IMG/VR virus record: IMGVR_UViG_3300037245_004243
Location: 32,001-96,000 of that record
Direction: 5' to 3' (one strand)
Length of the DNA: 64,000 nucleotides
Origin: an uncultured virus (IMG/VR IMGVR_UViG_3300037245_004243)
Taxonomy: Duplodnaviria > Heunggongvirae > Uroviricota > Caudoviricetes
Shown: piece by piece, positions 1 through 64,000 of the stretch
How positions within the stretch are numbered: the first letter of the stretch is position 1
Layout of the letters: the number at the start of each line of letters is the position of its first letter
The notes under the pieces: generated by a model
Told to the model about the DNA's origin: nothing
The model's input: only the letters and a program-made list of their open reading frames with translations
Databases searched by the model: none
Position numbers and translations under genes: made by a program

Positions 1-2
1 CC

Positions 3-323
3 AATCAAATCGACAATCTCATAAAAGAAAACAATGGACTCAAACCCTGCATCGCCATTTTTAAACCCGAGTTCGGTGAAGAAAAGAAACTTCGGATCAA
101 GGATTTTACCCCATGCACTAACGGGGATTTCATATGGGATTGCAAAAAAAACGGGACCATTTATAACGACCATTCGGAATGGTTTGCTCATGCCGGGGAT
201 ATAGTAACCCTCGACAGGAAAGAGTATAATAAGATGCCAGATGATTTGAAAATGCCCCATAAAAATCCGATGGACCCGGTACATCAGGATGCCACCGATT
301 TTATGATGGATTTTGAATTTTAG
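3..323 (+). CDS. 3' end of a hypothetical protein truncated by the window edge
   Basis: Frame 3 is open from the window start to TAG at 321-323 (NQIDNLIKENNGLKPC...DFMMDFEF); read by eye. Confidence 0.6.
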   Translation, partial: NQIDNLIKENNGLKPCIAIFKPEFGEEKKLRIKDFTPCTNGDFIWDCKKNGTIYNDHSEWFAHAGDIVTLDRKEYNKMPDDLKMPHKNPMDPVHQDATDFMMDFEF

Positions 324-324
324 T

Positions 325-353
325 TTGACAATACCGTAAACCCGATATATAAT
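325..353 (+). promoter_or_regulatory. sigma70-type early promoter
   Basis: TTGACA (325-330), 17-nt spacer, TATAAT (348-353); AAGGAG RBS before ATG 391. Confidence 0.85.
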
Positions 354-390
354 ACAATTTTAAACCACACTTAAACAAGGAGACCTGATT

Positions 391-1308
391 ATGGAAGTAT
401 TAGCAAACGGATTTAAAGCAAACTTTTGGGTACCAGTCGAGGAAGAGCCGGATATCGACCGGTTTATTGATGAACAAATCATGATCGATATGGACCGCTT
501 TATATTGATCGGTATTCTGGAAAAGGTGTCGACCTGCAAAAAGAAAAACGAGGAAAAAGAGTTCGAATATTTCAAACAGATCACCGTGCAGGTTACCAAT
601 GTCTGCCTCGCATCCGACAAGAATTTCAATATCCAGATCCCAGGCAAAAAGGATGAATTCCTGTATGAAGTCAAATTCCGCTATGCAAACTGCAAAGCCG
701 ATCTTGAGCCTGAGCCTGAAGAGATATTCGAGGGAGGCGCCGATGAGGTCGCTTTCGATGTCGTCGTCCCTGTCCCTGCACATTTGCTGCCGGATGATGA
801 ATTATCACCGGAAGACGACTATGAGGAAGAAGATATCGATGATGACGACCTTGACCGTGAACCAGTCGGGCCGGAAGACGCCGACTATCTTGCCGAACAG
901 AATGCCGCCAATGCCGCCTCCAAGAAATCTGTCGAAGACTTGACAAAGGAAATCGAAGTCCTAAAAGCGGCGCCGGGGGATTACGAAAAACAAATTGCAA
1001 CATATGAACGTGCCATCAAAACAATGGAAGCAATGGATGCAATTGCCGACGACGACGATATTTCAGAATTGGAAGAGCAGAAAGACGCCGCCGACACCGA
1101 CGCAGCAATTTCCGAAGATGAAGTTGCCGACTATGAAAAATCGACCGCCGATGGTGCACGCCGGGAAGCCGAAGGGGTGGAATTCGGATACAACGATGAA
1201 ACCACACCGGAAGATGAGCCAGAGCCAGAGCCGGAAGAGAATCCTGACGACGACGGAATCGACGAGCCGGAAGAGAATCCTGACGACGACGGAATCGACT
1301 GGGGATAA
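391..1308 (+). CDS. hypothetical highly acidic protein (305 aa)
   Basis: Long ORF with a consensus promoter and RBS; D/E-rich C-terminal half. Confidence 0.8.
   Translation: MEVLANGFKANFWVPVEEEPDIDRFIDEQIMIDMDRFILIGILEKVSTCKKKNEEKEFEYFKQITVQVTNVCLASDKNFNIQIPGKKDEFLYEVKFRYANCKADLEPEPEEIFEGGADEVAFDVVVPVPAHLLPDDELSPEDDYEEEDIDDDDLDREPVGPEDADYLAEQNAANAASKKSVEDLTKEIEVLKAAPGDYEKQIATYERAIKTMEAMDAIADDDDISELEEQKDAADTDAAISEDEVADYEKSTADGARREAEGVEFGYNDETTPEDEPEPEPEENPDDDGIDEPEENPDDDGIDWG
1228..1299 (+). repeat. 36-bp exact tandem duplication (EPEENPDDDGID x2)
   Basis: GAGCCGGAAGAGAATCCTGACGACGACGGAATCGAC at 1228-1263 and 1264-1299. Confidence 0.95.
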
Positions 1309-1317
1309 TAAATACTT

Positions 1318-1365
1318 TTGACGGTTTTCCTGCAATGTGCTAATATCACCACATTGCAGGAAAAC
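1318..1365 (+). promoter_or_regulatory. sigma70-like promoter overlapped by a 16-bp perfect inverted repeat
   Basis: TTGACG (1318-1323), N17, TAATAT (1341-1346). Arms GTTTTCCTGCAATGTG (1324-1339) and CACATTGCAGGAAAAC (1350-1365). Confidence 0.6.
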
Positions 1366-1388
1366 GAAATAAATAAAGAAAAGGAGAA

Positions 1389-1895
1389 TTGAAAATGGAA
1401 TCATCGAAATACAGAAATGCAGTAAGAGGCGGCGGCATCAAAGTCGCCCTGGAAGATTGGACAGAACTTATCACAGAATCGGGCATGAAAGCTTTCTGGC
1501 CTTCCTGGGCATATGGCCAGTATATCAAAGAGAGCAACATCGCCGCGCAAGCAAAACGCGCTCGCCTTGGTAACCGGAAGATCGCCGATATCAAGGAAAA
1601 GGTCATCAACCGGCATGGCAAAAATGTCCGCATCCTTTTTAACCGAAAGAACGGGGCCATCATCCCAACAAAGGGTTTGAGCACCGCCAACGCCGCCCGG
1701 CTCGATAAAAGGAATAAACGTGCTGCCAAGCAGTGCCTATATTTTGCCGAGCGAAACCACCTGGAGGCGATTACCACCGCCCTGAAAATGCCGCGCGATA
1801 TACGCCGGACGCTCTGCCGTAAACTCAGATTGGCTTGGGGAACACTGACTTCCGGAGGGTACCGGGAAGCCGAGGCCATGATTCGGGAAGGATAA
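1389..1895 (+). CDS. hypothetical basic protein
   Basis: 168-aa ORF after an AGGAG RBS; TTG 1389 or ATG 1395 start. Confidence 0.7.
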   Translation: MKMESSKYRNAVRGGGIKVALEDWTELITESGMKAFWPSWAYGQYIKESNIAAQAKRARLGNRKIADIKEKVINRHGKNVRILFNRKNGAIIPTKGLSTANAARLDKRNKRAAKQCLYFAERNHLEAITTALKMPRDIRRTLCRKLRLAWGTLTSGGYREAEAMIREG

Positions 1896-1896
1896 A

Positions 1897-2127
1897 ATGA
1901 ACATATCTAAAGCGATATTTGCCAAAATGGAGTCTGGCCACGGGCTAATAGAAGTAATCTGCGATCTGGTCGAGGGATCGGACGAGATAGATTATGAAGA
2001 TGTGGCCGACGTCATAAAGGAAAACCCAACTATGATGGATCTCCTGGAACACGAATTTAAAACCAGGAAAATGATCAATCCCGACGCCGAGGACATAAAT
2101 TTAACAGAGATTTTCAAAGGATTATAA
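1897..2127 (+). CDS. gp33: late transcription co-activator, T4 gp33-like
   Basis: Small acidic helical protein (LIEVICDLVE..IDYEDVADVI..L..E) upstream of gp59- and gp32-like genes, as in T4 (33-59-32). Confidence 0.55.
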   Translation: MNISKAIFAKMESGHGLIEVICDLVEGSDEIDYEDVADVIKENPTMMDLLEHEFKTRKMINPDAEDINLTEIFKGL

Positions 2128-2128
2128 T

Positions 2129-2533
2129 ATGACACCAATACAAATCGAACAAATCGGTAGAATGGAGGCACTTAAAAATTGTGATATGTGCGCCAGAAAA
2201 TTAGCACATCTCCATTTTTATGTCGAGGGCAAAACCAAGAAATTTAAAACTTTCGAGGACTGCCTTGCCCATACCAAATCAGAAATGACTGATTGGGCCG
2301 AGACATGTGCCGATGGATTTCCACAAGAATTTCATTCTTTCAACGGAGGGAAATCCAAATCAGAATTTTTGGCAGAAGACGCTGTCCGCGCCGCCGCCGA
2401 AGGGGTATGGGAAAAAGACAGCTATCCTTTGGCCGCACAAACCGTCAGTTGCATTTCTTTAGATGATGACCATATCATCGAGCTATGCCGCGATGAAAAT
2501 TTCAAAGGATTTATAAAAACATGCCTAAAATAA
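2129..2533 (+). CDS. hypothetical protein
   Basis: 134-aa ORF abutting its neighbours. Confidence 0.65.
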   Translation: MTPIQIEQIGRMEALKNCDMCARKLAHLHFYVEGKTKKFKTFEDCLAHTKSEMTDWAETCADGFPQEFHSFNGGKSKSEFLAEDAVRAAAEGVWEKDSYPLAAQTVSCISLDDDHIIELCRDENFKGFIKTCLK

Positions 2534-2772
2534 CAAAATCATATTGTGATATCTGCGGAGATGAGACCGATGGTTGCACAGAAATAGATATCCATGCCGG
2601 GGAAGCCAGCACCATCTCGGTCGAACATACCATCTCGATCAATTTAAAAGTGGAACGGCACGGGCCAGTTAATTCGATTTCTGAGCCAGTTGGTTTAATG
2701 CCAAGTGACGAAATCTGCATTAACTGCTATTATACCATATTATATAATCATATAAAAGGAAGAGCCGGATAG
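2521..2772 (+). CDS. hypothetical zinc-ribbon-like protein
   Basis: YCDICG ... EICINC motif pair. Confidence 0.6.
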   Translation: MPKITKSYCDICGDETDGCTEIDIHAGEASTISVEHTISINLKVERHGPVNSISEPVGLMPSDEICINCYYTILYNHIKGRAG

Positions 2773-2776
2773 AAAA

Positions 2777-3463
2777 ATGAAAAAAATTCATGATTTCACA
2801 GGATTCCATGCATATTGGATTTATGTGACCGTCAAAAGTATCCATTTCGGTACTAAGAAATTTGATATCATGCACCAGCGCCTCCCAAAAAAGGAACGGT
2901 TTCTTAAAAGCTGGAACGAGGGCCGGAAAGACCGCGACGGGATGATGTTCCTTAAAGTTATGGAGCGCATACCGGCAAGGAAGATGGATTATATTCGATG
3001 TTTCGCCGCATACTATATGAAAAATCCTTCATTCCATGTAAGCGATATCATGAACGATGACTTCCAGACGCACAAAGGAAACGAACTGGAATTAAACGAT
3101 ATCCTGGCCACGGTAAAATCAGATTATTTGACTGCCCTCCTATACTGCAATGAAAAAGGTATCCAGCCAGAAGATATGTTTTATGGCCGGGACAACGGTT
3201 ATTTGATATATCCGGTTATTTATCGTCTATATGATATCGGCAAAGTAAGTGTCAATTCGATGATCGCCTTTCATGAGGTATTTAATATCGGAGCAAAAAT
3301 CTGTGTCAACCACGAGACCAATATAGTCGATCTCGAAAGAGCTAAAGAATACCGCCTCATTTTTGACAAATATTCTCCTATCGTGTATAATTACTTTGAA
3401 GGTATTGCATGGAAAAAGGAAATTCAAGATTACCACCATTACATAATGAAATACGGGAGATGA
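2777..3463 (+). CDS. gp59: helicase loader, T4 gp59-like
   Basis: N-terminal GFHAYWIYVTVKSIHF..KFD pattern, about 220 aa, located between gp33- and gp32-like genes. Confidence 0.7.
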   Translation: MKKIHDFTGFHAYWIYVTVKSIHFGTKKFDIMHQRLPKKERFLKSWNEGRKDRDGMMFLKVMERIPARKMDYIRCFAAYYMKNPSFHVSDIMNDDFQTHKGNELELNDILATVKSDYLTALLYCNEKGIQPEDMFYGRDNGYLIYPVIYRLYDIGKVSVNSMIAFHEVFNIGAKICVNHETNIVDLERAKEYRLIFDKYSPIVYNYFEGIAWKKEIQDYHHYIMKYGR

Positions 3464-3465
3464 AA

Positions 3466-3738
3466 ATGTCGGAGCGAAAAATAATGTCAAGTAAAGATCG
3501 AATTGATACCATTAAGGTGATATGGGCAACATATTGTGACGTTATACTGGACGGGTATGCCTGTCAAATCGATGAAATATTAGAGGAGCAGGGATGCAGC
3601 TCATGCGCCATCAAAACCATCACGGATAAAATGAGGGCTTTCCGGCACGAATTCTATGCTGAAAAATGCCCGGCCACTATCGCTCAGCGAGTAAGGAGAA
3701 TCCTGCAAGTAAGGAGAATCCATGCTGAAAGATATTAA
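3466..3738 (+). CDS. hypothetical protein
   Basis: ORF 3409-3738; start moved to ATG 3466 after GGGAG. Confidence 0.55.
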   Translation: MSERKIMSSKDRIDTIKVIWATYCDVILDGYACQIDEILEEQGCSSCAIKTITDKMRAFRHEFYAEKCPATIAQRVRRILQVRRIHAERY

Positions 3739-3889
3739 AAATATATTACTTTCCGATGATGATATCGATAGAAAGGCCAAGCGGATAGAATTATTATTTA
3801 AAACTGTTTTAAGGCAGGAGAGGCTTAAAGCGGATTATTTAAAAATGAGATATGAGAAAGGATTGTGTAATTATGAAAGAACACTTTGA
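3722..3889 (+). CDS. hypothetical 55-aa protein (not in ORF track)
   Basis: TAAGGAG RBS, then MLKDIKNILLSDDDIDRK...YERTL*. Confidence 0.55.
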   Translation: MLKDIKNILLSDDDIDRKAKRIELLFKTVLRQERLKADYLKMRYEKGLCNYERTL

Positions 3890-4226
3890 AAAACAATTAA
3901 CAATAGTGAAAACTTGTGATGGGGAAATGATAGATTCCCTGAAGGGCTGCTCGATCTATGGGGCATATGGGATTGGCGACAAAGTTCTTTTCTTTCTGGA
4001 GCAATCGGATATCGACGACTCCGGCTCGGACAAGCCTTCGATTAGCTTTTCCATGAAAACGGTTACTGAGCGAGAACTACCTGAGCTGGATAAAGAATAT
4101 GAATTTATCAGAATGGGAGGAACGACGCCAGGGAAAATACCAGTGCTCAAAAAGAAAGTGCTGCCATCGAAATGGTGGGATAATTTCTTCACAAATTTTT
4201 CTGGATTTTCCATTTTTCCGATGTGA
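3873..4226 (+). CDS. hypothetical protein
   Basis: ORF 3852-4226; likely start ATG 3873. Confidence 0.6.
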   Translation: MKEHFEKQLTIVKTCDGEMIDSLKGCSIYGAYGIGDKVLFFLEQSDIDDSGSDKPSISFSMKTVTERELPELDKEYEFIRMGGTTPGKIPVLKKKVLPSKWWDNFFTNFSGFSIFPM

Positions 4227-4252
4227 CAGAACGGTAAGTAATGTGGTATGAT
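4223..4252 (+). promoter_or_regulatory. probable gp32 promoter (sigma70-like with TG extension), with a late-like box inside it
   Basis: GTGACA, N18, TATGAT preceded by TGTGG. ACGGTAAGTA at 4231-4240 differs by one base from the late motif ACGGTAAATA. Confidence 0.5.
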
Positions 4253-4337
4253 TGTTGCATACATTCGAAGAGGGACTATTTTGGTCCCGCGCAATTAGGC
4301 CGAAAGGCACACTAACCATTAAGAAGGAGATTATTGC

Positions 4338-5408
4338 ATGGATTTTAAAAGTTTCAAAAAAGGCAGAGGCAAATTAGAAAAATCGGTTTCAAAAATGAAG
4401 GACCAGAATCCGAAATTCAAAAAGGACGAACGTTTCTGGTTACCCACAAAGGATGATGCCGGTTCATCCAACGCACTTATCCGCCTCTTGCCGCAGCCCG
4501 ACATCGAGAAGCCGCCGACGATTTCATTTTTCCAGCACGGTTTCAAGCAAAAGGGCAAATGGTTCATTGACAACTGCCCATCAACTTTTGCCAATCCCTG
4601 CCCGGTATGTGAACACATTCAACCGTATTGGGATGAGGACACCGATGACAGCCACAATTATGCTCGCCGGTATTCCCGCACAAAGCAATTTATCGCCAAT
4701 ATTCTCGTCATCAACGACCTGAATAAACCGGCCAACAACGGCAAAGTCTTCCTTTTCAAATTCGGAATAAAGATTTACGAGAAAATTGAAGAGAAAATCT
4801 TCCCCGAAAGCGAGATTGATGAGCCGGTCCAGATTTTCGACCCTTGGGAAGGTTGCGCATTCAAACTCAAACTTCGGCAGAAATCAAAGCGCAACAATTA
4901 TGACAACTCAGAATTCGTCACCGACAAATGTGGCCCGGTTGCAGATGACAAAGGCCTGGAAGTTATTTTTAACCAGATGATCGATCTCGATGAATTCTTG
5001 GCCGATGACAAGTTTCCGAAGTATGAGAAAATGGCCAAAAAGTTTAATCGCATCATGAAAATCAAAGACGGGAATACCACCGCACCGCCTCCCGCCGATG
5101 ATAAAGGGGATGAACTCCTGGACGAATTTTCCGATGGACCGGAGAATGCCAGCCAGCAAAAAGAGGCCGATGAGAAAGCCGGGCAAAAGCCCAACGATGT
5201 CCCCGCATCTGATGCCAAAAATGAAGCCGCTGATGATGATTTCAGCTTTGAAGACGAGCCCGAGCCCGATGCATCCGCTGCACCTGCAGAAAAGCAGGAA
5301 GCCGCTGATGCCGCGCCGCCGCCCGAAACCAAATCAGAACCCACCAAGGATTCGGGTGATGATTTTAATTTCGATGACGATGATCCAGATTTTAACTTTG
5401 ATGATTAA
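4338..5408 (+). CDS. gp32: single-stranded DNA-binding protein, T4 gp32-like
   Basis: DERFW.P..D..G...ALIRLLP, HGFK..GKWFIDNCPST...CPVCE zinc site, NGKVFLFKFG.KI, FDPWEG, NYDNSEF; acidic tail. Confidence 0.95.
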   Translation: MDFKSFKKGRGKLEKSVSKMKDQNPKFKKDERFWLPTKDDAGSSNALIRLLPQPDIEKPPTISFFQHGFKQKGKWFIDNCPSTFANPCPVCEHIQPYWDEDTDDSHNYARRYSRTKQFIANILVINDLNKPANNGKVFLFKFGIKIYEKIEEKIFPESEIDEPVQIFDPWEGCAFKLKLRQKSKRNNYDNSEFVTDKCGPVADDKGLEVIFNQMIDLDEFLADDKFPKYEKMAKKFNRIMKIKDGNTTAPPPADDKGDELLDEFSDGPENASQQKEADEKAGQKPNDVPASDAKNEAADDDFSFEDEPEPDASAAPAEKQEAADAAPPPETKSEPTKDSGDDFNFDDDDPDFNFDD

Positions 5409-5418
5409 CCTTTTAACC

Positions 5419-5672
5419 TGCGGCATGACGGGTATGACCGCCGCAACGAAATGGAGCTGATTGCCGGGTAATATTTAATGTATGGGTAGACTCAAGCTGG
5501 CCAAGCGCAAAGCCGTTAAACGTTCGATCCCAACGATGACGCTTCGAGTCACCCGGCATTCACCTCCTTTTTTCACCGAGGACGCACGATAGCGTTCAAC
5601 GTTCACGGAGTCACAGCCGAGATGAAACAGACCCTGCTTGACTTAAACAAGCAGGAATGGTTAGCATCCGGT
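5419..5672 (+). ncRNA. candidate structured non-coding RNA(s)
   Basis: ORF-free tract with a 17-bp two-mismatch stem (5453-5469/5551-5567) followed by T6, plus hairpins TGCGGC/GCCGCA, GGACGC/GCGTTC and CCTGCTTG/CAAGCAGG. Confidence 0.4.
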
Positions 5673-5677
5673 TATAG

Positions 5678-5708
5678 GGGAGGAGGCAATTTCGCTCCTC
5701 CCTTTTTT
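5678..5708 (+). terminator. Rho-independent terminator
   Basis: GGGAGGAG / CTCCTCCC stem followed by TTTTTT. Confidence 0.85.
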
Positions 5709-5741
5709 AATTAACCAGGGGGAAATAAAGGATTTATTAGC

Positions 5742-6128
5742 ATGAAATTTTTAAAAGCATTAATTTTTATGATCGTTTTCTTTTTTGCCGCGACGAGTGT
5801 CTATGCCGTTGATTTGGCCTGGGATGTTAACTCGGATAATCCCATCGGATATACGCTTTATTTTAACGAAAAAGCTGATACCGACACGCCTTACAATCTT
5901 GACCCCATATTACATCCAACCGCGACGGCATCAATTCCTAATGATCGATTCGTGCCCGGCAAAGTTTATGTGTTTTGGGTCACCGCCTATAATGCAGAAG
6001 ACGAATCGGCGCCGTCAAATTTGGTCGAATGGACCGCGCCTCTTTTGTACTTGCCACCATCGGAAAATCTGCCGACGATCCATATACCTGCACCACCGGA
6101 AATTCCGTCATCGATGATGGCTATTTAA
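5742..6128 (+). CDS. secreted fibronectin type III-like protein
   Basis: Sec-type signal (MKFLKALIFMIVFFFAATSVYA); LAWD..., GYTLYF, PGKVYVFWVTAYN..ES.PSN FN3 pattern; Pro-rich tail. Confidence 0.75.
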   Translation: MKFLKALIFMIVFFFAATSVYAVDLAWDVNSDNPIGYTLYFNEKADTDTPYNLDPILHPTATASIPNDRFVPGKVYVFWVTAYNAEDESAPSNLVEWTAPLLYLPPSENLPTIHIPAPPEIPSSMMAI

Positions 6129-6139
6129 AAACATAACGG

Positions 6140-6176
6140 AAAAAATGCACGATCCCATTCTTGATGGGATCGTGCA
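6140..6176 (-). terminator. 13-bp hairpin, probable terminator for - strand late transcription
   Basis: TGCACGATCCCAT (6146-6158) / ATGGGATCGTGCA (6164-6176), with A6 on the left (U-tract on the - strand). Confidence 0.6.
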
Positions 6177-6190
6177 GAAAGTATGTTATT

Positions 6191-6682
6191 ATGTCGCAAC
6201 AGAAACTAACTGAAAAATCCATCCAGAGCTTATTATTTGATTTTTATAATAAACTCGGTCATAAACTCATCGCGCCCAACATTTATTTGCATTATTCCGA
6301 AGCAGATTTAATCACCGTGCAGACCTCCGGTTATGTCAACGAAATAGAAATAAAAATAACTAAGGCCGATTTCAAAGGCGACTTCAAAAAGCGCAAACAC
6401 AAATATATGACCGAATCGCACAATGGTTATATGCGAAAAGTTAATTTCGATCTCCCCAATTATTTCTGGTTCGCATTCCCGCAGTCATTAATGTCTAAAA
6501 TTGATTTTGATATTCCGGATTATTATGGGCTGATTACTATCGAAGATCTCGGACTTGATTGCTATCTACCGTGCATTTATCGCCGGGCCAAGATGATGCA
6601 TAAGAAAAAGGTCACCAATAAACAGATCAGGCAGATTGCTCGCTCAATGATGTTTAAAATGTGGAGGGGATTAAAATGTTGA
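6191..6682 (+). CDS. PD-(D/E)XK nuclease-fold protein (MmcB-like)
   Basis: EADLI...EIEIKITKADFKGDFKK.KH...PNYFWFA.P motif. Confidence 0.65.
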   Translation: MSQQKLTEKSIQSLLFDFYNKLGHKLIAPNIYLHYSEADLITVQTSGYVNEIEIKITKADFKGDFKKRKHKYMTESHNGYMRKVNFDLPNYFWFAFPQSLMSKIDFDIPDYYGLITIEDLGLDCYLPCIYRRAKMMHKKKVTNKQIRQIARSMMFKMWRGLKC

Positions 6683-6864
6683 CTTGCCCAAATTGTAACA
6701 CTTATAGCGTGCCGGGGGATATGGTATGCATAAATTGCAATCAGAGATGGAAAATTTTAGAAGAGGAGCCGTTTTGGACAATATCTGCCTTCATTACTAC
6801 CAATTTTTGGTTATTCTATTATGGCATCCTCGGGGCCGTAATCGGGGCAGTGTGCTTACTTTGA
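6676..6864 (+). CDS. small zinc-ribbon membrane protein
   Basis: CPNC..CINC followed by a hydrophobic C-terminus. Confidence 0.55.
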   Translation: MLTCPNCNTYSVPGDMVCINCNQRWKILEEEPFWTISAFITTNFWLFYYGILGAVIGAVCLL

Positions 6865-7109
6865 ATCATGTCGGCAACCCGATTCAATGTGAAAAAGAAG
6901 CCGACACCGTAGAGAACAAGCGTAATGATTCCAATTATAAACGGTAGTTTGATCTTTTGCCATTTATCTATTGCATCCAGTCGGCCAATAACCTTTTTAA
7001 TATCAGAACTCACGGCCTCAATGTTTAAAGAGCGCCGCAATTCAGAAATCGCAGTGGTATTGGTATGGACCGCCTTGAGCAGCTCCATTAAAAATTGGTC
7101 AGTATCCAT
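6819..7109 (-). CDS. coiled-coil plus single-TM protein (holin/XhlA-like)
   Basis: Coiled coil followed by LPFIIGIITLVLYGVGFFF; last gene of the late operon. Confidence 0.5.
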   Translation of the reverse strand: MDTDQFLMELLKAVHTNTTAISELRRSLNIEAVSSDIKKVIGRLDAIDKWQKIKLPFIIGIITLVLYGVGFFFTLNRVADMIQSKHTAPITAPRMP

Positions 7110-7268
7110 TTAAACCTTTGAAGTAACGACGACGATGGTGGATGTCGTAATTCCCATTCTTATCTGTAGTTTTTTGATTTTTTCCATCTCATCCTTTTGA
7201 TCACTAATTATATTTTTCAAAAATTCCACAAAAGACGGACGGATATCAGTTTTAATCACTTGTTCCAT
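7110..7268 (-). CDS. hypothetical 52-aa protein (not in ORF track)
   Basis: MEQVIKTDIRPSFVEFLKN...TSKV* fills the gap between gp16 and 7109. Confidence 0.4.
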   Translation of the reverse strand: MEQVIKTDIRPSFVEFLKNIISDQKDEMEKIKKLQIRMGITTSTIVVVTSKV

Positions 7269-7755
7269 CATTATTATTCTCTTTCGCAGCTTTTGCCGCC
7301 GCGACTACCTCAGAGACAGTAGTCTTGACCTTATCTTTTCGATCAGCCTCAGAACCTGATTCATCATCCCCACCATCGAGTGGAGTTTCTGCTGGCTTCC
7401 CAATCAGCTTGGTCGTTTTAAAATCCTTATGGATTTTTATTAAATCGCGATTATTTTCGGATATGACCTTGACCAGTTTGACACAAGCATCCGCCACCAG
7501 AGGATTCCGCTCATACAGCAAATTTCCCGCAATCATATTAAGAATTTTCTTGGATGCATGAACGCAAAAATGAGCATTGCGCCGCGCCGCTTTATAATCA
7601 TAGACCATATCGTTTTCACGATTATCTTCATCGAATGGAATGCTTGAATCATCCCAGTCGTCAAATAAATCTTGACTTTCGTCTATTTCCAATTTTTGCT
7701 CTATTCCGGGCTTTTGATCCCAGGGAGCTTTTTCAGGTTTTATTATATCAGCCAT
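7252..7755 (-). CDS. gp16: terminase small subunit, T4 gp16-like
   Basis: DYKAARRNAHF...NP.V.D....LV..I..NNRDLIKIHKD.K matches the gp16 core helices. Confidence 0.8.
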   Translation of the reverse strand: MADIIKPEKAPWDQKPGIEQKLEIDESQDLFDDWDDSSIPFDEDNRENDMVYDYKAARRNAHFCVHASKKILNMIAGNLLYERNPLVADACVKLVKVISENNRDLIKIHKDFKTTKLIGKPAETPLDGGDDESGSEADRKDKVKTTVSEVVAAAKAAKENNNDGTSD

Positions 7756-7768
7756 AGTTCTATTTACC

Positions 7769-10700
7769 TTATTTCCACCAGTGCACCGTGCCGGACACCA
7801 CGGTAAAATTTGTGAATCTTACGGTTGCTGTTGGTTGTGAATCAACATTTGCTACATGTAATGAAATTCGGCCATGTTTGTCATCAAAATCAGTGAATGT
7901 ATATGCGCCCTGTGTTACCCAACCGCTGCCGATATCATAATATTCTGTGATTATATTATTAACCTTTTTAATTCTATACTTTATCCCGGTCAATGTTGAA
8001 TCAGCATCGGTGTCCGTCGTTTTCCATGCTGTATCTTCAATAGCTAAAGATTGAAATTCATGTGCGCCGCCGCCATACCTGCGCCTGGCAATAACACCCG
8101 TGTCCCATAACGGATCATCGGGTTGTCCGATTTGATCTTGAAAAGTCAAAGACACGCACGCCATCCAAGAATTTGTGGCTGGACCTGCCGGAATATCTAA
8201 TTCAATTATTACTTCAAAATCTTCCGTGCTATCCAATTCGAAATTACTTAAAACGCCCTGGCGCTCGAGAGAAACATCACCCGAATCAACCGTGCATTGC
8301 AAATATCCACCGGTCTGTGTAACGTTTGCGGCCTGGCCGATTACTGTCCACCGGTCGGTATTTATTTCCGCGCCGGAAAAATCATCATCAGGTATAATAA
8401 CATCGTATGTCATTAAAGTATCGAACAAGGTATAATAAGTTGCTTTTAACCACGCCGCCGAACGATCGATATCAGAAAGCCTTATTTCCCCAAGTAGACC
8501 CACCATCCTTAAATCAGGAGTTGACCTTCCAGCAGCCGTAAGGGGCACATCAGTATTATCTATGTCGCCTGTATGAGCCGTCGGGCCACTTGCCAAATTC
8601 AATGCGCCGTCAACATATGTCCTAAGATCGATTTTATTGTATACACCAGCAACGTATTGCCAATCTGTGCCAATAATCGAATCGTTACTATGGCAGTTGT
8701 ATAAAGTGGTCGAAGTAAATACGCCAAATGTTATTCTGTCGTTAACACCATTTAAAAATAGATAGTAATTCCTGTTGCCGGGGTCTATATCCCGCGCCAT
8801 GTACATTGTACTGTTGGGAGCACCGGCATCACGTTTTCCAAGTGCCTCCAGGGTAAGTTTGCCAGTAATATCAAGGGAAACGTTATCACCGTAATTCATC
8901 CATTGGGTATTAAAATCCAGTGCCTTTGCACTTTTCACACCATCGACTAAGTCATTAGAAGCCATGCCGTCTTGTGGAGTTCCATCATTACCGAAAGATG
9001 TCGAATCAAGCATACAACCCGCGCCGCCTGAAGGGTCTTGCGCCATATGATGGACTGCTTTAAAATTGCTATCCCATACCGCTTGCGCCGGGGTGTCGCC
9101 GATATCACCGACATAAATATTATCGACAATACTTGCATCATAACGGAAATTAAGTATTGTATCTGATGCCGCCAGAATCGATGGTATTTTTACCCATAAC
9201 GATATTTGTTCATTAATCGAGTCAAAATTTTCAATTTCTATCTTGCATTGGGTACCATCGGCAGTCGTGACCGCTAACTTTTTTCTGTTTGGATGACCGT
9301 TTGGCCATTCAATAGAATCAGCAGTAACAAGCAAATCATCAACAAACCCATAATATGTCCCGGTCGTTTCCTGTTCAAAAAGTAGCTCAATAACAGCGTC
9401 TTCGGTATTGGAATCTTCTACTTCCAAACCGGCTGTCGAACCATTCCATTTCCAATCATCTGTATCCCAATAATAAACCTTGACACTTCCAGAAATCCGT
9501 GTTATTTTAAATTGCCCTATTGAATCATCCATATTGTCCCAAACGAAACCCGATTCAAGCCCATAAGCATAATAACCATTATTACCCGACTTACGGGATC
9601 GCGAAATAAACCCTATTGGTGCATCAGCCAGATTGCGGATTGCAAGCCGGGGCATGTAATGTTGTGCAGAAGTTGGGTCTGAGGACGCAATATTAAAATT
9701 CATTTGGACTTCAAAATCCCCGGAAAGAACAAATTTTGAATCGATAATTGTTTGACGATATCCTGAATTTTGATCAAAATTAAAATATAACGTATTATTT
9801 TGAATTTCTAACTCGCCAGACACGCCACTTATAAAAGTCCAAATTTCACCGTCTTCAACTAAATCACCATCAGCGCCGGTAAAATCGTCACCGGTCCATG
9901 CCAACGCATCAAATACTTCAGTTGTATTCCCGCTTGTAATACCTGAAGCCGTTGAAAGGTTGATCATAACCGGAAAGTCGGTAAGGTCTTCATCAATCTG
10001 TGAACTATCAATCGTAAGTTCAATTTGATTGGCAAAACCCTGGGTATAAGCCGCCGTATTAAAAGTCATCAGGGTATCAAAGCAAGTATGATAAGTTGCC
10101 TTTGCCCAAGCGGCAGACCGCTGTGCTTTTGAATACCGACATTCGAAAACCTTGCCGGTCATAAAATATTCTGATGAATGAAAGACTTGACCATGACCTA
10201 TCTTCAAATCATCTTCAGAATCATCAATACCATTTAAACAGGGTGTTGCAGCGTCAACTCTTGACCAGTCGGTCGGATTTGTATCATTCCAAAAGATATC
10301 AACATCGCTACCATCGCCAGGATAATAAAACCCGAAATAATTTTTTGCATCCACCGCATAATCAGGAACATCTTTTTTATAGTAAGTATAAATACTTAAT
10401 GATTGTTTAAATCCGAAAAGTGGTTCACCACTTCCGTTAACCTGGAATCCCCATCCATTTATATTAGCATCCATCTTATTAAAAATATTTTGATTACTTG
10501 ATGGGGTACCAGTCAATTTAAATACTGTTTCAACTGAAAAATCAGTAAGTAAACTCAAAGCGGCATTATCGACTATATATGCCTTTTCATTTGACCCACC
10601 AAAATTATATGCTATTCCATCTTCATCAATGACCAAGTCGCTGGACTCCATATTAACCACAGTCATATCATGATCATAGGAAGTCGAATCTTTTAATGTT

Positions 10701-13700
10701 CCTAAACTTGGGTCTTGGGCCATGTGGTAAACTGCAACAAAGTCGTCATCCCATACCGCTTGCGCAGAGGCCTCGCCGGTATCACCAACATTAGGATTGT
10801 CGGCATGATCGGAGTCAAAATATAGAAATAATTTAGTGTCGGTCCCCGCCAGAATTTCAGGCACCTTTACCCACAATTCAGCTTTTTCATTTGCATTATC
10901 CCAATGGATGATTTCCACCGGGCATTCACTTAAACCATCAGCACGGGTAACCGCTATCTTTTTACGGTTTGGATGTGTGCCTGGTGCCCATATAAGCGTG
11001 CCGGAATTTACAACAAAATTGTCGATAGTGCCCTGAACGTCTTCACCGCTTTCTTGTTCCCAATAAAACCTAAAATAAACGTCTTCCGTTGAACCCGGTC
11101 CATTATTTGCGACAATTATTCCCGCCGTATTCCCGTCCCATTCCCATTGACCGCCAGCAGTATCAGTCCAATAAAATGATCGTATCACACCGCTAATCCG
11201 AGTTAAACGTAATTTTCCGAAAGCATCAGCAGGGCCTTTATAAGCGCCCCCTTCATTTAAACCATATGCACGGTACTGATTAAGCGACGCACTTCGCACC
11301 CTTGCAATTTGGGCAATATTAACGTCATCGGAAACACGCATAGCTTGAAAAGATGGACAATAATGCGTGCCAGGTGGTTGTGTAAACTGATCGGCGGTAA
11401 AGTCCACGGATACATCGAAATCGCCCGTTGCCTGAAATTTGCCTATAATACGCGCTATTATTTGTGGACTTGCAATAGCCGACGCATCAAATTCGAATTT
11501 ATTATTCTGAATAGAAGTGACAGAATCGTCGTCTTCCACATCCCACAAATCAGTATCCGGTGACGCGCCGTCTTCACCGGTAAAATCGTCACCGGTATAT
11601 GCCAACGCATCAAATACTTCCGTTATATCGCCGTTTCCAATAGCTGAATCAGAAAGATTTATCATAACCGGAAAGTCGGTCAAGTCTTCATCAATATTTG
11701 ACTTATCGATTACAAGTTCAATCCTATTTGCGTAATCGAGAGCGCTGAGCGCATATGTTATCAGCGTATCAAAAAATGTATGATAAGTTGCTTTTAACCA
11801 CGCCGCCGAACGAATCATTTTTGATATTCTTATTTCACCGATTAGACCGTCAAATTCCCTATCACCACCATCCCTAATGCCTATTTTTGTGGTCGCTGGA
11901 GCATCAGAATCCCAAGTGCCAGAAGGTGCGGTCGATTCAACTTGATTACTGCCATCACCATTAAGATAAACTATTGGGTCATTATTAATTGAACTTTTAT
12001 CATGGGTAAACGCGCCATGATACCAGGTGTTTCCATCGGTTATTAATGCATCAGAATTATACCATTGACCGACGCCGCCGCTTGAATCCCTAACAACAAC
12101 AAGGCCGCTTGAATGTACAAGAAATGACCAACCATTGTTTGGTGAAACTGTTTTGTCTACAATTCGCCCGGAATTGTTTTGACCAAGATTATCAGCTTTA
12201 AATACCGATTCAACAGTCATTAAAGCTATATCATCAAGAATGGCGCCACTTCCAGCACTGAAGTATTCATCTGATCCGCTTAAATTCACCGCTTTTATAC
12301 TTTTTAGGCCATCAACTAAGTCTGGAGTGCCTGTGGCATCTGCATCCTGATTGTTGCCAGTACTTTCAGGAATTAAAATTGCATCTGTCATATGGTAAAC
12401 AGTAACAAAGTCAGAATCCCATACCGCTTGCGCCGGGGTGTCGCCGATATCACCAATATAATCTGTATTGTCCGCTTTGGTCGAATCATACAATAAATTT
12501 AAAACTGTATCGGATGCCGCCAATACAGATGGAATTTTTGCATGTAAAGAAGCCGTTTTGGTTGCCGCATTCCAATTGGCTATTTCAACATTATATTCGG
12601 TGTTCCTGCTCGAATTTTGAACCGAAATCTTTTTGCGGTTTGGGTCGGTTGCTGCTGGCCAAATTACATTACCCACCACAACCGCAAAATTGCTTAATTC
12701 AAAAGTCACGTTCACGGCATTCTGCTTACTAATCATGAAATTGACGTGACCATCTTCATTATCGAAATCGGTAAATGAATAGGTTTGTGATAACACCCAA
12801 CCGGACCCGGCATCATAATAGCAACTTATATCATTTCCTATTTTTACCTGTCTAAGTTTACCGGACATGGTCGTATTGACATCGGTATCGGTCGTTTTAA
12901 ATGAACCATCTTCAGCCGCTAATGATTGCCAAACATGACCACCATTACCTGAATTATAACTCCTTCGACTAAAAACTAATGTATCCCAAGCGCCGCCATA
13001 AGGGTCACCGGTTTGTTCTTTAAAATTTACCAACATATCAGCATAAAATGCATTTGTAGAAGGGGCAGTCATGGTAAAATCAACCGTTATTTCATAATCT
13101 TGACTTTGATCAAGTCGAAATTTACTATAACAACCATGTATTTCATTATCTGCACCGCCCGATAGCGCCCTGACCGTTAAGACATTATCTGATACAAACA
13201 CATTGCTGGCAATCCCAAATTTTGTCCAATTATCTAAATTAGAAAAATCATCGCCGGTCCATGCCAGGTCATCAAATAGCGCCGTTAAATCAGCATCATT
13301 AATTCCTGAAGCCGCTGAAAGGTTGATCATAACCGGGAAGTCGGTCAAGTCTTCATCAATCTGTGAACTATCAATCGTTAAAATAATTGGGTTATTAACA
13401 CTTTCAAAAACACTAATGCCCTTGTCAATAGCACTGGTTGCAGCGGTTACTATCGATGGTGAAGACACAAATTCAATTTCTTCTTGGGTACCAATATCAC
13501 TGATCGTGCCGGATACTATCGATGCGCTCGAGCCAAATTCCCTTTGTGCATTAGCATCAGATGAAATATCGGTCCCGATGGAAGGCGAAGATACAAAATA
13601 GGAAGATATTTCAATTATCGCCGTTATATCCGAAACGATATCAGCCTGGGCCGCAAAAGCCCAACCATAGTCAATTGTGCTACTTAAATATCCGGTCTGT

Positions 13701-14416
13701 ATATCAGCCTGGGATGCAAAAATGCGCTCAGCGAGCCCAACGCTAATGATCGAAGTTTGAATGGCCGGGGAAGATGTGGTCCCAACATAATATTCTATAT
13801 TTGGATCGGTAATATCCGAAACGATATCGGCACCGGATGCAAAACGTCCACCGAATATCACATCGCCGGTAATCGAGAATGTAATTGAAGGAGCAGAGAT
13901 AAAATGATATTGGCGCTCAAAATCCGAGCTTATATCCGAGCTAATCGAAGCCGCTGAAACGAAAAGATTTATTTTATAGATATCACCATCGATATCGGAG
14001 GAGATATCGGCCTGTGCCGCCAGCTCGCGCCGCGCATCAGCATCAGAAACAATCGCCGCGCGAATCACAGGTGAAGACACAAATAATTTTTCAGCTCGAA
14101 CGGTAATTTCAGCAATTGTTGAAACTATTGAAGCCGCTGAAACGAAAAGATTTGATTTATAAATATCGGTGTCGGCGCCGGACCCAATAATAGCACTCGA
14201 AGCAAAGTGTCGTTCAGCATTACCCTTGCCAACAATTCCCGTCACGATATTAGGCCGGGAATGAAAGTCTGGAGTTCCCAAACGACTGCTCGAGTTGTCC
14301 CAGGTTATCCTGGCCAAAACCAGAAAGGTACCGGGGCCACACCAGGAAGTTAAATCCTCGGTGATTTCAGTCTCTATGGCATCCCGTTTATAGCTGTTTT
14401 CAGGTATTATTCGCAT
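7769..14416 (-). CDS. giant virion-associated protein: N-terminal ~21-aa repeats, three DUF2341-like plus LamG/ConA-like modules, terminal lectin-like domain
   Basis: IDEDLTDFPVMINLS, AQAVWD..F..V.HM and RSAAW.KATY.T.FDTL each occur three times; LamG-like W...A...Y.(N/D)G...G..GEIR.S segments. Confidence 0.75.
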   Translation of the reverse strand: MRIIPENSYKRDAIETEITEDLTSWCGPGTFLVLARITWDNSSSRLGTPDFHSRPNIVTGIVGKGNAERHFASSAIIGSGADTDIYKSNLFVSAASIVSTIAEITVRAEKLFVSSPVIRAAIVSDADARRELAAQADISSDIDGDIYKINLFVSAASISSDISSDFERQYHFISAPSITFSITGDVIFGGRFASGADIVSDITDPNIEYYVGTTSSPAIQTSIISVGLAERIFASQADIQTGYLSSTIDYGWAFAAQADIVSDITAIIEISSYFVSSPSIGTDISSDANAQREFGSSASIVSGTISDIGTQEEIEFVSSPSIVTAATSAIDKGISVFESVNNPIILTIDSSQIDEDLTDFPVMINLSAASGINDADLTALFDDLAWTGDDFSNLDNWTKFGIASNVFVSDNVLTVRALSGGADNEIHGCYSKFRLDQSQDYEITVDFTMTAPSTNAFYADMLVNFKEQTGDPYGGAWDTLVFSRRSYNSGNGGHVWQSLAAEDGSFKTTDTDVNTTMSGKLRQVKIGNDISCYYDAGSGWVLSQTYSFTDFDNEDGHVNFMISKQNAVNVTFELSNFAVVVGNVIWPAATDPNRKKISVQNSSRNTEYNVEIANWNAATKTASLHAKIPSVLAASDTVLNLLYDSTKADNTDYIGDIGDTPAQAVWDSDFVTVYHMTDAILIPESTGNNQDADATGTPDLVDGLKSIKAVNLSGSDEYFSAGSGAILDDIALMTVESVFKADNLGQNNSGRIVDKTVSPNNGWSFLVHSSGLVVVRDSSGGVGQWYNSDALITDGNTWYHGAFTHDKSSINNDPIVYLNGDGSNQVESTAPSGTWDSDAPATTKIGIRDGGDREFDGLIGEIRISKMIRSAAWLKATYHTFFDTLITYALSALDYANRIELVIDKSNIDEDLTDFPVMINLSDSAIGNGDITEVFDALAYTGDDFTGEDGASPDTDLWDVEDDDSVTSIQNNKFEFDASAIASPQIIARIIGKFQATGDFDVSVDFTADQFTQPPGTHYCPSFQAMRVSDDVNIAQIARVRSASLNQYRAYGLNEGGAYKGPADAFGKLRLTRISGVIRSFYWTDTAGGQWEWDGNTAGIIVANNGPGSTEDVYFRFYWEQESGEDVQGTIDNFVVNSGTLIWAPGTHPNRKKIAVTRADGLSECPVEIIHWDNANEKAELWVKVPEILAGTDTKLFLYFDSDHADNPNVGDTGEASAQAVWDDDFVAVYHMAQDPSLGTLKDSTSYDHDMTVVNMESSDLVIDEDGIAYNFGGSNEKAYIVDNAALSLLTDFSVETVFKLTGTPSSNQNIFNKMDANINGWGFQVNGSGEPLFGFKQSLSIYTYYKKDVPDYAVDAKNYFGFYYPGDGSDVDIFWNDTNPTDWSRVDAATPCLNGIDDSEDDLKIGHGQVFHSSEYFMTGKVFECRYSKAQRSAAWAKATYHTCFDTLMTFNTAAYTQGFANQIELTIDSSQIDEDLTDFPVMINLSTASGITSGNTTEVFDALAWTGDDFTGADGDLVEDGEIWTFISGVSGELEIQNNTLYFNFDQNSGYRQTIIDSKFVLSGDFEVQMNFNIASSDPTSAQHYMPRLAIRNLADAPIGFISRSRKSGNNGYYAYGLESGFVWDNMDDSIGQFKITRISGSVKVYYWDTDDWKWNGSTAGLEVEDSNTEDAVIELLFEQETTGTYYGFVDDLLVTADSIEWPNGHPNRKKLAVTTADGTQCKIEIENFDSINEQISLWVKIPSILAASDTILNFRYDASIVDNIYVGDIGDTPAQAVWDSNFKAVHHMAQDPSGGAGCMLDSTSFGNDGTPQDGMASNDLVDGVKSAKALDFNTQWMNYGDNVSLDITGKLTLEALGKRDAGAPNSTMYMARDIDPGNRNYYLFLNGVNDRITFGVFTSTTLYNCHSNDSIIGTDWQYVAGVYNKIDLRTYVDGALNLASGPTAHTGDIDNTDVPLTAAGRSTPDLRMVGLLGEIRLSDIDRSAAWLKATYYTLFDTLMTYDVIIPDDDFSGAEINTDRWTVIGQAANVTQTGGYLQCTVDSGDVSLERQGVLSNFELDSTEDFEVIIELDIPAGPATNSWMACVSLTFQDQIGQPDDPLWDTGVIARRRYGGGAHEFQSLAIEDTAWKTTDTDADSTLTGIKYRIKKVNNIITEYYDIGSGWVTQGAYTFTDFDDKHGRISLHVANVDSQPTATVRFTNFTVVSGTVHWWK

Positions 14417-14421
14417 ACTGT

Positions 14422-14610
14422 CTAACCCTGGTTAATGTCACCAATAATTGTTGTTTGGACCCTGGCAAGAATCCTGAAATCACCCCATTCACATAGCGAA
14501 ATGCAATCAGGGAGTTCAGTTATTTCGGTATCGATGGAATTCCATAGATAATCATCTTCATTTTCGGGCTCGGGGACGATTTCTGTCCATGGGAAAATTT
14601 TTGTTGCCAT
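14422..14610 (-). CDS. hypothetical protein similar to the N-terminus of the giant protein
   Basis: SIDTEITE....SLCEWGDFRILARV resembles AIETEITE..TSWCGPGTFLVLARI. Confidence 0.6.
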   Translation of the reverse strand: MATKIFPWTEIVPEPENEDDYLWNSIDTEITELPDCISLCEWGDFRILARVQTTIIGDINQG

Positions 14611-14612
14611 TA

Positions 14613-14759
14613 TTACCTTTGGATATCGGTTTTGATACCGGTCTGAATATCGGCCTGAACTGAAAATTTTCTAAGCCCGGTCGAAAATGTAATGCCTTTA
14701 CCACCGCCAGAATCAACGGGACGCGATTTAAACGAATTTAAAATTTTTATAGATGCCAT
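14613..14759 (-). CDS. 48-aa protein with one copy of the F-x-QADI repeat (not in ORF track)
   Basis: MASIKILNSFKS...RKFSVQADIQTGIKTDIQR*; ATG overlaps the gp15 stop. Confidence 0.5.
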   Translation of the reverse strand: MASIKILNSFKSRPVDSGGGKGITFSTGLRKFSVQADIQTGIKTDIQR

Positions 14760-15529
14760 TAATTCTCCGTATTGGTCGTTATAACAACATTTACTGACAT
14801 CGCACCATCCGCCTCTCTTTCAAGAGCAGTTATTTCGTTGAAAGTATGATTAATATTTGCAATATCCAGGCACCGGTTGCTGTCATCAGTAAAACGAATA
14901 TTGATAATTTTGATAATGCTCTCGTCTTTGATCGGCGGATAAAGATAACCTTTTATCGTGAAATCAATATCGGCCATAACTGTGCGATCTTCTTCAGGGC
15001 CGAATTCATTTGTAATATCCAGGTTCATCTGGTTCAAAACTATGGATATGTTTCGACGGATTCCTAACTCAGGAATCTCCTCCACAATTAAGGTATAATC
15101 TGGTTTGAAAAAGGTACCGACCTGCTCGATGATTTGCATCATATCATCTGTGTATTCGGTCCAGATAGAAAACTGCACCGAGAAATTATACGGCACCGGG
15201 GTATACATGAAAATTTCCCGGTCACCATCCATTTCAATCGGTATCTCATTTAGCTGTGGCTCTTTCCGGCTCACGTCTGGAGCAAGCGCAGTAATCAGAA
15301 AACTCATCCGAGGCAGTGTCGTGCTGATATGACGGCTTGATGTTCCAGATTCATTTTGCAGCAAATAAAACATTTTCGATTTGCCGACATATGAACACGG
15401 GACGACAATATCCTTGATTATTTTATTGTCTTTATCCCGCCGCAATACATGAACATCTTCAAAAATATGATGGAATGCCACGACATATTTTTTGATCATT
15501 TCCCAATAAAAGTGTTTTTGTGATAACAT
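14759..15529 (-). CDS. gp15: tail terminator / sheath stabiliser, T4 gp15-like
   Basis: HFY...IKKYVVAF..IF, TLPRMSF, PVPYN, QIIEQV..FF.P, KGYLYPP. Confidence 0.92.
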   Translation of the reverse strand: MLSQKHFYWEMIKKYVVAFHHIFEDVHVLRRDKDNKIIKDIVVPCSYVGKSKMFYLLQNESGTSSRHISTTLPRMSFLITALAPDVSRKEPQLNEIPIEMDGDREIFMYTPVPYNFSVQFSIWTEYTDDMMQIIEQVGTFFKPDYTLIVEEIPELGIRRNISIVLNQMNLDITNEFGPEEDRTVMADIDFTIKGYLYPPIKDESIIKIINIRFTDDSNRCLDIANINHTFNEITALEREADGAMSVNVVITTNTEN

Positions 15530-15789
15530 TACATCTCCATTTTGCCGTCAATAAATCGCTTCGGCTTTATCATTCCCGTGATTTTTGGATCATTTAAGGT
15601 GACAATCCATTCGCCGTCTTTGCTGTACATAAAAACCGGTTTGCCTGGATTCTCCTTGCTGAGTTTGATGCTCTTATCCTCTGCGGCGCCCAATGATTTT
15701 TTCTGTCCAATATCACGTTTTTTTGATTTTTTGGTATGCCGCATTGATAGCGCCGAAGCCTCTATTAAAATATCCCTGTAAGTTTTCAT
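15529..15789 (-). CDS. putative internal head protein with CTS-like leader
   Basis: Begins MKTYRDILIE|A. Confidence 0.65.
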   Translation of the reverse strand: MKTYRDILIEASALSMRHTKKSKKRDIGQKKSLGAAEDKSIKLSKENPGKPVFMYSKDGEWIVTLNDPKITGMIKPKRFIDGKMEM

Positions 15790-17352
15790 TTAACTCCCCG
15801 ACGCGCCGCTTGATCGTTGAAGGCCGAGAGCGTCATCGTTCTCAGTTTGTCTATCAAGGGGTGTTGCCACTGTATTACTTTGATTTATTTGCATCATATC
15901 ACCCGCCGATTGCTGCTTTTTAAAATCGCGCAATGCCTCTTCATTAGCAATTCTCTGTTTGATACCTTCCTGGCCAACCGCCGAGACTCCTTTTCGCATT
16001 GCCGCGAGATTAACATTTCCTGATTTTATTCGCTCAGCTCGAGCATTTTCATCTGAAATTCTGCCGGCAGATTCTTTCCCCCAATCGAATACTTTACTGA
16101 AAAATCCACCGATTGCGTCCATAGAATTTTTGAATTTATCAATTTCTTGAGTTTTCAAATTCTCCATTTCTGCATCAGTCAAGTCCCAAGTTGCTAACTT
16201 TTTTACCATATCGATTGCGGATACTTCCGATATATCTCCCTTCGCAGCCGCCTCTGATTTTACTTGTTCTTCCTGTGCCAACCTGTCCCTAACCGATCTC
16301 AGCTTTTTTATGATTAAGCCCACGGGATCTTGAAAAAGCATAATGGTATTATCAATGAATTCATCTATTCCTGCGTAAAAATCCTGAACAGCTAAATTTA
16401 AATCAAACCCTAAAGTATTCGTTAAAAGGCCCTGTATACTGGCATTAAATTTTTCTAAAAGGGTGTTGGTTTTCCCGCGCAGACTCTCGATATCTTCCGG
16501 ACTCAGCATACCCATTGTTAAATTACTGAGGGTCTCGTCGATTTTTCCTGCGAGGCCATTTGTTGAGTCATTCCAGATTTCAGAGAAAGAATCCCACGCC
16601 TTACCAATTGCCACCTCAATTTTATCCATTGCACCAACGAGAAATTCCTTGGATATTAAACCGAATGTTAGAGTCGAGGCCATCTTACCAATGCCACTTT
16701 TAAATTTATCAATTACGGATGCGTCTTCACCGGCCTCTTTCCAGCCCTTCATAAAATGGAATCCAGCAAGCCCAACCAGTGCCGGGAAAAATATACCTTT
16801 CGCCAACCCTTTAACGCCGCCCAGGAGACCCTTTATTCCTTTGCCAGCCATCAAGCCGCCAAATAGACCTCCCATGCCTCCGCCAAAAAAGCTCCTCGAT
16901 GATTTCGAATCGGCCTTTGCCAAAGCAGCAGAATCATCCTCTTTATCAACGAGGTCTTCAAGAAGGGTATTCGTGCGCTTATTGATATTTAAGTCGGCCT
17001 CGCGCTCGGATTCCTTTAGAAATTCATTATGCTCATCTTTGGCAGCAAATCGATTGTTCATTTTTAATTCATCGACAACATCATCAATTGCTGATACTTG
17101 GTCATCAGAGTGATCTTGCATTTGACCAAATGCCGATTTAATCGAGTCACCGGTTGCTTTGATAGAATTTTTTAATTGTGTATTAACCATACTCGAGAAA
17201 TTGCCCATAATTTCCTGGACATTTTTATTTAGTGCCGCCGTCTCACTTGGGGAGAGGTGATCAGATAGACCTTTCTCGCCGCCGCCATCATCCATATGGG
17301 CAAGGTGCCGGTTAATATCTTTTAAAATTCTTGTTTCTGTTGAATCAGCCAT
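15790..17352 (-). CDS. probable tape measure / baseplate hub (gp29-like)
   Basis: 520-aa helical protein with a Gly-rich hydrophobic middle, downstream of gp26/gp51. Confidence 0.6.
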   Translation of the reverse strand: MADSTETRILKDINRHLAHMDDGGGEKGLSDHLSPSETAALNKNVQEIMGNFSSMVNTQLKNSIKATGDSIKSAFGQMQDHSDDQVSAIDDVVDELKMNNRFAAKDEHNEFLKESEREADLNINKRTNTLLEDLVDKEDDSAALAKADSKSSRSFFGGGMGGLFGGLMAGKGIKGLLGGVKGLAKGIFFPALVGLAGFHFMKGWKEAGEDASVIDKFKSGIGKMASTLTFGLISKEFLVGAMDKIEVAIGKAWDSFSEIWNDSTNGLAGKIDETLSNLTMGMLSPEDIESLRGKTNTLLEKFNASIQGLLTNTLGFDLNLAVQDFYAGIDEFIDNTIMLFQDPVGLIIKKLRSVRDRLAQEEQVKSEAAAKGDISEVSAIDMVKKLATWDLTDAEMENLKTQEIDKFKNSMDAIGGFFSKVFDWGKESAGRISDENARAERIKSGNVNLAAMRKGVSAVGQEGIKQRIANEEALRDFKKQQSAGDMMQINQSNTVATPLDRQTENDDALGLQRSSGASGS

Positions 17353-17524
17353 TTTTATCCCGCTGTTGTTTTTCTTCTTCCATTGCTTGCAGTGTTAATG
17401 CCGTAAAAATTTCCATTTCATATGGTAATAACTTCATTAATTCGGCATGCTTATAATTGCCATACCGGGTCATATTAAAGACTTCTTTATAATAATTTAC
17501 TATAGTTTTATATTTCCCAATCAA
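17345..17524 (-). CDS. gp51: baseplate hub assembly protein, gp51-like (not in ORF track)
   Basis: NYYKEVFNMTRYGNY...ELMKLLPYEMEIF..L resembles short gp51 homologs. The start is TTG 17524 or a -1 frameshift from gp26. Confidence 0.7.
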   Translation of the reverse strand: MIGKYKTIVNYYKEVFNMTRYGNYKHAELMKLLPYEMEIFTALTLQAMEEEKQQRDKNG

Positions 17525-18246
17525 TTTAAGTATTTTAAAAAGTCACGTATAATATACTGTTCCTTATTCCCGCATCCAATTTGCTGACCTTCATTGGCTT
17601 TCTTTTCGCATTCGATATCCAATTTCAATGTCATTTTGACCAAGGTAGCCGACACCGCAAATATCTTTTTAAGAATCGGGAAGGTCAAACTGATTTTTTT
17701 CTTGAGGGTCTCCGGAGTGAATTCGGTATAGATATCATCTTTCCAGAAAACTTTATTAATCGAATGTACCGCCGTCTCAAGCATCAAATCGGTTTCGGTT
17801 TTGATGTCCTCAACTTTATACAAAAACCCCATTTTTACCGGGACAATTTCGAACGATAAATTATCATCAATTTTGCAGATCGCTTTTACATTTTCTGCAT
17901 TATCGGTGACTATTTTATCCTCTATATTGACGGATAATTCTATCGGGTTTTCACACTTTTTACATTTGGTTGTGATATCGAGGATCTCACCTTTAGATTT
18001 GCTCCGCAGGTTAACCGCGATAAATATGAATTCCATTGCGGTAAGTTTATCAAAATCGACGCTGTCTCCGCAGACCCCAATCAATTTTATATAATTGTTG
18101 ACAATTGCTGAGACGTCGTTTGAATCAAGTGCCGTTAAAATACTACGCTCCTGATCGACGGTGTATGGCACAAATTTGAATTCAGTATTTTGAACAGGTA
18201 AAACGATTGTGTGAACAGGTAAAACATTAATCTCGGGTAAATCCAT
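17521..18246 (-). CDS. gp26: baseplate hub subunit, gp26-like
   Basis: LP.I..P....LP, PYTV.QE..IL.A, EFIF..NLRSKSKGE, CKKC. Confidence 0.85.
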   Translation of the reverse strand: MDLPEINVLPVHTIVLPVQNTEFKFVPYTVDQERSILTALDSNDVSAIVNNYIKLIGVCGDSVDFDKLTAMEFIFIAVNLRSKSKGEILDITTKCKKCENPIELSVNIEDKIVTDNAENVKAICKIDDNLSFEIVPVKMGFLYKVEDIKTETDLMLETAVHSINKVFWKDDIYTEFTPETLKKKISLTFPILKKIFAVSATLVKMTLKLDIECEKKANEGQQIGCGNKEQYIIRDFLKYLN

Positions 18247-18272
18247 CTCATTCTCCTTTCAAATAATTAAAA

Positions 18273-19052
18273 TTAAAATGGGCTCCAGCTTTTAAAAGCC
18301 GGATTGGCCACACCGGTCCCGCCTTGGCCATTGGCAAAAATCTTTTTACTATTAGCGGCAAGTGCCTCCTCACTTTCTGCAAATGATGATCCGCCACTTC
18401 CACCGAAAACGGTTTTTATACTGGAAGCAGGGATTTTATTAGATAAGGTTTCAATACCTTCTTTTAGAGCATCGATCCCTGTCCCGATGGTACCCTGGGC
18501 GAGATCAAAAGCAACATCTTTTACATCCGCGACGCTAATTCCTTCATCAAACTCATAAATAATATCATCGTATCGGAAAGAGGTCGAGAGGGTCATAAGT
18601 TGATCGTTTGCATCCGCCGCCAATGCGATATTCTCTATGTTGACCGGGAATGCATCTAAGATGGTACACTTTACCCGCATTAACTGCTTTCGATTCCATA
18701 GTTCAATCTCGATATTGCCGGAATATTCATCCTTATAATTGAAGGTACGCGAGCCATCATTCATTACCAGTTTTCGCCAGTCATTAAAAAACTTGATGAC
18801 TTTTAGGCCATCATCAACGAAAAATTCGAACGCTATTGGATCATAATCAACAGAACTTACATAATGCCGGGGCAGGTTGTTATATTGTACAGAAGTGGTG
18901 TTATAGGTCATAAACGGGAAAGTTGCGGATCTGGTTAAAAACCCGAACTCTTTTGCCCCAAAAAGGTGACCAGTGAAAGTTACTTGATAGAGATTTGGCC
19001 TAAGAAAATCTGAAAACGATGCTTTCAGATTTTCCAGAAACATGGTAGCCAT
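18273..19052 (-). CDS. gp54: baseplate tail-tube initiator, gp54-like
   Basis: Tube-fold paralog (RPNLYQV...YKDEY....AFP.NI...F.Y) with a C-terminal extension. Confidence 0.75.
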   Translation of the reverse strand: MATMFLENLKASFSDFLRPNLYQVTFTGHLFGAKEFGFLTRSATFPFMTYNTTSVQYNNLPRHYVSSVDYDPIAFEFFVDDGLKVIKFFNDWRKLVMNDGSRTFNYKDEYSGNIEIELWNRKQLMRVKCTILDAFPVNIENIALAADANDQLMTLSTSFRYDDIIYEFDEGISVADVKDVAFDLAQGTIGTGIDALKEGIETLSNKIPASSIKTVFGGSGGSSFAESEEALAANSKKIFANGQGGTGVANPAFKSWSPF

Positions 19053-19064
19053 AAATTACCTCTT

Positions 19065-19559
19065 TTAGAAAATGCGTGTCCAATAATCGAAACTGAAAGT
19101 AATTACATATTCGGCCAGGGTGTCATTGGTCTCATAGGATAAATCGACCGGGGCGATAGATGATGGCCACATACCAATGAAATTATATTCAGCGATTTCA
19201 TTATCGTTGGTGTCCAATGCAATGATCGTGCCAATGCGTTTATAAAGTGCTGAATCCAGGCCGATAGCTGCTTCATTTGCTTTGATGGTCTGCATCCACT
19301 CTTCGATGGCCGTGCGGACTGCAAAATCGGTATCCATAATGGCGGTCACCGACAGGTCTTCATAGGTCACATCACCGGCAAGTTTGGCTTTCATGCCAAG
19401 ATATGGCGCCTCAACGATGCCGATATTTTTTCCTGGGAGCTGAGCCGCTTTGCACAAGAAAACGAACTTTTCAGGCAATCCCATCACTTCCATTTTATAT
19501 AGGTTTGGCCGGTAACCAGCTTTCAATGCGGCCTTAAAATCTTCAATCCTGATTCCCAT
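19065..19559 (-). CDS. gp19: tail tube protein
   Basis: RPNLY, FLCKAAQLPG, KLAGD..Y, WPS.I.P.DL, F.FDYW. Confidence 0.92.
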   Translation of the reverse strand: MGIRIEDFKAALKAGYRPNLYKMEVMGLPEKFVFLCKAAQLPGKNIGIVEAPYLGMKAKLAGDVTYEDLSVTAIMDTDFAVRTAIEEWMQTIKANEAAIGLDSALYKRIGTIIALDTNDNEIAEYNFIGMWPSSIAPVDLSYETNDTLAEYVITFSFDYWTRIF

Positions 19560-19582
19560 TTGAATCTCCTTATATTAATTTA

Positions 19583-19609
19583 CCAGTCAGGGATTTTGGC
19601 CCTGACTGG
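19583..19609 (-). terminator. hairpin between gp18 and gp19
   Basis: CCAGTCAGGG / CCCTGACTGG 10-bp stem; weak U-tract. Confidence 0.55.
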
Positions 19610-19616
19610 AATTTGC

Positions 19617-21281
19617 TTATGCTGATTTGCTGATTGTTTCCGAGAACTCAACACCCGATTTCACGTTGATGAATTCGAGAACGATATACTCAGCAGATAC
19701 TTCTGGCTGGATGAAAATCCGCGCCCTGAATTCAGTTCTTGCCTTAACTGCGGCAGTGTTTACATTCGGGCCGACTTGGACTTCAAAATTTTCAATGCCC
19801 TCTTTACCCTGGACATCCCGCAGGAATGGAGTAACCAAACCCTTGAATTGTCGCTGAGTAAATGCGGTATTTTTCTCAAACATAAAATATTTGGAAGCAG
19901 TCGCGATAGCCTTTTCCAATACGATGAACAACCATCTGATATCCAGTCGGTCAAAGTAGGAAGGCCGGGTCAGCAACGTTTTCTGGCCAAGCAACACCGG
20001 ACCATCAGCGCTATCAACCAAAAGCGGATTGATGCCGTCTTTATACAGTAAATCCCGGTAAGGTTTGCCAGGATTGATGGCAAATTTGATGGTGTTTTTA
20101 ATAATACCGCGATTATAGCCAGCGCCAGCGATCCAAAGTTCTCGGACCTGCCCGGTATTGGCCATGACACCCGCACAGTCGGCAGACACTGGGAGCCAGC
20201 GAAACACACCATTGTAAGTGTCTTCCTGATATTTCCAGTTGCCAAAAAGCCCTGCATAGGAAGTGCTTCGGCTCAATTCATTTTTGCGGTAATCGACGAT
20301 ATCGGCAACCGCTGCTGAAAGGGACGTTTTGCCGACGATATCGGCCTGGGGAGGCGTAAAATAACCGACCATATCTTTCCGGACTTCCAAAAGATTGTCG
20401 ATTAAGTATTGCTGAATGGTGCTATTGGTCCAGGCGCCGTCGATAATCATATTGACATCCACTTCCTCTGCATTTTCGAATAAATCGAATCCTGCCTGGA
20501 TCTCGCTGTTGCCGGGTGTACCATTCACACCGCCGCTCATCAAATGTGCCTCGAAAGATGCAACATCGATTGCATTGCCGACATCATTATATCCCAGGAT
20601 GTAAGCTGAATTCTGGAATAAATAATCATTGATGTACGTGTTTACGCCATCAACTTTGTTGCCGGGAGTTGTCGAAACAATCCAGCGCTCCACGATTTCA
20701 TAATCGCCATTTTTATCCAGGGCCAGAACACAAATGGCCACCTCATTGGCAATTGGGATAAATTCAAATTGATCAACAAATTTGATGCCAGTATCGACCA
20801 GTGCGGTAGCGAAATCGCTGTCATTGGCAACGGCCACTTTGAGTGTATTGCCGAACACACCGGGGTATTTTGCCAGAAGGTGAATTTTATCTGTTCCACC
20901 GGCAAAACTTGGTGTATGCTGCTCATAAGCATCGTCGTTCAAAAGCAATGTCACATTTTCGATAGGATCAACTTCATTATCGGTATCTTGCAACATATAT
21001 CCTGCGTTTTTCGAAGTGGCCTCATCAAGCACTCGGACCATCAGCAACGCACTGGAGTATTGCAGATAATTGAATGCCGAAAACCAACTCAAATAATTGA
21101 CATCATTTGGGACGCCGAAAATATCAAAAAGCTCGGTGTCATTGGTCATCGTAATGCGCTGATTACAAGCGCCCCATTCAAATTCTCCAACCATACCGCA
21201 TATCGTGCTTGAAACCGCAGGGATCGTCAGGGTCAAATCTTTCTCCACAATGGACTGACTTGGTGATAAACTGAATCCCAT
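19617..21281 (-). other. gp18: tail sheath protein
   Basis: LSP....EKDLT, G.FEWG, YPG..GN, W.AGAGYNRG, LYK.GINP, FEKN..FT..QF. Confidence 0.95.
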
Positions 21282-21327
21282 AATTTTTCTCCTTTATTAT
21301 TAGTGCAAATTTTACCTGTTGTTAATC

Positions 21328-21339
21328 TATTTACCGTTT
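21328..21339 (-). promoter_or_regulatory. putative late promoter AAACGGTAAATA (gp18)
   Basis: The identical 12-mer also precedes gp23 and gp22. Confidence 0.65.
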
Positions 21340-22961
21340 TAGAAAGATGATCCAACCCAATCTTCATCACCAATACTATCTTCATCAAAGGAAGTGATAT
21401 CAATACCGTTATCTACATAACCAGCCGGGAGCAAATCCTCTTCTATTCTATTAATTTTATTTTTATCCATTAAACGTTTTTGATCGATCCAATTTTCTGT
21501 CCAGGTCCGATTTTGCATGAAATACGAAAATAAAATCAAAGGCGTCACTAAATCGTCGTGATCGGAGTCTTCTTCAGCTTGATAACTATCACGGACCTTA
21601 ATAAATGTACTAAATTGAGTGATTGTACTTTGATCTTGAACGATCATATTGCCGTCTTCGATATTTTGTTTTAACCGCATGCAACCGCGCAGTTTAGAGC
21701 CTTTAGTCATTTTTATACCGAAAGAATCGTTATCGCCATAAAAAATATTTTCATACTCGAGATCATAATTCAGATCATCCAAGATGCCTATGCCGATATT
21801 ATTCGTTTCGCCAATGACGAGTCCCTGATTATAAAATTCACCGATCCTTTCTATAATATATGGCATTTCCGAGGGAGCAATCATGTTGTCCTCATATACC
21901 GCCACCTCGCGCCACGGCACGCCGCCCGTGATATCCATTACCTGAATTGTATTGTAATCTAATCCAACGCCCTCCCCGAAATCACATATCAAAATATATT
22001 GGTGATCATTTTTGGGCTCCTTTTCGTCGCGCACCGGCATTTCAAAAATCCGGAAGTGATCGTCAAATCTAATTTCTTCAGGGTCCTCCATAACCAGTGT
22101 ATTTTGCAGATGATATGAGGATATCAATGTCCCGGCAGAGCCTAAGAAATTGCACTCATATTCCTGCATCCATTTCTGTATACCAAGTTCTGCGATTGTG
22201 GCTTCTTTGAAGCCCTTTACCGCATAGGCCGGGACATCCATGTAACCGATCTCGAAATGCGCAAATACGTTTTTCTTGTTTTCTGCATCATGCCAGAATT
22301 TGTAAAAATGATTCATACCACGGGGAGTTGAAACCATGATAATTTTCGACTTTCTGGACGATGAAACAGTCGGATAAATCGAAGAGTAAAACTCATCCCA
22401 TATATTTTTAGGTATCCAGGCACACTCATCAATGACAAGGGTATTAATGGAATCCGATCTGGTACCGGAGGCGGATGTTGCAGATGCCTCGATATAACTG
22501 CCGTTTTCTAATTCAATCGATAATTTTGACCATCCTGTGATGCCCTGTTGCAACCAATATGGGAGGGTCTTATATAAAAGTTTCACTTTTTTGAGAATAT
22601 TCTTGGCAGATTTCTCTTTATTTGCTAAGATAGAACAAGAATGATAATCATTAAAAACGCACTCCCATACCAAAAATGCAGCAACAATGGCTGATTTTCC
22701 GGACTGCCGGGGCAATTTAAAAATGGCTCGAGTATTCGCAGCCATTATTTCCAGCATAGTGTCTTGATATGGCCGGGTATTAAATAGTTGCTTTCCGTCA
22801 TCCAATGTGATAATATGACAATATGTGTTTATAAAATAATGGGGATCTCCCGCGCACCTTATAATTTCCTGGAGCTGCCAAGGGCTCAAATGCATCTCGT
22901 GCCCTGCATTTCGAAGGCCGCGCCTCCCATTAAAAAATTCTTGGATTTTCCTTTTTATCAT
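21339..22961 (-). CDS. gp17: terminase large subunit
   Basis: RPYQ, Walker A PRQSGKS, Walker B LVIDECAW, STPRGMNHFY, QEYEC.F.GS, D.GEGVG.DY, HDDLV. Confidence 0.97.
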   Translation of the reverse strand: MIKRKIQEFFNGRRGLRNAGHEMHLSPWQLQEIIRCAGDPHYFINTYCHIITLDDGKQLFNTRPYQDTMLEIMAANTRAIFKLPRQSGKSAIVAAFLVWECVFNDYHSCSILANKEKSAKNILKKVKLLYKTLPYWLQQGITGWSKLSIELENGSYIEASATSASGTRSDSINTLVIDECAWIPKNIWDEFYSSIYPTVSSSRKSKIIMVSTPRGMNHFYKFWHDAENKKNVFAHFEIGYMDVPAYAVKGFKEATIAELGIQKWMQEYECNFLGSAGTLISSYHLQNTLVMEDPEEIRFDDHFRIFEMPVRDEKEPKNDHQYILICDFGEGVGLDYNTIQVMDITGGVPWREVAVYEDNMIAPSEMPYIIERIGEFYNQGLVIGETNNIGIGILDDLNYDLEYENIFYGDNDSFGIKMTKGSKLRGCMRLKQNIEDGNMIVQDQSTITQFSTFIKVRDSYQAEEDSDHDDLVTPLILFSYFMQNRTWTENWIDQKRLMDKNKINRIEEDLLPAGYVDNGIDITSFDEDSIGDEDWVGSSF

Positions 22962-22991
22962 TAAAAATAATTCCTTTTATGTATTTACTTG

Positions 22992-23021
22992 TTGACAAAA
23001 AATTGGGTATTGTGGTATGTT
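22992..23021 (+). promoter_or_regulatory. sigma70-like early promoter, divergent from gp17
   Basis: TTGACA, N18, TATGTT with a TGTGG extension. Confidence 0.6.
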
Positions 23022-23051
23022 TAAACAATAAAACGAAAAGGAGAAATAAAC

Positions 23052-23327
23052 ATGAGTGATCAAAGCGCCTGGCCCTGGAGAAACCAAAATATGGTAATGA
23101 TTTTAAACCGCTTTTGCCTAATCAAATGTGCTCGAGACGGTCAGCTTTTAACAAAAATCAGAATAGGCGATATTCAACCCCGATTTAAAATTGCTGCCGC
23201 TTGTGCCGACGTCGTCATTATAAAGGATGGCAAAAAATTTGCCGTTTTAAAGCACAACCATATGATGAACGTTATTGGTTACGATTATCCTGTATCAACC
23301 CTGAAAAATATTATGTTTGCCCGATAG
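23052..23327 (+). CDS. hypothetical protein
   Basis: AAGGAG RBS; 91 aa. Confidence 0.6.
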   Translation: MSDQSAWPWRNQNMVMILNRFCLIKCARDGQLLTKIRIGDIQPRFKIAAACADVVIIKDGKKFAVLKHNHMMNVIGYDYPVSTLKNIMFAR

Positions 23328-23335
23328 GAGAATTT

Positions 23336-24685
23336 ATGACGGACTACCAGGAAACAATTGAAGAAGAAGCCGAGCGTCTTACTGGCGATGACGCCGACGA
23401 AGGCGCCGACTGGACGAAAGACGCGCCGGAAATAACGCTTACGGTAGAACAACAGGCTGTTTGTGATGCCCTGATGGGTTGGGTTAAGAAGTATTACACT
23501 CGTCCCGACTACCATTTTACAACGATGGCCGGACTCGCCGGGACCGGGAAAACTACCCTTTTAGGATTCATGGCAAACGCCCTCCGAGAAAGAATGAGCC
23601 ATCTCCGAATAGGTTTTATAACTTATACCGGAAAGGCATCCATTGTATTAGCCTCGAAACTGATCGATATGGGGCCGGAAGATTATGTCGGTACAATCCA
23701 CTCCCTGATATACTTTCCGATTGTTGATGAAAAAACCGGGAAGGTCGAAGGATGGTCGCGTAAGGATGAGCTGGACGTCGATTTTATTTTTGTGGACGAG
23801 GCCAGTATGGTCGGAAAAGAAATATGGGAAGACCTGCTGAATTATAATATACCCATTATTGCCATCGGGGACCACGGCCAACTACCTCCGGTTGGCGCCG
23901 ATAGTTTCAATTTGATGGCCAAGCCAGACCATATTTTAACGGAAATCCACCGTCAAGCCAAGGACAATCCCATTATCAAACTTTCGATGATCGCCCGAGA
24001 GGAAGGATATGTCGAATGTGGGATGTACGGTACCGCGATTGCAAAGTTACACTGGTCCGATCCACGATGCAAAAAAATCCTTTCTGCATATGATAAAGAT
24101 TCTGATCTGATCGCCCTCTGCGGTATGAATGCCACCAGGGTGCAGATAAATAAAATCGTTCGCAGCAAATACGGTTTCAAAGGAACGCCCAAGGTCAGTG
24201 AACGCCTGATTTGCCTTAAAAATAACAAAAAGATCAACGCTATGAACGGGCAGATAGGTACACTCATCGCTATTGAATCAGTCGGGCCGAAATTTTTTGA
24301 AATACAAATACGGATGGACGGCAGCAAATTTGATGTCTGGAGTTTTTGCTTAAAATCTGGATTTGGTAAGGTATTTTCAAAAGACGCATATTCAGAAAGT
24401 AATATGCGAGAAACAAGGGATGATCTCGCCGATGCGGTCCAGGAAAAAATGCGCAAAGCGAATCCAAATTATTTCATGACCTCGGATGAACGCCGCTTTT
24501 GCAAGGTCGACCTTTTTGATTTCGGCTATTGCGTCTCGGTCCATAAAAGCCAAGGATCAGAGTGGAGCAGAGTCATCCTGATTGACGAAAGAAACCAATA
24601 TCAAACCGATGACGATTATACCCGATGGTTGTATACCGGGATAACCCGCGCAAAAGATAAACTTATTATGATTGAGGACTTTTAA
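23336..24685 (+). CDS. dda: SF1B helicase, Dda/RecD2-like
   Basis: GLAGTGKTT, TYTGKA, TIHS, VDEASMV, GDHGQLPPV, EIHRQ, SVHKSQGSEW, LYTGITRA; start placed after AGGAG. Confidence 0.9.
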   Translation: MTDYQETIEEEAERLTGDDADEGADWTKDAPEITLTVEQQAVCDALMGWVKKYYTRPDYHFTTMAGLAGTGKTTLLGFMANALRERMSHLRIGFITYTGKASIVLASKLIDMGPEDYVGTIHSLIYFPIVDEKTGKVEGWSRKDELDVDFIFVDEASMVGKEIWEDLLNYNIPIIAIGDHGQLPPVGADSFNLMAKPDHILTEIHRQAKDNPIIKLSMIAREEGYVECGMYGTAIAKLHWSDPRCKKILSAYDKDSDLIALCGMNATRVQINKIVRSKYGFKGTPKVSERLICLKNNKKINAMNGQIGTLIAIESVGPKFFEIQIRMDGSKFDVWSFCLKSGFGKVFSKDAYSESNMRETRDDLADAVQEKMRKANPNYFMTSDERRFCKVDLFDFGYCVSVHKSQGSEWSRVILIDERNQYQTDDDYTRWLYTGITRAKDKLIMIEDF

Positions 24686-24686
24686 A

Positions 24687-24881
24687 ATGGAATTAGAACT
24701 GACCGACGACAACATCGACAAACTTGCTGAAGAAGCAAGGCAGAAAAAGATCTTGGACAGGAAAAACAAAAAACTCGCTCAACTCGCTTTTGGGCACAAC
24801 GGCCTCGTAATCGACGGCCAGGACAATTGTTCCGAAGATCTGGAAAGATTGGAACGATTGAAAGGGGAGACTTATTCCTAA
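24687..24881 (+). CDS. hypothetical protein
   Basis: GAGG RBS, ATG 24687. Confidence 0.5.
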   Translation: MELELTDDNIDKLAEEARQKKILDRKNKKLAQLAFGHNGLVIDGQDNCSEDLERLERLKGETYS

Positions 24882-25111
24882 TGATAAAAAAGCAATTTTT
24901 ATACCAAACGGAAAAAATTATGTCCCGAAGAATTGCTGAACCAGATAAGAAAGCATATCTTAAAAGGATGATACCTATCCATTTGGCCGAGGCACGCCTG
25001 GAAATCGAGAACGGCAATATCTATGGAGCCGAAACACACATCGCAATTGCCGAAGAAATGATTGATGAAACTTGGTTTCTGCCCGGCCTTGGTCGGTTTC
25101 TAAACAATTAA
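24881..25111 (+). CDS. hypothetical protein
   Basis: TAATG coupling and GGGGAG RBS. Confidence 0.55.
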   Translation: MIKKQFLYQTEKIMSRRIAEPDKKAYLKRMIPIHLAEARLEIENGNIYGAETHIAIAEEMIDETWFLPGLGRFLNN

Positions 25112-25127
25112 AAAGGGAGACTTTAAA

Positions 25128-25658
25128 ATGAAAGTAAAAATTGACATCTGGACAATCGAATTGACACTTTTACTTTACCGGGAAATCATGAAACGCTTTG
25201 GCCCACATCGTCTTTGGGGACCGGCCAGTTTTCCTGCCGTTTCCCCAGGTGCATATGATGATTTCTGTGAAGATTTTGCCAGGGCTCATGGCGCCAAAAG
25301 CTCCGACGCTGTCAAAATGCAAGTCGGATGGGCAATTGGCCATCAGCCCATGATCAAAAATTTGCACAATATGAGAAACTTTTTTCGGAATAAACTGGTT
25401 GCCTGGGACGTCGATTTTATTGACAGTAACTTATTTCCGGCATGGTCAATGAATTGGTACCGGGACGTCTCGGATCATATTAAGAATGTGACGCGCTCGA
25501 TGATGGAGACCCATGTTTATGGGGAATCTGTAAAAATAAACGATTTCATAGAAGATGAGGAAGAGGCGCCGGAAGAAAAAGGTCTCTCCTCTTCCTTTCC
25601 GTCTGGCGGTTTTATGGCAGGGTGCCGACAAACATTATTTATTTTAAATCGAAGATAA
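25128..25658 (+). CDS. hypothetical protein
   Basis: GGGAG RBS; 176 aa. Confidence 0.65.
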   Translation: MKVKIDIWTIELTLLLYREIMKRFGPHRLWGPASFPAVSPGAYDDFCEDFARAHGAKSSDAVKMQVGWAIGHQPMIKNLHNMRNFFRNKLVAWDVDFIDSNLFPAWSMNWYRDVSDHIKNVTRSMMETHVYGESVKINDFIEDEEEAPEEKGLSSSFPSGGFMAGCRQTLFILNRR

Positions 25659-25661
25659 ACC

Positions 25662-25700
25662 TCAAGTTTCCTTGACATAAGCCGATAACAGTTATAGTAT
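25662..25700 (+). promoter_or_regulatory. sigma28 (FliA/SigD)-type promoter nested with a sigma70-type promoter
   Basis: TCAAGTTT-N11-GCCGATAA (25662-25688); TTGACA (25672), N17, TAGTAT (25695). Confidence 0.65.
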
Positions 25701-25736
25701 GAGAGAATAAACCAACGGCAACAAGGAGACTTAAAC

Positions 25737-25898
25737 ATGTACAAAATCAAAAGAAACGGAAAAACCTTAAAAGCGCAATTTGGGTCAGAAAAAACAGCAA
25801 CTCAATTTGCTCAAATCATGGCTGATAATGAATTAAAAGCTGGCATTTCCTTTGATATTTTCAAAGTCAAATATATCGGTGACGCACACAAAGCCTAA
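25737..25898 (+). CDS. hypothetical 53-aa protein (not in ORF track)
   Basis: AAGGAG RBS, then MYKIKRNGKTLKAQFGSE...AHKA*. Confidence 0.65.
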   Translation: MYKIKRNGKTLKAQFGSEKTATQFAQIMADNELKAGISFDIFKVKYIGDAHKA

Positions 25899-25913
25899 AA
25901 AGGAGACTTGAAT

Positions 25914-26267
25914 ATGACCTTCCCGGCAAAAGAAAACCTAATATATTTTGAGACCCTGAAGAAAAAACAAGATGACGACGATTTCGGAATCGAGATAACT
26001 CTTCGCGCAGGAGTAAAAAATGCCGCCAGGGAAAACTTGATTGAGCTGATGGCCAATTACGCATATACCCTGATCCGCAACGACGACCGCAGCAGCAGCG
26101 TAACAACCCTTTTCATTCCCTTCGAATTTGACGAGGGAGCATATGTAGGGGTCGAGCTAAAAGTAAAATTTAACAAAATAAATAATCGCGAATTTCTTTT
26201 GACCGAAATCAAACGCGCACGCCGGACCCACGCCGAAATAGAAGGCAAACTTTTTAAAATAAAGTAA
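25914..26267 (+). CDS. hypothetical protein
   Basis: AAGGAG RBS. Confidence 0.65.
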   Translation: MTFPAKENLIYFETLKKKQDDDDFGIEITLRAGVKNAARENLIELMANYAYTLIRNDDRSSSVTTLFIPFEFDEGAYVGVELKVKFNKINNREFLLTEIKRARRTHAEIEGKLFKIK

Positions 26268-26276
26268 AAATAAAGC

Positions 26277-26314
26277 TCAAGTTTTGTTTGGAAACGCCGA
26301 TAACAGTTATAGTA
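26277..26314 (+). promoter_or_regulatory. second sigma28-type promoter
   Basis: TCAAGTTT-N11-GCCGATAA (26277-26303); shares GCCGATAACAGTTATAGTA exactly with 25681-25699. Confidence 0.65.
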
Positions 26315-26345
26315 ACGCGGAATCAACCCAAACAAGGAGACCGAC

Positions 26346-26549
26346 ATGAACGACGACCATCTTCACAGTAATTGCTACAAAGGAATTTGCTCAGACCTTA
26401 ATTGTAAAGAAGCAGTAAAACAAAACCTGGTCACTGGAAATTGGTTCATTACGATGGGACATGCCGGATTCAATACCGCCACAAATAACCGGAATGGGTA
26501 TGTGAGCGAAAAACGCGCACGAAGCGCCCACATGAATTATACCAAATAA
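26346..26549 (+). CDS. hypothetical protein
   Basis: AAGGAG RBS; 67 aa. Confidence 0.6.
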   Translation: MNDDHLHSNCYKGICSDLNCKEAVKQNLVTGNWFITMGHAGFNTATNNRNGYVSEKRARSAHMNYTK

Positions 26550-26889
26550 GCGAGAAATGCTAAAAATTATATTCATCGACGCTTAATATAGGAGGTTTAA
26601 AAATGGATTTCGAGAAAATGACAAAGGCGCAAATTATCAGGTCTCTAAATGACAAAACCATTTTAACTACCATCACCGATAATTTTGAGCGCATTTCTTT
26701 CGGCCATATTCAAATGGTAGAAAATATCGGTAAAGCTCTCCTTACTAATCCGAGTCGCTCATTTGAGAAAATCATTAACTCTGCCCTGGACGAATCCGGC
26801 AATCTCGTTATCACCATACCTAAACTTTAGCCGCCACATAACATTAAGCGAGAAATTATGCTAAAAATTATATTCATCGATGCTTTAAT
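26547..26889 (+). repeat. ~42-bp imperfect direct repeat flanking ORF 26603-26830
   Basis: TAAGCGAGAAAT(TAT)GCTAAAAATTATATTCATCGAYGCTT at 26547 and 26845. Confidence 0.85.
26603..26830 (+). CDS. hypothetical protein
   Basis: AGGAGGT RBS; 75 aa. Confidence 0.7.
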   Translation: MDFEKMTKAQIIRSLNDKTILTTITDNFERISFGHIQMVENIGKALLTNPSRSFEKIINSALDESGNLVITIPKL

Positions 26890-27028
26890 CGCATACCTTT
26901 TAATAAACTTTTTGGATTTGACAGGGCTCGCTGCCACCGCCCTTTACTTTGTCTTAACAGCCGGATTCGCCCTGGACGTATACTGCCACATTAGCCGCCA
27001 CATTAGCCGAAATTATTATTGGTATTAA
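26858..27028 (+). CDS. 56-aa hydrophobic protein (not in ORF track)
   Basis: MLKIIFIDALIAYLLINFLDLTGLAATALYFVLTAGFALDVY...*. Confidence 0.45.
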   Translation: MLKIIFIDALIAYLLINFLDLTGLAATALYFVLTAGFALDVYCHISRHISRNYYWY

Positions 27029-27108
27029 CATATTGCCGCCGATAGGCCCACATCCAGGCCACACTCCAAAGGTGTGAAAGCCTGGGGCCATCGGCAAACA
27101 GGAATCCG

Positions 27109-27309
27109 ATGCATAAGCATAAATGGGAAGATAAAAATCCGGCGCCGGGCACAAAGTGGTTCAAGTATTTTGGTTGCTATGATCTGCGCGAATGTCAAAA
27201 GTGTGGTATAATACAGGAAAAGCACTCGGAAACTGATTGGGGCCGGGTAACCGGTTATAGATGGTTTCCATTAGCCGGGAGATGCAAAGGGAGACGAAAT
27301 GATACCTAA
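27109..27309 (+). CDS. hypothetical small Cys/His protein
   Basis: HKHKW...RECQKCG. Confidence 0.5.
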   Translation: MHKHKWEDKNPAPGTKWFKYFGCYDLRECQKCGIIQEKHSETDWGRVTGYRWFPLAGRCKGRRNDT

Positions 27310-27330
27310 AAATTTAAACGATAAATTCAT

Positions 27331-27359
27331 TTGACAAAGGTAGCATCCTGATATATAAT
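27331..27359 (+). promoter_or_regulatory. sigma70-type early promoter
   Basis: TTGACA, N17, TATAAT (perfect consensus). Confidence 0.85.
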
Positions 27360-27386
27360 GTATTTAATTGGTTAGGAGACTTCATT

Positions 27387-27587
27387 ATGAAAAATAGAGA
27401 GCCGGAAATACATGCCGAGTTAAAGGTACCTTATAGCCCATTTTCTCAAATATACCCATTGCCGGTAGGCACGAAATGTATTATTACAAGTGAAGAGGCC
27501 GACAGATACGCCGTCAAATTTCCTGATGTGATCGGTTATTCAGGCACATTCCACGTCAAAAAATATCAGATTACAGCCCAAAAGTAA
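27387..27587 (+). CDS. hypothetical SH3-like small protein
   Basis: AGGAG RBS; beta-rich LPVGT.C.I...YAVKF. Confidence 0.6.
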   Translation: MKNREPEIHAELKVPYSPFSQIYPLPVGTKCIITSEEADRYAVKFPDVIGYSGTFHVKKYQITAQK

Positions 27588-27638
27588 ACAATTGTGGGAC
27601 TTATGGCCAGATAATTTAAAATAGGGAGATTAAATATC

Positions 27639-27998
27639 ATGAAATGCACATTATGTTTTACAGAAATTGCCGGGATTAATGAAGCAATCGATGCCGATTG
27701 GATTCCTAATTTCTTTGTTGGGGCAACCGAGCATGGCCCGGTTTGTCCATCTTGCCAGCAAAAGTATCTTTGGTTAGATTCAATCGATGGCGAGTTTGAT
27801 TTGTCAACTGAATTTGTGAACATCTTTTTAAAATCAGCATCTTATATGGATTCCGGTTTTAAGGGCAAATCATATATCGGATTTTGTGGGGACATCGAAG
27901 TTTCGGAAAAATGCGAGATATGCACGCCGCAATGTGAAAAAAATGGAATGAAACCGCTTGATGGATATGTAAACACTGCACCGGATTATTCAATTTAA
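27639..27998 (+). CDS. hypothetical Cys-rich protein
   Basis: CTLC..VCPSC..CEIC. Confidence 0.65.
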   Translation: MKCTLCFTEIAGINEAIDADWIPNFFVGATEHGPVCPSCQQKYLWLDSIDGEFDLSTEFVNIFLKSASYMDSGFKGKSYIGFCGDIEVSEKCEICTPQCEKNGMKPLDGYVNTAPDYSI

Positions 27999-28012
27999 GG
28001 GAGATAAATATC

Positions 28013-28891
28013 ATGGGTAAAATAGGGACATTAGAACAAATTTATGCCAGGAAACAGGCTAAGAAAAGCAAGGAAGCCATTCGGTTGGCGCAAACCATAT
28101 TAGACTCAACCCACAAACACTGCACCGAATTATTGGAAGCAGGGGTAATACCCGACGCAACGCGCCATTATAAGATCGGTGACCGGGTCCGATATGGCGC
28201 CTGGGATTGGAGTGCCGTCCTCGCCGTTTACGAAAACGGGAAATATTATAAGCTGGTCACACAAACTCGCCACATCGGTCGCAATATTCCGGACTCTTCC
28301 GAACTAAGAATTCATTATCTACCTTGGTTTAATTTCGTTTCTTACCAGAGCCCTGAAGAGATTTTTGAAATCGATTCCCTTATCGAGGGCGATGATATAT
28401 TTTTCAGTTATTCCCAACGGGATTTGAGTTCCTTAATAAATATGTATTTCAACAAGCATGGGATTGATTTCGAGCCGGAATATCAACGAGGTAATGTCTG
28501 GTCGCTTGAAAAAAAGGTCGAGCTAATAGATTCTATCTTTAAAAATGTGGATATAGGAAAATTTGCCGTCATCAGCAGACCCTGGGGACCGGACGGCAAC
28601 AAGCCACTCACACCCAAATTGTGGGAGATGCTCGACGGGAAGCAGCGCCTAACGGCCATCATCGATTTTTTTACTAACCAGTTTTCCTATAAAGGTAAAT
28701 ATTACGATGACTTGTCACCGCACGATAGATACCATTTCAAACATTATTCAGCGGCGATTGCCGAAACAGAGAATTTGACCAAGGCACAAAAGTACCGTTA
28801 CTTTTTAAAATTGAATACAACCGGCACACCCCAAGATCCCGAACATATGAAAAAGGTCACCGATATGCTTGCCAAGGAGATGAAAAAATGA
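28013..28891 (+). CDS. DUF262 (GmrS/ParB-like) domain protein
   Basis: PEYQRG.VW...K..LIDSI, LDGKQRLTAI..F, YFLKLN..GTP. Confidence 0.85.
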   Translation: MGKIGTLEQIYARKQAKKSKEAIRLAQTILDSTHKHCTELLEAGVIPDATRHYKIGDRVRYGAWDWSAVLAVYENGKYYKLVTQTRHIGRNIPDSSELRIHYLPWFNFVSYQSPEEIFEIDSLIEGDDIFFSYSQRDLSSLINMYFNKHGIDFEPEYQRGNVWSLEKKVELIDSIFKNVDIGKFAVISRPWGPDGNKPLTPKLWEMLDGKQRLTAIIDFFTNQFSYKGKYYDDLSPHDRYHFKHYSAAIAETENLTKAQKYRYFLKLNTTGTPQDPEHMKKVTDMLAKEMKK

Positions 28892-29067
28892 GTGAAGACT
28901 TAGGATTATTTCAAGTAGTATGCCCGGTTTGCTCGCGAGCCTTTGACCTGGATGAAACGGTTATTCAGAAAGTATGGTCTCAATCATTTAAGGAAGGTTT
29001 AAAAGTTATCTGCCCGGCCTGTGGGTGTCAACGATGCTCAGATTTGCCGGATGACGAAGAGGAATAA
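28888..29067 (+). CDS. 59-aa zinc-ribbon protein (not in ORF track)
   Basis: ATGA overlap; VCPVC...ICPACG. Confidence 0.65.
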   Translation: MSEDLGLFQVVCPVCSRAFDLDETVIQKVWSQSFKEGLKVICPACGCQRCSDLPDDEEE

Positions 29068-29070
29068 AAA

Positions 29071-29271
29071 ATGGAAAGACGATCATTTATAAAAATCATT
29101 GCTGGAATTGCAGTCGCGCCATTAAGTTTTTTGAAAGTCGCCGCCGCTTCCACGGTCCCGGTATCAGTTGTTAAGGTCAGAGCTAAACCCCGGTTATTAA
29201 AATGTCGATGGACATTGGAATGTCAAAGGGATTTGGAAGTAATGGGATTGGAGGAAAAAATATGCTGCTGA
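29071..29271 (+). CDS. twin-arginine-leader peptide carrying a gp23-like segment
   Basis: MERRSFIK plus hydrophobic stretch; VRAKPRLLKCRWTLECQRDL vs gp23 VTAKTRKLKAKWTEELEQDL. Confidence 0.7.
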   Translation: MERRSFIKIIAGIAVAPLSFLKVAAASTVPVSVVKVRAKPRLLKCRWTLECQRDLEVMGLEEKICC

Positions 29272-29534
29272 AAAGACGATCATTTCTAAAATTTCTCGGT
29301 ATAGTTGCCACTGCTCCCCTGAGTTTAATTCCAACCGCCGCAAAAGAGGCCAGTCGGTTAGGGTTAGATCGGTTAGATCGGTTAATCTATATGCCTGATA
29401 TTAATGGATATGTTTATTGTCCCTATATTCCTTTGACGGTTACTAAAACATACAGGATGGGAAAAACATACAGCATGGGAAGCACCTGGACTGAAGAATT
29501 GGATAAAGATTTACCCAAAATATTTGGAGTTTAA
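29262..29534 (+). CDS. twin-arginine-leader peptide carrying two gp23-like segments
   Basis: GGAGG RBS; MLLKRRSFLK; GYVYCPYIPL vs gp23 GIYYAPYIPL; WTEELDKDL vs WTEELEQDL. Confidence 0.7.
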   Translation: MLLKRRSFLKFLGIVATAPLSLIPTAAKEASRLGLDRLDRLIYMPDINGYVYCPYIPLTVTKTYRMGKTYSMGSTWTEELDKDLPKIFGV

Positions 29535-29745
29535 ATTGGAAAAATTTATTAGAGAAAACGGGCTGCAGAAACGGAATGGATTAGACGAGTGGTATAGCCG
29601 CGACGGGAAGACCCGGCTTGTTAAATTGGGCGCCCGGTATCGCCTGGATGTCAAAATCAAAAATTGGTCCGCATTTCATTCCGATTATATTATCGGTCAC
29701 CGGGAGCGTGAATTCAAAAGCGTTGTCGGTCGACAACGCTATTAG
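29524..29745 (+). CDS. hypothetical protein
   Basis: 73-aa ORF, last of the + strand island. Confidence 0.45.
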   Translation: MEFKLEKFIRENGLQKRNGLDEWYSRDGKTRLVKLGARYRLDVKIKNWSAFHSDYIIGHREREFKSVVGRQRY

Positions 29746-31130
29746 AATTTTATTTCGGTCCAGGGCTTGATCGTTGTTTTTTCTCTGATGTTTGCGCCAC
29801 CTGTTCGAACGATTTCTTTAAAGAATGCCCGTGTCCATTCGCCAAGCTGACCAACCCGGCCAGCAACCCATTTTCTAAATGCTTCGGCAAATGCCTCAGC
29901 CGGATTTGTATTTCCGTAATCGGTAATAAATTCTAATGTGACACGTTCACCAGAATGTTGCTTTTGCATCCAACCCGTGTATATCGCTAATTTTTTCATA
30001 AACCCGCGCTCGCTATCTTGATTATAATCGTATGAAGCATATTTATCTTGCACACTCCAGATAGGGGTCCGGTCGGCTAAATTTATGAAAACGGTTTTTA
30101 GTGTCGGGTCATCAATATTCGCCCTGGCATCAGCAAGAATGTCTTTCCGCTTCTTGAAATGGCCATATTTAGTATCGAAATATCGATCACAAAATTTCTG
30201 GATCATCTCGTCATTCATATCGATCATGCCGCTATTGATTTTATCTTCCCATGCTTTTTGTGCGCGATTGGGTACCCGCCTGAACCAATATCGATGGCCG
30301 ATTTCATGGACGAGCGTACTGTCATTTAAATTATCGCTCATGCCCAACGGAAAAATATAAAGGGTGTCATCTTCTTTGCGATATGCGCCACCGATCATCC
30401 CGCCGCTTATTCCAGAAACCGTGCTTGGTTTGAAATTGATTTCAACGGTAAAATCTGTTAACGCACTTTTAAGACCGGCCTTTTTTATCGCTCTGACGGC
30501 AACCGGCAAAGATTTTAAAAACTTTTTTATCCATTTTGTGGCGTAATCCGCATGATTAACGTTTTTTACTAAAACATTAACGCCGTGAACATTGACCTGA
30601 TGATCCGGAATGATTTCGCTTATTTTATCCGCTTCATAAACGATTAGCTCATCAATGGCATCGAATGCCGCCTTAAATGCCCTGGTGTATCGGGCAATGT
30701 TTGTTTTTCTTGGATCTGATCCTATGTTGGTGTCTAAAGCCCACGGCGCCCAAAGGTGCTTATCGGTTTTATAATCATAATCCATAGGGAAAAGTGACAT
30801 AATCGAAGTATGTGCCGCCCAACCCTTTTCTCGGACCTTGACCTGATAAATGTTTTCGCCACCTTTTCGGTCGTCGTCATAAGGAAGGTGACTTCGGTCT
30901 AATAATTCATTAAAAACCCACCGCTCCCAATTTGTATTGAATAATTGCCAGGCATTCTTTACCTTCATGAACACCTTCAACGCCCTGTCTGAATCATCAG
31001 TTTTCAGGGACCGATAAAGCTTTGTCATTCGACGCAGATCTTTTTTCCACTGTGTCGCCTTTTTTCTAAAATCGGCAACACGTTTTTCGTAACCCGCGCC
31101 TTCAACTATTTCGGTCCAGGACTTAATCAT
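29742..31130 (-). CDS. zincin-like metallopeptidase, putative internal head protein
   Basis: GGAY...LYI, LVHEIGH, ITDYG.TNPAEAFAEAF; begins MIKSWTEIVE|G. Confidence 0.7.
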   Translation of the reverse strand: MIKSWTEIVEGAGYEKRVADFRKKATQWKKDLRRMTKLYRSLKTDDSDRALKVFMKVKNAWQLFNTNWERWVFNELLDRSHLPYDDDRKGGENIYQVKVREKGWAAHTSIMSLFPMDYDYKTDKHLWAPWALDTNIGSDPRKTNIARYTRAFKAAFDAIDELIVYEADKISEIIPDHQVNVHGVNVLVKNVNHADYATKWIKKFLKSLPVAVRAIKKAGLKSALTDFTVEINFKPSTVSGISGGMIGGAYRKEDDTLYIFPLGMSDNLNDSTLVHEIGHRYWFRRVPNRAQKAWEDKINSGMIDMNDEMIQKFCDRYFDTKYGHFKKRKDILADARANIDDPTLKTVFINLADRTPIWSVQDKYASYDYNQDSERGFMKKLAIYTGWMQKQHSGERVTLEFITDYGNTNPAEAFAEAFRKWVAGRVGQLGEWTRAFFKEIVRTGGANIREKTTIKPWTEIKF

Positions 31131-31437
31131 CGGTATCATCGTCCTTTGCGTCCTTTGTGACCGCCCCTATATTGGGAACAGAAATGTAATCGGACATTAT
31201 CCGGGGTCCGAATATTTCAATTTTCTTCTTTATCATTCGATATCTTGATTGATCTTCCATACCTTGCCAGTCCCAACTTTCATCATTCCAGCAAAAATCT
31301 TTTGTAAACTTGGTTTTCTGTGAAATATCACGCATTTGCCGGGTTTTGCACTTTGGGCATTTTAATTGAGCCTCTGCCGGTCTTAACAGAGGCTCGAATT
31401 TAGTTTTACATTTCGGACAACCAAATTTATAAGACAC
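31123..31437 (-). CDS. FmdB-like zinc-ribbon protein
   Basis: Y.F.CPKC..KFE......CPKC. Confidence 0.6.
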   Translation of the reverse strand: MSYKFGCPKCKTKFEPLLRPAEAQLKCPKCKTRQMRDISQKTKFTKDFCWNDESWDWQGMEDQSRYRMIKKKIEIFGPRIMSDYISVPNIGAVTKDAKDDDTDD

Positions 31438-31453
31438 CCGGCAAACTTTCTGA

Positions 31454-32074
31454 TTAGATGAGGTTCCATTCTTTTTTCAGTTCAAGACGCATGCTTTTCA
31501 GACTTTTTCGACGATCCAATTTAACGCCAAGCTCCTCGGCATAAGCATCAAGTTTTTTCTTGCTTGTAAAACTTTCGATGGCTTTAAGCAGGTCGATCTT
31601 GACTTCTTCAGGGATGGCAGTGGCTTCATCGTCATTGTCGATCTTGACTTCTTCAGGGATGGCAGTGGCTTCATCGTCAATATCTGCCAATTTGGCGTCC
31701 AGCTCGGCAGGGACCGATGAAAATTCGATGTCACCATCGGGATCAAATTCATCATTTTCGGCCTTCGCCATTTCAATAACTTCATCAACGATATCGTCAT
31801 CAACCATCTTGACACCGGGGTCAGGTTCATATCTCGCTGCTGTGGCCTCATATTCAATAGCATGTTCTTTAGCCGGTTCGATGTCAGCGTCAGCGTCTAA
31901 CTCTTCAGCTTCGGGCAATGGCGCCGCCTCCTCGCGAATAATCTTGAAGGTCGACGGGTATTTATCCGCGATCTCCTTGTCAAGCCAAACTGGGACATTC
32001 CGTAATACTGGAAATCGGCCGTCCTCACAAATAAAATTGGTATTGCACATGGTATGTTCGCATAAAACTTTCAT
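31454..32074 (-). CDS. acidic protein with a C-terminal helix-extension-helix motif resembling T4 Inh
   Basis: KKKLDAYAEELGVKLDRRKS resembles the Inh/Rho-N-type motif; DDEATAIPEEVKID is duplicated. Confidence 0.45.
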   Translation of the reverse strand: MKVLCEHTMCNTNFICEDGRFPVLRNVPVWLDKEIADKYPSTFKIIREEAAPLPEAEELDADADIEPAKEHAIEYEATAARYEPDPGVKMVDDDIVDEVIEMAKAENDEFDPDGDIEFSSVPAELDAKLADIDDEATAIPEEVKIDNDDEATAIPEEVKIDLLKAIESFTSKKKLDAYAEELGVKLDRRKSLKSMRLELKKEWNLI

Positions 32075-32096
32075 AATTTTTCTCCTTTAAAATGAT

Positions 32097-32714
32097 TTAC
32101 TGTTCTCCGAAAATATTAGTCTCATCAAAATTTAAAATATCACTGGCCTCATCTTCAAACTGATCGGCCTCGTCCGTGCCCTCCTTTATGTCATTCATAA
32201 AAGTATCGATATCGTCAACCATACCTTCAGCACTTTCGAATCGCTCATGTGAATATTTGAACAATGTGAGGGTCAAACGAAACATCATTTGCCCGGCACC
32301 GAACTGATAAAATCCCTGAGGTTTCGCAGCGTGATCGACTTTGAACATTTTCTGGCTTGCTGGATGATATATCAGGTCACCTTCAAAAGGTACATCCATG
32401 CCCGTCTCTTTTTTGAAAACATCCACGCCCACCGTTAATATTAATTGATCGTCCACGGTAAAACCAAATTTGCCGAATAGGTCGCCATTGCCTTCGAATT
32501 GCTGGAAGTTTTCGATGTACATTGTGATGGTCTTACTGGAATCAAATTTGTTGCTGCCATCCTCCCCAAATATATTATCTGGATTCTCCAATTTTCTCTG
32601 CAAATAGACGAAATCGATGCCGTATATTTCTGCGACTTCATTACACATTCCCCGGTAAAGGTTGTATTCCGGATCTGCCTCGTCGACATGATGTTTAAAA
32701 TATGGATTACCCAT
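32097..32714 (-). CDS. gp14: neck protein
   Basis: NPYF, YG....YL.R, IFGED..NKF, MYIEN...FEG.GD.F.KFG, P.EGDLIY.P, FYQ.G, F.YS.E. Confidence 0.93.
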   Translation of the reverse strand: MGNPYFKHHVDEADPEYNLYRGMCNEVAEIYGIDFVYLQRKLENPDNIFGEDGSNKFDSSKTITMYIENFQQFEGNGDLFGKFGFTVDDQLILTVGVDVFKKETGMDVPFEGDLIYHPASQKMFKVDHAAKPQGFYQFGAGQMMFRLTLTLFKYSHERFESAEGMVDDIDTFMNDIKEGTDEADQFEDEASDILNFDETNIFGEQ

Positions 32715-33159
32715 TATTTCCCCAATATTTTAGAGCGACCGTTTTGTCAGCGCCTTTTAATAAATCATAATTGATGTAATTAATATTTTCTGGCTTGAGC
32801 CGTTTCAAAGGTATCATTTTTGAGCCATCCCAAATACTCATTAATGCTGGAGGTACATTCTCATAAGTTTTCCATTCACGGGGTCTGCCAGCTTCGATAT
32901 CAAAATCTCGTTTCACCTGTAAAATTGCAATTGGCTCGCTTTGCTTGACAAATTGCGAAATAAAATAAAACGCTTCGTTATATGTCTCGGCCAGAAATAT
33001 TTTATCTCCCATACCGGAATAGCCATGCGATTTCGTATTTGATGCGGACCCAATTTCCAATCCATTAGATTTCATGGACGACAAATTACTCGAGCGAGTT
33101 CCATGAAATAGAATTTTAGGTTTTGTGCCCTCGGCCAGTAGTTGCCTAAAGGATTTCAT
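32707..33159 (-). CDS. CTS-like leader plus ADP-ribosyltransferase-like (KptA/Tpt1-like) fold
   Basis: MKSFRQLLAE|G; LFHGT...L.S...NGL, IFLA.....A, NVPP. Confidence 0.6.
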   Translation of the reverse strand: MKSFRQLLAEGTKPKILFHGTRSSNLSSMKSNGLEIGSASNTKSHGYSGMGDKIFLAETYNEAFYFISQFVKQSEPIAILQVKRDFDIEAGRPREWKTYENVPPALMSIWDGSKMIPLKRLKPENINYINYDLLKGADKTVALKYWGNNG

Positions 33160-33833
33160 AGTCCGCCAATTTTATTAAAGAGTTTTTCGAACGGGAATTT
33201 TTTCTGTTTCTCTTCAATATCTTTATGGATAAAATTTGCAAGTTGCCGCGCATCCCAATTAGGATCGCCTTGCTTATAATTGAATTTACGCCAGACCTTT
33301 TCAGGGATAATCTCATAATAATAAATTTCTTTATTCCCGCCCATCGTCGGGTCCATTGCCTTTTTACCATCTATTAAAAAAGCATGGGTCGTTGTGTTAT
33401 GCCCGGTTGCATATTGGAGAACTTTTTCTTTAGCAGGATTCTGCTGCACCGCTCTTTTCATATCATCGAAAACTTGTGGATTGGCCATTATACCATATGC
33501 AAGTTTCATTTTTGGATAATCGGCGCCGAAACGATGCATAAAATCAAGAGCATTATAAAAGCAACCATGCCTTACACAGGAAGCGCCGAGCTCTTTTAAT
33601 CCTTTCGGGAGTCTCTTTGCGCCTTTTGATACATTTCCTTTTTTTGCGGCCTCTACCATAAAACCAATGGCATAATGATCTCGAGTAAGATTAATGCGCA
33701 AATATTCGTTATTTATGCCTTCATCGGGATATTGTTTTGCCCACATCCGGCCAAGATCCTGGAGGTGTTTTACGATATTATCAGCGAGATCACTAACTCC
33801 ACTTTCGGTCAGAATTTGATGAAAGGTTTTCAT
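33156..33833 (-). CDS. CTS-like leader plus Cys-His-Asp (papain/transglutaminase-like) domain
   Basis: MKTFHQILTE|S; GCFYNA...LAYG...HAFL......DPT. Confidence 0.55.
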   Translation of the reverse strand: MKTFHQILTESGVSDLADNIVKHLQDLGRMWAKQYPDEGINNEYLRINLTRDHYAIGFMVEAAKKGNVSKGAKRLPKGLKELGASCVRHGCFYNALDFMHRFGADYPKMKLAYGIMANPQVFDDMKRAVQQNPAKEKVLQYATGHNTTTHAFLIDGKKAMDPTMGGNKEIYYYEIIPEKVWRKFNYKQGDPNWDARQLANFIHKDIEEKQKKFPFEKLFNKIGGL

Positions 33834-33854
33834 GTATACCCCTAATTTTGTATA

Positions 33855-33931
33855 TGGTGGACCGAGTAGGATTTGAACCTACGACCTGAGCCGTGCAAAA
33901 GCCCTGCTCTCCCAGACTGAGCTACCAGCCC
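33855..33931 (-). tRNA. tRNA-Ala (TGC)
   Basis: GGGCTGG-TA-GCTC/GAGC D arm, GGGCT-TTTGCAC-GGCTC anticodon arm, GTAGG-TTCAAAT-CCTAC T arm, TCGGTCC-A-CCA; G3:U70 Ala determinant. Confidence 0.95.
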
Positions 33932-33934
33932 ACA

Positions 33935-34348
33935 TTATGCTATCTCGATATTGGATATCTTTTTAATATTATAGACAAAAACTTGTTTACCGAGATCACT
34001 GGCATCAATCCCATATCTTACAACATCTCGCGTATATTGCTGAGGAGATCCGGCAATGATACCAACAACACTGTCCAAAGTTTCAAATTTGTCGCCCTTC
34101 CAAACATTACCTTTGAATTTAAATTTCAGAACGATAATTTCCCGACGCCCGAAAAACGCTTCAACAGCCTTTTTTGATTTGGCAGCGCTTACCGCATAAT
34201 CGTTCGCCCATCTCGGCTTAATATAAATTAATTTGAAGCCGCCAGCGAGGATTTTTTTGACGTTATCTGGATTTCTCACGCCGTGATATAGGGTCATCGA
34301 CCGGACTTTTTCCTCGCCCTCATTTAACCACGTTTTAAAATTTTGCAT
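33935..34348 (-). CDS. CTS-like leader plus ART-like fold
   Basis: MQNFKTWLNE|G; LYHG......KIL.GGF ... GIDA.....VFVYN...I. Confidence 0.55.
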   Translation of the reverse strand: MQNFKTWLNEGEEKVRSMTLYHGVRNPDNVKKILAGGFKLIYIKPRWANDYAVSAAKSKKAVEAFFGRREIIVLKFKFKGNVWKGDKFETLDSVVGIIAGSPQQYTRDVVRYGIDASDLGKQVFVYNIKKISNIEIA

Positions 34349-34349
34349 T

Positions 34350-34700
34350 TTAGCCCTTATTTAAATGTATTCTCATATCCTTCATGAGATCTCTTTTCCC
34401 GGCCAATTTCGGCTTTTTCTTCCCGGCTAATTCATCATCAGAAAGTTGATCGGCAAAGTGTCGCCCGGCAATGGAATCCAGAAAGACGCGCATGGAATTT
34501 TCTGTCGCTTTGAAATACTTTGAAAGGATTGTGGCATATCTGGCAAATGCCCTGGCGGTGCCCGTCATATCCATATTCAGACGATTATAGGCCACGCCAT
34601 GAAACCCTCTGTGCTCATTATCACTCATCTGCTGCTTTTTTGACGCAAAGTCTGGCCAACTTGCAGTATTTATTTCCAGTATTTTTCGGTAAGTTTTCAT
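34350..34700 (-). CDS. putative internal head protein
   Basis: ATG 34700: MKTYRKILE; cargo contains FLDSIAGRHFADQL. Confidence 0.65.
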   Translation of the reverse strand: MKTYRKILEINTASWPDFASKKQQMSDNEHRGFHGVAYNRLNMDMTGTARAFARYATILSKYFKATENSMRVFLDSIAGRHFADQLSDDELAGKKKPKLAGKRDLMKDMRIHLNKG

Positions 34701-34704
34701 TTCA

Positions 34705-35016
34705 TCAGTCTCCCACAAATTTTCGTTTATTTCGGAATGACATCCCGGTCAACGTTTTTCGGATATCATCATCCTTCAAATGCCCCAGGGAAAGCCCTAA
34801 TCTTCGGCATTGCTTGAGCATATCATCCCGCCCCATCGTTTTAGCGCATTGATCAAATTGCAATGTTAGCGCCCCACGTGTGCTAAATTTGCCACGCTTA
34901 AAAGCCATTGGCGGACTATACGCGCCAACGCCTGTCCCGGCCACGGTCATCTCATCGAGGTCTTCATCGGGTCCGGCCACAACCCCATCTAATATATCCC
35001 GGTATGAATGGGTCAT
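34705..35016 (-). CDS. putative internal head protein
   Basis: MTHSYRDILD...DLDE|MTVAGTGVGAYSPPMAF; strong GGAGG RBS. Confidence 0.6.
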   Translation of the reverse strand: MTHSYRDILDGVVAGPDEDLDEMTVAGTGVGAYSPPMAFKRGKFSTRGALTLQFDQCAKTMGRDDMLKQCRRLGLSLGHLKDDDIRKTLTGMSFRNKRKFVGD

Positions 35017-35038
35017 CGTATTTCCCCTCCTCCATCCA

Positions 35039-35452
35039 TTATAACCAGCTCCCCATAGATAATTTATCGAAGGCTTTGAATGCGGTCTTGGCGTTTGCCA
35101 GATCTTTTCCGAACTTCCCGGCAGTTCCTTCGTTTAACTTGTTTATCTCGTCAAGCAAGTCACGCATATTATCAGCCACACCATAATAAGCCTCGTGAAG
35201 GTCATTGATATTTTTCTGATTTCCTTTTGACTCTTTACGATAGGCGTCAATAACGGCCTTTTCCTGTGACGACTCGGAGATATTCTTACCTTTGATTCTA
35301 TTCAGCATAATACCATATACATCCCCGCTGCCGAAATCGACCTGGGCCATATCACCATCGATCTTGATAACTTTGCCCTTTCGGCCACCTTTGTTTAATT
35401 CGTCGCCAACCTTTACTTTGCTCTCAATTATAATATTCCGAAATGATTTCAT
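35039..35452 (-). CDS. putative internal head (poly)protein with an SH3/KOW-like first domain
   Basis: MKSFRNIIIE|S; further ISE|S and LNE|G sites. Confidence 0.65.
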   Translation of the reverse strand: MKSFRNIIIESKVKVGDELNKGGRKGKVIKIDGDMAQVDFGSGDVYGIMLNRIKGKNISESSQEKAVIDAYRKESKGNQKNINDLHEAYYGVADNMRDLLDEINKLNEGTAGKFGKDLANAKTAFKAFDKLSMGSWL

Positions 35453-35498
35453 GGATTTTTCCTTTTTATTTTAAGCTTACCCTTAAAGGGCCTTAATG

Positions 35499-35897
35499 TC
35501 AAGCTTTTTGAGTCGTCCAGACAATTTTATCGCCCTTTTCAAGATCTTGAGCATCCGGCAATCTTTGAACTTCAAAATCGCCATTTTTCATTTTTACAAC
35601 GGCCTGATGTGATCCTTTGCGACGATATTCCTTTTCTGCTTCCTTTTTCGCCGTTTTTAAATCTGAATACTCTTCCTGTAAAATTTCCCTATATGATTTC
35701 ATAGTTGTAATCTTTTCTGTTATTAAAATTTTGTTACCCTGCATCTTCCAGGAGATGCCCGGTATAGAATTTAAAAACTTTTTAGCGCCTGGCCAAAACT
35801 CAACCACCAATTTGCCGCTCACTTTTAAACGTCGGTAAAAGCGCCGCTGCTGGAAATCCATCTCCTCGCGAATGAGATCTTTAGGCTCCACGAACAC
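35499..35897 (-). CDS. putative internal head protein with an internal CTS-like leader at 35702
   Basis: Codon 66 begins MKSYREILQE|E. Confidence 0.6.
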   Translation of the reverse strand: MFVEPKDLIREEMDFQQRRFYRRLKVSGKLVVEFWPGAKKFLNSIPGISWKMQGNKILITEKITTMKSYREILQEEYSDLKTAKKEAEKEYRRKGSHQAVVKMKNGDFEVQRLPDAQDLEKGDKIVWTTQKA

Positions 35898-36150
35898 CCA
35901 GTTCCTTTAGACGTTTGAAGGCTACTTCGGCCTCGTCGTGTAGATTTTGATTCTCGAGTGCGTCAACCCAAATTTCAATCTTTTCGACTTTATTCATCTT
36001 TTTGGATCGCAAATTGAGTGCCTTGGTGAATTTTGCTCTGTCACCCTTTGCTCTGACTTCAAAATCATGGATTCTTTTTTCGGCCTTGTCGATCTCGGCC
36101 TGGCGACGATTCTCGGTCATTTCTTTTAAAATTTGTCTATACGATTTCAT
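35881..36150 (-). CDS. putative internal head protein
   Basis: MKSYRQILKE|M. Confidence 0.7.
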   Translation of the reverse strand: MKSYRQILKEMTENRRQAEIDKAEKRIHDFEVRAKGDRAKFTKALNLRSKKMNKVEKIEIWVDALENQNLHDEAEVAFKRLKELGVRGA

Positions 36151-36165
36151 TGGTGAATTCCCCCT

Positions 36166-36366
36166 TTATCCGAAAAAATGATCATAAAAATCATTATTTC
36201 CTATATTTGCCATGCTATGAATCAATCCAGAACCTGTATTTGACACCTCATCCTTTTTTAATTCTGCTATTACTTTAGGCAGACTTTTTTGGATTTTTTC
36301 AAGATAGGATATCATATCTTTCATTGGATCTGATTTTTCATTACAAATATTCTTAAAAGTTTTCAT
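36166..36366 (-). CDS. putative internal head protein
   Basis: MKTFKNICNE|K. Confidence 0.65.
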   Translation of the reverse strand: MKTFKNICNEKSDPMKDMISYLEKIQKSLPKVIAELKKDEVSNTGSGLIHSMANIGNNDFYDHFFG

Positions 36367-36704
36367 TTAATTTTTCCCGTTACTTCTGGTTTATTTTTCA
36401 TTCTTTCGCCACCACCGGATGTTTGCCAAACTTCAAAATTTCCTTTACCGGCAGACGCTATTTCATAACCTTTTCGTTTCGCTGAAGGGTGTTTGTATGC
36501 CCAAGCAGTGTAATCGGTTGCTCGCCGGAAAACCAGCCATTTAAATTTTCCTATTTTAACAACAGTATCTCTCTGAACGCTATCGGGTAATTTATTCAAA
36601 TCTATTTTCGGCAAACCTAAAGGTTCCACATTATCAAATCCATCAAACCCGGGAGGAAGCGATGAAAGTGTTGATTCTTTTAAAATTTGTCTGTAATTTT
36701 TCAT
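36363..36704 (-). CDS. putative internal head protein
   Basis: TAATG-coupled ATG 36704: MKNYRQILKE|S. Confidence 0.7.
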   Translation of the reverse strand: MKNYRQILKESTLSSLPPGFDGFDNVEPLGLPKIDLNKLPDSVQRDTVVKIGKFKWLVFRRATDYTAWAYKHPSAKRKGYEIASAGKGNFEVWQTSGGGERMKNKPEVTGKIK

Positions 36705-36961
36705 TAACTTCGCCAAGAAGCGCCTGAAAGTTTACCCAAATTCTTTTTGACATCTCTGCGAGGGTTATTAACCCATATCCCCTGACCGTCTTTCTTTTTG
36801 CCGGTCCAGATAACGTCTCCTTTTGGTATAATAACGCCGTTCTGAAGATGTAATTTGCCGCCTTCGATTTTTACAATTTTGATGAGCTCTGCGCCAACGC
36901 CACCGTCTCTGTAAAAATTGCCAGCCTGTAATCCTTCTAAAATTTGTCGAAAGGTTTTCAT
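36704..36961 (-). CDS. putative internal head protein
   Basis: MKTFRQILE|G. Confidence 0.7.
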   Translation of the reverse strand: MKTFRQILEGLQAGNFYRDGGVGAELIKIVKIEGGKLHLQNGVIIPKGDVIWTGKKKDGQGIWVNNPRRDVKKNLGKLSGASWRS

Positions 36962-36969
36962 ATTTTTCC

Positions 36970-37722
36970 TTATGCGTACACCGGATCTGGTGGTTCAGAG
37001 TATTTTTCTTCCAGCTCTATTAAAAGTTTTTCTTTATCAGCCTCACCCTTTTCAAGTATACCGGAGGCATTCACCGTAACACCGCCCGGAAGTTGCGCTC
37101 CATCATATTTACCGAGATTGACGCCCCATTGAATCCGCGCCAGGGCCACACTATATTTTTTAAGCCATAAGGAGTCGCTTACGGTATCGGTGTCTTCGGT
37201 ATCAACCGCGCTTTGGATGACATGAAGTATTCGGGTGCCGGTACGAGTTGGTGTCGAAGGAAATGTCAGCTTTTTAGTGACTTCATTAAATTCGAAAAGG
37301 ATATGGGTTTTATAAGTGTCTTCCCACAGCGCCATTCTTTGCCGCATAACTTCCACGGAGGTAACATCGAAATATCCATCAACATCGCCATATCCGCCGC
37401 CGCCCTGGCCATTGAATCCCGGCCTCAGAATAAGCAATGGCTCATCATCAATCCAAAGGGAAGACGAACCTGTACCTTCGATATTAAGGCATTCCATAAC
37501 ACTTTGAATGGAATCCGGCAAAGTGTATTCATTGGACCCGGCTGATACCTCAAGCCCAAGAAACCCAATATTGCATGCATCGTAATGGGATTCAGTGAAA
37601 GTTTTCAGCGCCTCATCAACGCAATCATCCAATTGGGAGTCATCGACTTCAACTCTTATGACCGGGTGACCGAGCTTACGGAAAATATATTGCTTTAATT
37701 CGGATATTTTTAAAGTGCCCAT
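36970..37722 (-). CDS. gp13: neck protein
   Basis: ELKQYI.RKLG.PVI.VEV...QL.DC...AL..F.E.HYD; WLKKY..AL...QWG.NL.KY.G..LPGGVT.N. Confidence 0.95.
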   Translation of the reverse strand: MGTLKISELKQYIFRKLGHPVIRVEVDDSQLDDCVDEALKTFTESHYDACNIGFLGLEVSAGSNEYTLPDSIQSVMECLNIEGTGSSSLWIDDEPLLILRPGFNGQGGGGYGDVDGYFDVTSVEVMRQRMALWEDTYKTHILFEFNEVTKKLTFPSTPTRTGTRILHVIQSAVDTEDTDTVSDSLWLKKYSVALARIQWGVNLGKYDGAQLPGGVTVNASGILEKGEADKEKLLIELEEKYSEPPDPVYA

Positions 37723-38018
37723 TAAACAACTCCACGTATGCCGGATTTGATAAATTTATCTATTGAAAAATCAAATGCGCCATTTTCGGACTTTTGGCTT
37801 AAGAGAACATATTTGTTGATTTTTTTAAGGTCTTCTTTTTTAACAAAAACTTTAATCCCGGAATCGCCTGTTCCAACACCACCGGTTTTCAGATTTTTGC
37901 TGCCTATTTCCATGCCAAGCAAAAATGCAGCATTGACATTTTTGGGCGACAAAAGTAAACCTTGATAGGTACCAGAGGCTTCATCAATGCCCGGCACATC
38001 TTTCCAATAGTCTACCAT
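37722..38018 (-). CDS. hypothetical protein with MVDYWKDVPGI leader
   Basis: The first 11 residues are identical to the neighbouring ORF, then IDE|A. Confidence 0.65.
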   Translation of the reverse strand: MVDYWKDVPGIDEASGTYQGLLLSPKNVNAAFLLGMEIGSKNLKTGGVGTGDSGIKVFVKKEDLKKINKYVLLSQKSENGAFDFSIDKFIKSGIRGVV

Positions 38019-38029
38019 TTTATTCCTCC

Positions 38030-38353
38030 TTAGAAATCCATTACCATGCTGACCAAATCGGAAGATGACATTCCGGATTTACTGAGCATTTTCCGACCGG
38101 AAGGTTCCTTTAAAAAGTCCATGATATCGGCCTTTGAAACATCGCCGTCAGGAATAGACTGGTTTACTCGGTCCCGCACCCATTTTAAAACAGGGACAAT
38201 CTTTTTCTCTTCTGCTGGACCGCTTTTGAAATCATCGATGAGCATACCCAGGGAATTCTGCAAATAATCAGAATCGAGCCCTGCTTCATGCATCGTATGT
38301 CCTTTTTTAACGCCGTCAGCAATGCCCGGCACATCTTTCCAATAATCTACCAT
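38030..38353 (-). CDS. hypothetical protein with MVDYWKDVPGI leader
   Basis: Shared leader, then MHE|A. Confidence 0.65.
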   Translation of the reverse strand: MVDYWKDVPGIADGVKKGHTMHEAGLDSDYLQNSLGMLIDDFKSGPAEEKKIVPVLKWVRDRVNQSIPDGDVSKADIMDFLKEPSGRKMLSKSGMSSSDLVSMVMDF

Positions 38354-38355
38354 TT

Positions 38356-38604
38356 TTATAACCCCTTATTCAGATTTGCAATTTGCTCCAGCAAATCTAA
38401 TATTTTATTGTTGAGAGCAGCATGTTTTTGGGATGATTTCATTCCTGCCGTTATGGTGATATCTGCCATATTGGCCGCTTGTCCCAACTTCCCCCACGCC
38501 TCCATCAAAAGTTTTTTAATCTGTTTGATATTGACGTTTCCTGAAGATGATCGCGCCTCGGTGATGTATCTATCCATTTCCATTTTGGTTCGTATATTTT
38601 TCAT
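38356..38604 (-). CDS. hypothetical protein, MK(N/D)IRT leader family
   Basis: MKNIRTKMEMDRYITE|A. Confidence 0.6.
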   Translation of the reverse strand: MKNIRTKMEMDRYITEARSSSGNVNIKQIKKLLMEAWGKLGQAANMADITITAGMKSSQKHAALNNKILDLLEQIANLNKGL

Positions 38605-38613
38605 TTTATCCCT

Positions 38614-39126
38614 TTATAACATCAAAAGTATGAGACCCGCCGTCATCAAAATCTGAACGATTTTACTTTCGGCATTATCCCATTTATGTTCGTATCGTTC
38701 TTGCCTGTAGGCGTTCTCGGACATAGCATACAATTCGATGTATTGCTTAATTATCTGCTCCCGCAGCGCGACCAATTCTTTTAGCGCATTTATTTCGCTT
38801 ATGTAAACATTTACCAAATCCTCATGGCTCTCGAGCAATTCCCGCTGATCGTTATAGGCTGCGCTCAGTGCCATAATTTTCTTAAATTCGCTTTTGGAAA
38901 ACGCCAGGTATTTCGCCTCCCCTGGATTCTCGGATGTAATGGGTCGCATACCGGCATCGAGCGCCACATAAATGGGCTTGCCCGGCTTCTTGAGCGCCGA
39001 AAGGTCAAGCACATATGGCTGCGTCGCCTCGAATTTTACCTCTGGCGCCACAAACGGTTTATATTGTGCTGGAGCGCATGAAACAATCATAACAAATGCC
39101 GCTATCAAAAGCAATAGTTTTTTCAT
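38614..39126 (-). CDS. lipoprotein, probable o-spanin
   Basis: MKKLLLLIAAFVMIVS|C lipobox, Pro-rich segment then coiled coil, near i-spanin- and holin-like genes. Confidence 0.55.
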   Translation of the reverse strand: MKKLLLLIAAFVMIVSCAPAQYKPFVAPEVKFEATQPYVLDLSALKKPGKPIYVALDAGMRPITSENPGEAKYLAFSKSEFKKIMALSAAYNDQRELLESHEDLVNVYISEINALKELVALREQIIKQYIELYAMSENAYRQERYEHKWDNAESKIVQILMTAGLILLML

Positions 39127-39134
39127 AATATCCC

Positions 39135-39395
39135 TTATACTGGTGTAATTATTGGGTCGGTGATAACAGTATTGATATTTGCTGAACTTCCGAAACTGTT
39201 CATGGGTCGCAAATAGGTAACTGCAAAACCCGTGCCAGGATGAAAAATTATTTTTTCAAATTCAGTCTCGGCTGTTCGCATTGCATTCAATTTGATTTTT
39301 AATGCCGCTTCATCGGCACAAATTGCCACTTCCCAATCCGGTTTTGCCGGATATGGCGGCATCCTATGTGTTAATGGAGGAGAATATAATACCAT
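39135..39395 (-). CDS. hypothetical protein (paralog of the next ORF)
   Basis: DWEV....DEAALK..L.A.RTA is shared. Confidence 0.65.
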   Translation of the reverse strand: MVLYSPPLTHRMPPYPAKPDWEVAICADEAALKIKLNAMRTAETEFEKIIFHPGTGFAVTYLRPMNSFGSSANINTVITDPIITPV

Positions 39396-39404
39396 TTTAA
39401 TCCT

Positions 39405-39572
39405 TTATGACGCCGGTTTTAAGTAAACAAGAACGAATTTGCTCAGGGTCGAATTCCACATAATTGTTAAATCCCCGGTCGTCCCCGCCGTCCGCAAAGC
39501 ACTGAGCCTTGATTTTAATGCCGCTTCGTCATCGACATTTTCGACTTCCCAATCGAGTAATATACCTGCCAT
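39405..39572 (-). CDS. hypothetical protein (paralog of the previous ORF)
   Basis: DWEVENVDDEAALKSRLSALRTA; start ATG 39572. Confidence 0.6.
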   Translation of the reverse strand: MAGILLDWEVENVDDEAALKSRLSALRTAGTTGDLTIMWNSTLSKFVLVYLKPAS

Positions 39573-39573
39573 T

Positions 39574-39912
39574 TTACCATTCCTTATCAAATTCTGTGGC
39601 CAAATCAGTTAACGCCTTGTCGGATTCGATTATTGCATCAACCCGCGCCTGGGACGCTACCACCTCGGCCTTGATTTTCTTTTTGGTATCTTCTGCCGCA
39701 GCCTCAATATTTTTTATTTTGACGACGACTTCGGATGATTTCGAACTTAGCGCCTTGACCTTAATTTCTTTTTCGGCCAGCGCCGCATTATGCTTTTTGA
39801 CTTTGCCAAACCCCTTGAACATATTTTTGAGTGGACCGATCAAAAAATACCCGGCACCAATACCTATTACCGGAATCAATCCCAAAAAAATTGTCATTGA
39901 TGACATTTCCAT
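39574..39912 (-). CDS. probable i-spanin
   Basis: N-terminal TM helix followed by a long coiled coil. Confidence 0.55.
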   Translation of the reverse strand: MEMSSMTIFLGLIPVIGIGAGYFLIGPLKNMFKGFGKVKKHNAALAEKEIKVKALSSKSSEVVVKIKNIEAAAEDTKKKIKAEVVASQARVDAIIESDKALTDLATEFDKEW

Positions 39913-39915
39913 AAT

Positions 39916-40272
39916 TTACACTCCTATTTTGTCCACTGACACGGTGTTATTTTTTGAATCAGTCAGTGCATTGAGCTTTTTGACTTTGAAAACTTCCCTC
40001 ACCGCAATTATTACGGTCGCCAGGGATACATTAAATGTGCACCACGCAATAAAAACATCGCCAGCAATTCGTAATTGCGATATAATAACGGACATTTCTG
40101 CCGGTTTAATCCCGGCAACAGCCAATGTCGTCTTGACCATATCGATGGAATGGAACAGAAAAAATCCCATAAACGCGCTCGAGACGATGAATGGCATCAA
40201 AAATATCCACATTTTGGCCGAGGACATATTTTCAAGACATTTGACGAAAAAACCTTTTATGTATTTATTCAT
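39916..40272 (-). CDS. probable holin (two TM helices)
   Basis: SSAKMWIFL..TM, a second TM segment and a basic C-terminus. Confidence 0.55.
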   Translation of the reverse strand: MNKYIKGFFVKCLENMSSAKMWIFLMPFIVSSAFMGFFLFHSIDMVKTTLAVAGIKPAEMSVIISQLRIAGDVFIAWCTFNVSLATVIIAVREVFKVKKLNALTDSKNNTVSVDKIGV

Positions 40273-40282
40273 TTATTTTACC

Positions 40283-40555
40283 TTATGCCGTTGTTTTTAC
40301 AAATTTAAATGCTGTAATGGCCTGGCTCAATGTTTCCTTTGATTGATAGCATCGATGGGTATTGCACACATATCGAATTTTACCCTTTTTGTCATCAGAT
40401 TTCCATATCCCGCATGTTCTTTCGCCATTCGGTCCATGATGCCAAGTCGCGCCAGCGTTCATTGCCTTGGATCGCTCGTCTGATGTCAAAGCTACCTTAT
40501 GTTTCTGGAGATTTTTAAAATCGCCTTCTTTTAATACCCAATAAAATGTTTTCAT
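40283..40555 (-). CDS. putative internal head protein
   Basis: MKTFYWVLKE|G. Confidence 0.6.
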   Translation of the reverse strand: MKTFYWVLKEGDFKNLQKHKVALTSDERSKAMNAGATWHHGPNGERTCGIWKSDDKKGKIRYVCNTHRCYQSKETLSQAITAFKFVKTTA

Positions 40556-40743
40556 TAGCCCTTTTTAATCAATGCACTTATGGATTTCTTGATATCCATG
40601 AGTTCATTAAAAATTGTGGAATCATTTTCTATTGCGCCCAGTGCGGTCAATTCTTTGACCATTTTTTGCAATAACACCTTTCGGCTCGTGTTTCCGCTTT
40701 CAATCAGCTTTTCCATGTCCCATCTTGTTCGAATATCTTTCAT
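40555..40743 (-). CDS. hypothetical protein, MK(N/D)IRT leader family
   Basis: MKDIRTRWDMEKLIE|S. Confidence 0.55.
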   Translation of the reverse strand: MKDIRTRWDMEKLIESGNTSRKVLLQKMVKELTALGAIENDSTIFNELMDIKKSISALIKKG

Positions 40744-40752
40744 TTTTTCCTC

Positions 40753-41106
40753 TTATAGAATATCAATATTTAACCAGAGAGTTGTCCAATGCCGCCCGTT
40801 TGCTGAATATGCACTATAGATATAAAAGGCGGCTTTGTGGATACCATTGACGAGATTGTCGCCATATGGTTGATTTGATAGAGTGTAGCCTATCTGAAAT
40901 TCGAATACACCAATTCTGTCCGGATTGTGCTTCCATTTTAATGGATATTCGGTAGCAATAGAATCCGATAGAGTGATGTCTAATGAAGGAATAACTAAAT
41001 CGACCTTAAGAATTGGAGTGAGAGGCGTTAAATTGCCTCCCACTCGAAATTCCAAAGTGTTTATATTATCCCGCCCAACATAAATTGCTTCAGTGACTCT
41101 GGACAT
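40753..41106 (-). CDS. hypothetical beta-rich virion protein
   Basis: 117 aa, GAGG RBS, located in the fibre region. Confidence 0.6.
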   Translation of the reverse strand: MSRVTEAIYVGRDNINTLEFRVGGNLTPLTPILKVDLVIPSLDITLSDSIATEYPLKWKHNPDRIGVFEFQIGYTLSNQPYGDNLVNGIHKAAFYIYSAYSANGRHWTTLWLNIDIL

Positions 41107-41133
41107 AAACCTTCCTCATAATAAAGTTAGGTA

Positions 41134-41919
41134 TTAATCCATTGTTACGATATAGTCACCAGTCGGGATTTTGACCGGGTCACCAGTTTTCGGTGCCTGA
41201 TTCGGGGTCGCTGCAGCGTAAATCAGCAAGTTGCCGGTTGATGCAGCGTCAAGCAATGCCGAATAGGTCACGGTCGCCCAATCCTCATCCGGGGTCGAAA
41301 AGGTGATATCTGATCCATTTGCGGCCTGGCCAGATGAAGCAGCTCCCCAATCTGCGAAATCAACTCGATCATAATTCCCGCCCGGCTCGGTGATGGATGA
41401 TCCCGTGCTGGCATCGGTAATTGTTGCGGTACAGAGCGCAACGAAAATACCGGGCTGAGTGAATGTCTGATTTCTGAAGGCAAAATCCAGCATGATGTTG
41501 GCCAGATAATCGGATGCGCCGCCCGTATTGATGCTGACGACTGTTTCCAGATCCGGTACAAAAGGCACATTGCCGACTTCGGTTATGATCGAGCTATCAA
41601 ACGTGCCGTAACCGATCATGTTTCCCGCGCCGGATGAGGCGGTATGAATACCAAAATGCGTCACGGTACCCCATGGAGACGATGTCACCTGTGGGAATGT
41701 TACCTGACCACTTTGAATAACCTGCCGGGTACCCGCCGCCGAAAAGGCGATTGCGGTTCTGGCATAACCATTACCGCCGACTTCATTGCCGAGATCGCCG
41801 GTCTCGCCAGGATTGGATGTATGCAGAGACATATACAATGTCGCGCCGGGAGTGTAAGCGGTATTTTCCAGGATGTGATCCAAAAGTGCGTCTTCGAGTA
41901 AATTTGTAATACTACCCAT
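41134..41919 (-). CDS. phage tail/structural protein with two tandem homologous domains
   Basis: L...LLD......YT.P...Y.(S/A)L.T ... E..G.Y.R....F ... WGTVT..G...A...GN...Y occurs twice. Confidence 0.75.
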   Translation of the reverse strand: MGSITNLLEDALLDHILENTAYTPGATLYMSLHTSNPGETGDLGNEVGGNGYARTAIAFSAAGTRQVIQSGQVTFPQVTSSPWGTVTHFGIHTASSGAGNMIGYGTFDSSIITEVGNVPFVPDLETVVSINTGGASDYLANIMLDFAFRNQTFTQPGIFVALCTATITDASTGSSITEPGGNYDRVDFADWGAASSGQAANGSDITFSTPDEDWATVTYSALLDAASTGNLLIYAAATPNQAPKTGDPVKIPTGDYIVTMD

Positions 41920-41942
41920 AATTTTTTCTCCTTAAAGATTTT

Positions 41943-44504
41943 TTAGACGATTAAAACCGTCTGTTTTGGAGTAATGGATCTCATTTTGTTAGGAAAAAGA
42001 TCATCAATACTCATGTTCAAGATATTCAAACTTTCCACGTTTATAATTATATTTACGGTTGAGACAAAGTTTCTGGTGACATAAATGTGAAATAAATCAG
42101 ATATATCATATTCAATCTGTGGCAGAGCCGTAAACCGCCGCTCATTGAAAGTATTTGCAGTTAAATCAAAGCCTATTTCCGGTAAACAACCGAAATTATT
42201 TATTGTGAATGTATCGGAAACTGTGACAAATTCAATCGCCGGGCTCGATGTTAATACTGCCCCGGTACCCATTTTTGATATGGCATCCCAATTGATGCCA
42301 GATGCCAATGCAAATTCCCGCCGCGCATCAGCATCAGAAGATATACCCGACACAACATTTGCCTGAGATACAAAATTCATCGGCTGGTTTATGGCCGATG
42401 AAGTCCATACCATAACAAAAGGCGAAGATGGAAAACTCATCCTTTGATATAAGCCGCCCGGCCATGTCGCCATTCTTACTTCTATCATTACAAAGGGAAC
42501 AGAACGAAATCGTTTTTCGACCTGATGGCCGATATTATTTATTGATGATACAATGGATGGCGCAACAGCAAAATTTCTGATTTGAATGATATCAGAAGAA
42601 AGACCAACCGCAATCCCAAGTTCTGACATCATCCACATGGATTGATTACTATCGGATGAAATGGATAAGCCAATGTCCGCGCTGAAAAGAAATTCCCGCT
42701 TCCGCGATAAACCCGATGAAAAATCATGAACAATATCGGCCTGAACAGTAATTATATTCGATTTTTCGATGTCAGAATCAGTATCAAAGGCCATCCCCGC
42801 TGTAGATGAAAATTCCTTATTGTCACCGGCTCGGGAAACGATATCAAAAATGATTTCGGGATTGAAAACATAACCCCATTGGGTACCGTAATCTGGATCA
42901 CTTATATCCGAGACAATATCGGCCTGAGAGATAAAATTACGAACAGCAGAAATATCAGGGTCCGTTATATCATGGACAATATCGGCCTGGGATAAAAAAT
43001 ACATCCTTGTCAAATGGCTCGACATGTCATAGGTGATATCGGCCTGAGAAATAAATAAGTTTTCGGCATAAATTACCGGGTCAGTTATATCCGAACCAAT
43101 ATCGGCCTGGGATGCAAAGAGATTACCGAGATGTATATCCGCGTCAGTTATATTCGAGGCAATATCGGCCTGAGACACAAAATCCCGTTCAATATTTATC
43201 GAAGATGAAATATCAGATAAAATATTGACATTGCCGGAAAACCCCATATAAATATCAGATACCAACCTATTGTGAATCCCCGGCTTACTTACAAATTTAA
43301 AATCCCGCTCAAAATATTGGACATAACCCGACAGGCTGTCAGAAGATGCCAATCCTTCAGAAGACAAGGCATATAAATATTGTTTCGGGTCGGTTTCACA
43401 TGTAACGCTTATTGTATCAAGTAAAACGGTATGAGCATAATCTGAATAAAACCTTACCAGAGCAATGTCCCCGACTCTTTGAAAATGACAATGCAATACG
43501 GGAGTGTCAGATCCGCCAAATACAAATTGATCGACATTTTCGCTGCTTCTATCATAAAGATCAAATCTTAAACTGCCGGAATAGGCATAAAGATTAAGTT
43601 CTATTGAGTCTTGGGCCGTATTTCTATCATCTATTGTGCCGATTGTATTTGATATTGCAAATACAGTCACATACCCGGTATTACCAACATGTCCATCAAT
43701 TTTTACTTCAAAATCCATTGAAAAATTAGTGAAATGATCAACGCCCATATCTTTATACAGATATGAAACCGCATCCACCTGCATTGTATCAAATGCCGCC
43801 CTCGGATGAGTGACCGTTATGTCACCACCTGAATCAACTTCAGTAAATGTGGTTAAATCAAAATAATTCGGTCCCACAATTTTGCTGGTGGTATCGGACT
43901 GGATATTTGCATTGGAACCAAAAAATGTGTCATTAACAAAATTTTGCGAAAACCCGCCCATTTCACTGTCTGGACTGCCCGTATCATCAGCAGAGGCAAA
44001 TGCATATAAATATTGTTTCGGGTTGGTTTCACATGTAATGCTTACGGTATCAATTAATGCGGTTCGACCGGAATCAGCATAAATTTTGACGGACGCTATT
44101 GTACCGAGTCTCGTAAAAGTACAATAAATTAAATTTGACCTATAACCACCATAATAATAATTGTCTTGATTGTTTTCAGCATAATCGCCAAGAAAAAAGG
44201 TCAAGGTTCCATAATTAGCAAGTGCACCGAAAACAATCCCGTCGTCGGCAACTTCCATGTCATAGCGAGATCCGATGGTATTTGATATCCCCGCAAATAA
44301 TACAAGTCCGTTGTTTCCGGAGACGTTATCAATTTTACACTCGAAATCAAAACTAAAATCGGTGAAATACCCGGTCCCGAAATCAGAATAAACATATGCG
44401 TCTGTGTCATTTCGTATTTGACCGGAAAAATGCACCTTCGGAGCGGTGACGGTAATGTCGCCACCTGGATCGACTTCAACGAATGTGGTAAGGTCTAATG
44501 CCAT
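41943..44504 (-). CDS. virion protein: two tandem beta-sandwich domains plus many ~21-aa F-x-SQADI repeats
   Basis: DLTTF.EVD.GGDITVT and DT.S.TCET.PKQYLYA occur twice; repeats fill the C-terminal half. Confidence 0.75.
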   Translation of the reverse strand: MALDLTTFVEVDPGGDITVTAPKVHFSGQIRNDTDAYVYSDFGTGYFTDFSFDFECKIDNVSGNNGLVLFAGISNTIGSRYDMEVADDGIVFGALANYGTLTFFLGDYAENNQDNYYYGGYRSNLIYCTFTRLGTIASVKIYADSGRTALIDTVSITCETNPKQYLYAFASADDTGSPDSEMGGFSQNFVNDTFFGSNANIQSDTTSKIVGPNYFDLTTFTEVDSGGDITVTHPRAAFDTMQVDAVSYLYKDMGVDHFTNFSMDFEVKIDGHVGNTGYVTVFAISNTIGTIDDRNTAQDSIELNLYAYSGSLRFDLYDRSSENVDQFVFGGSDTPVLHCHFQRVGDIALVRFYSDYAHTVLLDTISVTCETDPKQYLYALSSEGLASSDSLSGYVQYFERDFKFVSKPGIHNRLVSDIYMGFSGNVNILSDISSSINIERDFVSQADIASNITDADIHLGNLFASQADIGSDITDPVIYAENLFISQADITYDMSSHLTRMYFLSQADIVHDITDPDISAVRNFISQADIVSDISDPDYGTQWGYVFNPEIIFDIVSRAGDNKEFSSTAGMAFDTDSDIEKSNIITVQADIVHDFSSGLSRKREFLFSADIGLSISSDSNQSMWMMSELGIAVGLSSDIIQIRNFAVAPSIVSSINNIGHQVEKRFRSVPFVMIEVRMATWPGGLYQRMSFPSSPFVMVWTSSAINQPMNFVSQANVVSGISSDADARREFALASGINWDAISKMGTGAVLTSSPAIEFVTVSDTFTINNFGCLPEIGFDLTANTFNERRFTALPQIEYDISDLFHIYVTRNFVSTVNIIINVESLNILNMSIDDLFPNKMRSITPKQTVLIV

Positions 44505-44512
44505 TTAATGCC

Positions 44513-45076
44513 TTAGAATAAGGTGTTTGTGGTGATAAATATATCGGCTTCGATAAGAAGGTTGTGCCTTTTATCGATGAAATCATCCCACTCGGGACAT
44601 GTGTTATTTTCTTTAAGGGAAAGCAAAAATAACGTTTTGGCTTTTTCCTCACCCAAATCCGCAATCGCTTGTTTGACAATTCTCTTGACTTTTTCCTTGG
44701 AATCTGCTAACTTACCAAGAAAGATCGGTGCACTTTCTTGCCATTCCATGCCGCCCCACACTGGTTTCATCATATTTGATGGAGGTGCATTGGTCGTATG
44801 CCCGGCAGGAATTCTTTTCCCTATCTTTGTGATTTCGCTTTGTTTTCCGTTCATATCATAATATTTAGTTCCCCGGAAATCGCTCTTTGTTGACCATTTC
44901 CCATCTTTGAAGACCTGAATTTTATTTTTCGAATCTTTAGGCGGTTCAATAAAAGTGGCATTTGCCGGAAGCAAAAAGATGTCTTTTTCCTGTAATTTGG
45001 TTTCAGCCGGGTCTAATGCCGCATCGTTCGAACCAAAATACTCCCCGGTCCCTCTATCAAAATTATAAACCTTCAT
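44513..45076 (-). CDS. tail fibre assembly (Tfa-like) protein
   Basis: VYNFD..TGEY.G...A..DP.E......LLPANAT..EPP...W....DFRG; follows the fibre gene. Confidence 0.75.
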   Translation of the reverse strand: MKVYNFDRGTGEYFGSNDAALDPAETKLQEKDIFLLPANATFIEPPKDSKNKIQVFKDGKWSTKSDFRGTKYYDMNGKQSEITKIGKRIPAGHTTNAPPSNMMKPVWGGMEWQESAPIFLGKLADSKEKVKRIVKQAIADLGEEKAKTLFLLSLKENNTCPEWDDFIDKRHNLLIEADIFITTNTLF

Positions 45077-45089
45077 GTTTGTTTTCCCC

Positions 45090-46172
45090 TTATTGATATC
45101 TAATAACATACATTGCACTGAAATTGTGCATTCTGGTTTCATTCCCGCCTGTTGTGCCGGTATTTATCGCAATACCACCACTTGACCACCCATCTTTTAC
45201 TTCGCCTCGGCTTTGATAGTTGGAATTATAAACCAAAAAACCCCCTGAACCAGCCGGGTCACTATGTTCATGCGAATCAAATTCATCATTCTGCATCGAG
45301 CCCGGCTCATCCCCGGTAATCCCGCCATTATCAGCATAACGTGATGCCCGATCAGGATCCCTTGAATTACCATTGGCAAACCCTCGCGCTACCCGGCCTC
45401 TGAAATCCGGCAAATAAAAGTCCCCGCCGTTATCCCCGAATCTGGTCCCAATCGAAAAAGGCTGACCAGTATACAGTGCCGCATAAGTGGTTTTATTTAT
45501 TGACGCACCATTACATTCCAGATAATTTGTTGGTGGTGTATTCCCGGCCACATATAAGGAAATGTGCCCGATTAAATCCCCAAGTCCGGTATGGATTGAT
45601 GGTTCATCATTATTTATTTCAGAATGAAGGATGTTCGCCATCAGATTAGCGCCGATATCGACAGAAACAACACCCGCCGAGCCACCAGTTTTCCACAATA
45701 GCCTACCGACTGGACTTCCATTCGGTGTCACGGTAAGTTCACCTGAAATTGTGGATGCATAAACTATGTCACCATCCAATGATGCCGGAATATTCTGATG
45801 ATGTACCAACCCGCCGCTAATAACTCGCCCATTTGTTACATCGGCAATACCCGCAGCAGGATATAATGGATCGCCTATATATGCGGATAATTTTTCATAT
45901 AGTCCAGTTCCGTTGACATAATAAACGACATCACCATTTGCTGCCGTGCCGAAACTGGCAGTGACATCATTATTTTGCCCGGCAAACTGATGTTCAGCGC
46001 CAGCCACATACATTCCGTTTCCGTCAAGGACAGTTTTTATCCGCGCCGTCCGGTTTGTCAATTCAAGAGAAGATCGATTATCAACACCACCAACACCACC
46101 AATACAAGGGTCAATCGTTTCAAGTTGATAAATCCCACTTTCCCATTGTGAAACTTCAATATGATCAGCCAT
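45090..46172 (-). CDS. tail fibre protein with tail-collar domain
   Basis: W..GIYQLET.DP..GG..G..N....L.NRT; G.I..Y....PP..YLECNG....K..Y..L, F.LPDFRG; GGNETR..N. Confidence 0.85.
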   Translation of the reverse strand: MADHIEVSQWESGIYQLETIDPCIGGVGGVDNRSSLELTNRTARIKTVLDGNGMYVAGAEHQFAGQNNDVTASFGTAANGDVVYYVNGTGLYEKLSAYIGDPLYPAAGIADVTNGRVISGGLVHHQNIPASLDGDIVYASTISGELTVTPNGSPVGRLLWKTGGSAGVVSVDIGANLMANILHSEINNDEPSIHTGLGDLIGHISLYVAGNTPPTNYLECNGASINKTTYAALYTGQPFSIGTRFGDNGGDFYLPDFRGRVARGFANGNSRDPDRASRYADNGGITGDEPGSMQNDEFDSHEHSDPAGSGGFLVYNSNYQSRGEVKDGWSSGGIAINTGTTGGNETRMHNFSAMYVIRYQ

Positions 46173-46213
46173 AAATTTTACCTTTTTAAAATATAGTTTT
46201 ACTTAATAACTAT

Positions 46214-47821
46214 TTACCCATTTGTGCGAGTCCAAATTTCGGCTCGAGGTCCTGTTCCACCGAATAATTTCCCATTGCCATAGGCCATAGAGATAAATGA
46301 GTCTTCATCATTAAAATCGTCTTTGTCAATCGCCCAAGTTGAACCACCATCCTCTGATACCATTACCGCGCCAACGCTACCCCCGCCTAAATAGGTAAAT
46401 GTATCGCCTGGATTGTAAACCAAACAGGGAATTGATGAGATATACGGCTCCACAATTTCCAACCGAATCTTTTCAATCCAATTTGCACCGGCATCTATTG
46501 ATGTCCAGATACGACCATCGTTTCCGGTCGCCGCGATTAGTATATCTCTGGATGTATCAATGGCAAGACGGGTGTTAATTGTATTTGCCTGAAGACTGAG
46601 GAAGTCGATAACTTTCGTCCAATTTGCACCGGCATCATCAGACTGCCAGACCTGCGCTCTGCCGCTTGTTCCGAGATACATTCTATCTCTGACCGAATCA
46701 TAAACGAAAGTTTCGATGCCATCAACAAACGGTTCTGCTATATGGAAATCTCTATTTAATGTCCAATTGGCGCCCTGATCAATGGATTGATAAAGGTTCG
46801 CGCCCCAATTTCCTATGCTATCACTTAGGCCACAATAAAGGATATCGGCAACTGGATCATACCCAATTCGTCCACTAACAAACTGAAATATGCCTATGCC
46901 CTGGTCCATACTAAGAGTCCACGTTACGCCCTGATCGGTACTTTTATAAACTAAACCATATGGATATGCACAACAATACATGGCATCGTTTACTGAATCA
47001 TGGGTTAAGCTATGAATTGCAGTCGATGCTGTTGCTTCATTTGAAAGATCCCACATAAGCGCCCAAGTTGAACCACCATCACTACTTTTCCAAATTTGGG
47101 CATCCATCATTGTGGCAACATATTGTTCATCATTTGTAGAATCATATCCCGCCGCTGTGATGGAGCTCTGTGATGGATCTTCAACATAAAGTTGTCTTTC
47201 CATATTCCATGGTTCTAATGAGGGTGTATTTATTACAGGTGTATTCATAATAAACTCTATATTTGGGTTAACATTAGGCTCATACCGGGTAAGTGGATCA
47301 GCATCAATTTCAGAAGTTATGATGTGCCTGATTTGTGGAGCAAAAACAAAATTATTTTCTTTACATTGAAATATTGATACAACCCAATTGCCTTCGATGA
47401 TTATATCAGAATCCTTTGGTATTACCGGAATCTGTATTTTTCTCGAAAAGAGCTGCTCGTCACCGGAAAATAAACCGAATTCAGAAATATTTAATCCGTT
47501 TCCGTCTCCGGTATCCATCGAAATTTTATAATTGATGACATTTGGCGCATCAAATGTATAATAGTCGATATCCTTAATATAGGCATTTGTTAGCCCGGTA
47601 TCAGCTTTGTGGGTCATGGCCGTGCCATCACCAACGCCAACTTTTACAATTTTGTTGTTGCCCGGCTCGCCAGTCAATAAAAGGGTGATTAATTCTAATC
47701 CAGAAAGGGTGATTAAATTACTGTCAAGATATTCGCCTATTGGGATTTTTACCCCATAAACGATTCTGTAAACCCGAATATATAATCTTCCCTCCAGTGA
47801 AGCCCGGTCAAATATTTTCAT
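46214..47821 (-). CDS. baseplate-anchored protein with a BNR/Asp-box beta-propeller
   Basis: N-terminal domain shared with the next ORF; repeated S.D.G.(T/N)W boxes. Confidence 0.75.
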   Translation of the reverse strand: MKIFDRASLEGRLYIRVYRIVYGVKIPIGEYLDSNLITLSGLELITLLLTGEPGNNKIVKVGVGDGTAMTHKADTGLTNAYIKDIDYYTFDAPNVINYKISMDTGDGNGLNISEFGLFSGDEQLFSRKIQIPVIPKDSDIIIEGNWVVSIFQCKENNFVFAPQIRHIITSEIDADPLTRYEPNVNPNIEFIMNTPVINTPSLEPWNMERQLYVEDPSQSSITAAGYDSTNDEQYVATMMDAQIWKSSDGGSTWALMWDLSNEATASTAIHSLTHDSVNDAMYCCAYPYGLVYKSTDQGVTWTLSMDQGIGIFQFVSGRIGYDPVADILYCGLSDSIGNWGANLYQSIDQGANWTLNRDFHIAEPFVDGIETFVYDSVRDRMYLGTSGRAQVWQSDDAGANWTKVIDFLSLQANTINTRLAIDTSRDILIAATGNDGRIWTSIDAGANWIEKIRLEIVEPYISSIPCLVYNPGDTFTYLGGGSVGAVMVSEDGGSTWAIDKDDFNDEDSFISMAYGNGKLFGGTGPRAEIWTRTNG

Positions 47822-47831
47822 TTATTTCCCT

Positions 47832-49106
47832 TTATGGTAATAATATATCGCTTATACCATCATATCTTCTGCATAAATTATTGAATTGACCACTCGTTTC
47901 TGTACCCATCATCCACATATTTCCCTGTGGATCAAGCTGAATACCGTATTTGCCTATTGTATAAGAATTGAAATCAATTTCATCCAATTGGGCCGTGGAA
48001 CCTTGTCCTGGAGTTTCCAAGTAATCATATTTGCGTAAATCTGTATCATCGACAAATGGATCGACAACCCAAATATGATTATTTGGTATGTCTAAAATGC
48101 TATAACTCATCGCATTCGAATGATCGATTAATTTACCATGATATCCACCATTATATAATGAACCATCTGGATAATTGTATACAACCAAATAATTATAATA
48201 TCCAGAAACCCAACCAACACCAACCCCAACGAGCAGATTTCGTTGTGTATCTACCTGCATCGAATTTACCTGAGTTAAACCAGATGGTTGAACAAGATGA
48301 ATATCTAAAACTATATTTTCCGTGAATCCATCGAGTTCTATCCAGTGAATGTTGCTGTCCGATTCCCTCATCAATAAACATAGACGATTTGTACCACTAT
48401 TCCATGTTATACTGGCAAGATTCCAGGATGTATACCCGGCAGGATATCCAATCGAATCAAGTATGACATTTGACATACCATCCAGTTTCCATATTGTATT
48501 GGAAGTGGAATTATGAGTGTACAAATTAAATTGATCATCTATCGCCATCCCACGTTGACTGCCACTCATACCAAAAGGAGGATCTTGTAATAAAACTGGA
48601 GAATCATATTCCTTCGGGTAAAAATTTGGATCATTTATTGCAAAATCCAAATATGCTGAAGATGAAAATGTTGTTTTCTTGCATTCCTGTACCCAAACAG
48701 TCCAATACCCAAACAAGGTAATAGAATCATCTTTTGGAATAGCCACTGATCGAATTTTCCGGGAAAAAAGCTGCTCACCTTCAGAAAATAAACCAAATTC
48801 AGAAATATTCATTCCGTTTGCTTCATCGACATCGATTGAAAAATGCCATTGAACAACGGATTGCTCAAGCAAAGTGTGCCCGGTAACCGGTTTGATATAA
48901 AGATTTGATAGACCTGTATCAGAAAGCACCGGAAGCGAATTATTATCGCCGACGCCGATTTTTGTGATAATGTTATTGCCGGGTTCACCGGTCAACAAAA
49001 AGGCGATTAATTGTTTGCCTGACATCGTAATTAAATTATGGTCATCAAACCCACCAATTATCTTGCCGTCCTGAACAATATCTAATTTTAGTCTACCTTT
49101 TATCAT
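47832..49106 (-). CDS. baseplate-anchored protein with a different propeller-like C-terminus
   Basis: NLIT.SG..LI..LLTGEPGNN.I.K.GVGD...NISEFGLFS..EQLFSRKI is shared with 46214-47821. Confidence 0.7.
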   Translation of the reverse strand: MIKGRLKLDIVQDGKIIGGFDDHNLITMSGKQLIAFLLTGEPGNNIITKIGVGDNNSLPVLSDTGLSNLYIKPVTGHTLLEQSVVQWHFSIDVDEANGMNISEFGLFSEGEQLFSRKIRSVAIPKDDSITLFGYWTVWVQECKKTTFSSSAYLDFAINDPNFYPKEYDSPVLLQDPPFGMSGSQRGMAIDDQFNLYTHNSTSNTIWKLDGMSNVILDSIGYPAGYTSWNLASITWNSGTNRLCLLMRESDSNIHWIELDGFTENIVLDIHLVQPSGLTQVNSMQVDTQRNLLVGVGVGWVSGYYNYLVVYNYPDGSLYNGGYHGKLIDHSNAMSYSILDIPNNHIWVVDPFVDDTDLRKYDYLETPGQGSTAQLDEIDFNSYTIGKYGIQLDPQGNMWMMGTETSGQFNNLCRRYDGISDILLP

Positions 49107-49114
49107 TTTTACCT

Positions 49115-51481
49115 TTAATGAAAACTTATTTCGTCGGCTGATCGCACTATAAAATTATACAAACGCGCATCAACAAATGATGTCACGAGATCGGATTTAA
49201 ATCGAATTACCGGGGTGACAGCAGGAGTATAACAACTCATATCCCCTCTGGCCGTTTGTTGCCATCCACCCGCACCCAAATTAGAACCTTCATCCCAAAA
49301 ATAAGACTTTGCTACACTTCCAACCCTTGTATATCTCATTTTTCCGATAGTACCTTCAGCATAATTATAACTATTTCCACCATTATTCAAATTGGTTCTG
49401 GTATGATACGCATATTTTGAATCGTCTGGTGTTAGCCAATCATAATTGTTAAGGCTAATGTTCATAGATAATCCAGTTGGTGAATGGTATGCGGAGACAC
49501 CAATTTTTATATATGAATCCGCCGCCTGGCTATCTAAAGAATACCATTCATAATTCCATTGTAAATCGAAGTCACCGATAAGGTCAAAATTTGCATAATA
49601 TCCTGCGTATTCGTCACCCATTGAAGTAAAACGTATACTATTCTCAAATATCGACGCTGAATCGCCATCATTTTCCCAATTGGTCCAATTTACAGGTTGT
49701 GTGCCATCTTCACCGGGGAAAGTATCCTGGTGAATTGGACTAACAAATTCAGCATCAGGTATGCTATAAACGATATCGGATTGTGAAGCAAATTCCCCTA
49801 AATAAGGCACGTCCGCGCACGATCCTTCCACTACTAAATTATCAAAATAAACGTCTTGCTGCGGATTATATGGTGACGCATTATAGCACCTTAATCGAAG
49901 AAAAACCGGGTCATTTGTCACGATTTTATCCCCGGTATATGACGTTGTCATTACCCAACCGGCAGCACTATTCCACGCCCAAGTTTCAACAGTCTGTCCA
50001 TATCTTATAAGTCTAAATTTTCCTACATTATGCCCGCCCCATGGTGTATGAACAATACGAAGATTTGCGCCATCACTATGAACAACAGAATAAAGTTCAT
50101 GTGGATTTTCGCCGCCGGTTAATTGCTGATAAAAATAATGTGCCCCACCGCCAGCACTTGAATGACGCCACGCTTCTAATAATATATGCCAGGAATTCCA
50201 TGGTTCTGTCGGGGTAACTAATGAATAATCTACCGTCGCCGTAAAATCACCGGCTAATCCATATATTGTCCATGCTCTCGAAACGGAGATTGCCCCGGTT
50301 AAATTCAAAAAAAGTTGATTGGATTGGATGGAAGCATCCCCGAATATTTCCCATCTTGACTCATCTGGCGGATCATCGTTATTCCCGTCAAAATCGTCAT
50401 TGAATGCGATTGGGCAAACCGTGACCACTAAATAACCATAGTCTGATTCAATTGGAGGTCCGCCATTTGAAATCACACAATAATAGATATCGGTATCATC
50501 CTCGGTTGCGCCGGTAATCGTTAATGTATCGGTGATCTCACCTGGAATTGCACCAGAGCCGTTATACCACTGCCAAGAAGTCGGTGACGGTCCAGCATCT
50601 ACCGTAAAAACCCAAGTATCATCACCAGGTACGGAAGTAAGATGACCCCCCAATGGATCTTGATAAACTTCAAGCGCACCTGGAGTAAATGCCGATATTA
50701 TACCGGATGTTATCGCTGCATTTGAGGTAAAATATTTAGGTTCTGCTGCACAATTGATAGGATCAGATTTGGTATACCCGCCATTATGATAAAATGTGAC
50801 TTCCCCTCCCTCAACGGTCATAACGCCATCATGGTTCCATTTCCCATTATGGTATGCGCCCCAATGAACATCCAATTCAAAACAGTCAAACCCGGTCATA
50901 TAATCTTGAAAAAGGACTTCCATCAAAAATAGCTGAATCCACCCGGCTGGATGAACTTCTTTAATAAGTTCTTTCAGGTTCGATAGATTTGTGTTATCGA
51001 TTTTAAAAATATATGTGAATGGCCGGGTCGGGTCATTATTTGTTAACCACCAGTCTGGCTTTTCGACCAAGTCAATGGTCATATCATCAATATTGATATC
51101 TCCGGAATCAGTCGGGATGGAAAAGTCGGTGAAAGAATTAAAAAAGAATCCGTAAGACGTCTTGGTAGCTTTCAAATTTCCTATCAGTTTTGAGAGCGAT
51201 ATAAATAGCCGTTTATTGTCATCGTTTAAACCAAATTTATTTATATCGATGACATCTTTGAAATAAAGGTTGAGAAATTCATCCAGCAGTTCAGAATACA
51301 TCGTATTGGCGTCAACATTATCAGTAATATTCAAAGATTTATTTAATGGATGTTCATCCAAAAATTCCAGGTATACCCGAATCAATTCCCTCCATTTTGG
51401 ATGCTGACTTTTGATAAATGGCAGCACCAGGGAATCTATCATATACTGGATTTTTTTATATTCGTTGAGTAAAACGGCCAT
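49115..51481 (-). CDS. baseplate wedge gp7-like N-terminus plus Ig-like and lectin-like domains
   Basis: FI...HP...E....Y.EFL, KAT..SY.FFF, K..HPAG; WQWY...D...YYC.IS Ig motif. Confidence 0.65.
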   Translation of the reverse strand: MAVLLNEYKKIQYMIDSLVLPFIKSQHPKWRELIRVYLEFLDEHPLNKSLNITDNVDANTMYSELLDEFLNLYFKDVIDINKFGLNDDNKRLFISLSKLIGNLKATKTSYGFFFNSFTDFSIPTDSGDINIDDMTIDLVEKPDWWLTNNDPTRPFTYIFKIDNTNLSNLKELIKEVHPAGWIQLFLMEVLFQDYMTGFDCFELDVHWGAYHNGKWNHDGVMTVEGGEVTFYHNGGYTKSDPINCAAEPKYFTSNAAITSGIISAFTPGALEVYQDPLGGHLTSVPGDDTWVFTVDAGPSPTSWQWYNGSGAIPGEITDTLTITGATEDDTDIYYCVISNGGPPIESDYGYLVVTVCPIAFNDDFDGNNDDPPDESRWEIFGDASIQSNQLFLNLTGAISVSRAWTIYGLAGDFTATVDYSLVTPTEPWNSWHILLEAWRHSSAGGGAHYFYQQLTGGENPHELYSVVHSDGANLRIVHTPWGGHNVGKFRLIRYGQTVETWAWNSAAGWVMTTSYTGDKIVTNDPVFLRLRCYNASPYNPQQDVYFDNLVVEGSCADVPYLGEFASQSDIVYSIPDAEFVSPIHQDTFPGEDGTQPVNWTNWENDGDSASIFENSIRFTSMGDEYAGYYANFDLIGDFDLQWNYEWYSLDSQAADSYIKIGVSAYHSPTGLSMNISLNNYDWLTPDDSKYAYHTRTNLNNGGNSYNYAEGTIGKMRYTRVGSVAKSYFWDEGSNLGAGGWQQTARGDMSCYTPAVTPVIRFKSDLVTSFVDARLYNFIVRSADEISFH

Positions 51482-53679
51482 TAATTAGTCTCCGTATAAG
51501 TCTCAGCATTCAAAATAATCGAATCAAATTTCATAAAGGTTTCACGGTTCAATTCCACTGTCCGGTCGGATGTATAAGTGAAATCCAAATCATATGTGCT
51601 ATCTGCCGCCAAACCAAAAGAGACATTATCATCCTGATTTATAATCATATGCCCGGTTGTGTAAGTTATAGATCCGATTTCGTCCCCGTCCCAAAATAAA
51701 AGACCTGAGCCGTTATCAGTCAGCATGTTTCCATTTACTAATCCGGTCACAGAGAGTGGGTCGACAGCCGCGCCCAATCTGATGGCCACATACCCGCTAT
51801 CCTTTACGGTAACCCGCGAGGCAAAAGTGATTGTAGTATCGACGACTTCATCTATTGAATCGACAAATTTAATCAGATTGGAAAGATGAAATGTTTTATT
51901 GAAACCTTCCAAATTATCATCCAGATAAGTATCGATCTGCTCGGCAATATCTTCAGTGTTAAGATTTAACACCGACTCATGGGTAATATTTACAGTCGGG
52001 GAAAAATGCACAATTTGTGGCTGCAGAAATCTGTAAAATATTGCGATAATCTTGGTAATATTCAAAAAGGCGATTATGTCCGCTATCTCGGTATCGTCAA
52101 GATATGAAAAATCGTCTTTGAGTGCCGTGCAATAAACGTGCCCAACATCGACATAAGGAAATTCTTTTGTTGGCCAGCTTTCTACCAACCTTTTAAAATA
52201 AAGACCGCCGCCCAGGTCAACCTCTTCGACATATTCCAGTTCCCCGCCCCATAAAAAGGCATCAAAAAATGTATCATATTTTGAATAGCGTTTTATTAAA
52301 ATATTGTGATCGTCTTGGGTGACTGCCCGGTTTTGTGTCGTGTAAAATAATGGTGCATTTTGCCGGATAGAATCAATGCTCTCTTGCTCTGTTCCATTTT
52401 CCAAGGCGCCCAAAATTGTCAGTGTAAGCTCATCATAATTGGTGACTGAGGAATCAATTGATACCGCCGCCGCATTTCCATTCACGATATCACCGGCAGT
52501 TTTAACATAAATAATCCGGATCTGATCATTTACAGTAGGAATTTGAAATCGTTGTGAATCCCCAAATTTTATAATCAGGTCATCAAAATGATTTATATAA
52601 TAACCGGGATCGTTCAATTCGAATGTTTCTCTGTTGACATTTATCCAGGGAGTTGTGGATGTAATAAATCCCCCTACGCCATCCGGAGAATCCACAAAAA
52701 CATTTAATTCATCGTTCTCGACCTCATCCCGATAATCCAGAGTATATTCCTGAAAATTGCCGCCAGTGGCTATCCAATTTTGCTCTGTTACAACGCCCTC
52801 ATAAAGTCGAACTTCATGAATTTCATTATCGTTTATGATAACGTCTTCAAAATTGGTCAGGTTCAATGAGCCCATCACAAATGGAGAATATTTATTTATT
52901 GTAATCGATAGGTTACGCGTTAATCGGCATTCATCAAAATAGACGCTTTCGTCTACAACGCTATTTCCTGCGCCCAGTGTGAAGTACGTGACAGCGTTTG
53001 TTGCAGTAAAATTGACAGTCTTCAGGTACCAATTCCCGGCAATAGCGGAGAAGAATGTGGAGTCATGCAATTCCCCGGCCATATCGTTTGCATTACTGAT
53101 TAAGAGCCGCGCTATTTGTAATGCACCAGTTCGATATCGAAGAGTGAAGGTGTAATTTTTCCCTATGGAAGTTGCAAATGCCTGGGAGATTAATTTTGCT
53201 GACCCGACATCCTGGAAGATTTTTAAAACTGCATCTGCAGCATCGTGAGCTGAGGAGTTTCCACTATCATCCTCGATTGTGTATATGCCGTCGCTGACAC
53301 TGGTTGCCAAATCCCAATCTGTGGGAGGAGTAACCCCTGTCGCGCCGGTCCAGACTTCACCATTTAGGATATCATTGATTCGCTGAATGCCAGTCCAGAT
53401 GTATGCCGCCGACTTACGTTTCGGAATATAATTCAGAGTATTGGCAATTTTAAAAACATTGGTATCTATCTGAGCTGAATCAGGAAACAATTCATTGACC
53501 GACATATTCAGGTACATTTGCTGATACTGGATACCAAAAGTCATAACATCGAGTAATTGCGACAGCGCCGAACCTTCGAAATTGTAATCTTGGAAATCAG
53601 TATCAGAGCCGATGAATGCTTTAAATTGTTCCTTTAATTCGGCGAAATCGACATTATAAAAATTCTTTATATCGGCCAT
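51481..53679 (-). CDS. gp6: baseplate wedge subunit
   Basis: DF..LK......F.DYNFEGS.LS.LLD, NE.F.DSA, L.Y.P....AA, ESI.SIR..AP..Y.TQNRAVT.DD, WGGE. Confidence 0.92.
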   Translation of the reverse strand: MADIKNFYNVDFAELKEQFKAFIGSDTDFQDYNFEGSALSQLLDVMTFGIQYQQMYLNMSVNELFPDSAQIDTNVFKIANTLNYIPKRKSAAYIWTGIQRINDILNGEVWTGATGVTPPTDWDLATSVSDGIYTIEDDSGNSSAHDAADAVLKIFQDVGSAKLISQAFATSIGKNYTFTLRYRTGALQIARLLISNANDMAGELHDSTFFSAIAGNWYLKTVNFTATNAVTYFTLGAGNSVVDESVYFDECRLTRNLSITINKYSPFVMGSLNLTNFEDVIINDNEIHEVRLYEGVVTEQNWIATGGNFQEYTLDYRDEVENDELNVFVDSPDGVGGFITSTTPWINVNRETFELNDPGYYINHFDDLIIKFGDSQRFQIPTVNDQIRIIYVKTAGDIVNGNAAAVSIDSSVTNYDELTLTILGALENGTEQESIDSIRQNAPLFYTTQNRAVTQDDHNILIKRYSKYDTFFDAFLWGGELEYVEEVDLGGGLYFKRLVESWPTKEFPYVDVGHVYCTALKDDFSYLDDTEIADIIAFLNITKIIAIFYRFLQPQIVHFSPTVNITHESVLNLNTEDIAEQIDTYLDDNLEGFNKTFHLSNLIKFVDSIDEVVDTTITFASRVTVKDSGYVAIRLGAAVDPLSVTGLVNGNMLTDNGSGLLFWDGDEIGSITYTTGHMIINQDDNVSFGLAADSTYDLDFTYTSDRTVELNRETFMKFDSIILNAETYTETN

Positions 53680-53680
53680 C

Positions 53681-53899
53681 TTAATCCTCTATTTCGATTT
53701 TATAATCTGGAAAATTCTTTTTTGCAAATTTCGAGGCTTCCTCTGACGAATTAAATGATTTTTTTACAACCGGGTCGGGCTCATCTTTTTCATAAATAAA
53801 CCATTTGGAAGTCGTTTTGCTTATAACCAATGGATAATTCTTATCAGGTGTATAATTTAATTTTAACTGTGCCTCGAATAACTTTCTGAATGATTTCAT
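53681..53899 (-). CDS. putative internal head protein
   Basis: MKSFRKLFE|A, inserted between gp25 and gp6. Confidence 0.6.
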   Translation of the reverse strand: MKSFRKLFEAQLKLNYTPDKNYPLVISKTTSKWFIYEKDEPDPVVKKSFNSSEEASKFAKKNFPDYKIEIED

Positions 53900-53905
53900 A
53901 ATTTC

Positions 53906-54289
53906 CTATGATAGTACTGACAAATTGATTGTTAATTCTTCGGTAATATTTAAACTGATAATCGAGTATGTAATCGAAACTTTTATTTTATGATTGTTGG
54001 GATCACTATTAATGACGATTGAATCGATTGAAACCCTCGGCTCCCAGTTTGTGATCGCAAACTCAATCTCCTCTTCTAAACTGGAAATTGTGAATGGGTT
54101 TATTTTTTCAAAAAGTAGGTCGGCAGTTGCCGCACCGAAAATGGGATTCTGAAATTTTGTTTTTGTGCCAATTTTAGTCAAAATAATGGTCTGCAGGGAT
54201 TGCTTAATAGAATCCACATCCTCTTTTAATACGAGATCTCCGAACTCATCAATATCTAAATCATATGGGATATCTGAATAAATCGACAT
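53906..54289 (-). CDS. gp25: baseplate wedge / sheath initiator
   Basis: YSDI, D..SIKQSL..IILT..G....P.FG....LLFE, I..WEPRV. Confidence 0.92.
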   Translation of the reverse strand: MSIYSDIPYDLDIDEFGDLVLKEDVDSIKQSLQTIILTKIGTKTKFQNPIFGAATADLLFEKINPFTISSLEEEIEFAITNWEPRVSIDSIVINSDPNNHKIKVSITYSIISLNITEELTINLSVLS

Positions 54290-54309
54290 TTCTTACCTTT
54301 CAACTCTAT

Positions 54310-55068
54310 TTACGGAGACGCATATGGTTCATAATATGTGACGATGTCATCATATTTGGCTTTATTTAATGCCTGAACATCGCGCCCGGTCGTTATACTT
54401 GATATTCTGGTAAGCAACCCATATGTACCATTAAAGTCGATAGGATCATTTATATGGGAATATCCTGTTGTAAAGGCATTCTGGTCTTGGATTATCCCGG
54501 CATCTGAATCCCATCCAGTCCCATCATAGGCATAAACTACCTCACAGCGCTCGACGGTATTTAATGGATTTGGGAGTGCCGTTTCGCCTGGATCTAAATT
54601 CACAGTCACGCTACCCGCCACAGCAGGGGGATCAGGTCCAGGAATAGGCGCAACAATTACTTGACCGATGATAGTTCTTTCGATATCACCGGGCTGGCAT
54701 TTCACCTTTGTGCCAACTGTAAAAGAAGGGAATGACATCCCTGAAAATTGAAAACTGTTATCGCTGAGTCTGTCGAAAATACCGGGACCATTAATTGGAT
54801 TTCCATCATACGCCCAAATATTCCAAGACGAAATTGAGGTACTGGTATAATAAGTTTTAATTGATTGCCAATTATTTAGAGCCCGTTTTGCTTCTAATCT
54901 GCTATCAAGAGAGGTCTGTGCCGCGCCCATTACACCATCAGTTATGGTCGTGATTTCATCATTTAATGAAACAAGTTCAGCATCTAATCTGTCGACCATT
55001 ATCGCCAAATTTGATGCTATCACGGTATATTCATCAACTAAAATTCTGAGGTCTTCGGCTGTTGTCAT
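54310..55068 (-). CDS. hypothetical virion protein
   Basis: Coiled-coil N-terminus; likely start ATG 55068 (ATGA overlap). Confidence 0.65.
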   Translation of the reverse strand: MTTAEDLRILVDEYTVIASNLAIMVDRLDAELVSLNDEITTITDGVMGAAQTSLDSRLEAKRALNNWQSIKTYYTSTSISSWNIWAYDGNPINGPGIFDRLSDNSFQFSGMSFPSFTVGTKVKCQPGDIERTIIGQVIVAPIPGPDPPAVAGSVTVNLDPGETALPNPLNTVERCEVVYAYDGTGWDSDAGIIQDQNAFTTGYSHINDPIDFNGTYGLLTRISSITTGRDVQALNKAKYDDIVTYYEPYASP

Positions 55069-55523
55069 ATCTCTTTTCCTTTTAGATACCAAGCACGACC
55101 ATTCGGAATATCAGTGATGACCCATTTTAAATTATTGGTCAAAATTTCTTGCTCCTCTGGATAAATTGACATCTGGCTTATATCTAAATAAGTTTTTGCT
55201 TTAATTTCGATGTAAACTGGTATCTCGCCGCCACCTGCAAAGGTACCTCTCCGGTTTTTATCTTTACTGAAAGCATTTAAACCCGTTTCAATTAGTTTAG
55301 AACCAACCTCCCACTCCCCATTTTCAACTATTTTTTGAACTTCGGATTCCTTTAAATGATATCCCCGGTATATCGTAATCGGTTTATTTCTCTTGATATT
55401 TTTTATGAGGAGTTTTTGATCAGACATCGAATATGGATATAAGGATGCATCTCCACCACCTTTCGCCGACCAAGCTTTTGCACTATCTATCAAACCCTCA
55501 AAAAGTTTTTTAAAAGTAATCAT
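55065..55523 (-). CDS. CTS-like leader plus R-S-E clade ADP-ribosyltransferase (Alt/VIP2-like)
   Basis: MITFKKLFE|G; IYRG...G.NAFS...S.YPEEQEIL. Confidence 0.7.
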   Translation of the reverse strand: MITFKKLFEGLIDSAKAWSAKGGGDASLYPYSMSDQKLLIKNIKRNKPITIYRGYHLKESEVQKIVENGEWEVGSKLIETGLNAFSKDKNRRGTFAGGGEIPVYIEIKAKTYLDISQMSIYPEEQEILTNNLKWVITDIPNGRAWYLKGKEI

Positions 55524-55826
55524 TTATCCCACCATTACATTTGCTGAACCATCGATAATAATCCCGGTAAAACATCCAATAAAAGTCTCGGACATTCTGG
55601 CAACCGGGAGCCCTTCTGCAACAACTGTGCCAGACCCACCAATTATTATTCCAAAATGGCCGTCGTCGCGCATAACAATATCGCTCATCCTGGCCACAGG
55701 CAAACCGTTCACCATTACGGTACCCGCGCCCTGGATAATTGTTCCGGACACATTGTGCTTTGTATCGTCGTGACAGGAATCGTCTCCCATTCCTATATCA
55801 GACATTCTGGCAGCAGGTAAACTCAT
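55524..55826 (-). CDS. PAAR spike-tip protein (gp5.4-like)
   Basis: LPAARMSD, LPVARMSD, LPVARMSE. Confidence 0.92.
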   Translation of the reverse strand: MSLPAARMSDIGMGDDSCHDDTKHNVSGTIIQGAGTVMVNGLPVARMSDIVMRDDGHFGIIIGGSGTVVAEGLPVARMSETFIGCFTGIIIDGSANVMVG

Positions 55827-55827
55827 A

Positions 55828-56700
55828 TTAATTTAGTGATATCATCGATGCGGTCACCATTAACATTCCATCAATACTGATGGTTCCGGTTGCCGCATTA
55901 ATTGTTAAGGCGCCATCTGCATCCACGATAATTGATGTCGCTGATTTTAAATGCATTTTGGTAGATTCCACATTAAATCCGGTCACGCCTTGGACAGTAA
56001 TATTGCTGCCGCCCTTTATCAAAATGTTTCGGTCTCCCTCAACAATTATAAATTCCTCTCCTTTAATCTTGGTGACTTGGATGCCGTCTGGATGAATCTC
56101 CTTAAAGGACCCTGATTTATGTTGGAGATTTATGCGCTCTTTACCAGATGATCGGTCAAGCTCTAAAACATTATCACCAGATTGTATCACTAAATTATCT
56201 GGATATTCCGGATCAAATGTTGTTTCTGGCTCATCCCAGGTTTCATCGATGCATTCTACGCCGGTCTCAACTTCTGATTTTTTAGCGATCACGGCATCAG
56301 GGACCGGAGACCCGGTCGCATAATTCGATATGGGGGATGTGCCCAGGGAATCCTCAGTTGGATTTACACCATTTGGATCACTAAACCCCTTGGTAAAATC
56401 AGGCAACGTTTCTGGTATTTTAGCAACCGATCCCAATATAATCGGGAATTGCTCCTCATCATCAATGTACGATAAAACGACAACAGTGCCATTTTTTGGT
56501 ACAGAAAATTGGCTTGATTCATTTGACATGATCGTGCCGGATTGCAAAGTCTGCGCCCAAGGTAAGTCCGCCACAGGCATATAATCGGTCTGAGTTGAAT
56601 CGGTCCGATTTTCTGTATGCTTACCGATTATTCGAACCTGCACCCGCCCAAGCTTTTCAGAATCAATATTATTTTCGACTATGCCGTAATAAAGTCTCAT
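55828..56700 (-). CDS. gp5: baseplate spike, gp5-like, with no lysozyme domain
   Basis: YGIVEN..D...LGRVQVR..G.H, LPWA, P.ILGS, P.YP.N, E.D...G.ERI...H.SG.F.EI.PDG. Confidence 0.9.
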   Translation of the reverse strand: MRLYYGIVENNIDSEKLGRVQVRIIGKHTENRTDSTQTDYMPVADLPWAQTLQSGTIMSNESSQFSVPKNGTVVVLSYIDDEEQFPIILGSVAKIPETLPDFTKGFSDPNGVNPTEDSLGTSPISNYATGSPVPDAVIAKKSEVETGVECIDETWDEPETTFDPEYPDNLVIQSGDNVLELDRSSGKERINLQHKSGSFKEIHPDGIQVTKIKGEEFIIVEGDRNILIKGGSNITVQGVTGFNVESTKMHLKSATSIIVDADGALTINAATGTISIDGMLMVTASMISLN

Positions 56701-57017
56701 AATTGATTGTAATAATCCTCGACAGACATACCCTTGCCCATCTTTGTAAGTGCATCCAATCGGTTAACAAAAACCACCGGGACTTTTTTGCCAAGTTGCT
56801 TGTATGCCGCCGCGCGATGGTTGCCATCAATAATTTTAAAAAGTCCAATTGGATCGAGCCATTTTTTATTAATAAATGAAGGTGTGAGTTTTTCGCCACC
56901 CTTTATGCGCTTGACATATTTTTGCACAATAGAGTCTTTGTAGACCTCTATTTTTAACTTGCTTGCCGGGAGCATTAATGCTTTCGCCTCATTTAAAATT
57001 TGTCTGAAAGTTTTCAT
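56697..57017 (-). CDS. CTS-like leader plus ParB/Sulfiredoxin-like domain
   Basis: MKTFRQILNE|A; V.KY...I..G..L.P ... IIDGNHRAAA...LG..VPV. Confidence 0.75.
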   Translation of the reverse strand: MKTFRQILNEAKALMLPASKLKIEVYKDSIVQKYVKRIKGGEKLTPSFINKKWLDPIGLFKIIDGNHRAAAYKQLGKKVPVVFVNRLDALTKMGKGMSVEDYYNQL

Positions 57018-57463
57018 ATCACTATTTTTATAATTTTTGGATTGCGGACAACATAAATCATTTTGCCCATTTCATCAGTCTGGAGCATATCAATTTTGTT
57101 ATCGTTTAAATATTTTTCTATTGCCACGGCTCGCTGTTTGGAATTGCTCATAGAAAAATCTTTCATCAGCGATTTGCCTATGGCTTCGATTTTATCACCG
57201 AGTTCATTTCCCTCATATGAAATATCCCCGCTCGGATCTAAGAGCGGATTTTTAGGTCTCAATTCAACCTTGATTGAAACTGGTCCCCATCGGGTGTTTG
57301 GTTTATCCGTGAAATAAACCCCATTTCCATACAACCGCGCCCGTGTAATTTTCTTTTGCAATTTAAATCCAGTTGCCCGTATACCATCTGCGACCTTTTT
57401 CTCGACATTATGATATGTAACAAAATTTGTTTTTTCAGTTAAAATTTGATGAAAACTTTTCAT
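57014..57463 (-). CDS. CTS-like leader plus ART-like (H-Y type) fold
   Basis: MKSFHQILTE|K; TYH......I...GF.....LYG.GVYFT ... L...NPL ... YVV.NP..IK. Confidence 0.65.
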   Translation of the reverse strand: MKSFHQILTEKTNFVTYHNVEKKVADGIRATGFKLQKKITRARLYGNGVYFTDKPNTRWGPVSIKVELRPKNPLLDPSGDISYEGNELGDKIEAIGKSLMKDFSMSNSKQRAVAIEKYLNDNKIDMLQTDEMGKMIYVVRNPKIIKIVI

Positions 57464-58683
57464 ATTACAATATCCCCCGCCGCGCCCGGTAGATTATCAT
57501 CTAAATTTCTTGCATTTTTCGCCAGCATAATGTTCTGTGAATATTCGAATGCATTTGATATTGTATGCTTTATCGATAAAATAATCCAGCTCCCATCCAG
57601 AGAGGTATTCGGCTCAGTTAAATTATCCTGATTGGGATATTCAACCTTTAAAATGTCGCCTACTTTTCTATCCAGGGTGCCCAGGGTCCGCACCATCAAA
57701 CGATTATTATGCAGCAAGGTTACCATTTGAGCTGATCGGATTTGCGCCACATCGTGATTATGGTATTCCGGACCCACTTTGTTATTAGCAGAAAACAATT
57801 CAGATGAAAACAATAGGTTCCGGCCATTTGTTAAAAAGTTGGCCGCATTATCTGAATATGTTGCTTCGGTTTTAACGAATCCATATCGGTCGTTGTCAGC
57901 CAGTTTATAAAGGGTCTTGCCGAACAACCCCCGGCTTGCATCGATGTTGATATCAAAATATGCGTCTTGCTGGAAAAACTGCATATCATCAACTCGAAAA
58001 GACATCTCCCGTTTTGTTAAATATCGCAGCTCCTCGACAGGTTCCTGGGCGAGCAAATACGAAAGAGGCACAAAATGAAACCCTGCCATCGATTCAAAAA
58101 ATAAATAATCCATCTCGCCCTGGGCTGACACGGCATTTTTTGTCATAAAATCGATAACCGCCGAGCCCTGGCGATAATCACAAAAATAATCGACGACTTC
58201 GGAAGTATATTCTGCTGCAATAGTTTTTTCATGCGATTCATAAATATCCCGCACAATCGACTCAACGACATTTTCCGGATAATCAGAATATTTCCGGCTA
58301 ATCTGATTTAGGATATCAACTTGCTTTTCCGGAGAGTAAAAGTAACACTCTAAAATTTTGGATTTTGCTGATGTTTTTGTTATATCGAAATCCCTATTAA
58401 TTTTATATAACCGAAAGGAATAAACCCTCTGAATATTTGTTGCCCGTTCCTGAAAAGAAATCCTGATTTCTTCATTGCCGGAAAGAGACTCATTTTTAAA
58501 CATATCATAAGTGTCGGATATAAATACCTTGCCGGACATAAAATTTTCAAAGATAGATTCAAATAATTGTAAGCCCAAAAATATCTCGATTAAATCTATC
58601 CGTTTTCCTGCAATGGTAATCAAATCCAAAGAGAGGACTTTTATTGTTTCGAAGACTGGATTTTCAGTTCTAATGGATGCCAT
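57460..58683 (-). CDS. baseplate hub protein (gp27/VgrG-N-like)
   Basis: L.ESIF...MSG...I.D, G.E.I.ISF, YLFFE...GFHF, G....VG, G.W.I..I.H.I; lies between gp53 and gp5. Confidence 0.75.
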   Translation of the reverse strand: MASIRTENPVFETIKVLSLDLITIAGKRIDLIEIFLGLQLFESIFENFMSGKVFISDTYDMFKNESLSGNEEIRISFQERATNIQRVYSFRLYKINRDFDITKTSAKSKILECYFYSPEKQVDILNQISRKYSDYPENVVESIVRDIYESHEKTIAAEYTSEVVDYFCDYRQGSAVIDFMTKNAVSAQGEMDYLFFESMAGFHFVPLSYLLAQEPVEELRYLTKREMSFRVDDMQFFQQDAYFDINIDASRGLFGKTLYKLADNDRYGFVKTEATYSDNAANFLTNGRNLLFSSELFSANNKVGPEYHNHDVAQIRSAQMVTLLHNNRLMVRTLGTLDRKVGDILKVEYPNQDNLTEPNTSLDGSWIILSIKHTISNAFEYSQNIMLAKNARNLDDNLPGAAGDIVI

Positions 58684-58684
58684 T

Positions 58685-59110
58685 TTATTCCGGTTTGTTT
58701 TTCAAAACATCAGACAAAAATTCATTAACAAATTCAGATTTTAAAACTTTGATTTTCCGTTTAACATCGTTCTCTGCCTGGAGGAGATCATAATTAACTC
58801 CAAATATGGTCAAATCCAAGGACCCTTCACTTGCAATGGTCATCTCCCGCGCGATGATCTGGAGCACAGCATCCGGCAAAGGTAAATCAAAAATCATATC
58901 TCGGATGTCATTAATAATTACCAATACCCAATAAAGCTCAGTATCCGCATATTCATCGAAGGCCACACTTTCTAAAGTCTCGTGTTCCATCAACGTTTTT
59001 GTATACAGATATCTGTCTTCCAGGGCAGCAGTCAAAACATATTTATTAAAAATATTCCTGACTGTAAAATCCCCGGTTTGCATCAATGGCATTAAATCAA
59101 AATATTTCAT
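58685..59110 (-). CDS. gp53: baseplate wedge subunit
   Basis: YF...P, E..E.VA...Y....LYWV....N.I.D...D.PL, END.KR.IKVL. Confidence 0.88.
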   Translation of the reverse strand: MKYFDLMPLMQTGDFTVRNIFNKYVLTAALEDRYLYTKTLMEHETLESVAFDEYADTELYWVLVIINDIRDMIFDLPLPDAVLQIIAREMTIASEGSLDLTIFGVNYDLLQAENDVKRKIKVLKSEFVNEFLSDVLKNKPE

Positions 59111-59889
59111 TATATACCTAAGTTATATTCGTTTCTGCTGACGCGCTCGAGTTCTTTTAAAGTTATATCTAATGCGACAGAAGTGGGTGCACCATCCCGG
59201 TAGAAAGACTGTATATCATCAGGGAGGTAATTTACTGAAAGATTCGTGATAACTGATGCTTTAAAAATTAATAATTTATCGAATAAATTGCCACTTTCGC
59301 CGGATGGAAAATGTACTTTTACCATAAAAAACGATGGATAATCGATTACGTTTCCATAAAAATCTGCAATGCTTTGTTTTTTGAAAAACTCAATAACTTC
59401 CGCGAGACGTTGACTGTCCTTTTGACCTTTCGGTAGCAGTTTAAAAGAAAACTGCCATTCCCTAAAATCGGTTAAGCCAAATGCTAAAGACTGAAGGTCA
59501 TTGGTAGTTGAACCTTTTCTGGTTTCCGCAAATTTTGCTATACTGGTTGAGAATCCACGTATGAAATCGATCCCACTTTTTATACCCAATTGAAGCAAAT
59601 TCTTTGCACCGAGGCCTTCCTGCGTTTCCCAGTTAACACTTTGCTGGTCATTTATACTTTCGGCCAATGGTAAAGATACAGAGCCGCGCGATGTGTTCCT
59701 GATAAAAATAGAAGAGTTCTTTTTTGCGTTTCCATCTATATGCCATTTATATGCAGTAAACTGAATATAAGGAACATTTGGGATGTTATTGGGATCACTA
59801 CTCGCAGTGGTATACCCAACTCTGTTTAAATTAGTTGGAAACACTAATCGAGGTGTCGTGTTTTTATTATTATAAGTTTTATTTTCCAT
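59110..59889 (-). CDS. gp48: baseplate tail-tube cap
   Basis: L.FP, V.LP....I.D....W, F....FR...FSFKL.P....S..L..I..FK, YP..F.V, VNY.P, G.P....L...L.ELE. Confidence 0.85.
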   Translation of the reverse strand: MENKTYNNKNTTPRLVFPTNLNRVGYTTASSDPNNIPNVPYIQFTAYKWHIDGNAKKNSSIFIRNTSRGSVSLPLAESINDQQSVNWETQEGLGAKNLLQLGIKSGIDFIRGFSTSIAKFAETRKGSTTNDLQSLAFGLTDFREWQFSFKLLPKGQKDSQRLAEVIEFFKKQSIADFYGNVIDYPSFFMVKVHFPSGESGNLFDKLLIFKASVITNLSVNYLPDDIQSFYRDGAPTSVALDITLKELERVSRNEYNLGI

Positions 59890-59935
59890 TAATTATCTCT
59901 TATCGCGGGACCGCGTGATTGAAGGACCTATAAAT

Positions 59936-59969
59936 AAAAAGGGCTCAGGGATTCTTCCTGAGCCCTTTT
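59936..59969 (-). terminator. Rho-independent (bidirectional-type) terminator after gp23
   Basis: AAAAGGGCTCAGG / CCTGAGCCCTTTT. Confidence 0.9.
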
Positions 59970-60000
59970 GGACTTCTTTAATTCAGACACTTACCGCCGA

Positions 60001-61365
60001 TTATTCAGGCAGGTTCTGAACGTCGATTGCATGGTAATAATCACCCGCGCCGAACAAGTTGTCAGCCACTCCATACCGAGTATGGAAGAATGTTCTTGGC
60101 TGGCCGTCTTCCTCGCCATAACCCTTTTTGATCTGAAGGGGAATATAAGGTGCGTAATAAATACCGGCATCGATCTCATTCGGACCCTTGTAACCAAGGT
60201 GCATTTTGTCGTCTGTGGCATAGATGTCAACGTAACAATCCATGTTCAGGGCCTTGCCAGCATAGCTGGTTTTAACCGGATCGACATTTTCTGTGGTCAG
60301 TTTGCCAGCCGCCTCGATTACGCTGAGGACGCCAGGGGAAACAATACAGAAGTTAGCCATACCGCGCCTATTGGTCACAGCAAGTTTTCTTTTCTGACGG
60401 GCAATGTGCGCCATCAGGGTCTGGTATTTTTCCATTTCCCATCTACCGGTCTCGCCAGCAGTGGTAGCATCGAAATCCCAGGATGTGGATGTTCCGGCTT
60501 TGGCCGCGATCAGGGCGATAAACTCGCGATTCATTTCCACGACGATCTCATCGGAGGCGATGGAGGTCAGAAGACGCTCGGCATTCATATTATGGATGGC
60601 CATAAGATCTTGCTCGAGTTCCTCAGTCCACTTGGCTTTCAGCTTTCTGGTCTTGGCCGTTACGGTCGCGGTCTCGATGTTGAAACCAACTTCCTTCATG
60701 GTCGTTGACAGATCTTCACCGGTTGCGGTGCTCATGGTTCCGGTATAGTTGCTGAAGATGATTTTCTGCAGGGCCTCATTGTCGTAAGATACAACAACCG
60801 AAGCCTCCTTTGCGTTAAAAGCGGCTGCATTGTCGATCTCGCCGGTATAAGCAATGTTCTTCGTGCCGGAGGTGATCTCGCAAAGCATGTTAGCGCCTTC
60901 GATGTGGCGAACTTTACCAGTCATCTCGTCGGCTGTAACGGAAAAATCGCCGCCAACGGTAAAGTCAGCAGTGGCTGCTTCATCCAAGGTGAAGATGATA
61001 CCAACTGCTCTGGTAATCGGGTTGACAGTGTCATTGTGAAAAGCCGCGCGAAGGGCGAAAATCAGGCCGGTCGGGCCGCTCATGGGCTGCGTTCCAAAAA
61101 TTGACATTCCGATCAGGGCTGGCATAACACGCCTCAGCATCGGGATCAGGATGGGCGAAAAGTCGCCAGTACCGGCAGCAGCGTTGGTCCGCTCTTTCAG
61201 CTCTTCAGTATTTTCAAGCAGTTGGGCGACAGTAGCATAATCCATATTGTCCAGTTTCGGACAAGTGGAGACAAAAGACTCCCATTTGCCGGTACCTTCC
61301 AGCAAGGGCATCCATTTGTCAAGCACTTCCTGCTCAACCGTAAAAGTTTCATACATTTTTTCCAT
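60001..61365 (-). CDS. gp23: major capsid protein
   Basis: PILIPMLRR..P, GTQPMSGPTGLIFALR, V.AKTRKLKA.WT.EL.QDL.A.H, E.NRE, AGIYYAPYIPL, QP...F.TRYG. Confidence 0.98.
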   Translation of the reverse strand: MEKMYETFTVEQEVLDKWMPLLEGTGKWESFVSTCPKLDNMDYATVAQLLENTEELKERTNAAAGTGDFSPILIPMLRRVMPALIGMSIFGTQPMSGPTGLIFALRAAFHNDTVNPITRAVGIIFTLDEAATADFTVGGDFSVTADEMTGKVRHIEGANMLCEITSGTKNIAYTGEIDNAAAFNAKEASVVVSYDNEALQKIIFSNYTGTMSTATGEDLSTTMKEVGFNIETATVTAKTRKLKAKWTEELEQDLMAIHNMNAERLLTSIASDEIVVEMNREFIALIAAKAGTSTSWDFDATTAGETGRWEMEKYQTLMAHIARQKRKLAVTNRRGMANFCIVSPGVLSVIEAAGKLTTENVDPVKTSYAGKALNMDCYVDIYATDDKMHLGYKGPNEIDAGIYYAPYIPLQIKKGYGEEDGQPRTFFHTRYGVADNLFGAGDYYHAIDVQNLPE

Positions 61366-61415
61366 TTTGGTTCTCCTTTAAGTTTTTCAAAAATATAAAT
61401 TAACTTGTCAAATGT

Positions 61416-61427
61416 TATTTACCGTTT
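61416..61427 (-). promoter_or_regulatory. putative late promoter AAACGGTAAATA (gp23)
   Basis: Exact 12-mer shared with the gp18 and gp22 upstream regions. Confidence 0.65.
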
Positions 61428-61438
61428 GAGCCTACCCT

Positions 61439-62164
61439 TTACGGTAAATAAATGTCGATTTGGGAATCACCATCGTTCTCATCGTTCTCGTCATGGTTGA
61501 CGCCCTCATTCAATGAATCGCCTTTGTTCTTGTTGGGGTCATCATTCTCGTCATTGGCGTCTTCGACTACCTTGGCGATCAAGATTTTGGTTTTCTCTTC
61601 GAAAGCCTCGACGTCCTCGGCATCAACACCTTCCAGCAGGTCCAGGACCTTTTCGGCATCGGTATCGGTAACATCAGATTCGGAAATCAGGCGTTTGAAC
61701 ATCAAAGCCTTTTCATATTCCAGAATCTGCTTTTGACTTTCAATGCCGCTGTTGATGGAATCATTCAGCTTTTCGTTGACCTTGGTAACTTTGCCTTCCA
61801 GATCGGCAACAACATCGGTCTCGCTTTCGGGAACAACGATGTATTGCTCTTTGAGCAGGGCCATCAGGCCTTTCATAACGGCCTCAGAAACGTTGACCTT
61901 GATATCAGATTCGATTGCCGGGATGTTCTCCTCGATGAATTCATCGACGGCCACTTTCGAGTATTCGGAAAGTTTGTCGACCAATTCAACCTTGAATTTG
62001 GCCATTTCGGTTTTATTGGATTCCTCAAGCTCGGTCTCTTTCTCAACGAGCGCCACTTTGACTTTCTCGTTAAGGGCCGAATCAAACAGGGTGCCGATTT
62101 CCGTGATGGCTTCATCAGATACCTGATCCTTGAAGTATTTTTCCAAGAGTTTCTTTAAATCCAT
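61439..62164 (-). CDS. gp22: prohead core scaffold
   Basis: I.T.F..A...KV, L..KL..Y...AV.EF..EN..AIE..IK....E..M.GL..L..E..I.VP; located between gp21 and gp23. Confidence 0.88.
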   Translation of the reverse strand: MDLKKLLEKYFKDQVSDEAITEIGTLFDSALNEKVKVALVEKETELEESNKTEMAKFKVELVDKLSEYSKVAVDEFIEENIPAIESDIKVNVSEAVMKGLMALLKEQYIVVPESETDVVADLEGKVTKVNEKLNDSINSGIESQKQILEYEKALMFKRLISESDVTDTDAEKVLDLLEGVDAEDVEAFEEKTKILIAKVVEDANDENDDPNKNKGDSLNEGVNHDENDENDGDSQIDIYLP

Positions 62165-62222
62165 TTGTTTCTCCTTTGAAAATTTAACGTTATATAAAAA
62201 TATGTTTTTCTTGCTATAAAGT

Positions 62223-62234
62223 TATTTACCGTTT
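62223..62234 (-). promoter_or_regulatory. putative late promoter AAACGGTAAATA (gp22)
   Basis: Third exact copy. Confidence 0.65.
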
Positions 62235-62254
62235 TGAAAGAAATAAAACAATAT

Positions 62255-62764
62255 TTATTTCATTTCAATTTCGACCCTAAAACCTTTACCATCTTTTTCG
62301 GTACCGATATGTTTGATTTTGTCCATATCACCCTTCAGCGCTTCTTTATACCGTTTGGTTAATTCCTCGGAAGTCGTCCCTTCACCCACTTTATAGGTCA
62401 TGGTCACGAGTTTACCTTTGCGTTTCATCACGGGTTTAATTGGATCATCGGTACCATCGATCATAGAATCGAGAACGTGCTTGATGTTTTCAGACACCAT
62501 TGAACCAATGCTCAGGACTTTGCCGCCCTTCTGCATTATACGACCGGCAATTTTGTCCCATCCATTAAGAATGGTAACCGTGCTGTCATTATCCCATTTG
62601 AAATCTCGGTCAACCTTCATTTTACCGGCAGCAAACAAACTGTTAAGACGGCCTTTATCGTTACCGGAAACGGTAAGTTTCCGAGCTTTTTTCTCAGCGA
62701 GATTTTTTTGATGCTCCATGAGGTCTTCATATAGTTCATCAAATTTAATTGCTTTGTACGACAT
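62255..62764 (-). CDS. hypothetical protein inserted between gp21 and gp22, probably head-internal
   Basis: IKFDELYE leader; LAE and VSE candidate gp21 sites. Confidence 0.55.
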   Translation of the reverse strand: MSYKAIKFDELYEDLMEHQKNLAEKKARKLTVSGNDKGRLNSLFAAGKMKVDRDFKWDNDSTVTILNGWDKIAGRIMQKGGKVLSIGSMVSENIKHVLDSMIDGTDDPIKPVMKRKGKLVTMTYKVGEGTTSEELTKRYKEALKGDMDKIKHIGTEKDGKGFRVEIEMK

Positions 62765-63645
62765 TACTCCTCCTCGGTATCAAGGATTTCAATTTTACCG
62801 CGCTTGAAAGCATCTTCTGCCGCCGCAAAATCATCCTCATTTTTGAATTTGTAATAATTGGTCCCATCCGTTTTGAATTTGACTTTCTCGTCCTTTAATA
62901 GGTCGAGGGCCTTTCTGGCATCACGAACAGCGACTTCAATTGCCCATTTTTCGTGGAGTTTAGCATTGCCGCTAATAGTGGCAATATATTGTTTAAATAA
63001 TCCGATGCAAACTTCATCTCGCTCCTTCTGAGATGATTTTTCCAGTGCATCCTTATATATGTCGATTTCTTCCGACAGATCTTTTCCAACCAATACCCCG
63101 TTCTGCCATACCCATTCCGCGCTCTCAAACACCGCATTTACAAATGCATGAGGTGCCGATGGATTAGTCACGATATCGCCCAGGGAAACGAGATGCAGAC
63201 TTTGCACAATTTTGGCACCACCGGACTCTTTAACATCCCCAAACCCACGCGAGGATATACCTAATTGAACTCCACCCTCTATCAGATTTTTTACCTGTTT
63301 TCCGTGAGTTGTATTTAAAACCAGTGCCTTTGTTCTGAAATTGTTAGCGTCTTCATTGACCTCGGTGAATCGATGGGATATCCGATCTGGATTGATTTCG
63401 GATGATTTTTCTATGGGGTGATTCAGCTCCCCAACTGCCCGGCCATACTTCATCATTTCATTGACGTGCTTGGTGATGGCCTCTCCTAATACATTCTTAG
63501 GATAAACACGTCCATTTTTATTTTTGATTTCACTTTGAAGGGTTACACCCTCGATGTACATGTCCCGCCGCTTTTTACCCTCATCAAGTTCAACAATATC
63601 CTCGGAGATGACGATATCTGCGGTTATTTCGCAAAGTTCCCTCAT
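62764..63645 (-). CDS. gp21: prohead protease with a C-terminal extension
   Basis: YIEG...Q....N.NGRVYP, GELNHP, SH, G.QLGISSRG.G, DIV..PSAP.AFV. Confidence 0.95.
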   Translation of the reverse strand: MRELCEITADIVISEDIVELDEGKKRRDMYIEGVTLQSEIKNKNGRVYPKNVLGEAITKHVNEMMKYGRAVGELNHPIEKSSEINPDRISHRFTEVNEDANNFRTKALVLNTTHGKQVKNLIEGGVQLGISSRGFGDVKESGGAKIVQSLHLVSLGDIVTNPSAPHAFVNAVFESAEWVWQNGVLVGKDLSEEIDIYKDALEKSSQKERDEVCIGLFKQYIATISGNAKLHEKWAIEVAVRDARKALDLLKDEKVKFKTDGTNYYKFKNEDDFAAAEDAFKRGKIEILDTEEE

Positions 63646-63657
63646 AACGTCTCTCCC

Positions 63658-63981
63658 TTATCCCGGAAATTCGACCTTGGATTTGACCATTTTCAAATTG
63701 GCCTCTGCCTTCGATAGAGTTATTCCGGCTTGTTTCGGGTCCAGATTTGGTTTCTTTTTGGCAATCTCATAATTGGACTGAGCCTTGGCCACAGCTTTTT
63801 CAGCAGCCTCAAGATCGCTCTTGTCGAGTCTTTCCTGGACTTCGACCCCGGCCATATCCGCTGCAACCTTCTGAGTGATCTCGGCATGGGAATCGGAATA
63901 TATGGCGCTCATTTTACCCTTAAGACGACTGATAAAACCAACTGCATCGTCGGCTAAAGCTTGTTTTAATAGTTTATCCAT
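63658..63981 (-). CDS. prohead core protein, gp67-like N-terminus
   Basis: M..L...AL..D...F...L...M........I...VA..M helix pattern directly upstream of gp21. Confidence 0.5.
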   Translation of the reverse strand: MDKLLKQALADDAVGFISRLKGKMSAIYSDSHAEITQKVAADMAGVEVQERLDKSDLEAAEKAVAKAQSNYEIAKKKPNLDPKQAGITLSKAEANLKMVKSKVEFPG

Positions 63982-64000
63982 TGATTTTTCTCCTTGCTAA

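Follow-up and report, generated by a model that had tools for sequence, protein, structure and literature searches.

A conserved phage gene family in which a Tat-type leader is joined to short segments of the T4-type major capsid protein

The window analysed here is a stretch of 64,000 nucleotides, bases 32001-96000 of the linear virus record IMGVR_UViG_3300037245_004243, which measures 129.5 kb and is estimated to be 74% complete. One of its plus-strand operons holds two short genes, ORF A and ORF B, that overlap by 10 nt and lie in the following setting:

27331-27359, plus strand: sigma-70-type promoter TTGACA-17-TATAAT, 12/12 consensus positions, ahead of the operon
27387-29745, plus strand: operon holding ORF A and ORF B
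28013-28891, plus strand: operon gene of 292 aa with a GmrSD_N/DUF262-type domain (Pfam PF03235, E 7e-17)
28888-29067, plus strand: operon gene of 59 aa, four-Cys and zinc-ribbon-like (zinc-ribbon matches weak), immediately 5' of ORF A
29071-29271, plus strand: ORF A, 66 aa, starting MERRSFIK; Tat-type leader and segment M2
29262-29534, plus strand: ORF B, 90 aa, starting MLLKRRSFLK; Tat-type leader and segments M1 and M2
29536-29745, plus strand: last operon gene, 69 aa, TTG start, 78% identical in the related phage L007
29719-29740: GC-rich 9-bp stem-loop between convergent genes, a candidate terminator called solely by a consensus scan

In PADLOC, the 292-aa gene matches NsnA (E 2.8e-16) and PD-T4-2_A (E 5.6e-11). 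It is 63% identical to the syntenic gene of L007, the identity of the zinc-ribbon-like gene to its L007 counterpart being 52%, and the last gene of the operon gave no match in Pfam, PHROG or PADLOC. Close relatives of the genes flanking ORF A and ORF B were not found in IMG/VR. The promoter is one of 25 sites in the record with at least 11 of 12 matches to the consensus, compared with 0-12 in each of 20 shuffled sequences; 23 of these sites are on the plus strand, and six are perfect. Since a host-type promoter precedes the operon, and the head and baseplate genes within the window are on the minus strand, the operon is probably transcribed early by the host polymerase. The early island in which a previous reading of this DNA, made from the sequence alone, had placed both ORFs is thus recognizable as an early-type operon behind a perfect sigma-70 promoter. 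The T4 late-promoter motif TATAAATA was not enriched (9 found, 5.5 expected).

[quoted passage not shown]

60001-61365, minus strand: gp23 major capsid protein, 454 aa (Pfam Gp23, E 2.3e-87; T4 gp23 structures, E 1.6e-44)
61439-62164: scaffold
62764-63645: prohead protease

The closest gp23 among isolates is at most 34% identical to this protein. Neither a gp24-like paralogue nor a TatA-type gene was found in the record.

ORF A and ORF B are built from a small number of parts, two of which in ORF B are in-frame tandem repeats:

29059-29063, plus strand: ribosome-binding site GAGGA of ORF A, read from the sequence
29071-29151, plus strand: leader of ORF A, aa 1-27, with RRSFIK, 13 uncharged residues and AAAS (TAT_signal 19.3 bits, E 0.001)
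29161-29235, plus strand: segment M2 of ORF A, aa 31-55 (phrog_138, major head protein, E 0.026)
29250-29255, plus strand: ribosome-binding site GGAGGA of ORF B, within the 3' end of ORF A, read from the sequence
29262-29351, plus strand: leader of ORF B, aa 1-30, with RRSFLK and 17 uncharged residues (TAT_signal 15.1 bits, E 0.023)
29362-29384, plus strand: in-frame tandem repeat in the linker of ORF B, 9 nt x 2.6 copies, RLGLDRLDRL
29406-29453, plus strand: segment M1 of ORF B, aa 49-64, GYVYCPYIPLTVTKTY, homologous to gp23 401-416, a P-domain strand entering the P loop
29445-29481, plus strand: in-frame tandem repeat at the M1-M2 junction of ORF B, 18 nt x 2.1 copies, KTYRMG/KTYSMG
29460-29522, plus strand: segment M2 of ORF B, aa 67-87, with WTEELDKDL, homologous to gp23 237-257

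The two frames with their coordinates and ribosome-binding sites, and the distant gp23 on the opposite strand, agree with what the sequence-only reading had reported. Modelled on its own, ORF B gives a low-confidence fold (pLDDT 62).

The RRSFIK of ORF A (aa 3-8) and the RRSFLK of ORF B (aa 5-10) open the only two RRxF-type leaders of this sort in the 129.5-kb record. The hydrophobic h-regions that follow have a best 12-residue Kyte-Doolittle mean of 2.24 (A) and 2.06 (B), and are probably too short to span a membrane stably. The c-regions contain VAAAS in A and PTAAKEAS in B, and several members of the wider family described below have no A-x-A type signal-peptidase site. A (19.3 bits) and B (15.1 bits) do not reach the curated cut-off of Pfam TAT_signal (22.7 bits); among the first 20 family members, PF10518 TAT_signal matches 11 at E up to 0.1 (best E 2.2e-5) and TIGR01409 matches four, and the named neighbours found by an ESM Atlas search are Tat-exported proteins. 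These leaders, which form the most conserved part of the family, share with the Tat signal peptides of PF10518 and TIGR01409 an RRxF[LI]K motif near the N-terminus, a short, moderately hydrophobic, Pro-containing h-region, and Ala-rich ends. They differ from bacterial Tat signal peptides in being phage-borne and, for A and B, in scoring under the curated cut-off, while their cargo, unlike that of Tat-exported bacterial proteins, lacks a cofactor domain and amounts to 35-60 residues of strand and helix derived from the capsid protein. The twin-arginine leader proposed earlier is borne out by the motif, by the h-region, by matches of family members in Pfam and NCBIfam, and by the ESM Atlas neighbours; the leaders are Tat-type by their features, and the proteins would accordingly be exported. 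An origin of the leader as a diverged copy of the RR...QPM region of gp23, hinted at by a 12.7-bit BLAST row, was ruled out, as the leader profile gave no match with the gp23 profile (E 0.25) and aligned elsewhere.

The part that follows the leader resembles gp23 at two sites. By BLASTP, residues 31-55 of A align with gp23 230-254 (11/25 identical, E 3e-5), residues 67-87 of B with gp23 237-257 (10/21 identical, E 2e-4), and residues 49-64 of B with gp23 401-416 (9/16 identical, E 3e-4), so that the two segments of B do stand in reversed order relative to gp23, as had been noticed from the sequence. When compared with 339 frames of at least 60 aa, the mature parts of A and B both have gp23 as their top non-self match, and the observed score of A, like that of each half of B, was reached in none of 2000 shuffles, that of B as a whole in 2 of 2000. 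The matches cover 16-32 residues only, and the full-length HK97 fold, with N-arm, E-loop, P and A domains, is absent; A (15.2 bits) and B (10.1 bits) do not reach the curated cut-off of Pfam Gp23 (24.4 bits). The question is settled at the level of family profiles: hhalign places the M1 profile on gp23 391-416 (probability 98%, E 1.5e-13) and the M2 profile on gp23 234-254 (probability 96.5%, E 9e-10), the same two sites, and it is therefore nearly certain that the segments descend from gp23. The alignment with gp23 made in the sequence-only reading has in this way withstood both shuffling and profile comparison. At identical residues, the third codon position is shared between the segments and gp23 in 4/11, 4/10 and 2/9 cases; DNA identity is thus not raised, which rules out that the segments were copied recently from the gp23 gene or arose from it by gene conversion, and indicates an old resemblance that has been maintained in the protein sequence. 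A match of a family profile to the DPPY motif of Dam methylase (E about 0.7-1) was judged to be due to chance.

Is this architecture a peculiarity of one genome, or does it recur in other phages? A HMMER search of all proteins with B returned two small proteins of like build (P0005 and P0006), together with two proteins of about 2000 aa (P0004 and P0007, E 1e-7 and 4e-4 with B), which are repeat proteins matching a hairpin in B and were judged spurious. Profile searches recovered first 20 and later 46 small proteins, and these 46 matches, A, P0016 and a member from a Rhizobium phage give a family of 49 sequences, or 47 small proteins once P0049 and P0050, which are contig-cut capsid C-termini, are set aside. 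The 46 homologues are roughly 30-45% identical, with open frames, leaders and motifs intact, and Pfam Gp23 PF07068 matches 15 of the first 20 members (best E 6.8e-9). An RR leader is present in 40 of the 47 small proteins, in the form RRxF[LIF][KRQT] in 34 of those 40. Seven have no such leader, at least three of which (P0013, P0016 and P0034) have complete N-termini and the same segments, and motif-bearing leaderless small ORFs are also found in L021, L041 and L071. The family is also represented in ten cultured Rhizobium phage records, by a protein annotated as hypothetical. The homologue search that the sequence-only reading had proposed has therefore turned up small proteins of the same architecture in other phages. 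A leader-plus-motif pattern had no match in viral and genome contigs, none of 145 candidates from a profile scan of metagenome contigs was confirmed, and the 30 matches to an LKCRWTLE pattern were all judged to be chance.

After the leader, the family is modular. M1, (YKG..DA)GY[IV]YCPYIP(L), is a strand ending in YxPYIPL and entering the P loop, and M2, K.RKLK..WT.E...DL, is a basic strand followed by an acidic short helix, WTxExxxDL. Some members add a third strand, F.TRYG, and some a VQPM segment, present in P0018 and P0051. The order is M1-M2 in B and P0006, and M2-M1, as in gp23, in P0030, P0052 and P0033. In P0010 and P0023, two Cys residues flank the tip of the hairpin, a pair that would suit a disulfide formed outside the cytoplasm.

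The operon order is matched in L007, with a GmrSD_N-type gene, a zinc-ribbon gene, a mini-gene and the conserved 72-aa ORF. Since L007 carries at this same place a single mini-gene, P0006, with both M1 and M2, A and B almost certainly arose by tandem duplication. A is 32% and B 44% identical to P0006, while four neighbouring genes are 52-82% identical between the two phages and a fifth, a 119-aa gene, 35%; A and B thus diverge more quickly than all but one of these neighbours. The view expressed earlier that these genes do not look like a decaying copy is supported by the conservation of the family and by its syntenic position in L007.

It could be argued that the similarity to gp23 arose by chance, or that A and B are neutral debris of recombination with capsid genes. 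Taken singly, A and B have weak genome-scale E-values (0.10 for A, 1.0 and 1.4 for B, in 2963 frames), B contains recent in-frame tandem repeats, and the record includes further short capsid-like ORFs of doubtful status, such as ORF C. Set against this are the shuffles, none of which reached the score of A or of either half of B, the match of both family profiles to gp23, the intact frames, leaders and motifs of 46 homologues, the syntenic position kept in L007, and the presence of a member in ten cultured phage records. Such an explanation is largely refuted and has become very improbable. A and B are almost certainly real genes and belong to an accessory family of T4-type phages that is conserved and evolves fast; each of its proteins consists, again with near certainty, of a Tat signal peptide and one to three short segments derived from the P domain of gp23.

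The two segments have the following counterparts in the capsid protein:

60118-60195, minus strand: gp23 aa 391-416, counterpart of M1; Y404, P406, Y407, I408 and P409 are invariant in 33 gp23 sequences, a set retrieved with the M1 motif, so that the M1 columns are biased
60595-60678, minus strand: gp23 aa 230-257, counterpart of M2; W246, E249 and D253 are invariant in the same 33 sequences

A predicted model of gp23 contains, in blocks with pLDDT of about 78-90, a strand (225-245), a short acidic helix (248-258), the spine helix (262-288) and a hairpin (402-416 with 423-435). T4 numbering was mapped by aligning gp23 with T4 gp23 structures, and the map agrees with nine residues named in PMC9546572 (H282, M284, D285, D287, A268, A275, A455, T457 and R460); on this map, M2 covers A268 and A275, and M1 covers A455 and runs into T457, R460 and G461. 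According to PMC9546572, T4 capsomers are joined near the quasi-threefold axes by P-loop contacts, and charge contacts between capsomers link a short acidic P-domain helix with basic P-domain strands. The same paper places the head-length mutations A268V and A275T close to the short acidic P-domain helix, T457A, R460C and G461S in the P loop, and the gp31-bypass change A455V in the P-domain sheet. Helix 248-258 of gp23 presumably corresponds to this short P-domain helix, and the counterparts of M1 and M2 are at the capsomer edge and hold residues involved in T4 head length and chaperonin dependence.

The residues kept in the mini-proteins are those that gp23 uses at the capsomer edge, which suggests that capsid-like contacts matter, and on this ground we favour, tentatively and at somewhat less than an even chance, the view that A and B are capsomer-edge mimics of gp23. 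The mature part would mimic the contact surface of gp23 at the edge of the capsomer, would be made early from the host-type promoter, and would bind whatever docks on that surface, the likeliest partners being gp23 capsomers of a co-infecting T4-type phage, or another partner of the P domain. Such binding would block or misdirect the contact made by the partner, while the Tat leader would carry the mimic to or through the inner membrane. A single co-folding job with gp23 and residues 41-90 of B returned a score of 0.00, and was used neither for nor against binding.

The leader can also be read as the functional core of the family. A and B would then be early periplasmic or membrane proteins unrelated to capsid recognition, acting for example in superinfection exclusion, lysis timing or envelope modification, and the likeness to gp23 would simply reflect the origin of the hairpin. 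The leader is indeed the best-conserved part of these proteins, the named ESM Atlas neighbours are Tat-exported, the Cys pair at the hairpin tip of P0010 and P0023 may point the same way, and T4 makes small early periplasmic proteins of its own, Sp, Imm and RI. The mini-proteins share with these a small size, probable early expression, an N-terminal export or anchor signal, and a place in the variable regions of T4-type genomes. We know of none of the three that is derived from a capsid protein, and PHROG scans of A, B and 10 members detected no similarity to Imm, Sp or RI, matching only phrog_138 (major head) and the unnamed phrog_13936 and phrog_33011. A role of this kind seems unlikely to us: what the mini-proteins retain is precisely the invariant set of gp23 (W, E and D-L in M2, YxPYIP in M1), which is hard to explain if capsid-like contacts are unimportant, and the same segments persist in at least three N-terminally complete members among the seven with no RR leader, the motif being present as well in the leaderless ORFs of L021, L041 and L071.

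Whose capsid is being imitated? An exact search of IMG/VR for GY[IVM]YCPYIP returned 70 loci, 66 of which are gp23 genes of other T4-type lineages, full-length or contig-cut, and four are small ORFs. YCPYIP is the commonest motif in 50 full-length gp23 genes, which were themselves retrieved with the YCPYIP pattern, so that M1 comparisons are biased. The gp23 of the closest relative (L001) has this Cys variant, and the resident gp23 has YYAPYIPL; likewise, the Rhizobium-phage member has GMFYCPYIP and its own capsid LVYAPYMPL. M2 of B (WTEEL) scores 52 with its own gp23 and 53 with that of L001, compared with a median of 35 over 50 other gp23s, while M2 of A has WTLE, the majority type in gp23. 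The family thus appears to keep a generic gp23 signature, with one paralogue, B, tracking its own clade through M2. The sequence-only reading, which spoke of mimics of the phage's own capsid protein, is right for the WTEEL of B, and misses the mark for M1, as YCPYIP is a common variant, the resident capsid reads YAPYIP, and the Rhizobium-phage member is mismatched too. This departure of YCPYIP from the resident capsid, here and in the Rhizobium phage, also counts against the capsomer-edge mimic.

The own-clade WTEEL in M2 of B is the kind of agreement expected if the mini-proteins helped to assemble the phage's own head, either as a membrane-targeted nucleator or as a cap against premature sticking of gp23. 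T4 heads begin on the inner membrane, and a Cpn10-type gene was not found in the record. The segments include A455, the T4 site at which, according to PMC9546572, a change frees gp23 from the gp31 co-chaperonin. ORF A and ORF B nevertheless belong to an early-type operon well away from the head module (60-64 kb), their copy number varies (one in L007, two here), and their divergence from the L007 gene exceeds that of four of the five neighbours compared. Genes for head assembly tend to be late, single-copy and conserved, and a helper function is in our opinion quite improbable.

For all models that act in the cytoplasm, the chief difficulty is the Tat leader. A working leader would take the protein to the periplasm, and heads assemble in the cytoplasm, so that the capsomer-edge mimic would have to act before export or at the membrane. 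A more specific version, which we regard as improbable, makes the leader part of the mechanism: the mimic would fold in the cytoplasm and there grip a partner that recognizes the P-domain edge, and the pair would be hauled off as a 'hitchhiker'. The partner, either capsomers of a rival phage or a capsid sensor of the host, would be taken to the translocon or out of the cytoplasm, and so be cleared before the phage's own late gp23 appears, and the two paralogues would cover two epitope variants, the common WTLE (A) and the own-clade WTEEL (B).

The host sensor leads to another explanation, close to the membrane-tethered decoy titrating a capsid sensor that the sequence-only reading had suggested. 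The fragment, made early, would occupy a capsid-sensing host defence, so that the later flood of gp23 fails to trigger abortive infection. The genes are of early type, accessory, fast-evolving, duplicated and modular, traits that are common in counter-defence genes; the segments carried are invariant columns of gp23; and P0018 and P0051 add the VQPM segment, whose position, by alignment count, we take to be the region of the Gol peptide in T4. According to the 2026 preprint 10.64898/2026.01.04.697583, it is by short motifs in its sequence that the capsid protein is detected by Lit and CapRel, in line with a decoy of this type. The topology implied by the leader fits poorly, since the capsid-like part would be periplasmic and the known capsid sensors are cytoplasmic. 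Moreover, a fragment bearing the epitope could just as well set off the sensor itself, the segments in A and B are M1 and M2, with no VQPM among them, there is no known partner, and none of the PADLOC defence models matched A, B or P0006 at E up to 0.01. A decoy is therefore doubtful.

How do these proteins compare with known systems? They share descent from gp23 and the same invariant M1 and M2 residues with the gp23/gp24 paralogues (PF07068), but gp24 is a full-length shell protein of HK97 fold, whereas the mini-proteins keep pieces of the P domain (16-32 residues each), sometimes in swapped order, and add an export leader. In animals, the Gag-derived restriction factors Fv1 and enJS56A1 are cytoplasmic products of host genes, in which a piece of a capsid gene is reused against related viruses. 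The parallel would lie in a capsid piece reused to interfere through mimicry of assembly or capsid contacts, as proposed here; the difference is that the gene belongs to the virus itself and has a bacterial export signal. CpmA and CpmB of SaPIs, and DSAD1, an inhibitor of the tail-tube sensor DSR2, are also small proteins that act on, or compete for, a surface of a phage structural protein, and they differ in being satellite-encoded or aimed at a defined sensor. To our knowledge, none of them is a fragment of its target structural protein, and none has an export signal.

No family covering the mini-proteins was found in Pfam, NCBIfam, PADLOC or the PHROGs of known function, and topical literature searches found no description of proteins that combine an export leader with capsid segments. 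This absence of a family or published description suggests that the architecture is new, whatever its function, and the architecture itself suggests a capsid mimic deployed against the host or against competing phages. The cultured Rhizobium phages that carry a member (RHph_TM2_3B group, QIG71900.1) make this a directly testable question. Animal hosts reuse Gag-derived genes in a like manner, and, if the capsomer-edge mimic is correct, this would be the first phage-encoded case known to us in which a virus turns parts of its own shell protein into a small effector. A short peptide of defined sequence would then also be at hand to probe the contacts at the capsomer edge that determine the head size of T4-type phages, and possibly the way capsid motifs are read by cells or by rival phages.

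ORFs A and B (29071-29271 and 29262-29534, both plus strand), which encode mini-proteins combining a Tat-type RR leader with gp23-like segments, contain three short tandem repeats:
29215-29249, 29362-29384 and 29445-29481, short tandem repeats inside A and B.
Those of 9 nt and 18 nt are in frame, and the 18-nt one constitutes the linker between M1 (the YxPYIP segment) and M2 (the WTxE segment) in B. The presence of these three repeats suggests that both ORFs are undergoing remodelling driven by slippage.

The genes surrounding them are the following:
28013-28891, plus strand, early-operon gene with a GmrSD_N/DUF262 domain, also matching the PADLOC models NsnA and PD-T4-2_A.
29742-31139, minus strand, convergent 465-aa ORF with a metalloprotease-type HEIGH (HExxH) motif.
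Given its matches, the first therefore supplies a phage-borne domain of defence type. The second has a weak PHROG peptidase match (E 0.0068), and its counterpart position in L007, a related phage locus with the same operon order, is occupied instead by an unrelated 141-aa ORF. Near-consensus sigma-70 promoters display a strong strand bias over the whole record (23 of 25 on the plus strand). Within the window the T4 late motif TATAAATA shows no enrichment, so the late promoters of this phage are of a different type.

The 129.5-kb record yielded no second, gp24-like capsid paralogue, and the two ORFs downstream of gp23, the major capsid protein gene, had zero Pfam matches:
57460-59889, minus strand, two ORFs of 258 and 406 aa.
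The minus strand also carries a very long ORF (2215 aa) at 7769-14416. Besides A and B, a third short capsid-like ORF is located outside the window:
Record position 122952-123122 (L006:1501-1671), plus strand, ORF C, 56 aa.
Its start codon and the stop codon of the preceding gene share the sequence ATGA. ORF C lacks an RR leader; its N-terminus resembles M1, matching gp23 392-409 at 11 of 18 residues (genome-scale E 0.002), and its C-terminal tail is hydrophobic. In IMG/VR its nearest match is a gp23 from a different phage (L114; 57% identity over 22 aa), which is closer to ORF C than the gp23 of its own phage.

Family members P0018 and P0051, from elsewhere, additionally carry the gp23 VQPM/HPM..PTG segment, absent from both A and B, which we take, counting positions from the T4 alignment, to lie in the T4 gp23 stretch known as the Gol peptide and sensed by Lit. 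Small ORFs with gp23 fragments also occur, without a leader, in other large phage contigs:
L021, L041 and L071, YCPYIP motif in leaderless small ORFs.
L113 1402-1668, minus strand, leaderless small ORF with gp23 fragments.
L111 568-912, minus strand, leaderless small ORF with gp23 fragments.
This leaderless set includes an 89-aa ORF and a 115-aa frame with the gp23 RR..VMP..GIQPM segment. Small ORFs made of capsid fragments may be a habit of large phages that extends beyond the Tat-leader family.

Follow-up and report, generated by a model that had tools for sequence, protein, structure and literature searches.

An uncultured T4-like phage in which a leader resembling the T4 capsid targeting sequence heads many, mostly unrelated small genes

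The window analyzed here, a stretch of 64,000 nucleotides from an uncultured virus, contains homologs of the T4 neck genes. In T4, the genes for gp13 and gp14 are one base apart, whereas here their homologs are separated by an array of 11 minus-strand ORFs and one tRNA-Ala, tightly packed inside the gp13–gp14 neck unit, and no terminator-like site on the array's own strand was seen within the main array. A leader of the form MK(T/S)(F/Y)xxIL.E, hereafter type 1, was found at the start of 10 of the 11 ORFs and internally in the other. An earlier note on this DNA had quoted eleven leaders, and all of them were recovered at their places on the minus strand between the two neck genes; the tRNA had been missed. 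In the lines below, a hyphen inside a leader marks the junction after its Glu.

36970..37722, minus: gp13-type neck protein (head-tail adaptor), bounding the array upstream (phrog_211 Ad2, 1.6e-29)
36704..36961, minus: type-1 leader gene 1, MKTFRQILE-G, 85 aa, basic
36363..36704, minus: type-1 leader gene 2, MKNYRQILKE-S, 113 aa, start overlapping the upstream stop
36166..36366, minus: type-1 leader gene 3, MKTFKNICNE-K, 66 aa
35881..36150, minus: type-1 leader gene 4, MKSYRQILKE-MTENRR, 89 aa
35499..35861, minus (ORF 35499-35897): conserved N-domain, followed by an internal type-1 leader and a variable C-terminal body
35039..35452, minus: type-1 leader gene 6, MKSFRNIIIE-S, 137 aa
34705..35016, minus: leader variant MTHSYRDILDG, cleavage position occupied by Asp
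34350..34700, minus: type-1 leader gene 8, MKTYRKILE-I, 116 aa (phrog_8020, 2e-7)
33935..34348, minus: leader variant MQNFKTWLNE-G, 137 aa, LYHG motif in the body
33855..33931, minus: tRNA-Ala, anticodon TGC, within the array (ARAGORN)
33156..33833, minus: type-1 leader gene 10, MKTFHQILTE-S, 225 aa, with Cys91, His150 and Asp161 invariant in its family
32707..33159, minus: type-1 leader gene 11, MKSFRQLLAE-G, 150 aa, PARP/DarT-like LFHGTRSS NAD-site motif
32097..32714, minus: gp14-type neck protein, downstream flank of the array (PF11649, 4e-30; phrog_679, 1.9e-44)

Leader genes were not confined to the array, and their setting was that of late structural operons. The six further starts reported earlier (15789, 40555, 53899, 55523, 57017 and 57463) and a variant at 31130 were present as claimed, and these six lie in tail and baseplate blocks, not in head blocks.

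15529..15789, minus: type-1 leader gene, MKTYRDILIE-A, 86 aa, adjoining gp15
40283..40555, minus: type-1 leader variant MKTFYWVLKE-G, 90 aa, near fibre genes
53681..53899, minus: type-1 leader gene, MKSFRKLFE-A, 72 aa, between gp25 and gp6
55065..55523, minus: leader MITFKKLFE-G, 152 aa, R-S-E-type ADP-ribosyltransferase-like body, baseplate block
56697..57017, minus: type-1 leader gene, MKTFRQILNE-A, 106 aa, DGNHR motif, weakly ParB/Srx-like
57014..57463, minus: type-1 leader gene, MKSFHQILTE-K, 149 aa, PARP / ART-PolyVal-like ADP-ribosyltransferase
29742..31139, minus: HEIGH-motif protein, 465 aa, variant leader MIKSWTEIVE-G, with the K.WTEI motif again at the C-terminus
14422..14610, minus: acidic 62-aa protein, start MATKIFPWTEIVPE, the WTEIV variant as in 29742..31139

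The window has 17 type-1 leader genes, and the earlier count of about 18 was too low for the 129.5-kb record, which is estimated to be 74% complete: the record has at least 26, and two more leader classes come in addition. In this T4-like phage one tag stands at the head of 26 or more small genes, most of them unrelated.

Chance matches are excluded as the source of these leaders. A strict DNA pattern (M-K-x-[FY]-x-x-[ILFM]-[ILFM]-x-E) matched 9 times in the window, with every match on the minus strand; 100 shuffles gave an expectation of 0.03, and none of them reached 9. A six-frame regular expression search of the whole record gave 27 core matches, 22 of them directly after the opening Met (once Met-Ile) of an ORF of at least 61 residues. 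Unsupervised clustering of N-termini yielded one cluster of 20, with no more than 2 members in any other, and a position matrix derived from a set of 15 leaders scored 13.9 or more exclusively at residue 2-3, save for the conserved internal copy, the next-best internal score being 8.1. That internal leader (MKSYREILQE, ATG at 35702) follows an N-domain of about 55-63 aa (QQRRFYRRLK..LVVEFW.GAKKFL) shared by this genome and 7 relative loci. Over the sequence read, the N-domain leads in frame into a leader-type MK.. peptide in this genome and at six of the seven loci; at L011 it is followed by a degenerate leader and a stop. The leader had previously been called internal, which it is, as part of a conserved architecture and not through a mis-called start.

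The leader is selected as a peptide and not as DNA, because nucleotide identity averages 63% over the first 30 nt against 29% over the upstream 30 nt, and Ser (TCN and AGT) and Arg (AGR and CGN) are encoded by mixed codons. We therefore give almost no credence to the idea that the shared start acts in translation initiation or as an mRNA element, or is a scar left by the recombination of gene cassettes, with a peptide that has no role. Its A-rich ATGAAA start is common among highly expressed phage genes, and the type-3 leaders described below are near-identical in DNA over about 33 nt within one genome, which suggests gene conversion; however, synonymous sites of type-1 leaders are free to vary, the 30 nt upstream are at random identity, the peptide is retained across homologs of only 25-54% identity, and the in-frame internal leader is kept wherever noted above.

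It is likely that MK(T/S)(F/Y)(R/K)xIL.E is a capsid targeting sequence (CTS) of the T4 kind. T4 ipII and ipIII start with MKTYQEFIAE and ipI with MKTFKEF. Passages of PMC9026906 assign targeting to CTS residues 4 and 7 and processing to residues 8 and 10, state that Asp10 blocks processing, and give the gp21 cleavage motif as L/I-x-E, with gp22 cut at a Glu-Ala bond. In a logo of 49 non-redundant leaders of the clade, Lys occupied position 2 in 43, Phe or Tyr position 4 in 47, Ile or Leu position 7 in 46, Leu, Phe or Ile position 8 in 46, and Glu position 9 or 10 in 48; the following residue was Ala, Gly or Ser in 29 of those 48. The leader thus matches the T4 CTS at the positions on which targeting and cleavage depend and ends in the gp21 motif, while the consensus differs at positions 5-8 (RQIL here, QEFI in T4). 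The corresponding head genes are also in the window.

62764..63645, minus: gp21-type prohead serine protease (S77), 293 aa (PF03420, 5e-33)
61439..62164, minus: gp22-type scaffold, 241 aa, 12 [LI]-x-E sites (phrog_237)
60001..61365, minus: gp23-type major capsid protein (phrog_138)

His76 and Ser131 of the protease align with His85 and Ser140 of T4 gp21, and the gp23-type protein has L-x-E at residues 23, 51 and 58, in the N-terminal stretch aligned with the T4 propeptide. The start of T4 gene 61.1 also fits the strict pattern, and its product is not known to be packaged; therefore, a leader match alone is no proof of packaging.

Two further leader classes were found, MVDYWKDVPGI.E, also as MVDY(W/F)KDVPG(I/L).E, and MK..RTR.EM..I.E.

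37722..38018, minus: type-3 leader gene, MVDYWKDVPGIDE-ASGTYQ, 98 aa
38030..38353, minus: type-3 leader gene, MVDYWKDVPGIADG, 107 aa, unrelated body
38356..38604, minus: type-2 leader gene, MKNIRTKMEMDRYITE-A, 82 aa
40555..40743, minus: type-2 leader gene, MKDIRTRWDMEKLIE-S, 62 aa

The classes replace one another on the same cargo with the junction exactly after the Glu, as for type 3 and type 1 (55% identity over 88 aa, E = 3e-33), type 1 and type 2 (54% over 76 aa, E = 3e-30) and type 2 and type 3 (E = 2e-15); the cargo of 37722..38018 stands behind a type-1 leader in the relative L007. Conserved bodies begin after L-x-E even within longer proteins. The body of gene 4 (36150) is the C-terminal module of longer proteins in relatives, again straight after L-x-E, the C-terminal half of gene 6 (35452) occurs there as free cargo with type-1 or type-2 leaders, and the 35016 protein has a second site, DLDE-MTVAGTG, ahead of its conserved body. 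The C-terminal domain of the protease itself (after LHE232) matches a free L015 protein (59% over 63 aa, E = 3e-20) that starts with the type-1 leader MKNFRQILRE. Both extra classes most likely serve the same route as type 1.

That the leaders address a different part of the virion (tail lumen, baseplate or neck), or that the three classes go to different compartments, seems to us quite improbable. The six leader genes among tail and baseplate genes could be read in this way, as could the type-3 genes, which in the window and in all 9 relatives having them are always placed immediately upstream of gp13. However, the tag fits the T4 head-core tag at the tested positions, its cleavage word belongs to the head protease, one cargo domain is fused to that protease, and the classes swap on the same cargo. 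Moreover, according to part of PMC5512222, genes of Alt-clade ADP-ribosyltransferases lie beside baseplate genes and their products are packed in the head, and the ADP-ribosyltransferase-like gene at 55523 is likewise placed in the baseplate block. The link of a "tag plus cargo" system to the T4 CTS, proposed in the earlier note, is well supported by the T4 ipII and ipIII starts, the logo, the gp21 homolog and the exchange at the Glu, while delivery and role are carried over from T4.

Regarding the cargoes, BLAST among 14 leader-protein bodies gave no pair with E < 0.1, in agreement with their previous description as unrelated, and most leader proteins had no family match. Enzyme calls, all below curated thresholds or on weak fold scores, point to several candidate activities. 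The 33159 body matched Pfam PARP at 1.9e-4, below cut-off, and the DarT1 profile from the PDB at 8.5e-4; the 55523 body has YRG, SFS and EEQE motifs and an Atlas score of 0.94 to ADPrib_exo_Tox clusters; the 57463 protein reached 0.93 on Atlas features and a structure TM of 0.64-0.74; and the 57017 protein matched NCBIfam SerK at 1.1e-3, far below cut-off. Leaders were present on 4/4, 2/2 and 5/5 homologs of the 33159, 55523 and 57463 proteins, respectively. The 33833 family, with its invariant residues, is a probable papain/transglutaminase-like enzyme, and in 32 of its 45 small homologs an [LIFV]xE word ends at residue 4-16, compared with 20 of the 104 plus-strand ORFs of this genome. The 34348 body may be distantly ADP-ribosyltransferase-like (hhalign against the 57463 family, probability 59%, a figure inflated by the shared leader). 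As a side observation, profile comparison hints at distant kinship of three ADP-ribosyltransferase-like bodies, with scores likewise inflated by the leader.

Nine close uncultured relatives with gp13 59-75% identical have leaders directly after gp13; L010 and L012, in the same range, showed none, both ending about 0.1-0.4 kb past gp13. Among 31 more distant gp13 loci there was one real leader match (L004) and one spurious match. Only 6 of the 11 cargoes are shared with relatives of 75% identical gp13, 3 of those as single domains only, and such high turnover fits conflict genes better than structural parts. We consider it unlikely that the tag loads the head mainly with structural proteins, namely DNA-condensing or core proteins or degraded scaffold accessories, instead of injected effectors. 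The leader proteins are small (median 114.5 aa) and basic (pI > 8.5 in 22/24, against 15/56 other minus-strand genes, p = 1.3e-7), as such proteins could be, although a basic character equally suits internal proteins of the targeted kind; the scarcity of family matches points the same way, and an acidic leader gene at genome 96014-96271 takes the place of core gene gp67, flanked by the portal and protease genes. Against this, the ADP-ribosyltransferase-like cargoes and the Cys-His-Asp family look like enzymes, the turnover suits conflict genes better, and the basic internal proteins of T4 are described in part of PMC12373910 as restriction inhibitors.

Considering the likeness to the T4 CTS, we propose a plausible model in which the phage probably packages unusually many proteins, including some enzymes. 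As in T4, the leader would bind the scaffolding core during prohead assembly, and the gp21 homolog, assuming the same specificity, would then cleave behind Glu9 or Glu10. Once mature, the basic proteins would remain within the packed DNA, and some of them at least would follow it into the next host. There, modification of host targets would fall to the ADP-ribosyltransferase-like, Cys-His-Asp and ParB/Srx-like cargoes, and small cargoes may block defence nucleases. All of this, from packaging and cleavage to injection before transcription and a role in counter-defence, is argued by analogy with T4. The concept of a tag and internal proteins has already been published for T-even phages; passages of PMC12373910 give T4 only three internal-protein genes with the leader and T-even phages at least 10 internal proteins (Repoila 1994, as cited there).

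The proposed restriction of leaders to the late strand held as an enrichment (24/80 curated minus-strand genes against 2/104 plus-strand ORFs, Fisher p = 3e-8) but not as an absolute rule, since two leader genes, at genome 128310 and 128561 outside the window, are on the plus strand, in a neighbourhood that looks like replication genes as judged from N-terminal sequence only. The T4 late promoter TATAAATA showed no enrichment here. The word GGTAAATA occurred 20 times against about 7 by hand estimate, and as a recurring word only it gives one candidate near the array.

About window 37112: candidate late promoter GGTAAATA, in the 3' part of the gp13-type gene (recurring word)

All eleven ORFs and leaders that the earlier note had listed were found between gp13 and gp14, two genes that are indeed adjacent in T4, with one base between them, and the six other leader starts and the variant at 31130 were present where they had been reported. 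The shared N-terminal peptide, called here the type-1 leader, resembles MK(T/S)(F/Y)(R/K)xIL.E, and leader proteins are named below by their window start position. With looser variants included, there are 17 type-1 leader genes in the window and 26 in the whole record. The public gene call for 32707-33159 (minus strand) starts at Met29 (122 aa), so that the leader and a conserved HGT motif are lost; automatic gene calling can conceal such leaders.

Features of the main locus (window positions)
32097-32714, gp14
33855-33931, minus strand, tRNA-Ala gene (anticodon TGC), mid-array, in the only sizeable gap of the array (101 nt)
36970-37722, gp13

Four results exclude a chance origin of the shared leaders. 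A DNA pattern strictly encoding M-K-x-[FY]-x-x-[ILFM]-[ILFM]-x-E matched the window 9 times, each time on the minus strand, compared with an expectation of 0.03 derived from 100 shuffles; there were 12 matches in the whole record and 0 in the reversed control, 3 in T4 (ipII, ipIII and gene 61.1), 2 in Syn19, and 0 in HTVC008M, Melnitz and the 156-kb genome of the distant relative L005. A six-frame regex over the record gave 27 core matches, 22 of which lie directly behind a Met (once Met-Ile) that opens an ORF of at least 61 residues. Unsupervised clustering of N-termini returned one cluster of 20 members, all others having at most 2. With a position matrix trained on 15 leaders, all scores of at least 13.9 fell at residue 2-3, bar one conserved internal copy; held-out leaders scored 16.0, 13.9, 8.1, 5.6 and 5.0, and the best unrelated internal site 8.1. 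The first 30 bases of type-1 leaders share a mean nucleotide identity of 63%, compared with 29% for the 30 bases upstream, and their codons are mixed (Ser TCN and AGT; Arg AGR and CGN; Leu TTA, CTG and TTG). Therefore, selection acts on the leader peptide.

The leaders had been described as confined to the late strand. Their enrichment there stood, with 24 of 80 minus-strand genes carrying one compared with 2 of 104 plus-strand ORFs (p = 3e-8), but their absence from the plus strand did not, as two leaders lie on it at genome positions 128310 and 128561. Strand alone is a weak test of lateness, because the T4 ip genes are on the same strand as the T4 early genes.

The record, of which the window covers bases 32001-96000, is linear, measures 129.5 kb and has a CheckV completeness estimate of 74%. 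Family scans identified a T4-type structural module on its minus strand. Among cultured phages, the best hits of the capsid protein come from cyanophages, a pelagiphage and Methylophilales phages, with an identity of only about 34%; megablast of window 30000-40000 against cultured phages gave zero matches, and the search for cultured members of the 33833 family gave a single match, in an uncultured phage record. Judged by sequence comparison, the lineage is a distant uncultured T4-like phage.

T4-type structural module (family scans)
Minus strand, structural genes: small and large terminase, sheath, two tube paralogs, gp15
Minus strand, baseplate genes: gp5, gp5.4 (PAAR), gp25, gp6, gp48, gp53
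Minus strand, head genes: capsid protein gp23, scaffold gp22, S77 prohead protease (PF03420, 5e-33)

Two further minus-strand genes were noted. One (7769-14416), located between those for the small terminase and gp15, encodes a protein of 2215 aa that contains Laminin_G_3 and DUF2341 domains and probably serves as a giant fibre or in decoration. Directly after gp14, a 206-aa acidic protein (31454-32074) carries a tandem DDEATAIPEEVKID repeat and has a weak match to the T4 Inh family (1.7e-4 over 43 aa); T4 Inh is a minor head protein and an inhibitor of the protease.

In the T4 sequence (NC_000866), ipII and ipIII start with MKTYQEFIAE and ipI with MKTFKEF. According to the available part of PMC9026906, the first ten residues of IPIII are enough for head targeting, tag residues 4 and 7 serve targeting and residues 8 and 10 processing, and Asp at position 10 blocks processing and leaves targeting intact; gp21 cuts after L/I-x-E, and gp22 is cut at a Glu-Ala bond. 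The same features appear in the logo built from 49 non-redundant leaders of this genome and close relatives, in which position 4 is aromatic, positions 7 and 8 are hydrophobic and the end is L/I-x-E.

Logo of type-1 leaders (residues and number of leaders)
Position 2: K, 43/49
Position 3: T or S, 37/49
Position 4: F or Y, 47/49
Position 7: I or L, 46/49
Position 8: L, F or I, 46/49
Position 9 or 10: E, 48/49
Residue after the Glu: A, G or S, 29/48

The prohead protease residues His76 and Ser131 align with His85 and Ser140 of T4 gp21, which we take to be catalytic. The scaffold contains 12 [LI]-x-E sites, and the L-x-E sites of the capsid protein (23, 51 and 58) are all within the N-terminal stretch that aligns with the T4 propeptide. 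The best position-matrix scores in the scaffold were 2.6 and 0.1, and no leader-like scaffold repeat was seen in this phage. When the scaffold (241 aa) was modelled together with the leader protein of 85 aa at 36704-36961, the complex scored 0.01 against a mark of 0.34, in a prediction run without controls that speaks neither for nor against such a complex.

A signal-peptide or membrane reading of the leader was set aside by eye, since the leader is short and charged.

In T4 itself, the hypothetical gene 61.1 (NC_000866 18966-19130, minus strand, within locus L050), beside the primase gene 61, begins with MKTFKEFIKE, a full match to the strict pattern; the T4 internal proteins named in the available parts of the sources are Ip1-3 only.

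Two more leader classes were found. Thirteen non-redundant copies of type 3 are present in the clade, each just upstream of gp13. Bodies within the type 2 and type 3 classes are mutually unrelated, bar three orthologous pairs in type 3. Type-3 leaders within one genome have near-identical DNA over about 33 nt and differ synonymously between genomes; the identity within a genome hints at gene conversion or cassette exchange.

Leaders of types 2 and 3
Type 2, MK..(R/K)T(R/K).EM(D/E)(K/R).I.E: window 38356-38604 and 40555-40743, genome 100015-100236
Type 3, M(V)DY(W/F)KDVPG(I/L)(D/N)E: window 37722-38018 and 38030-38353

The classes replace each other on common cargo, which is joined exactly behind the Glu. 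The ASGTYQ cargo has a type 3 leader in 38018 (...GIDE|ASGTYQ, the bar marking the presumed cut) and in the related locus L011, and a type 1 leader in L007 (MKTFKNLLSE|ASGTYQ), the two versions being 55% identical over 88 aa (E = 3e-33). Other pairs among relatives join type 1 with type 2 (L002_5505 and L007_2481, E = 3e-30; L003_12724 and L002_5756, E = 1e-12) and type 2 with type 3 (L002_2158 and L007_693, E = 2e-15).

Conserved bodies start right after L-x-E within longer proteins as well. The body of 36150 (ILKE|MTENRR) forms the C-terminal module of L002_3792 (LEE|MTSARR) and L003_11248 (LLE|MTDHRR), and that of 35016 is preceded by DLDE|M in this genome, by IIDE|M in L002 and by ALNE|V in L003. 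The internal leader at 35702 is located behind a basic N-domain of about 55-63 aa, which was found in this genome and seven relative loci; in the genome and six of the seven loci, within the sequence read, it is followed by an in-frame leader-type MK.. peptide and a variable body, and in L011 by a degenerate leader and a stop. The prohead protease (62764-63645, minus strand) has 293 aa compared with 212 in T4 and carries an extra C-terminal domain. This domain, which follows LHE232, matches a free protein of the related locus L015 (6853-7281) at 59% identity over 63 aa (E = 3e-20). The free protein begins MKNFRQILRE|, and the match ties type-1 cargo to the prohead core. The reading of the leaders as capsid-targeting tags, as first proposed from the sequence, is well supported in silico by the logo, the protease, the cleavage word and the swaps at the Glu.

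A related peptide, K.WTEIV.E, starts a 465-aa HEIGH-motif protein (29742-31139, minus strand), in which KPWTEI occurs again at the extreme C-terminus, and a 62-aa acidic protein (14422-14610, minus strand); it is a possible fourth leader class. T4 Alt is cut at both ends.

Loci of relatives were fetched via gp13 from IMG/VR and metagenome contigs. Type-1 leader ORFs directly follow gp13 in nine of them (L002, L003, L006-L009, L011, L014 and L015), whose gp13 is 59-75% identical to that of this phage, with 12 such ORFs in L002 and 8 in L003. Zero leaders were found in L010 and L012, which are in the same identity range and are short loci ending about 0.1-0.4 kb past gp13. The complete gp13-gp14 interval of L002 (gp13 75% identical) holds 14 ORFs, and only 6 of the 11 array genes have a homolog there, 3 of those over one domain only. 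The cargo turns over fast. Among 31 more distant gp13 loci, one real match (L004) and one spurious match were obtained, and a looser regex matched 6 of 439 ORFs in distant loci compared with 27 of 165 in the close clade. Three of the six are around gp13 and gp14 of L005, a complete, high-GC, 156-kb distant T4-like genome (gp13 30% identical); these small ORFs (10735-13289) have N-termini ending in LL.E (MNKYQIYTDSLLE, MSKLNAYLRSLLNE and MNFFQAYETVLLE). The neck may be an ancient location for tagged genes.

The leader proteins are small, and 22 of 24 have a pI above 8.5 (median 9.5), compared with 15 of 56 other minus-strand genes (median 4.9; p = 1.3e-7); T4 internal proteins are likewise described as basic in the available part of PMC9026906. 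Their bodies are unrelated, as had been claimed, with no BLAST pair at E < 0.1 among 14 bodies and weak profile links only among three ADP-ribosyltransferase-like ones. Most of the cargo has no family match in Pfam, PHROGs or NCBIfam.

Three cargoes give leads to ADP-ribosyltransferases. For 57463, the ESM Atlas neighbours were ART-PolyVal clusters (0.93, 180-183 shared features), the structure gave TM 0.64-0.74 to PARP and ART-PolyVal clusters, and Pfam PARP matched at 0.047. For 33159, Pfam PARP matched at 1.9e-4 (21.5 bits, under the cut-off of 26.7), and the family profile against PDB matched DarT1 (8.5e-4) and PARP1 (0.3) via an LFHGTRSS motif; its AlphaFold model, from 5 sequences, had a pLDDT of 41 and was unusable. 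These are leads to the H-Y-E clade (PARP / DarT / ART-PolyVal). For 55523, the Atlas feature neighbours, a lead only, were ADPrib_exo_Tox (PF03496) clusters (0.94, 159-167 shared features), and YRG, SFS and E(Q/H)E motifs, read by eye, are kept in 3/3 sequences (55523 and two homologs); there was no Pfam match at E up to 0.1. The gene sits in the baseplate block, where genes of Alt-clade enzymes also lie (PMC5512222, available part). It is a lead to the R-S-E clade (Alt/VIP2, ADPrib_exo_Tox). The leader is retained in homologs of all three (33159, 4/4; 57463, 5/5; 55523, 2/2).

An exhaustive search with 33833 gave 53 cluster representatives, and all 31 aligned sequences share C91, N94, G114, H150 and D161. 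Its model (pLDDT 89.6) matched NTAQ1 (3c9q), LapG (4fgo), SseI (4g29), PeiW (8jx4) and N-acetyltransferases by VIA with a Z of only 3.3-4.3; Foldseek against PDB found nothing at E up to 0.001, and the sequence profile against PDB gave noise only. The model offers a lead to a papain / transglutaminase-like Cys-His-Asp enzyme, the fold matches being weak and in one direction. Among small homologs, 32 of 45 have an [LIFV]xE ending at residue 4-16, compared with 20 of 104 plus-strand ORFs here. Seven large or mid-size homologs of the domain (334-2036 aa) are without a Pfam family. The 33833-family Cys-His-Asp domain also forms the N-terminal part of P0016, P0039, P0044, P0051, P0052, P0056 and P0058 (882-2036 aa); P0016, P0039, P0044, P0051 and P0052 were scanned and had no Pfam family, and these large proteins may be polyvalent-type giants. 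The cargo 57017 contains a DGNHR motif and matches SerK (ParB/Srx-fold) faintly (1.1e-3).

In T-even phages, according to the available parts of the sources, the tag, its use as a module and the polymorphism of internal-protein loci are all established (PMC3012670, PMC9026906, PMC12373910, PMC9391042). As in T4, there is here a ten-residue MKT(F/Y) N-terminal tag, aromatic at position 4, hydrophobic at 7 and 8, with Glu at 10 and an L/I-x-E end, in front of unrelated small basic proteins and with a gp21-type protease encoded nearby. In contrast, T4 has three internal proteins, and this 74%-complete record at least 26 tagged genes; and the tag core is QEFI in T4 and the consensus RQIL here. This phage also differs in that its main locus lies within the neck operon, in its two or three additional leader classes and in one conserved architecture with an internal tag. 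The capsid protein, with best hits to cyanophage and pelagiphage at about 34%, also sets this phage apart from the T-evens. T-even internal-protein loci are polymorphic, with at least 10 internal proteins (Repoila et al., 1994, cited in PMC12373910, available part). Those loci are, like the present one, hot spots with leader-only similarity and cargo that varies among close relatives; however, they hold one to few genes per phage, the characterised ones being restriction inhibitors, compared with 11 in a row, enzyme-like cargo and domain shuffling at L-x-E junctions here.

T4 Alt is described as a head-packaged, injected ADP-ribosyltransferase with propeptides cut by gp21 (PMC9026906, PMC5512222, available parts). 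As with Alt, the 55523 gene lies in the baseplate block, and its product has R-S-E-like motifs and a cleavable-looking leader, but it is far shorter (152 aa) and has no significant curated-family match, and the window also encodes PARP / ART-PolyVal-like proteins, which resemble a different ADP-ribosyltransferase clade. In the giant phages phiKZ, 201phi2-1 and SPN3US, ejection or inner-body proteins are cut at S/A-x-E by a gp21-like protease, and the available part of the same review gives few cleavage determinants beyond this short motif (PMC9026906). Processing of head proteins after Glu by a distant gp21 homolog and a large packaged protein load would be common to both systems, whereas motif and lineage differ. 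Polyvalent proteins of phages and conjugative elements, as far as the available part of Iyer et al. (2017, PMC5512222) describes them, also include ART-PolyVal ADP-ribosyltransferases, peptidases and ParB-like domains predicted to be delivered, but in one giant multidomain protein, compared with separate small genes here, each with its own tag. A literature search, covering sources other than subscription journals, found no such tags described beyond the T-evens, save the giant-phage analogy, and the T4-family comparisons PMC1524935 and PMC2993671 contained none of the searched terms on internal proteins or targeting. The present system differs from the known one in scale, locus, enzyme-like cargo, interchangeable tags and a cargo-protease fusion.

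By analogy with T4, the tag would bind the scaffolding core, the gp21 homolog would cut the leader, and the mature proteins would stay among the DNA and be ejected into the host. Head loading with leader cleavage is, on this analogy, probable; that most cargoes are injected effectors, as had been supposed, seems to us about evenly balanced. We also consider a broader scheme, tentatively and with some doubt, in which at least three interchangeable clip-off tags, perhaps with K.WTEIV.E as a fourth and each ending in the cleavage word of the head protease, would bring about 30 proteins (about 1 gene in 6) into the virion. In this scheme, recombination would take place at the cleavage Glu, some small polyproteins would be cut into several cargoes, a fixed N-domain would precede an internal tag, the protease would bear a cargo domain, and the tag class may set copy number or location.

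If the tag reading is true, the packaged protein set could be read from sequence, since the leader flags each member, and this would yield about 30 candidates for first-minute host takeover or anti-defence, several of them enzymes of unknown family. The T4 head-loading mechanism would then be old and widespread. Tag swaps and module boundaries at L-x-E suggest that evolution has a simple way of bringing any protein into the capsid; they also suggest new tags for engineered protein delivery.

The array ORFs overlap or sit close, between the late genes gp13 and gp14, and the array lacks terminator-like sites on its strand, while sigma-70-like sites are not in excess. The T4 late promoter TATAAATA showed no enrichment on the late strand (13 plus versus 2 minus). 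The sequence GGTAAATA recurs upstream of both terminase subunit genes, sheath, gp25, capsid protein, scaffold and a fibre gene, and was also found inside the gp13 3' end and, on the plus strand, immediately before the two leader genes located there. It has 20 copies genome-wide compared with about 7 by a hand estimate from base composition, and may be a late promoter of this lineage, for which it is a candidate on sequence grounds.

Example sites of GGTAAATA (window positions)
21334
22988
37112
61422
62229
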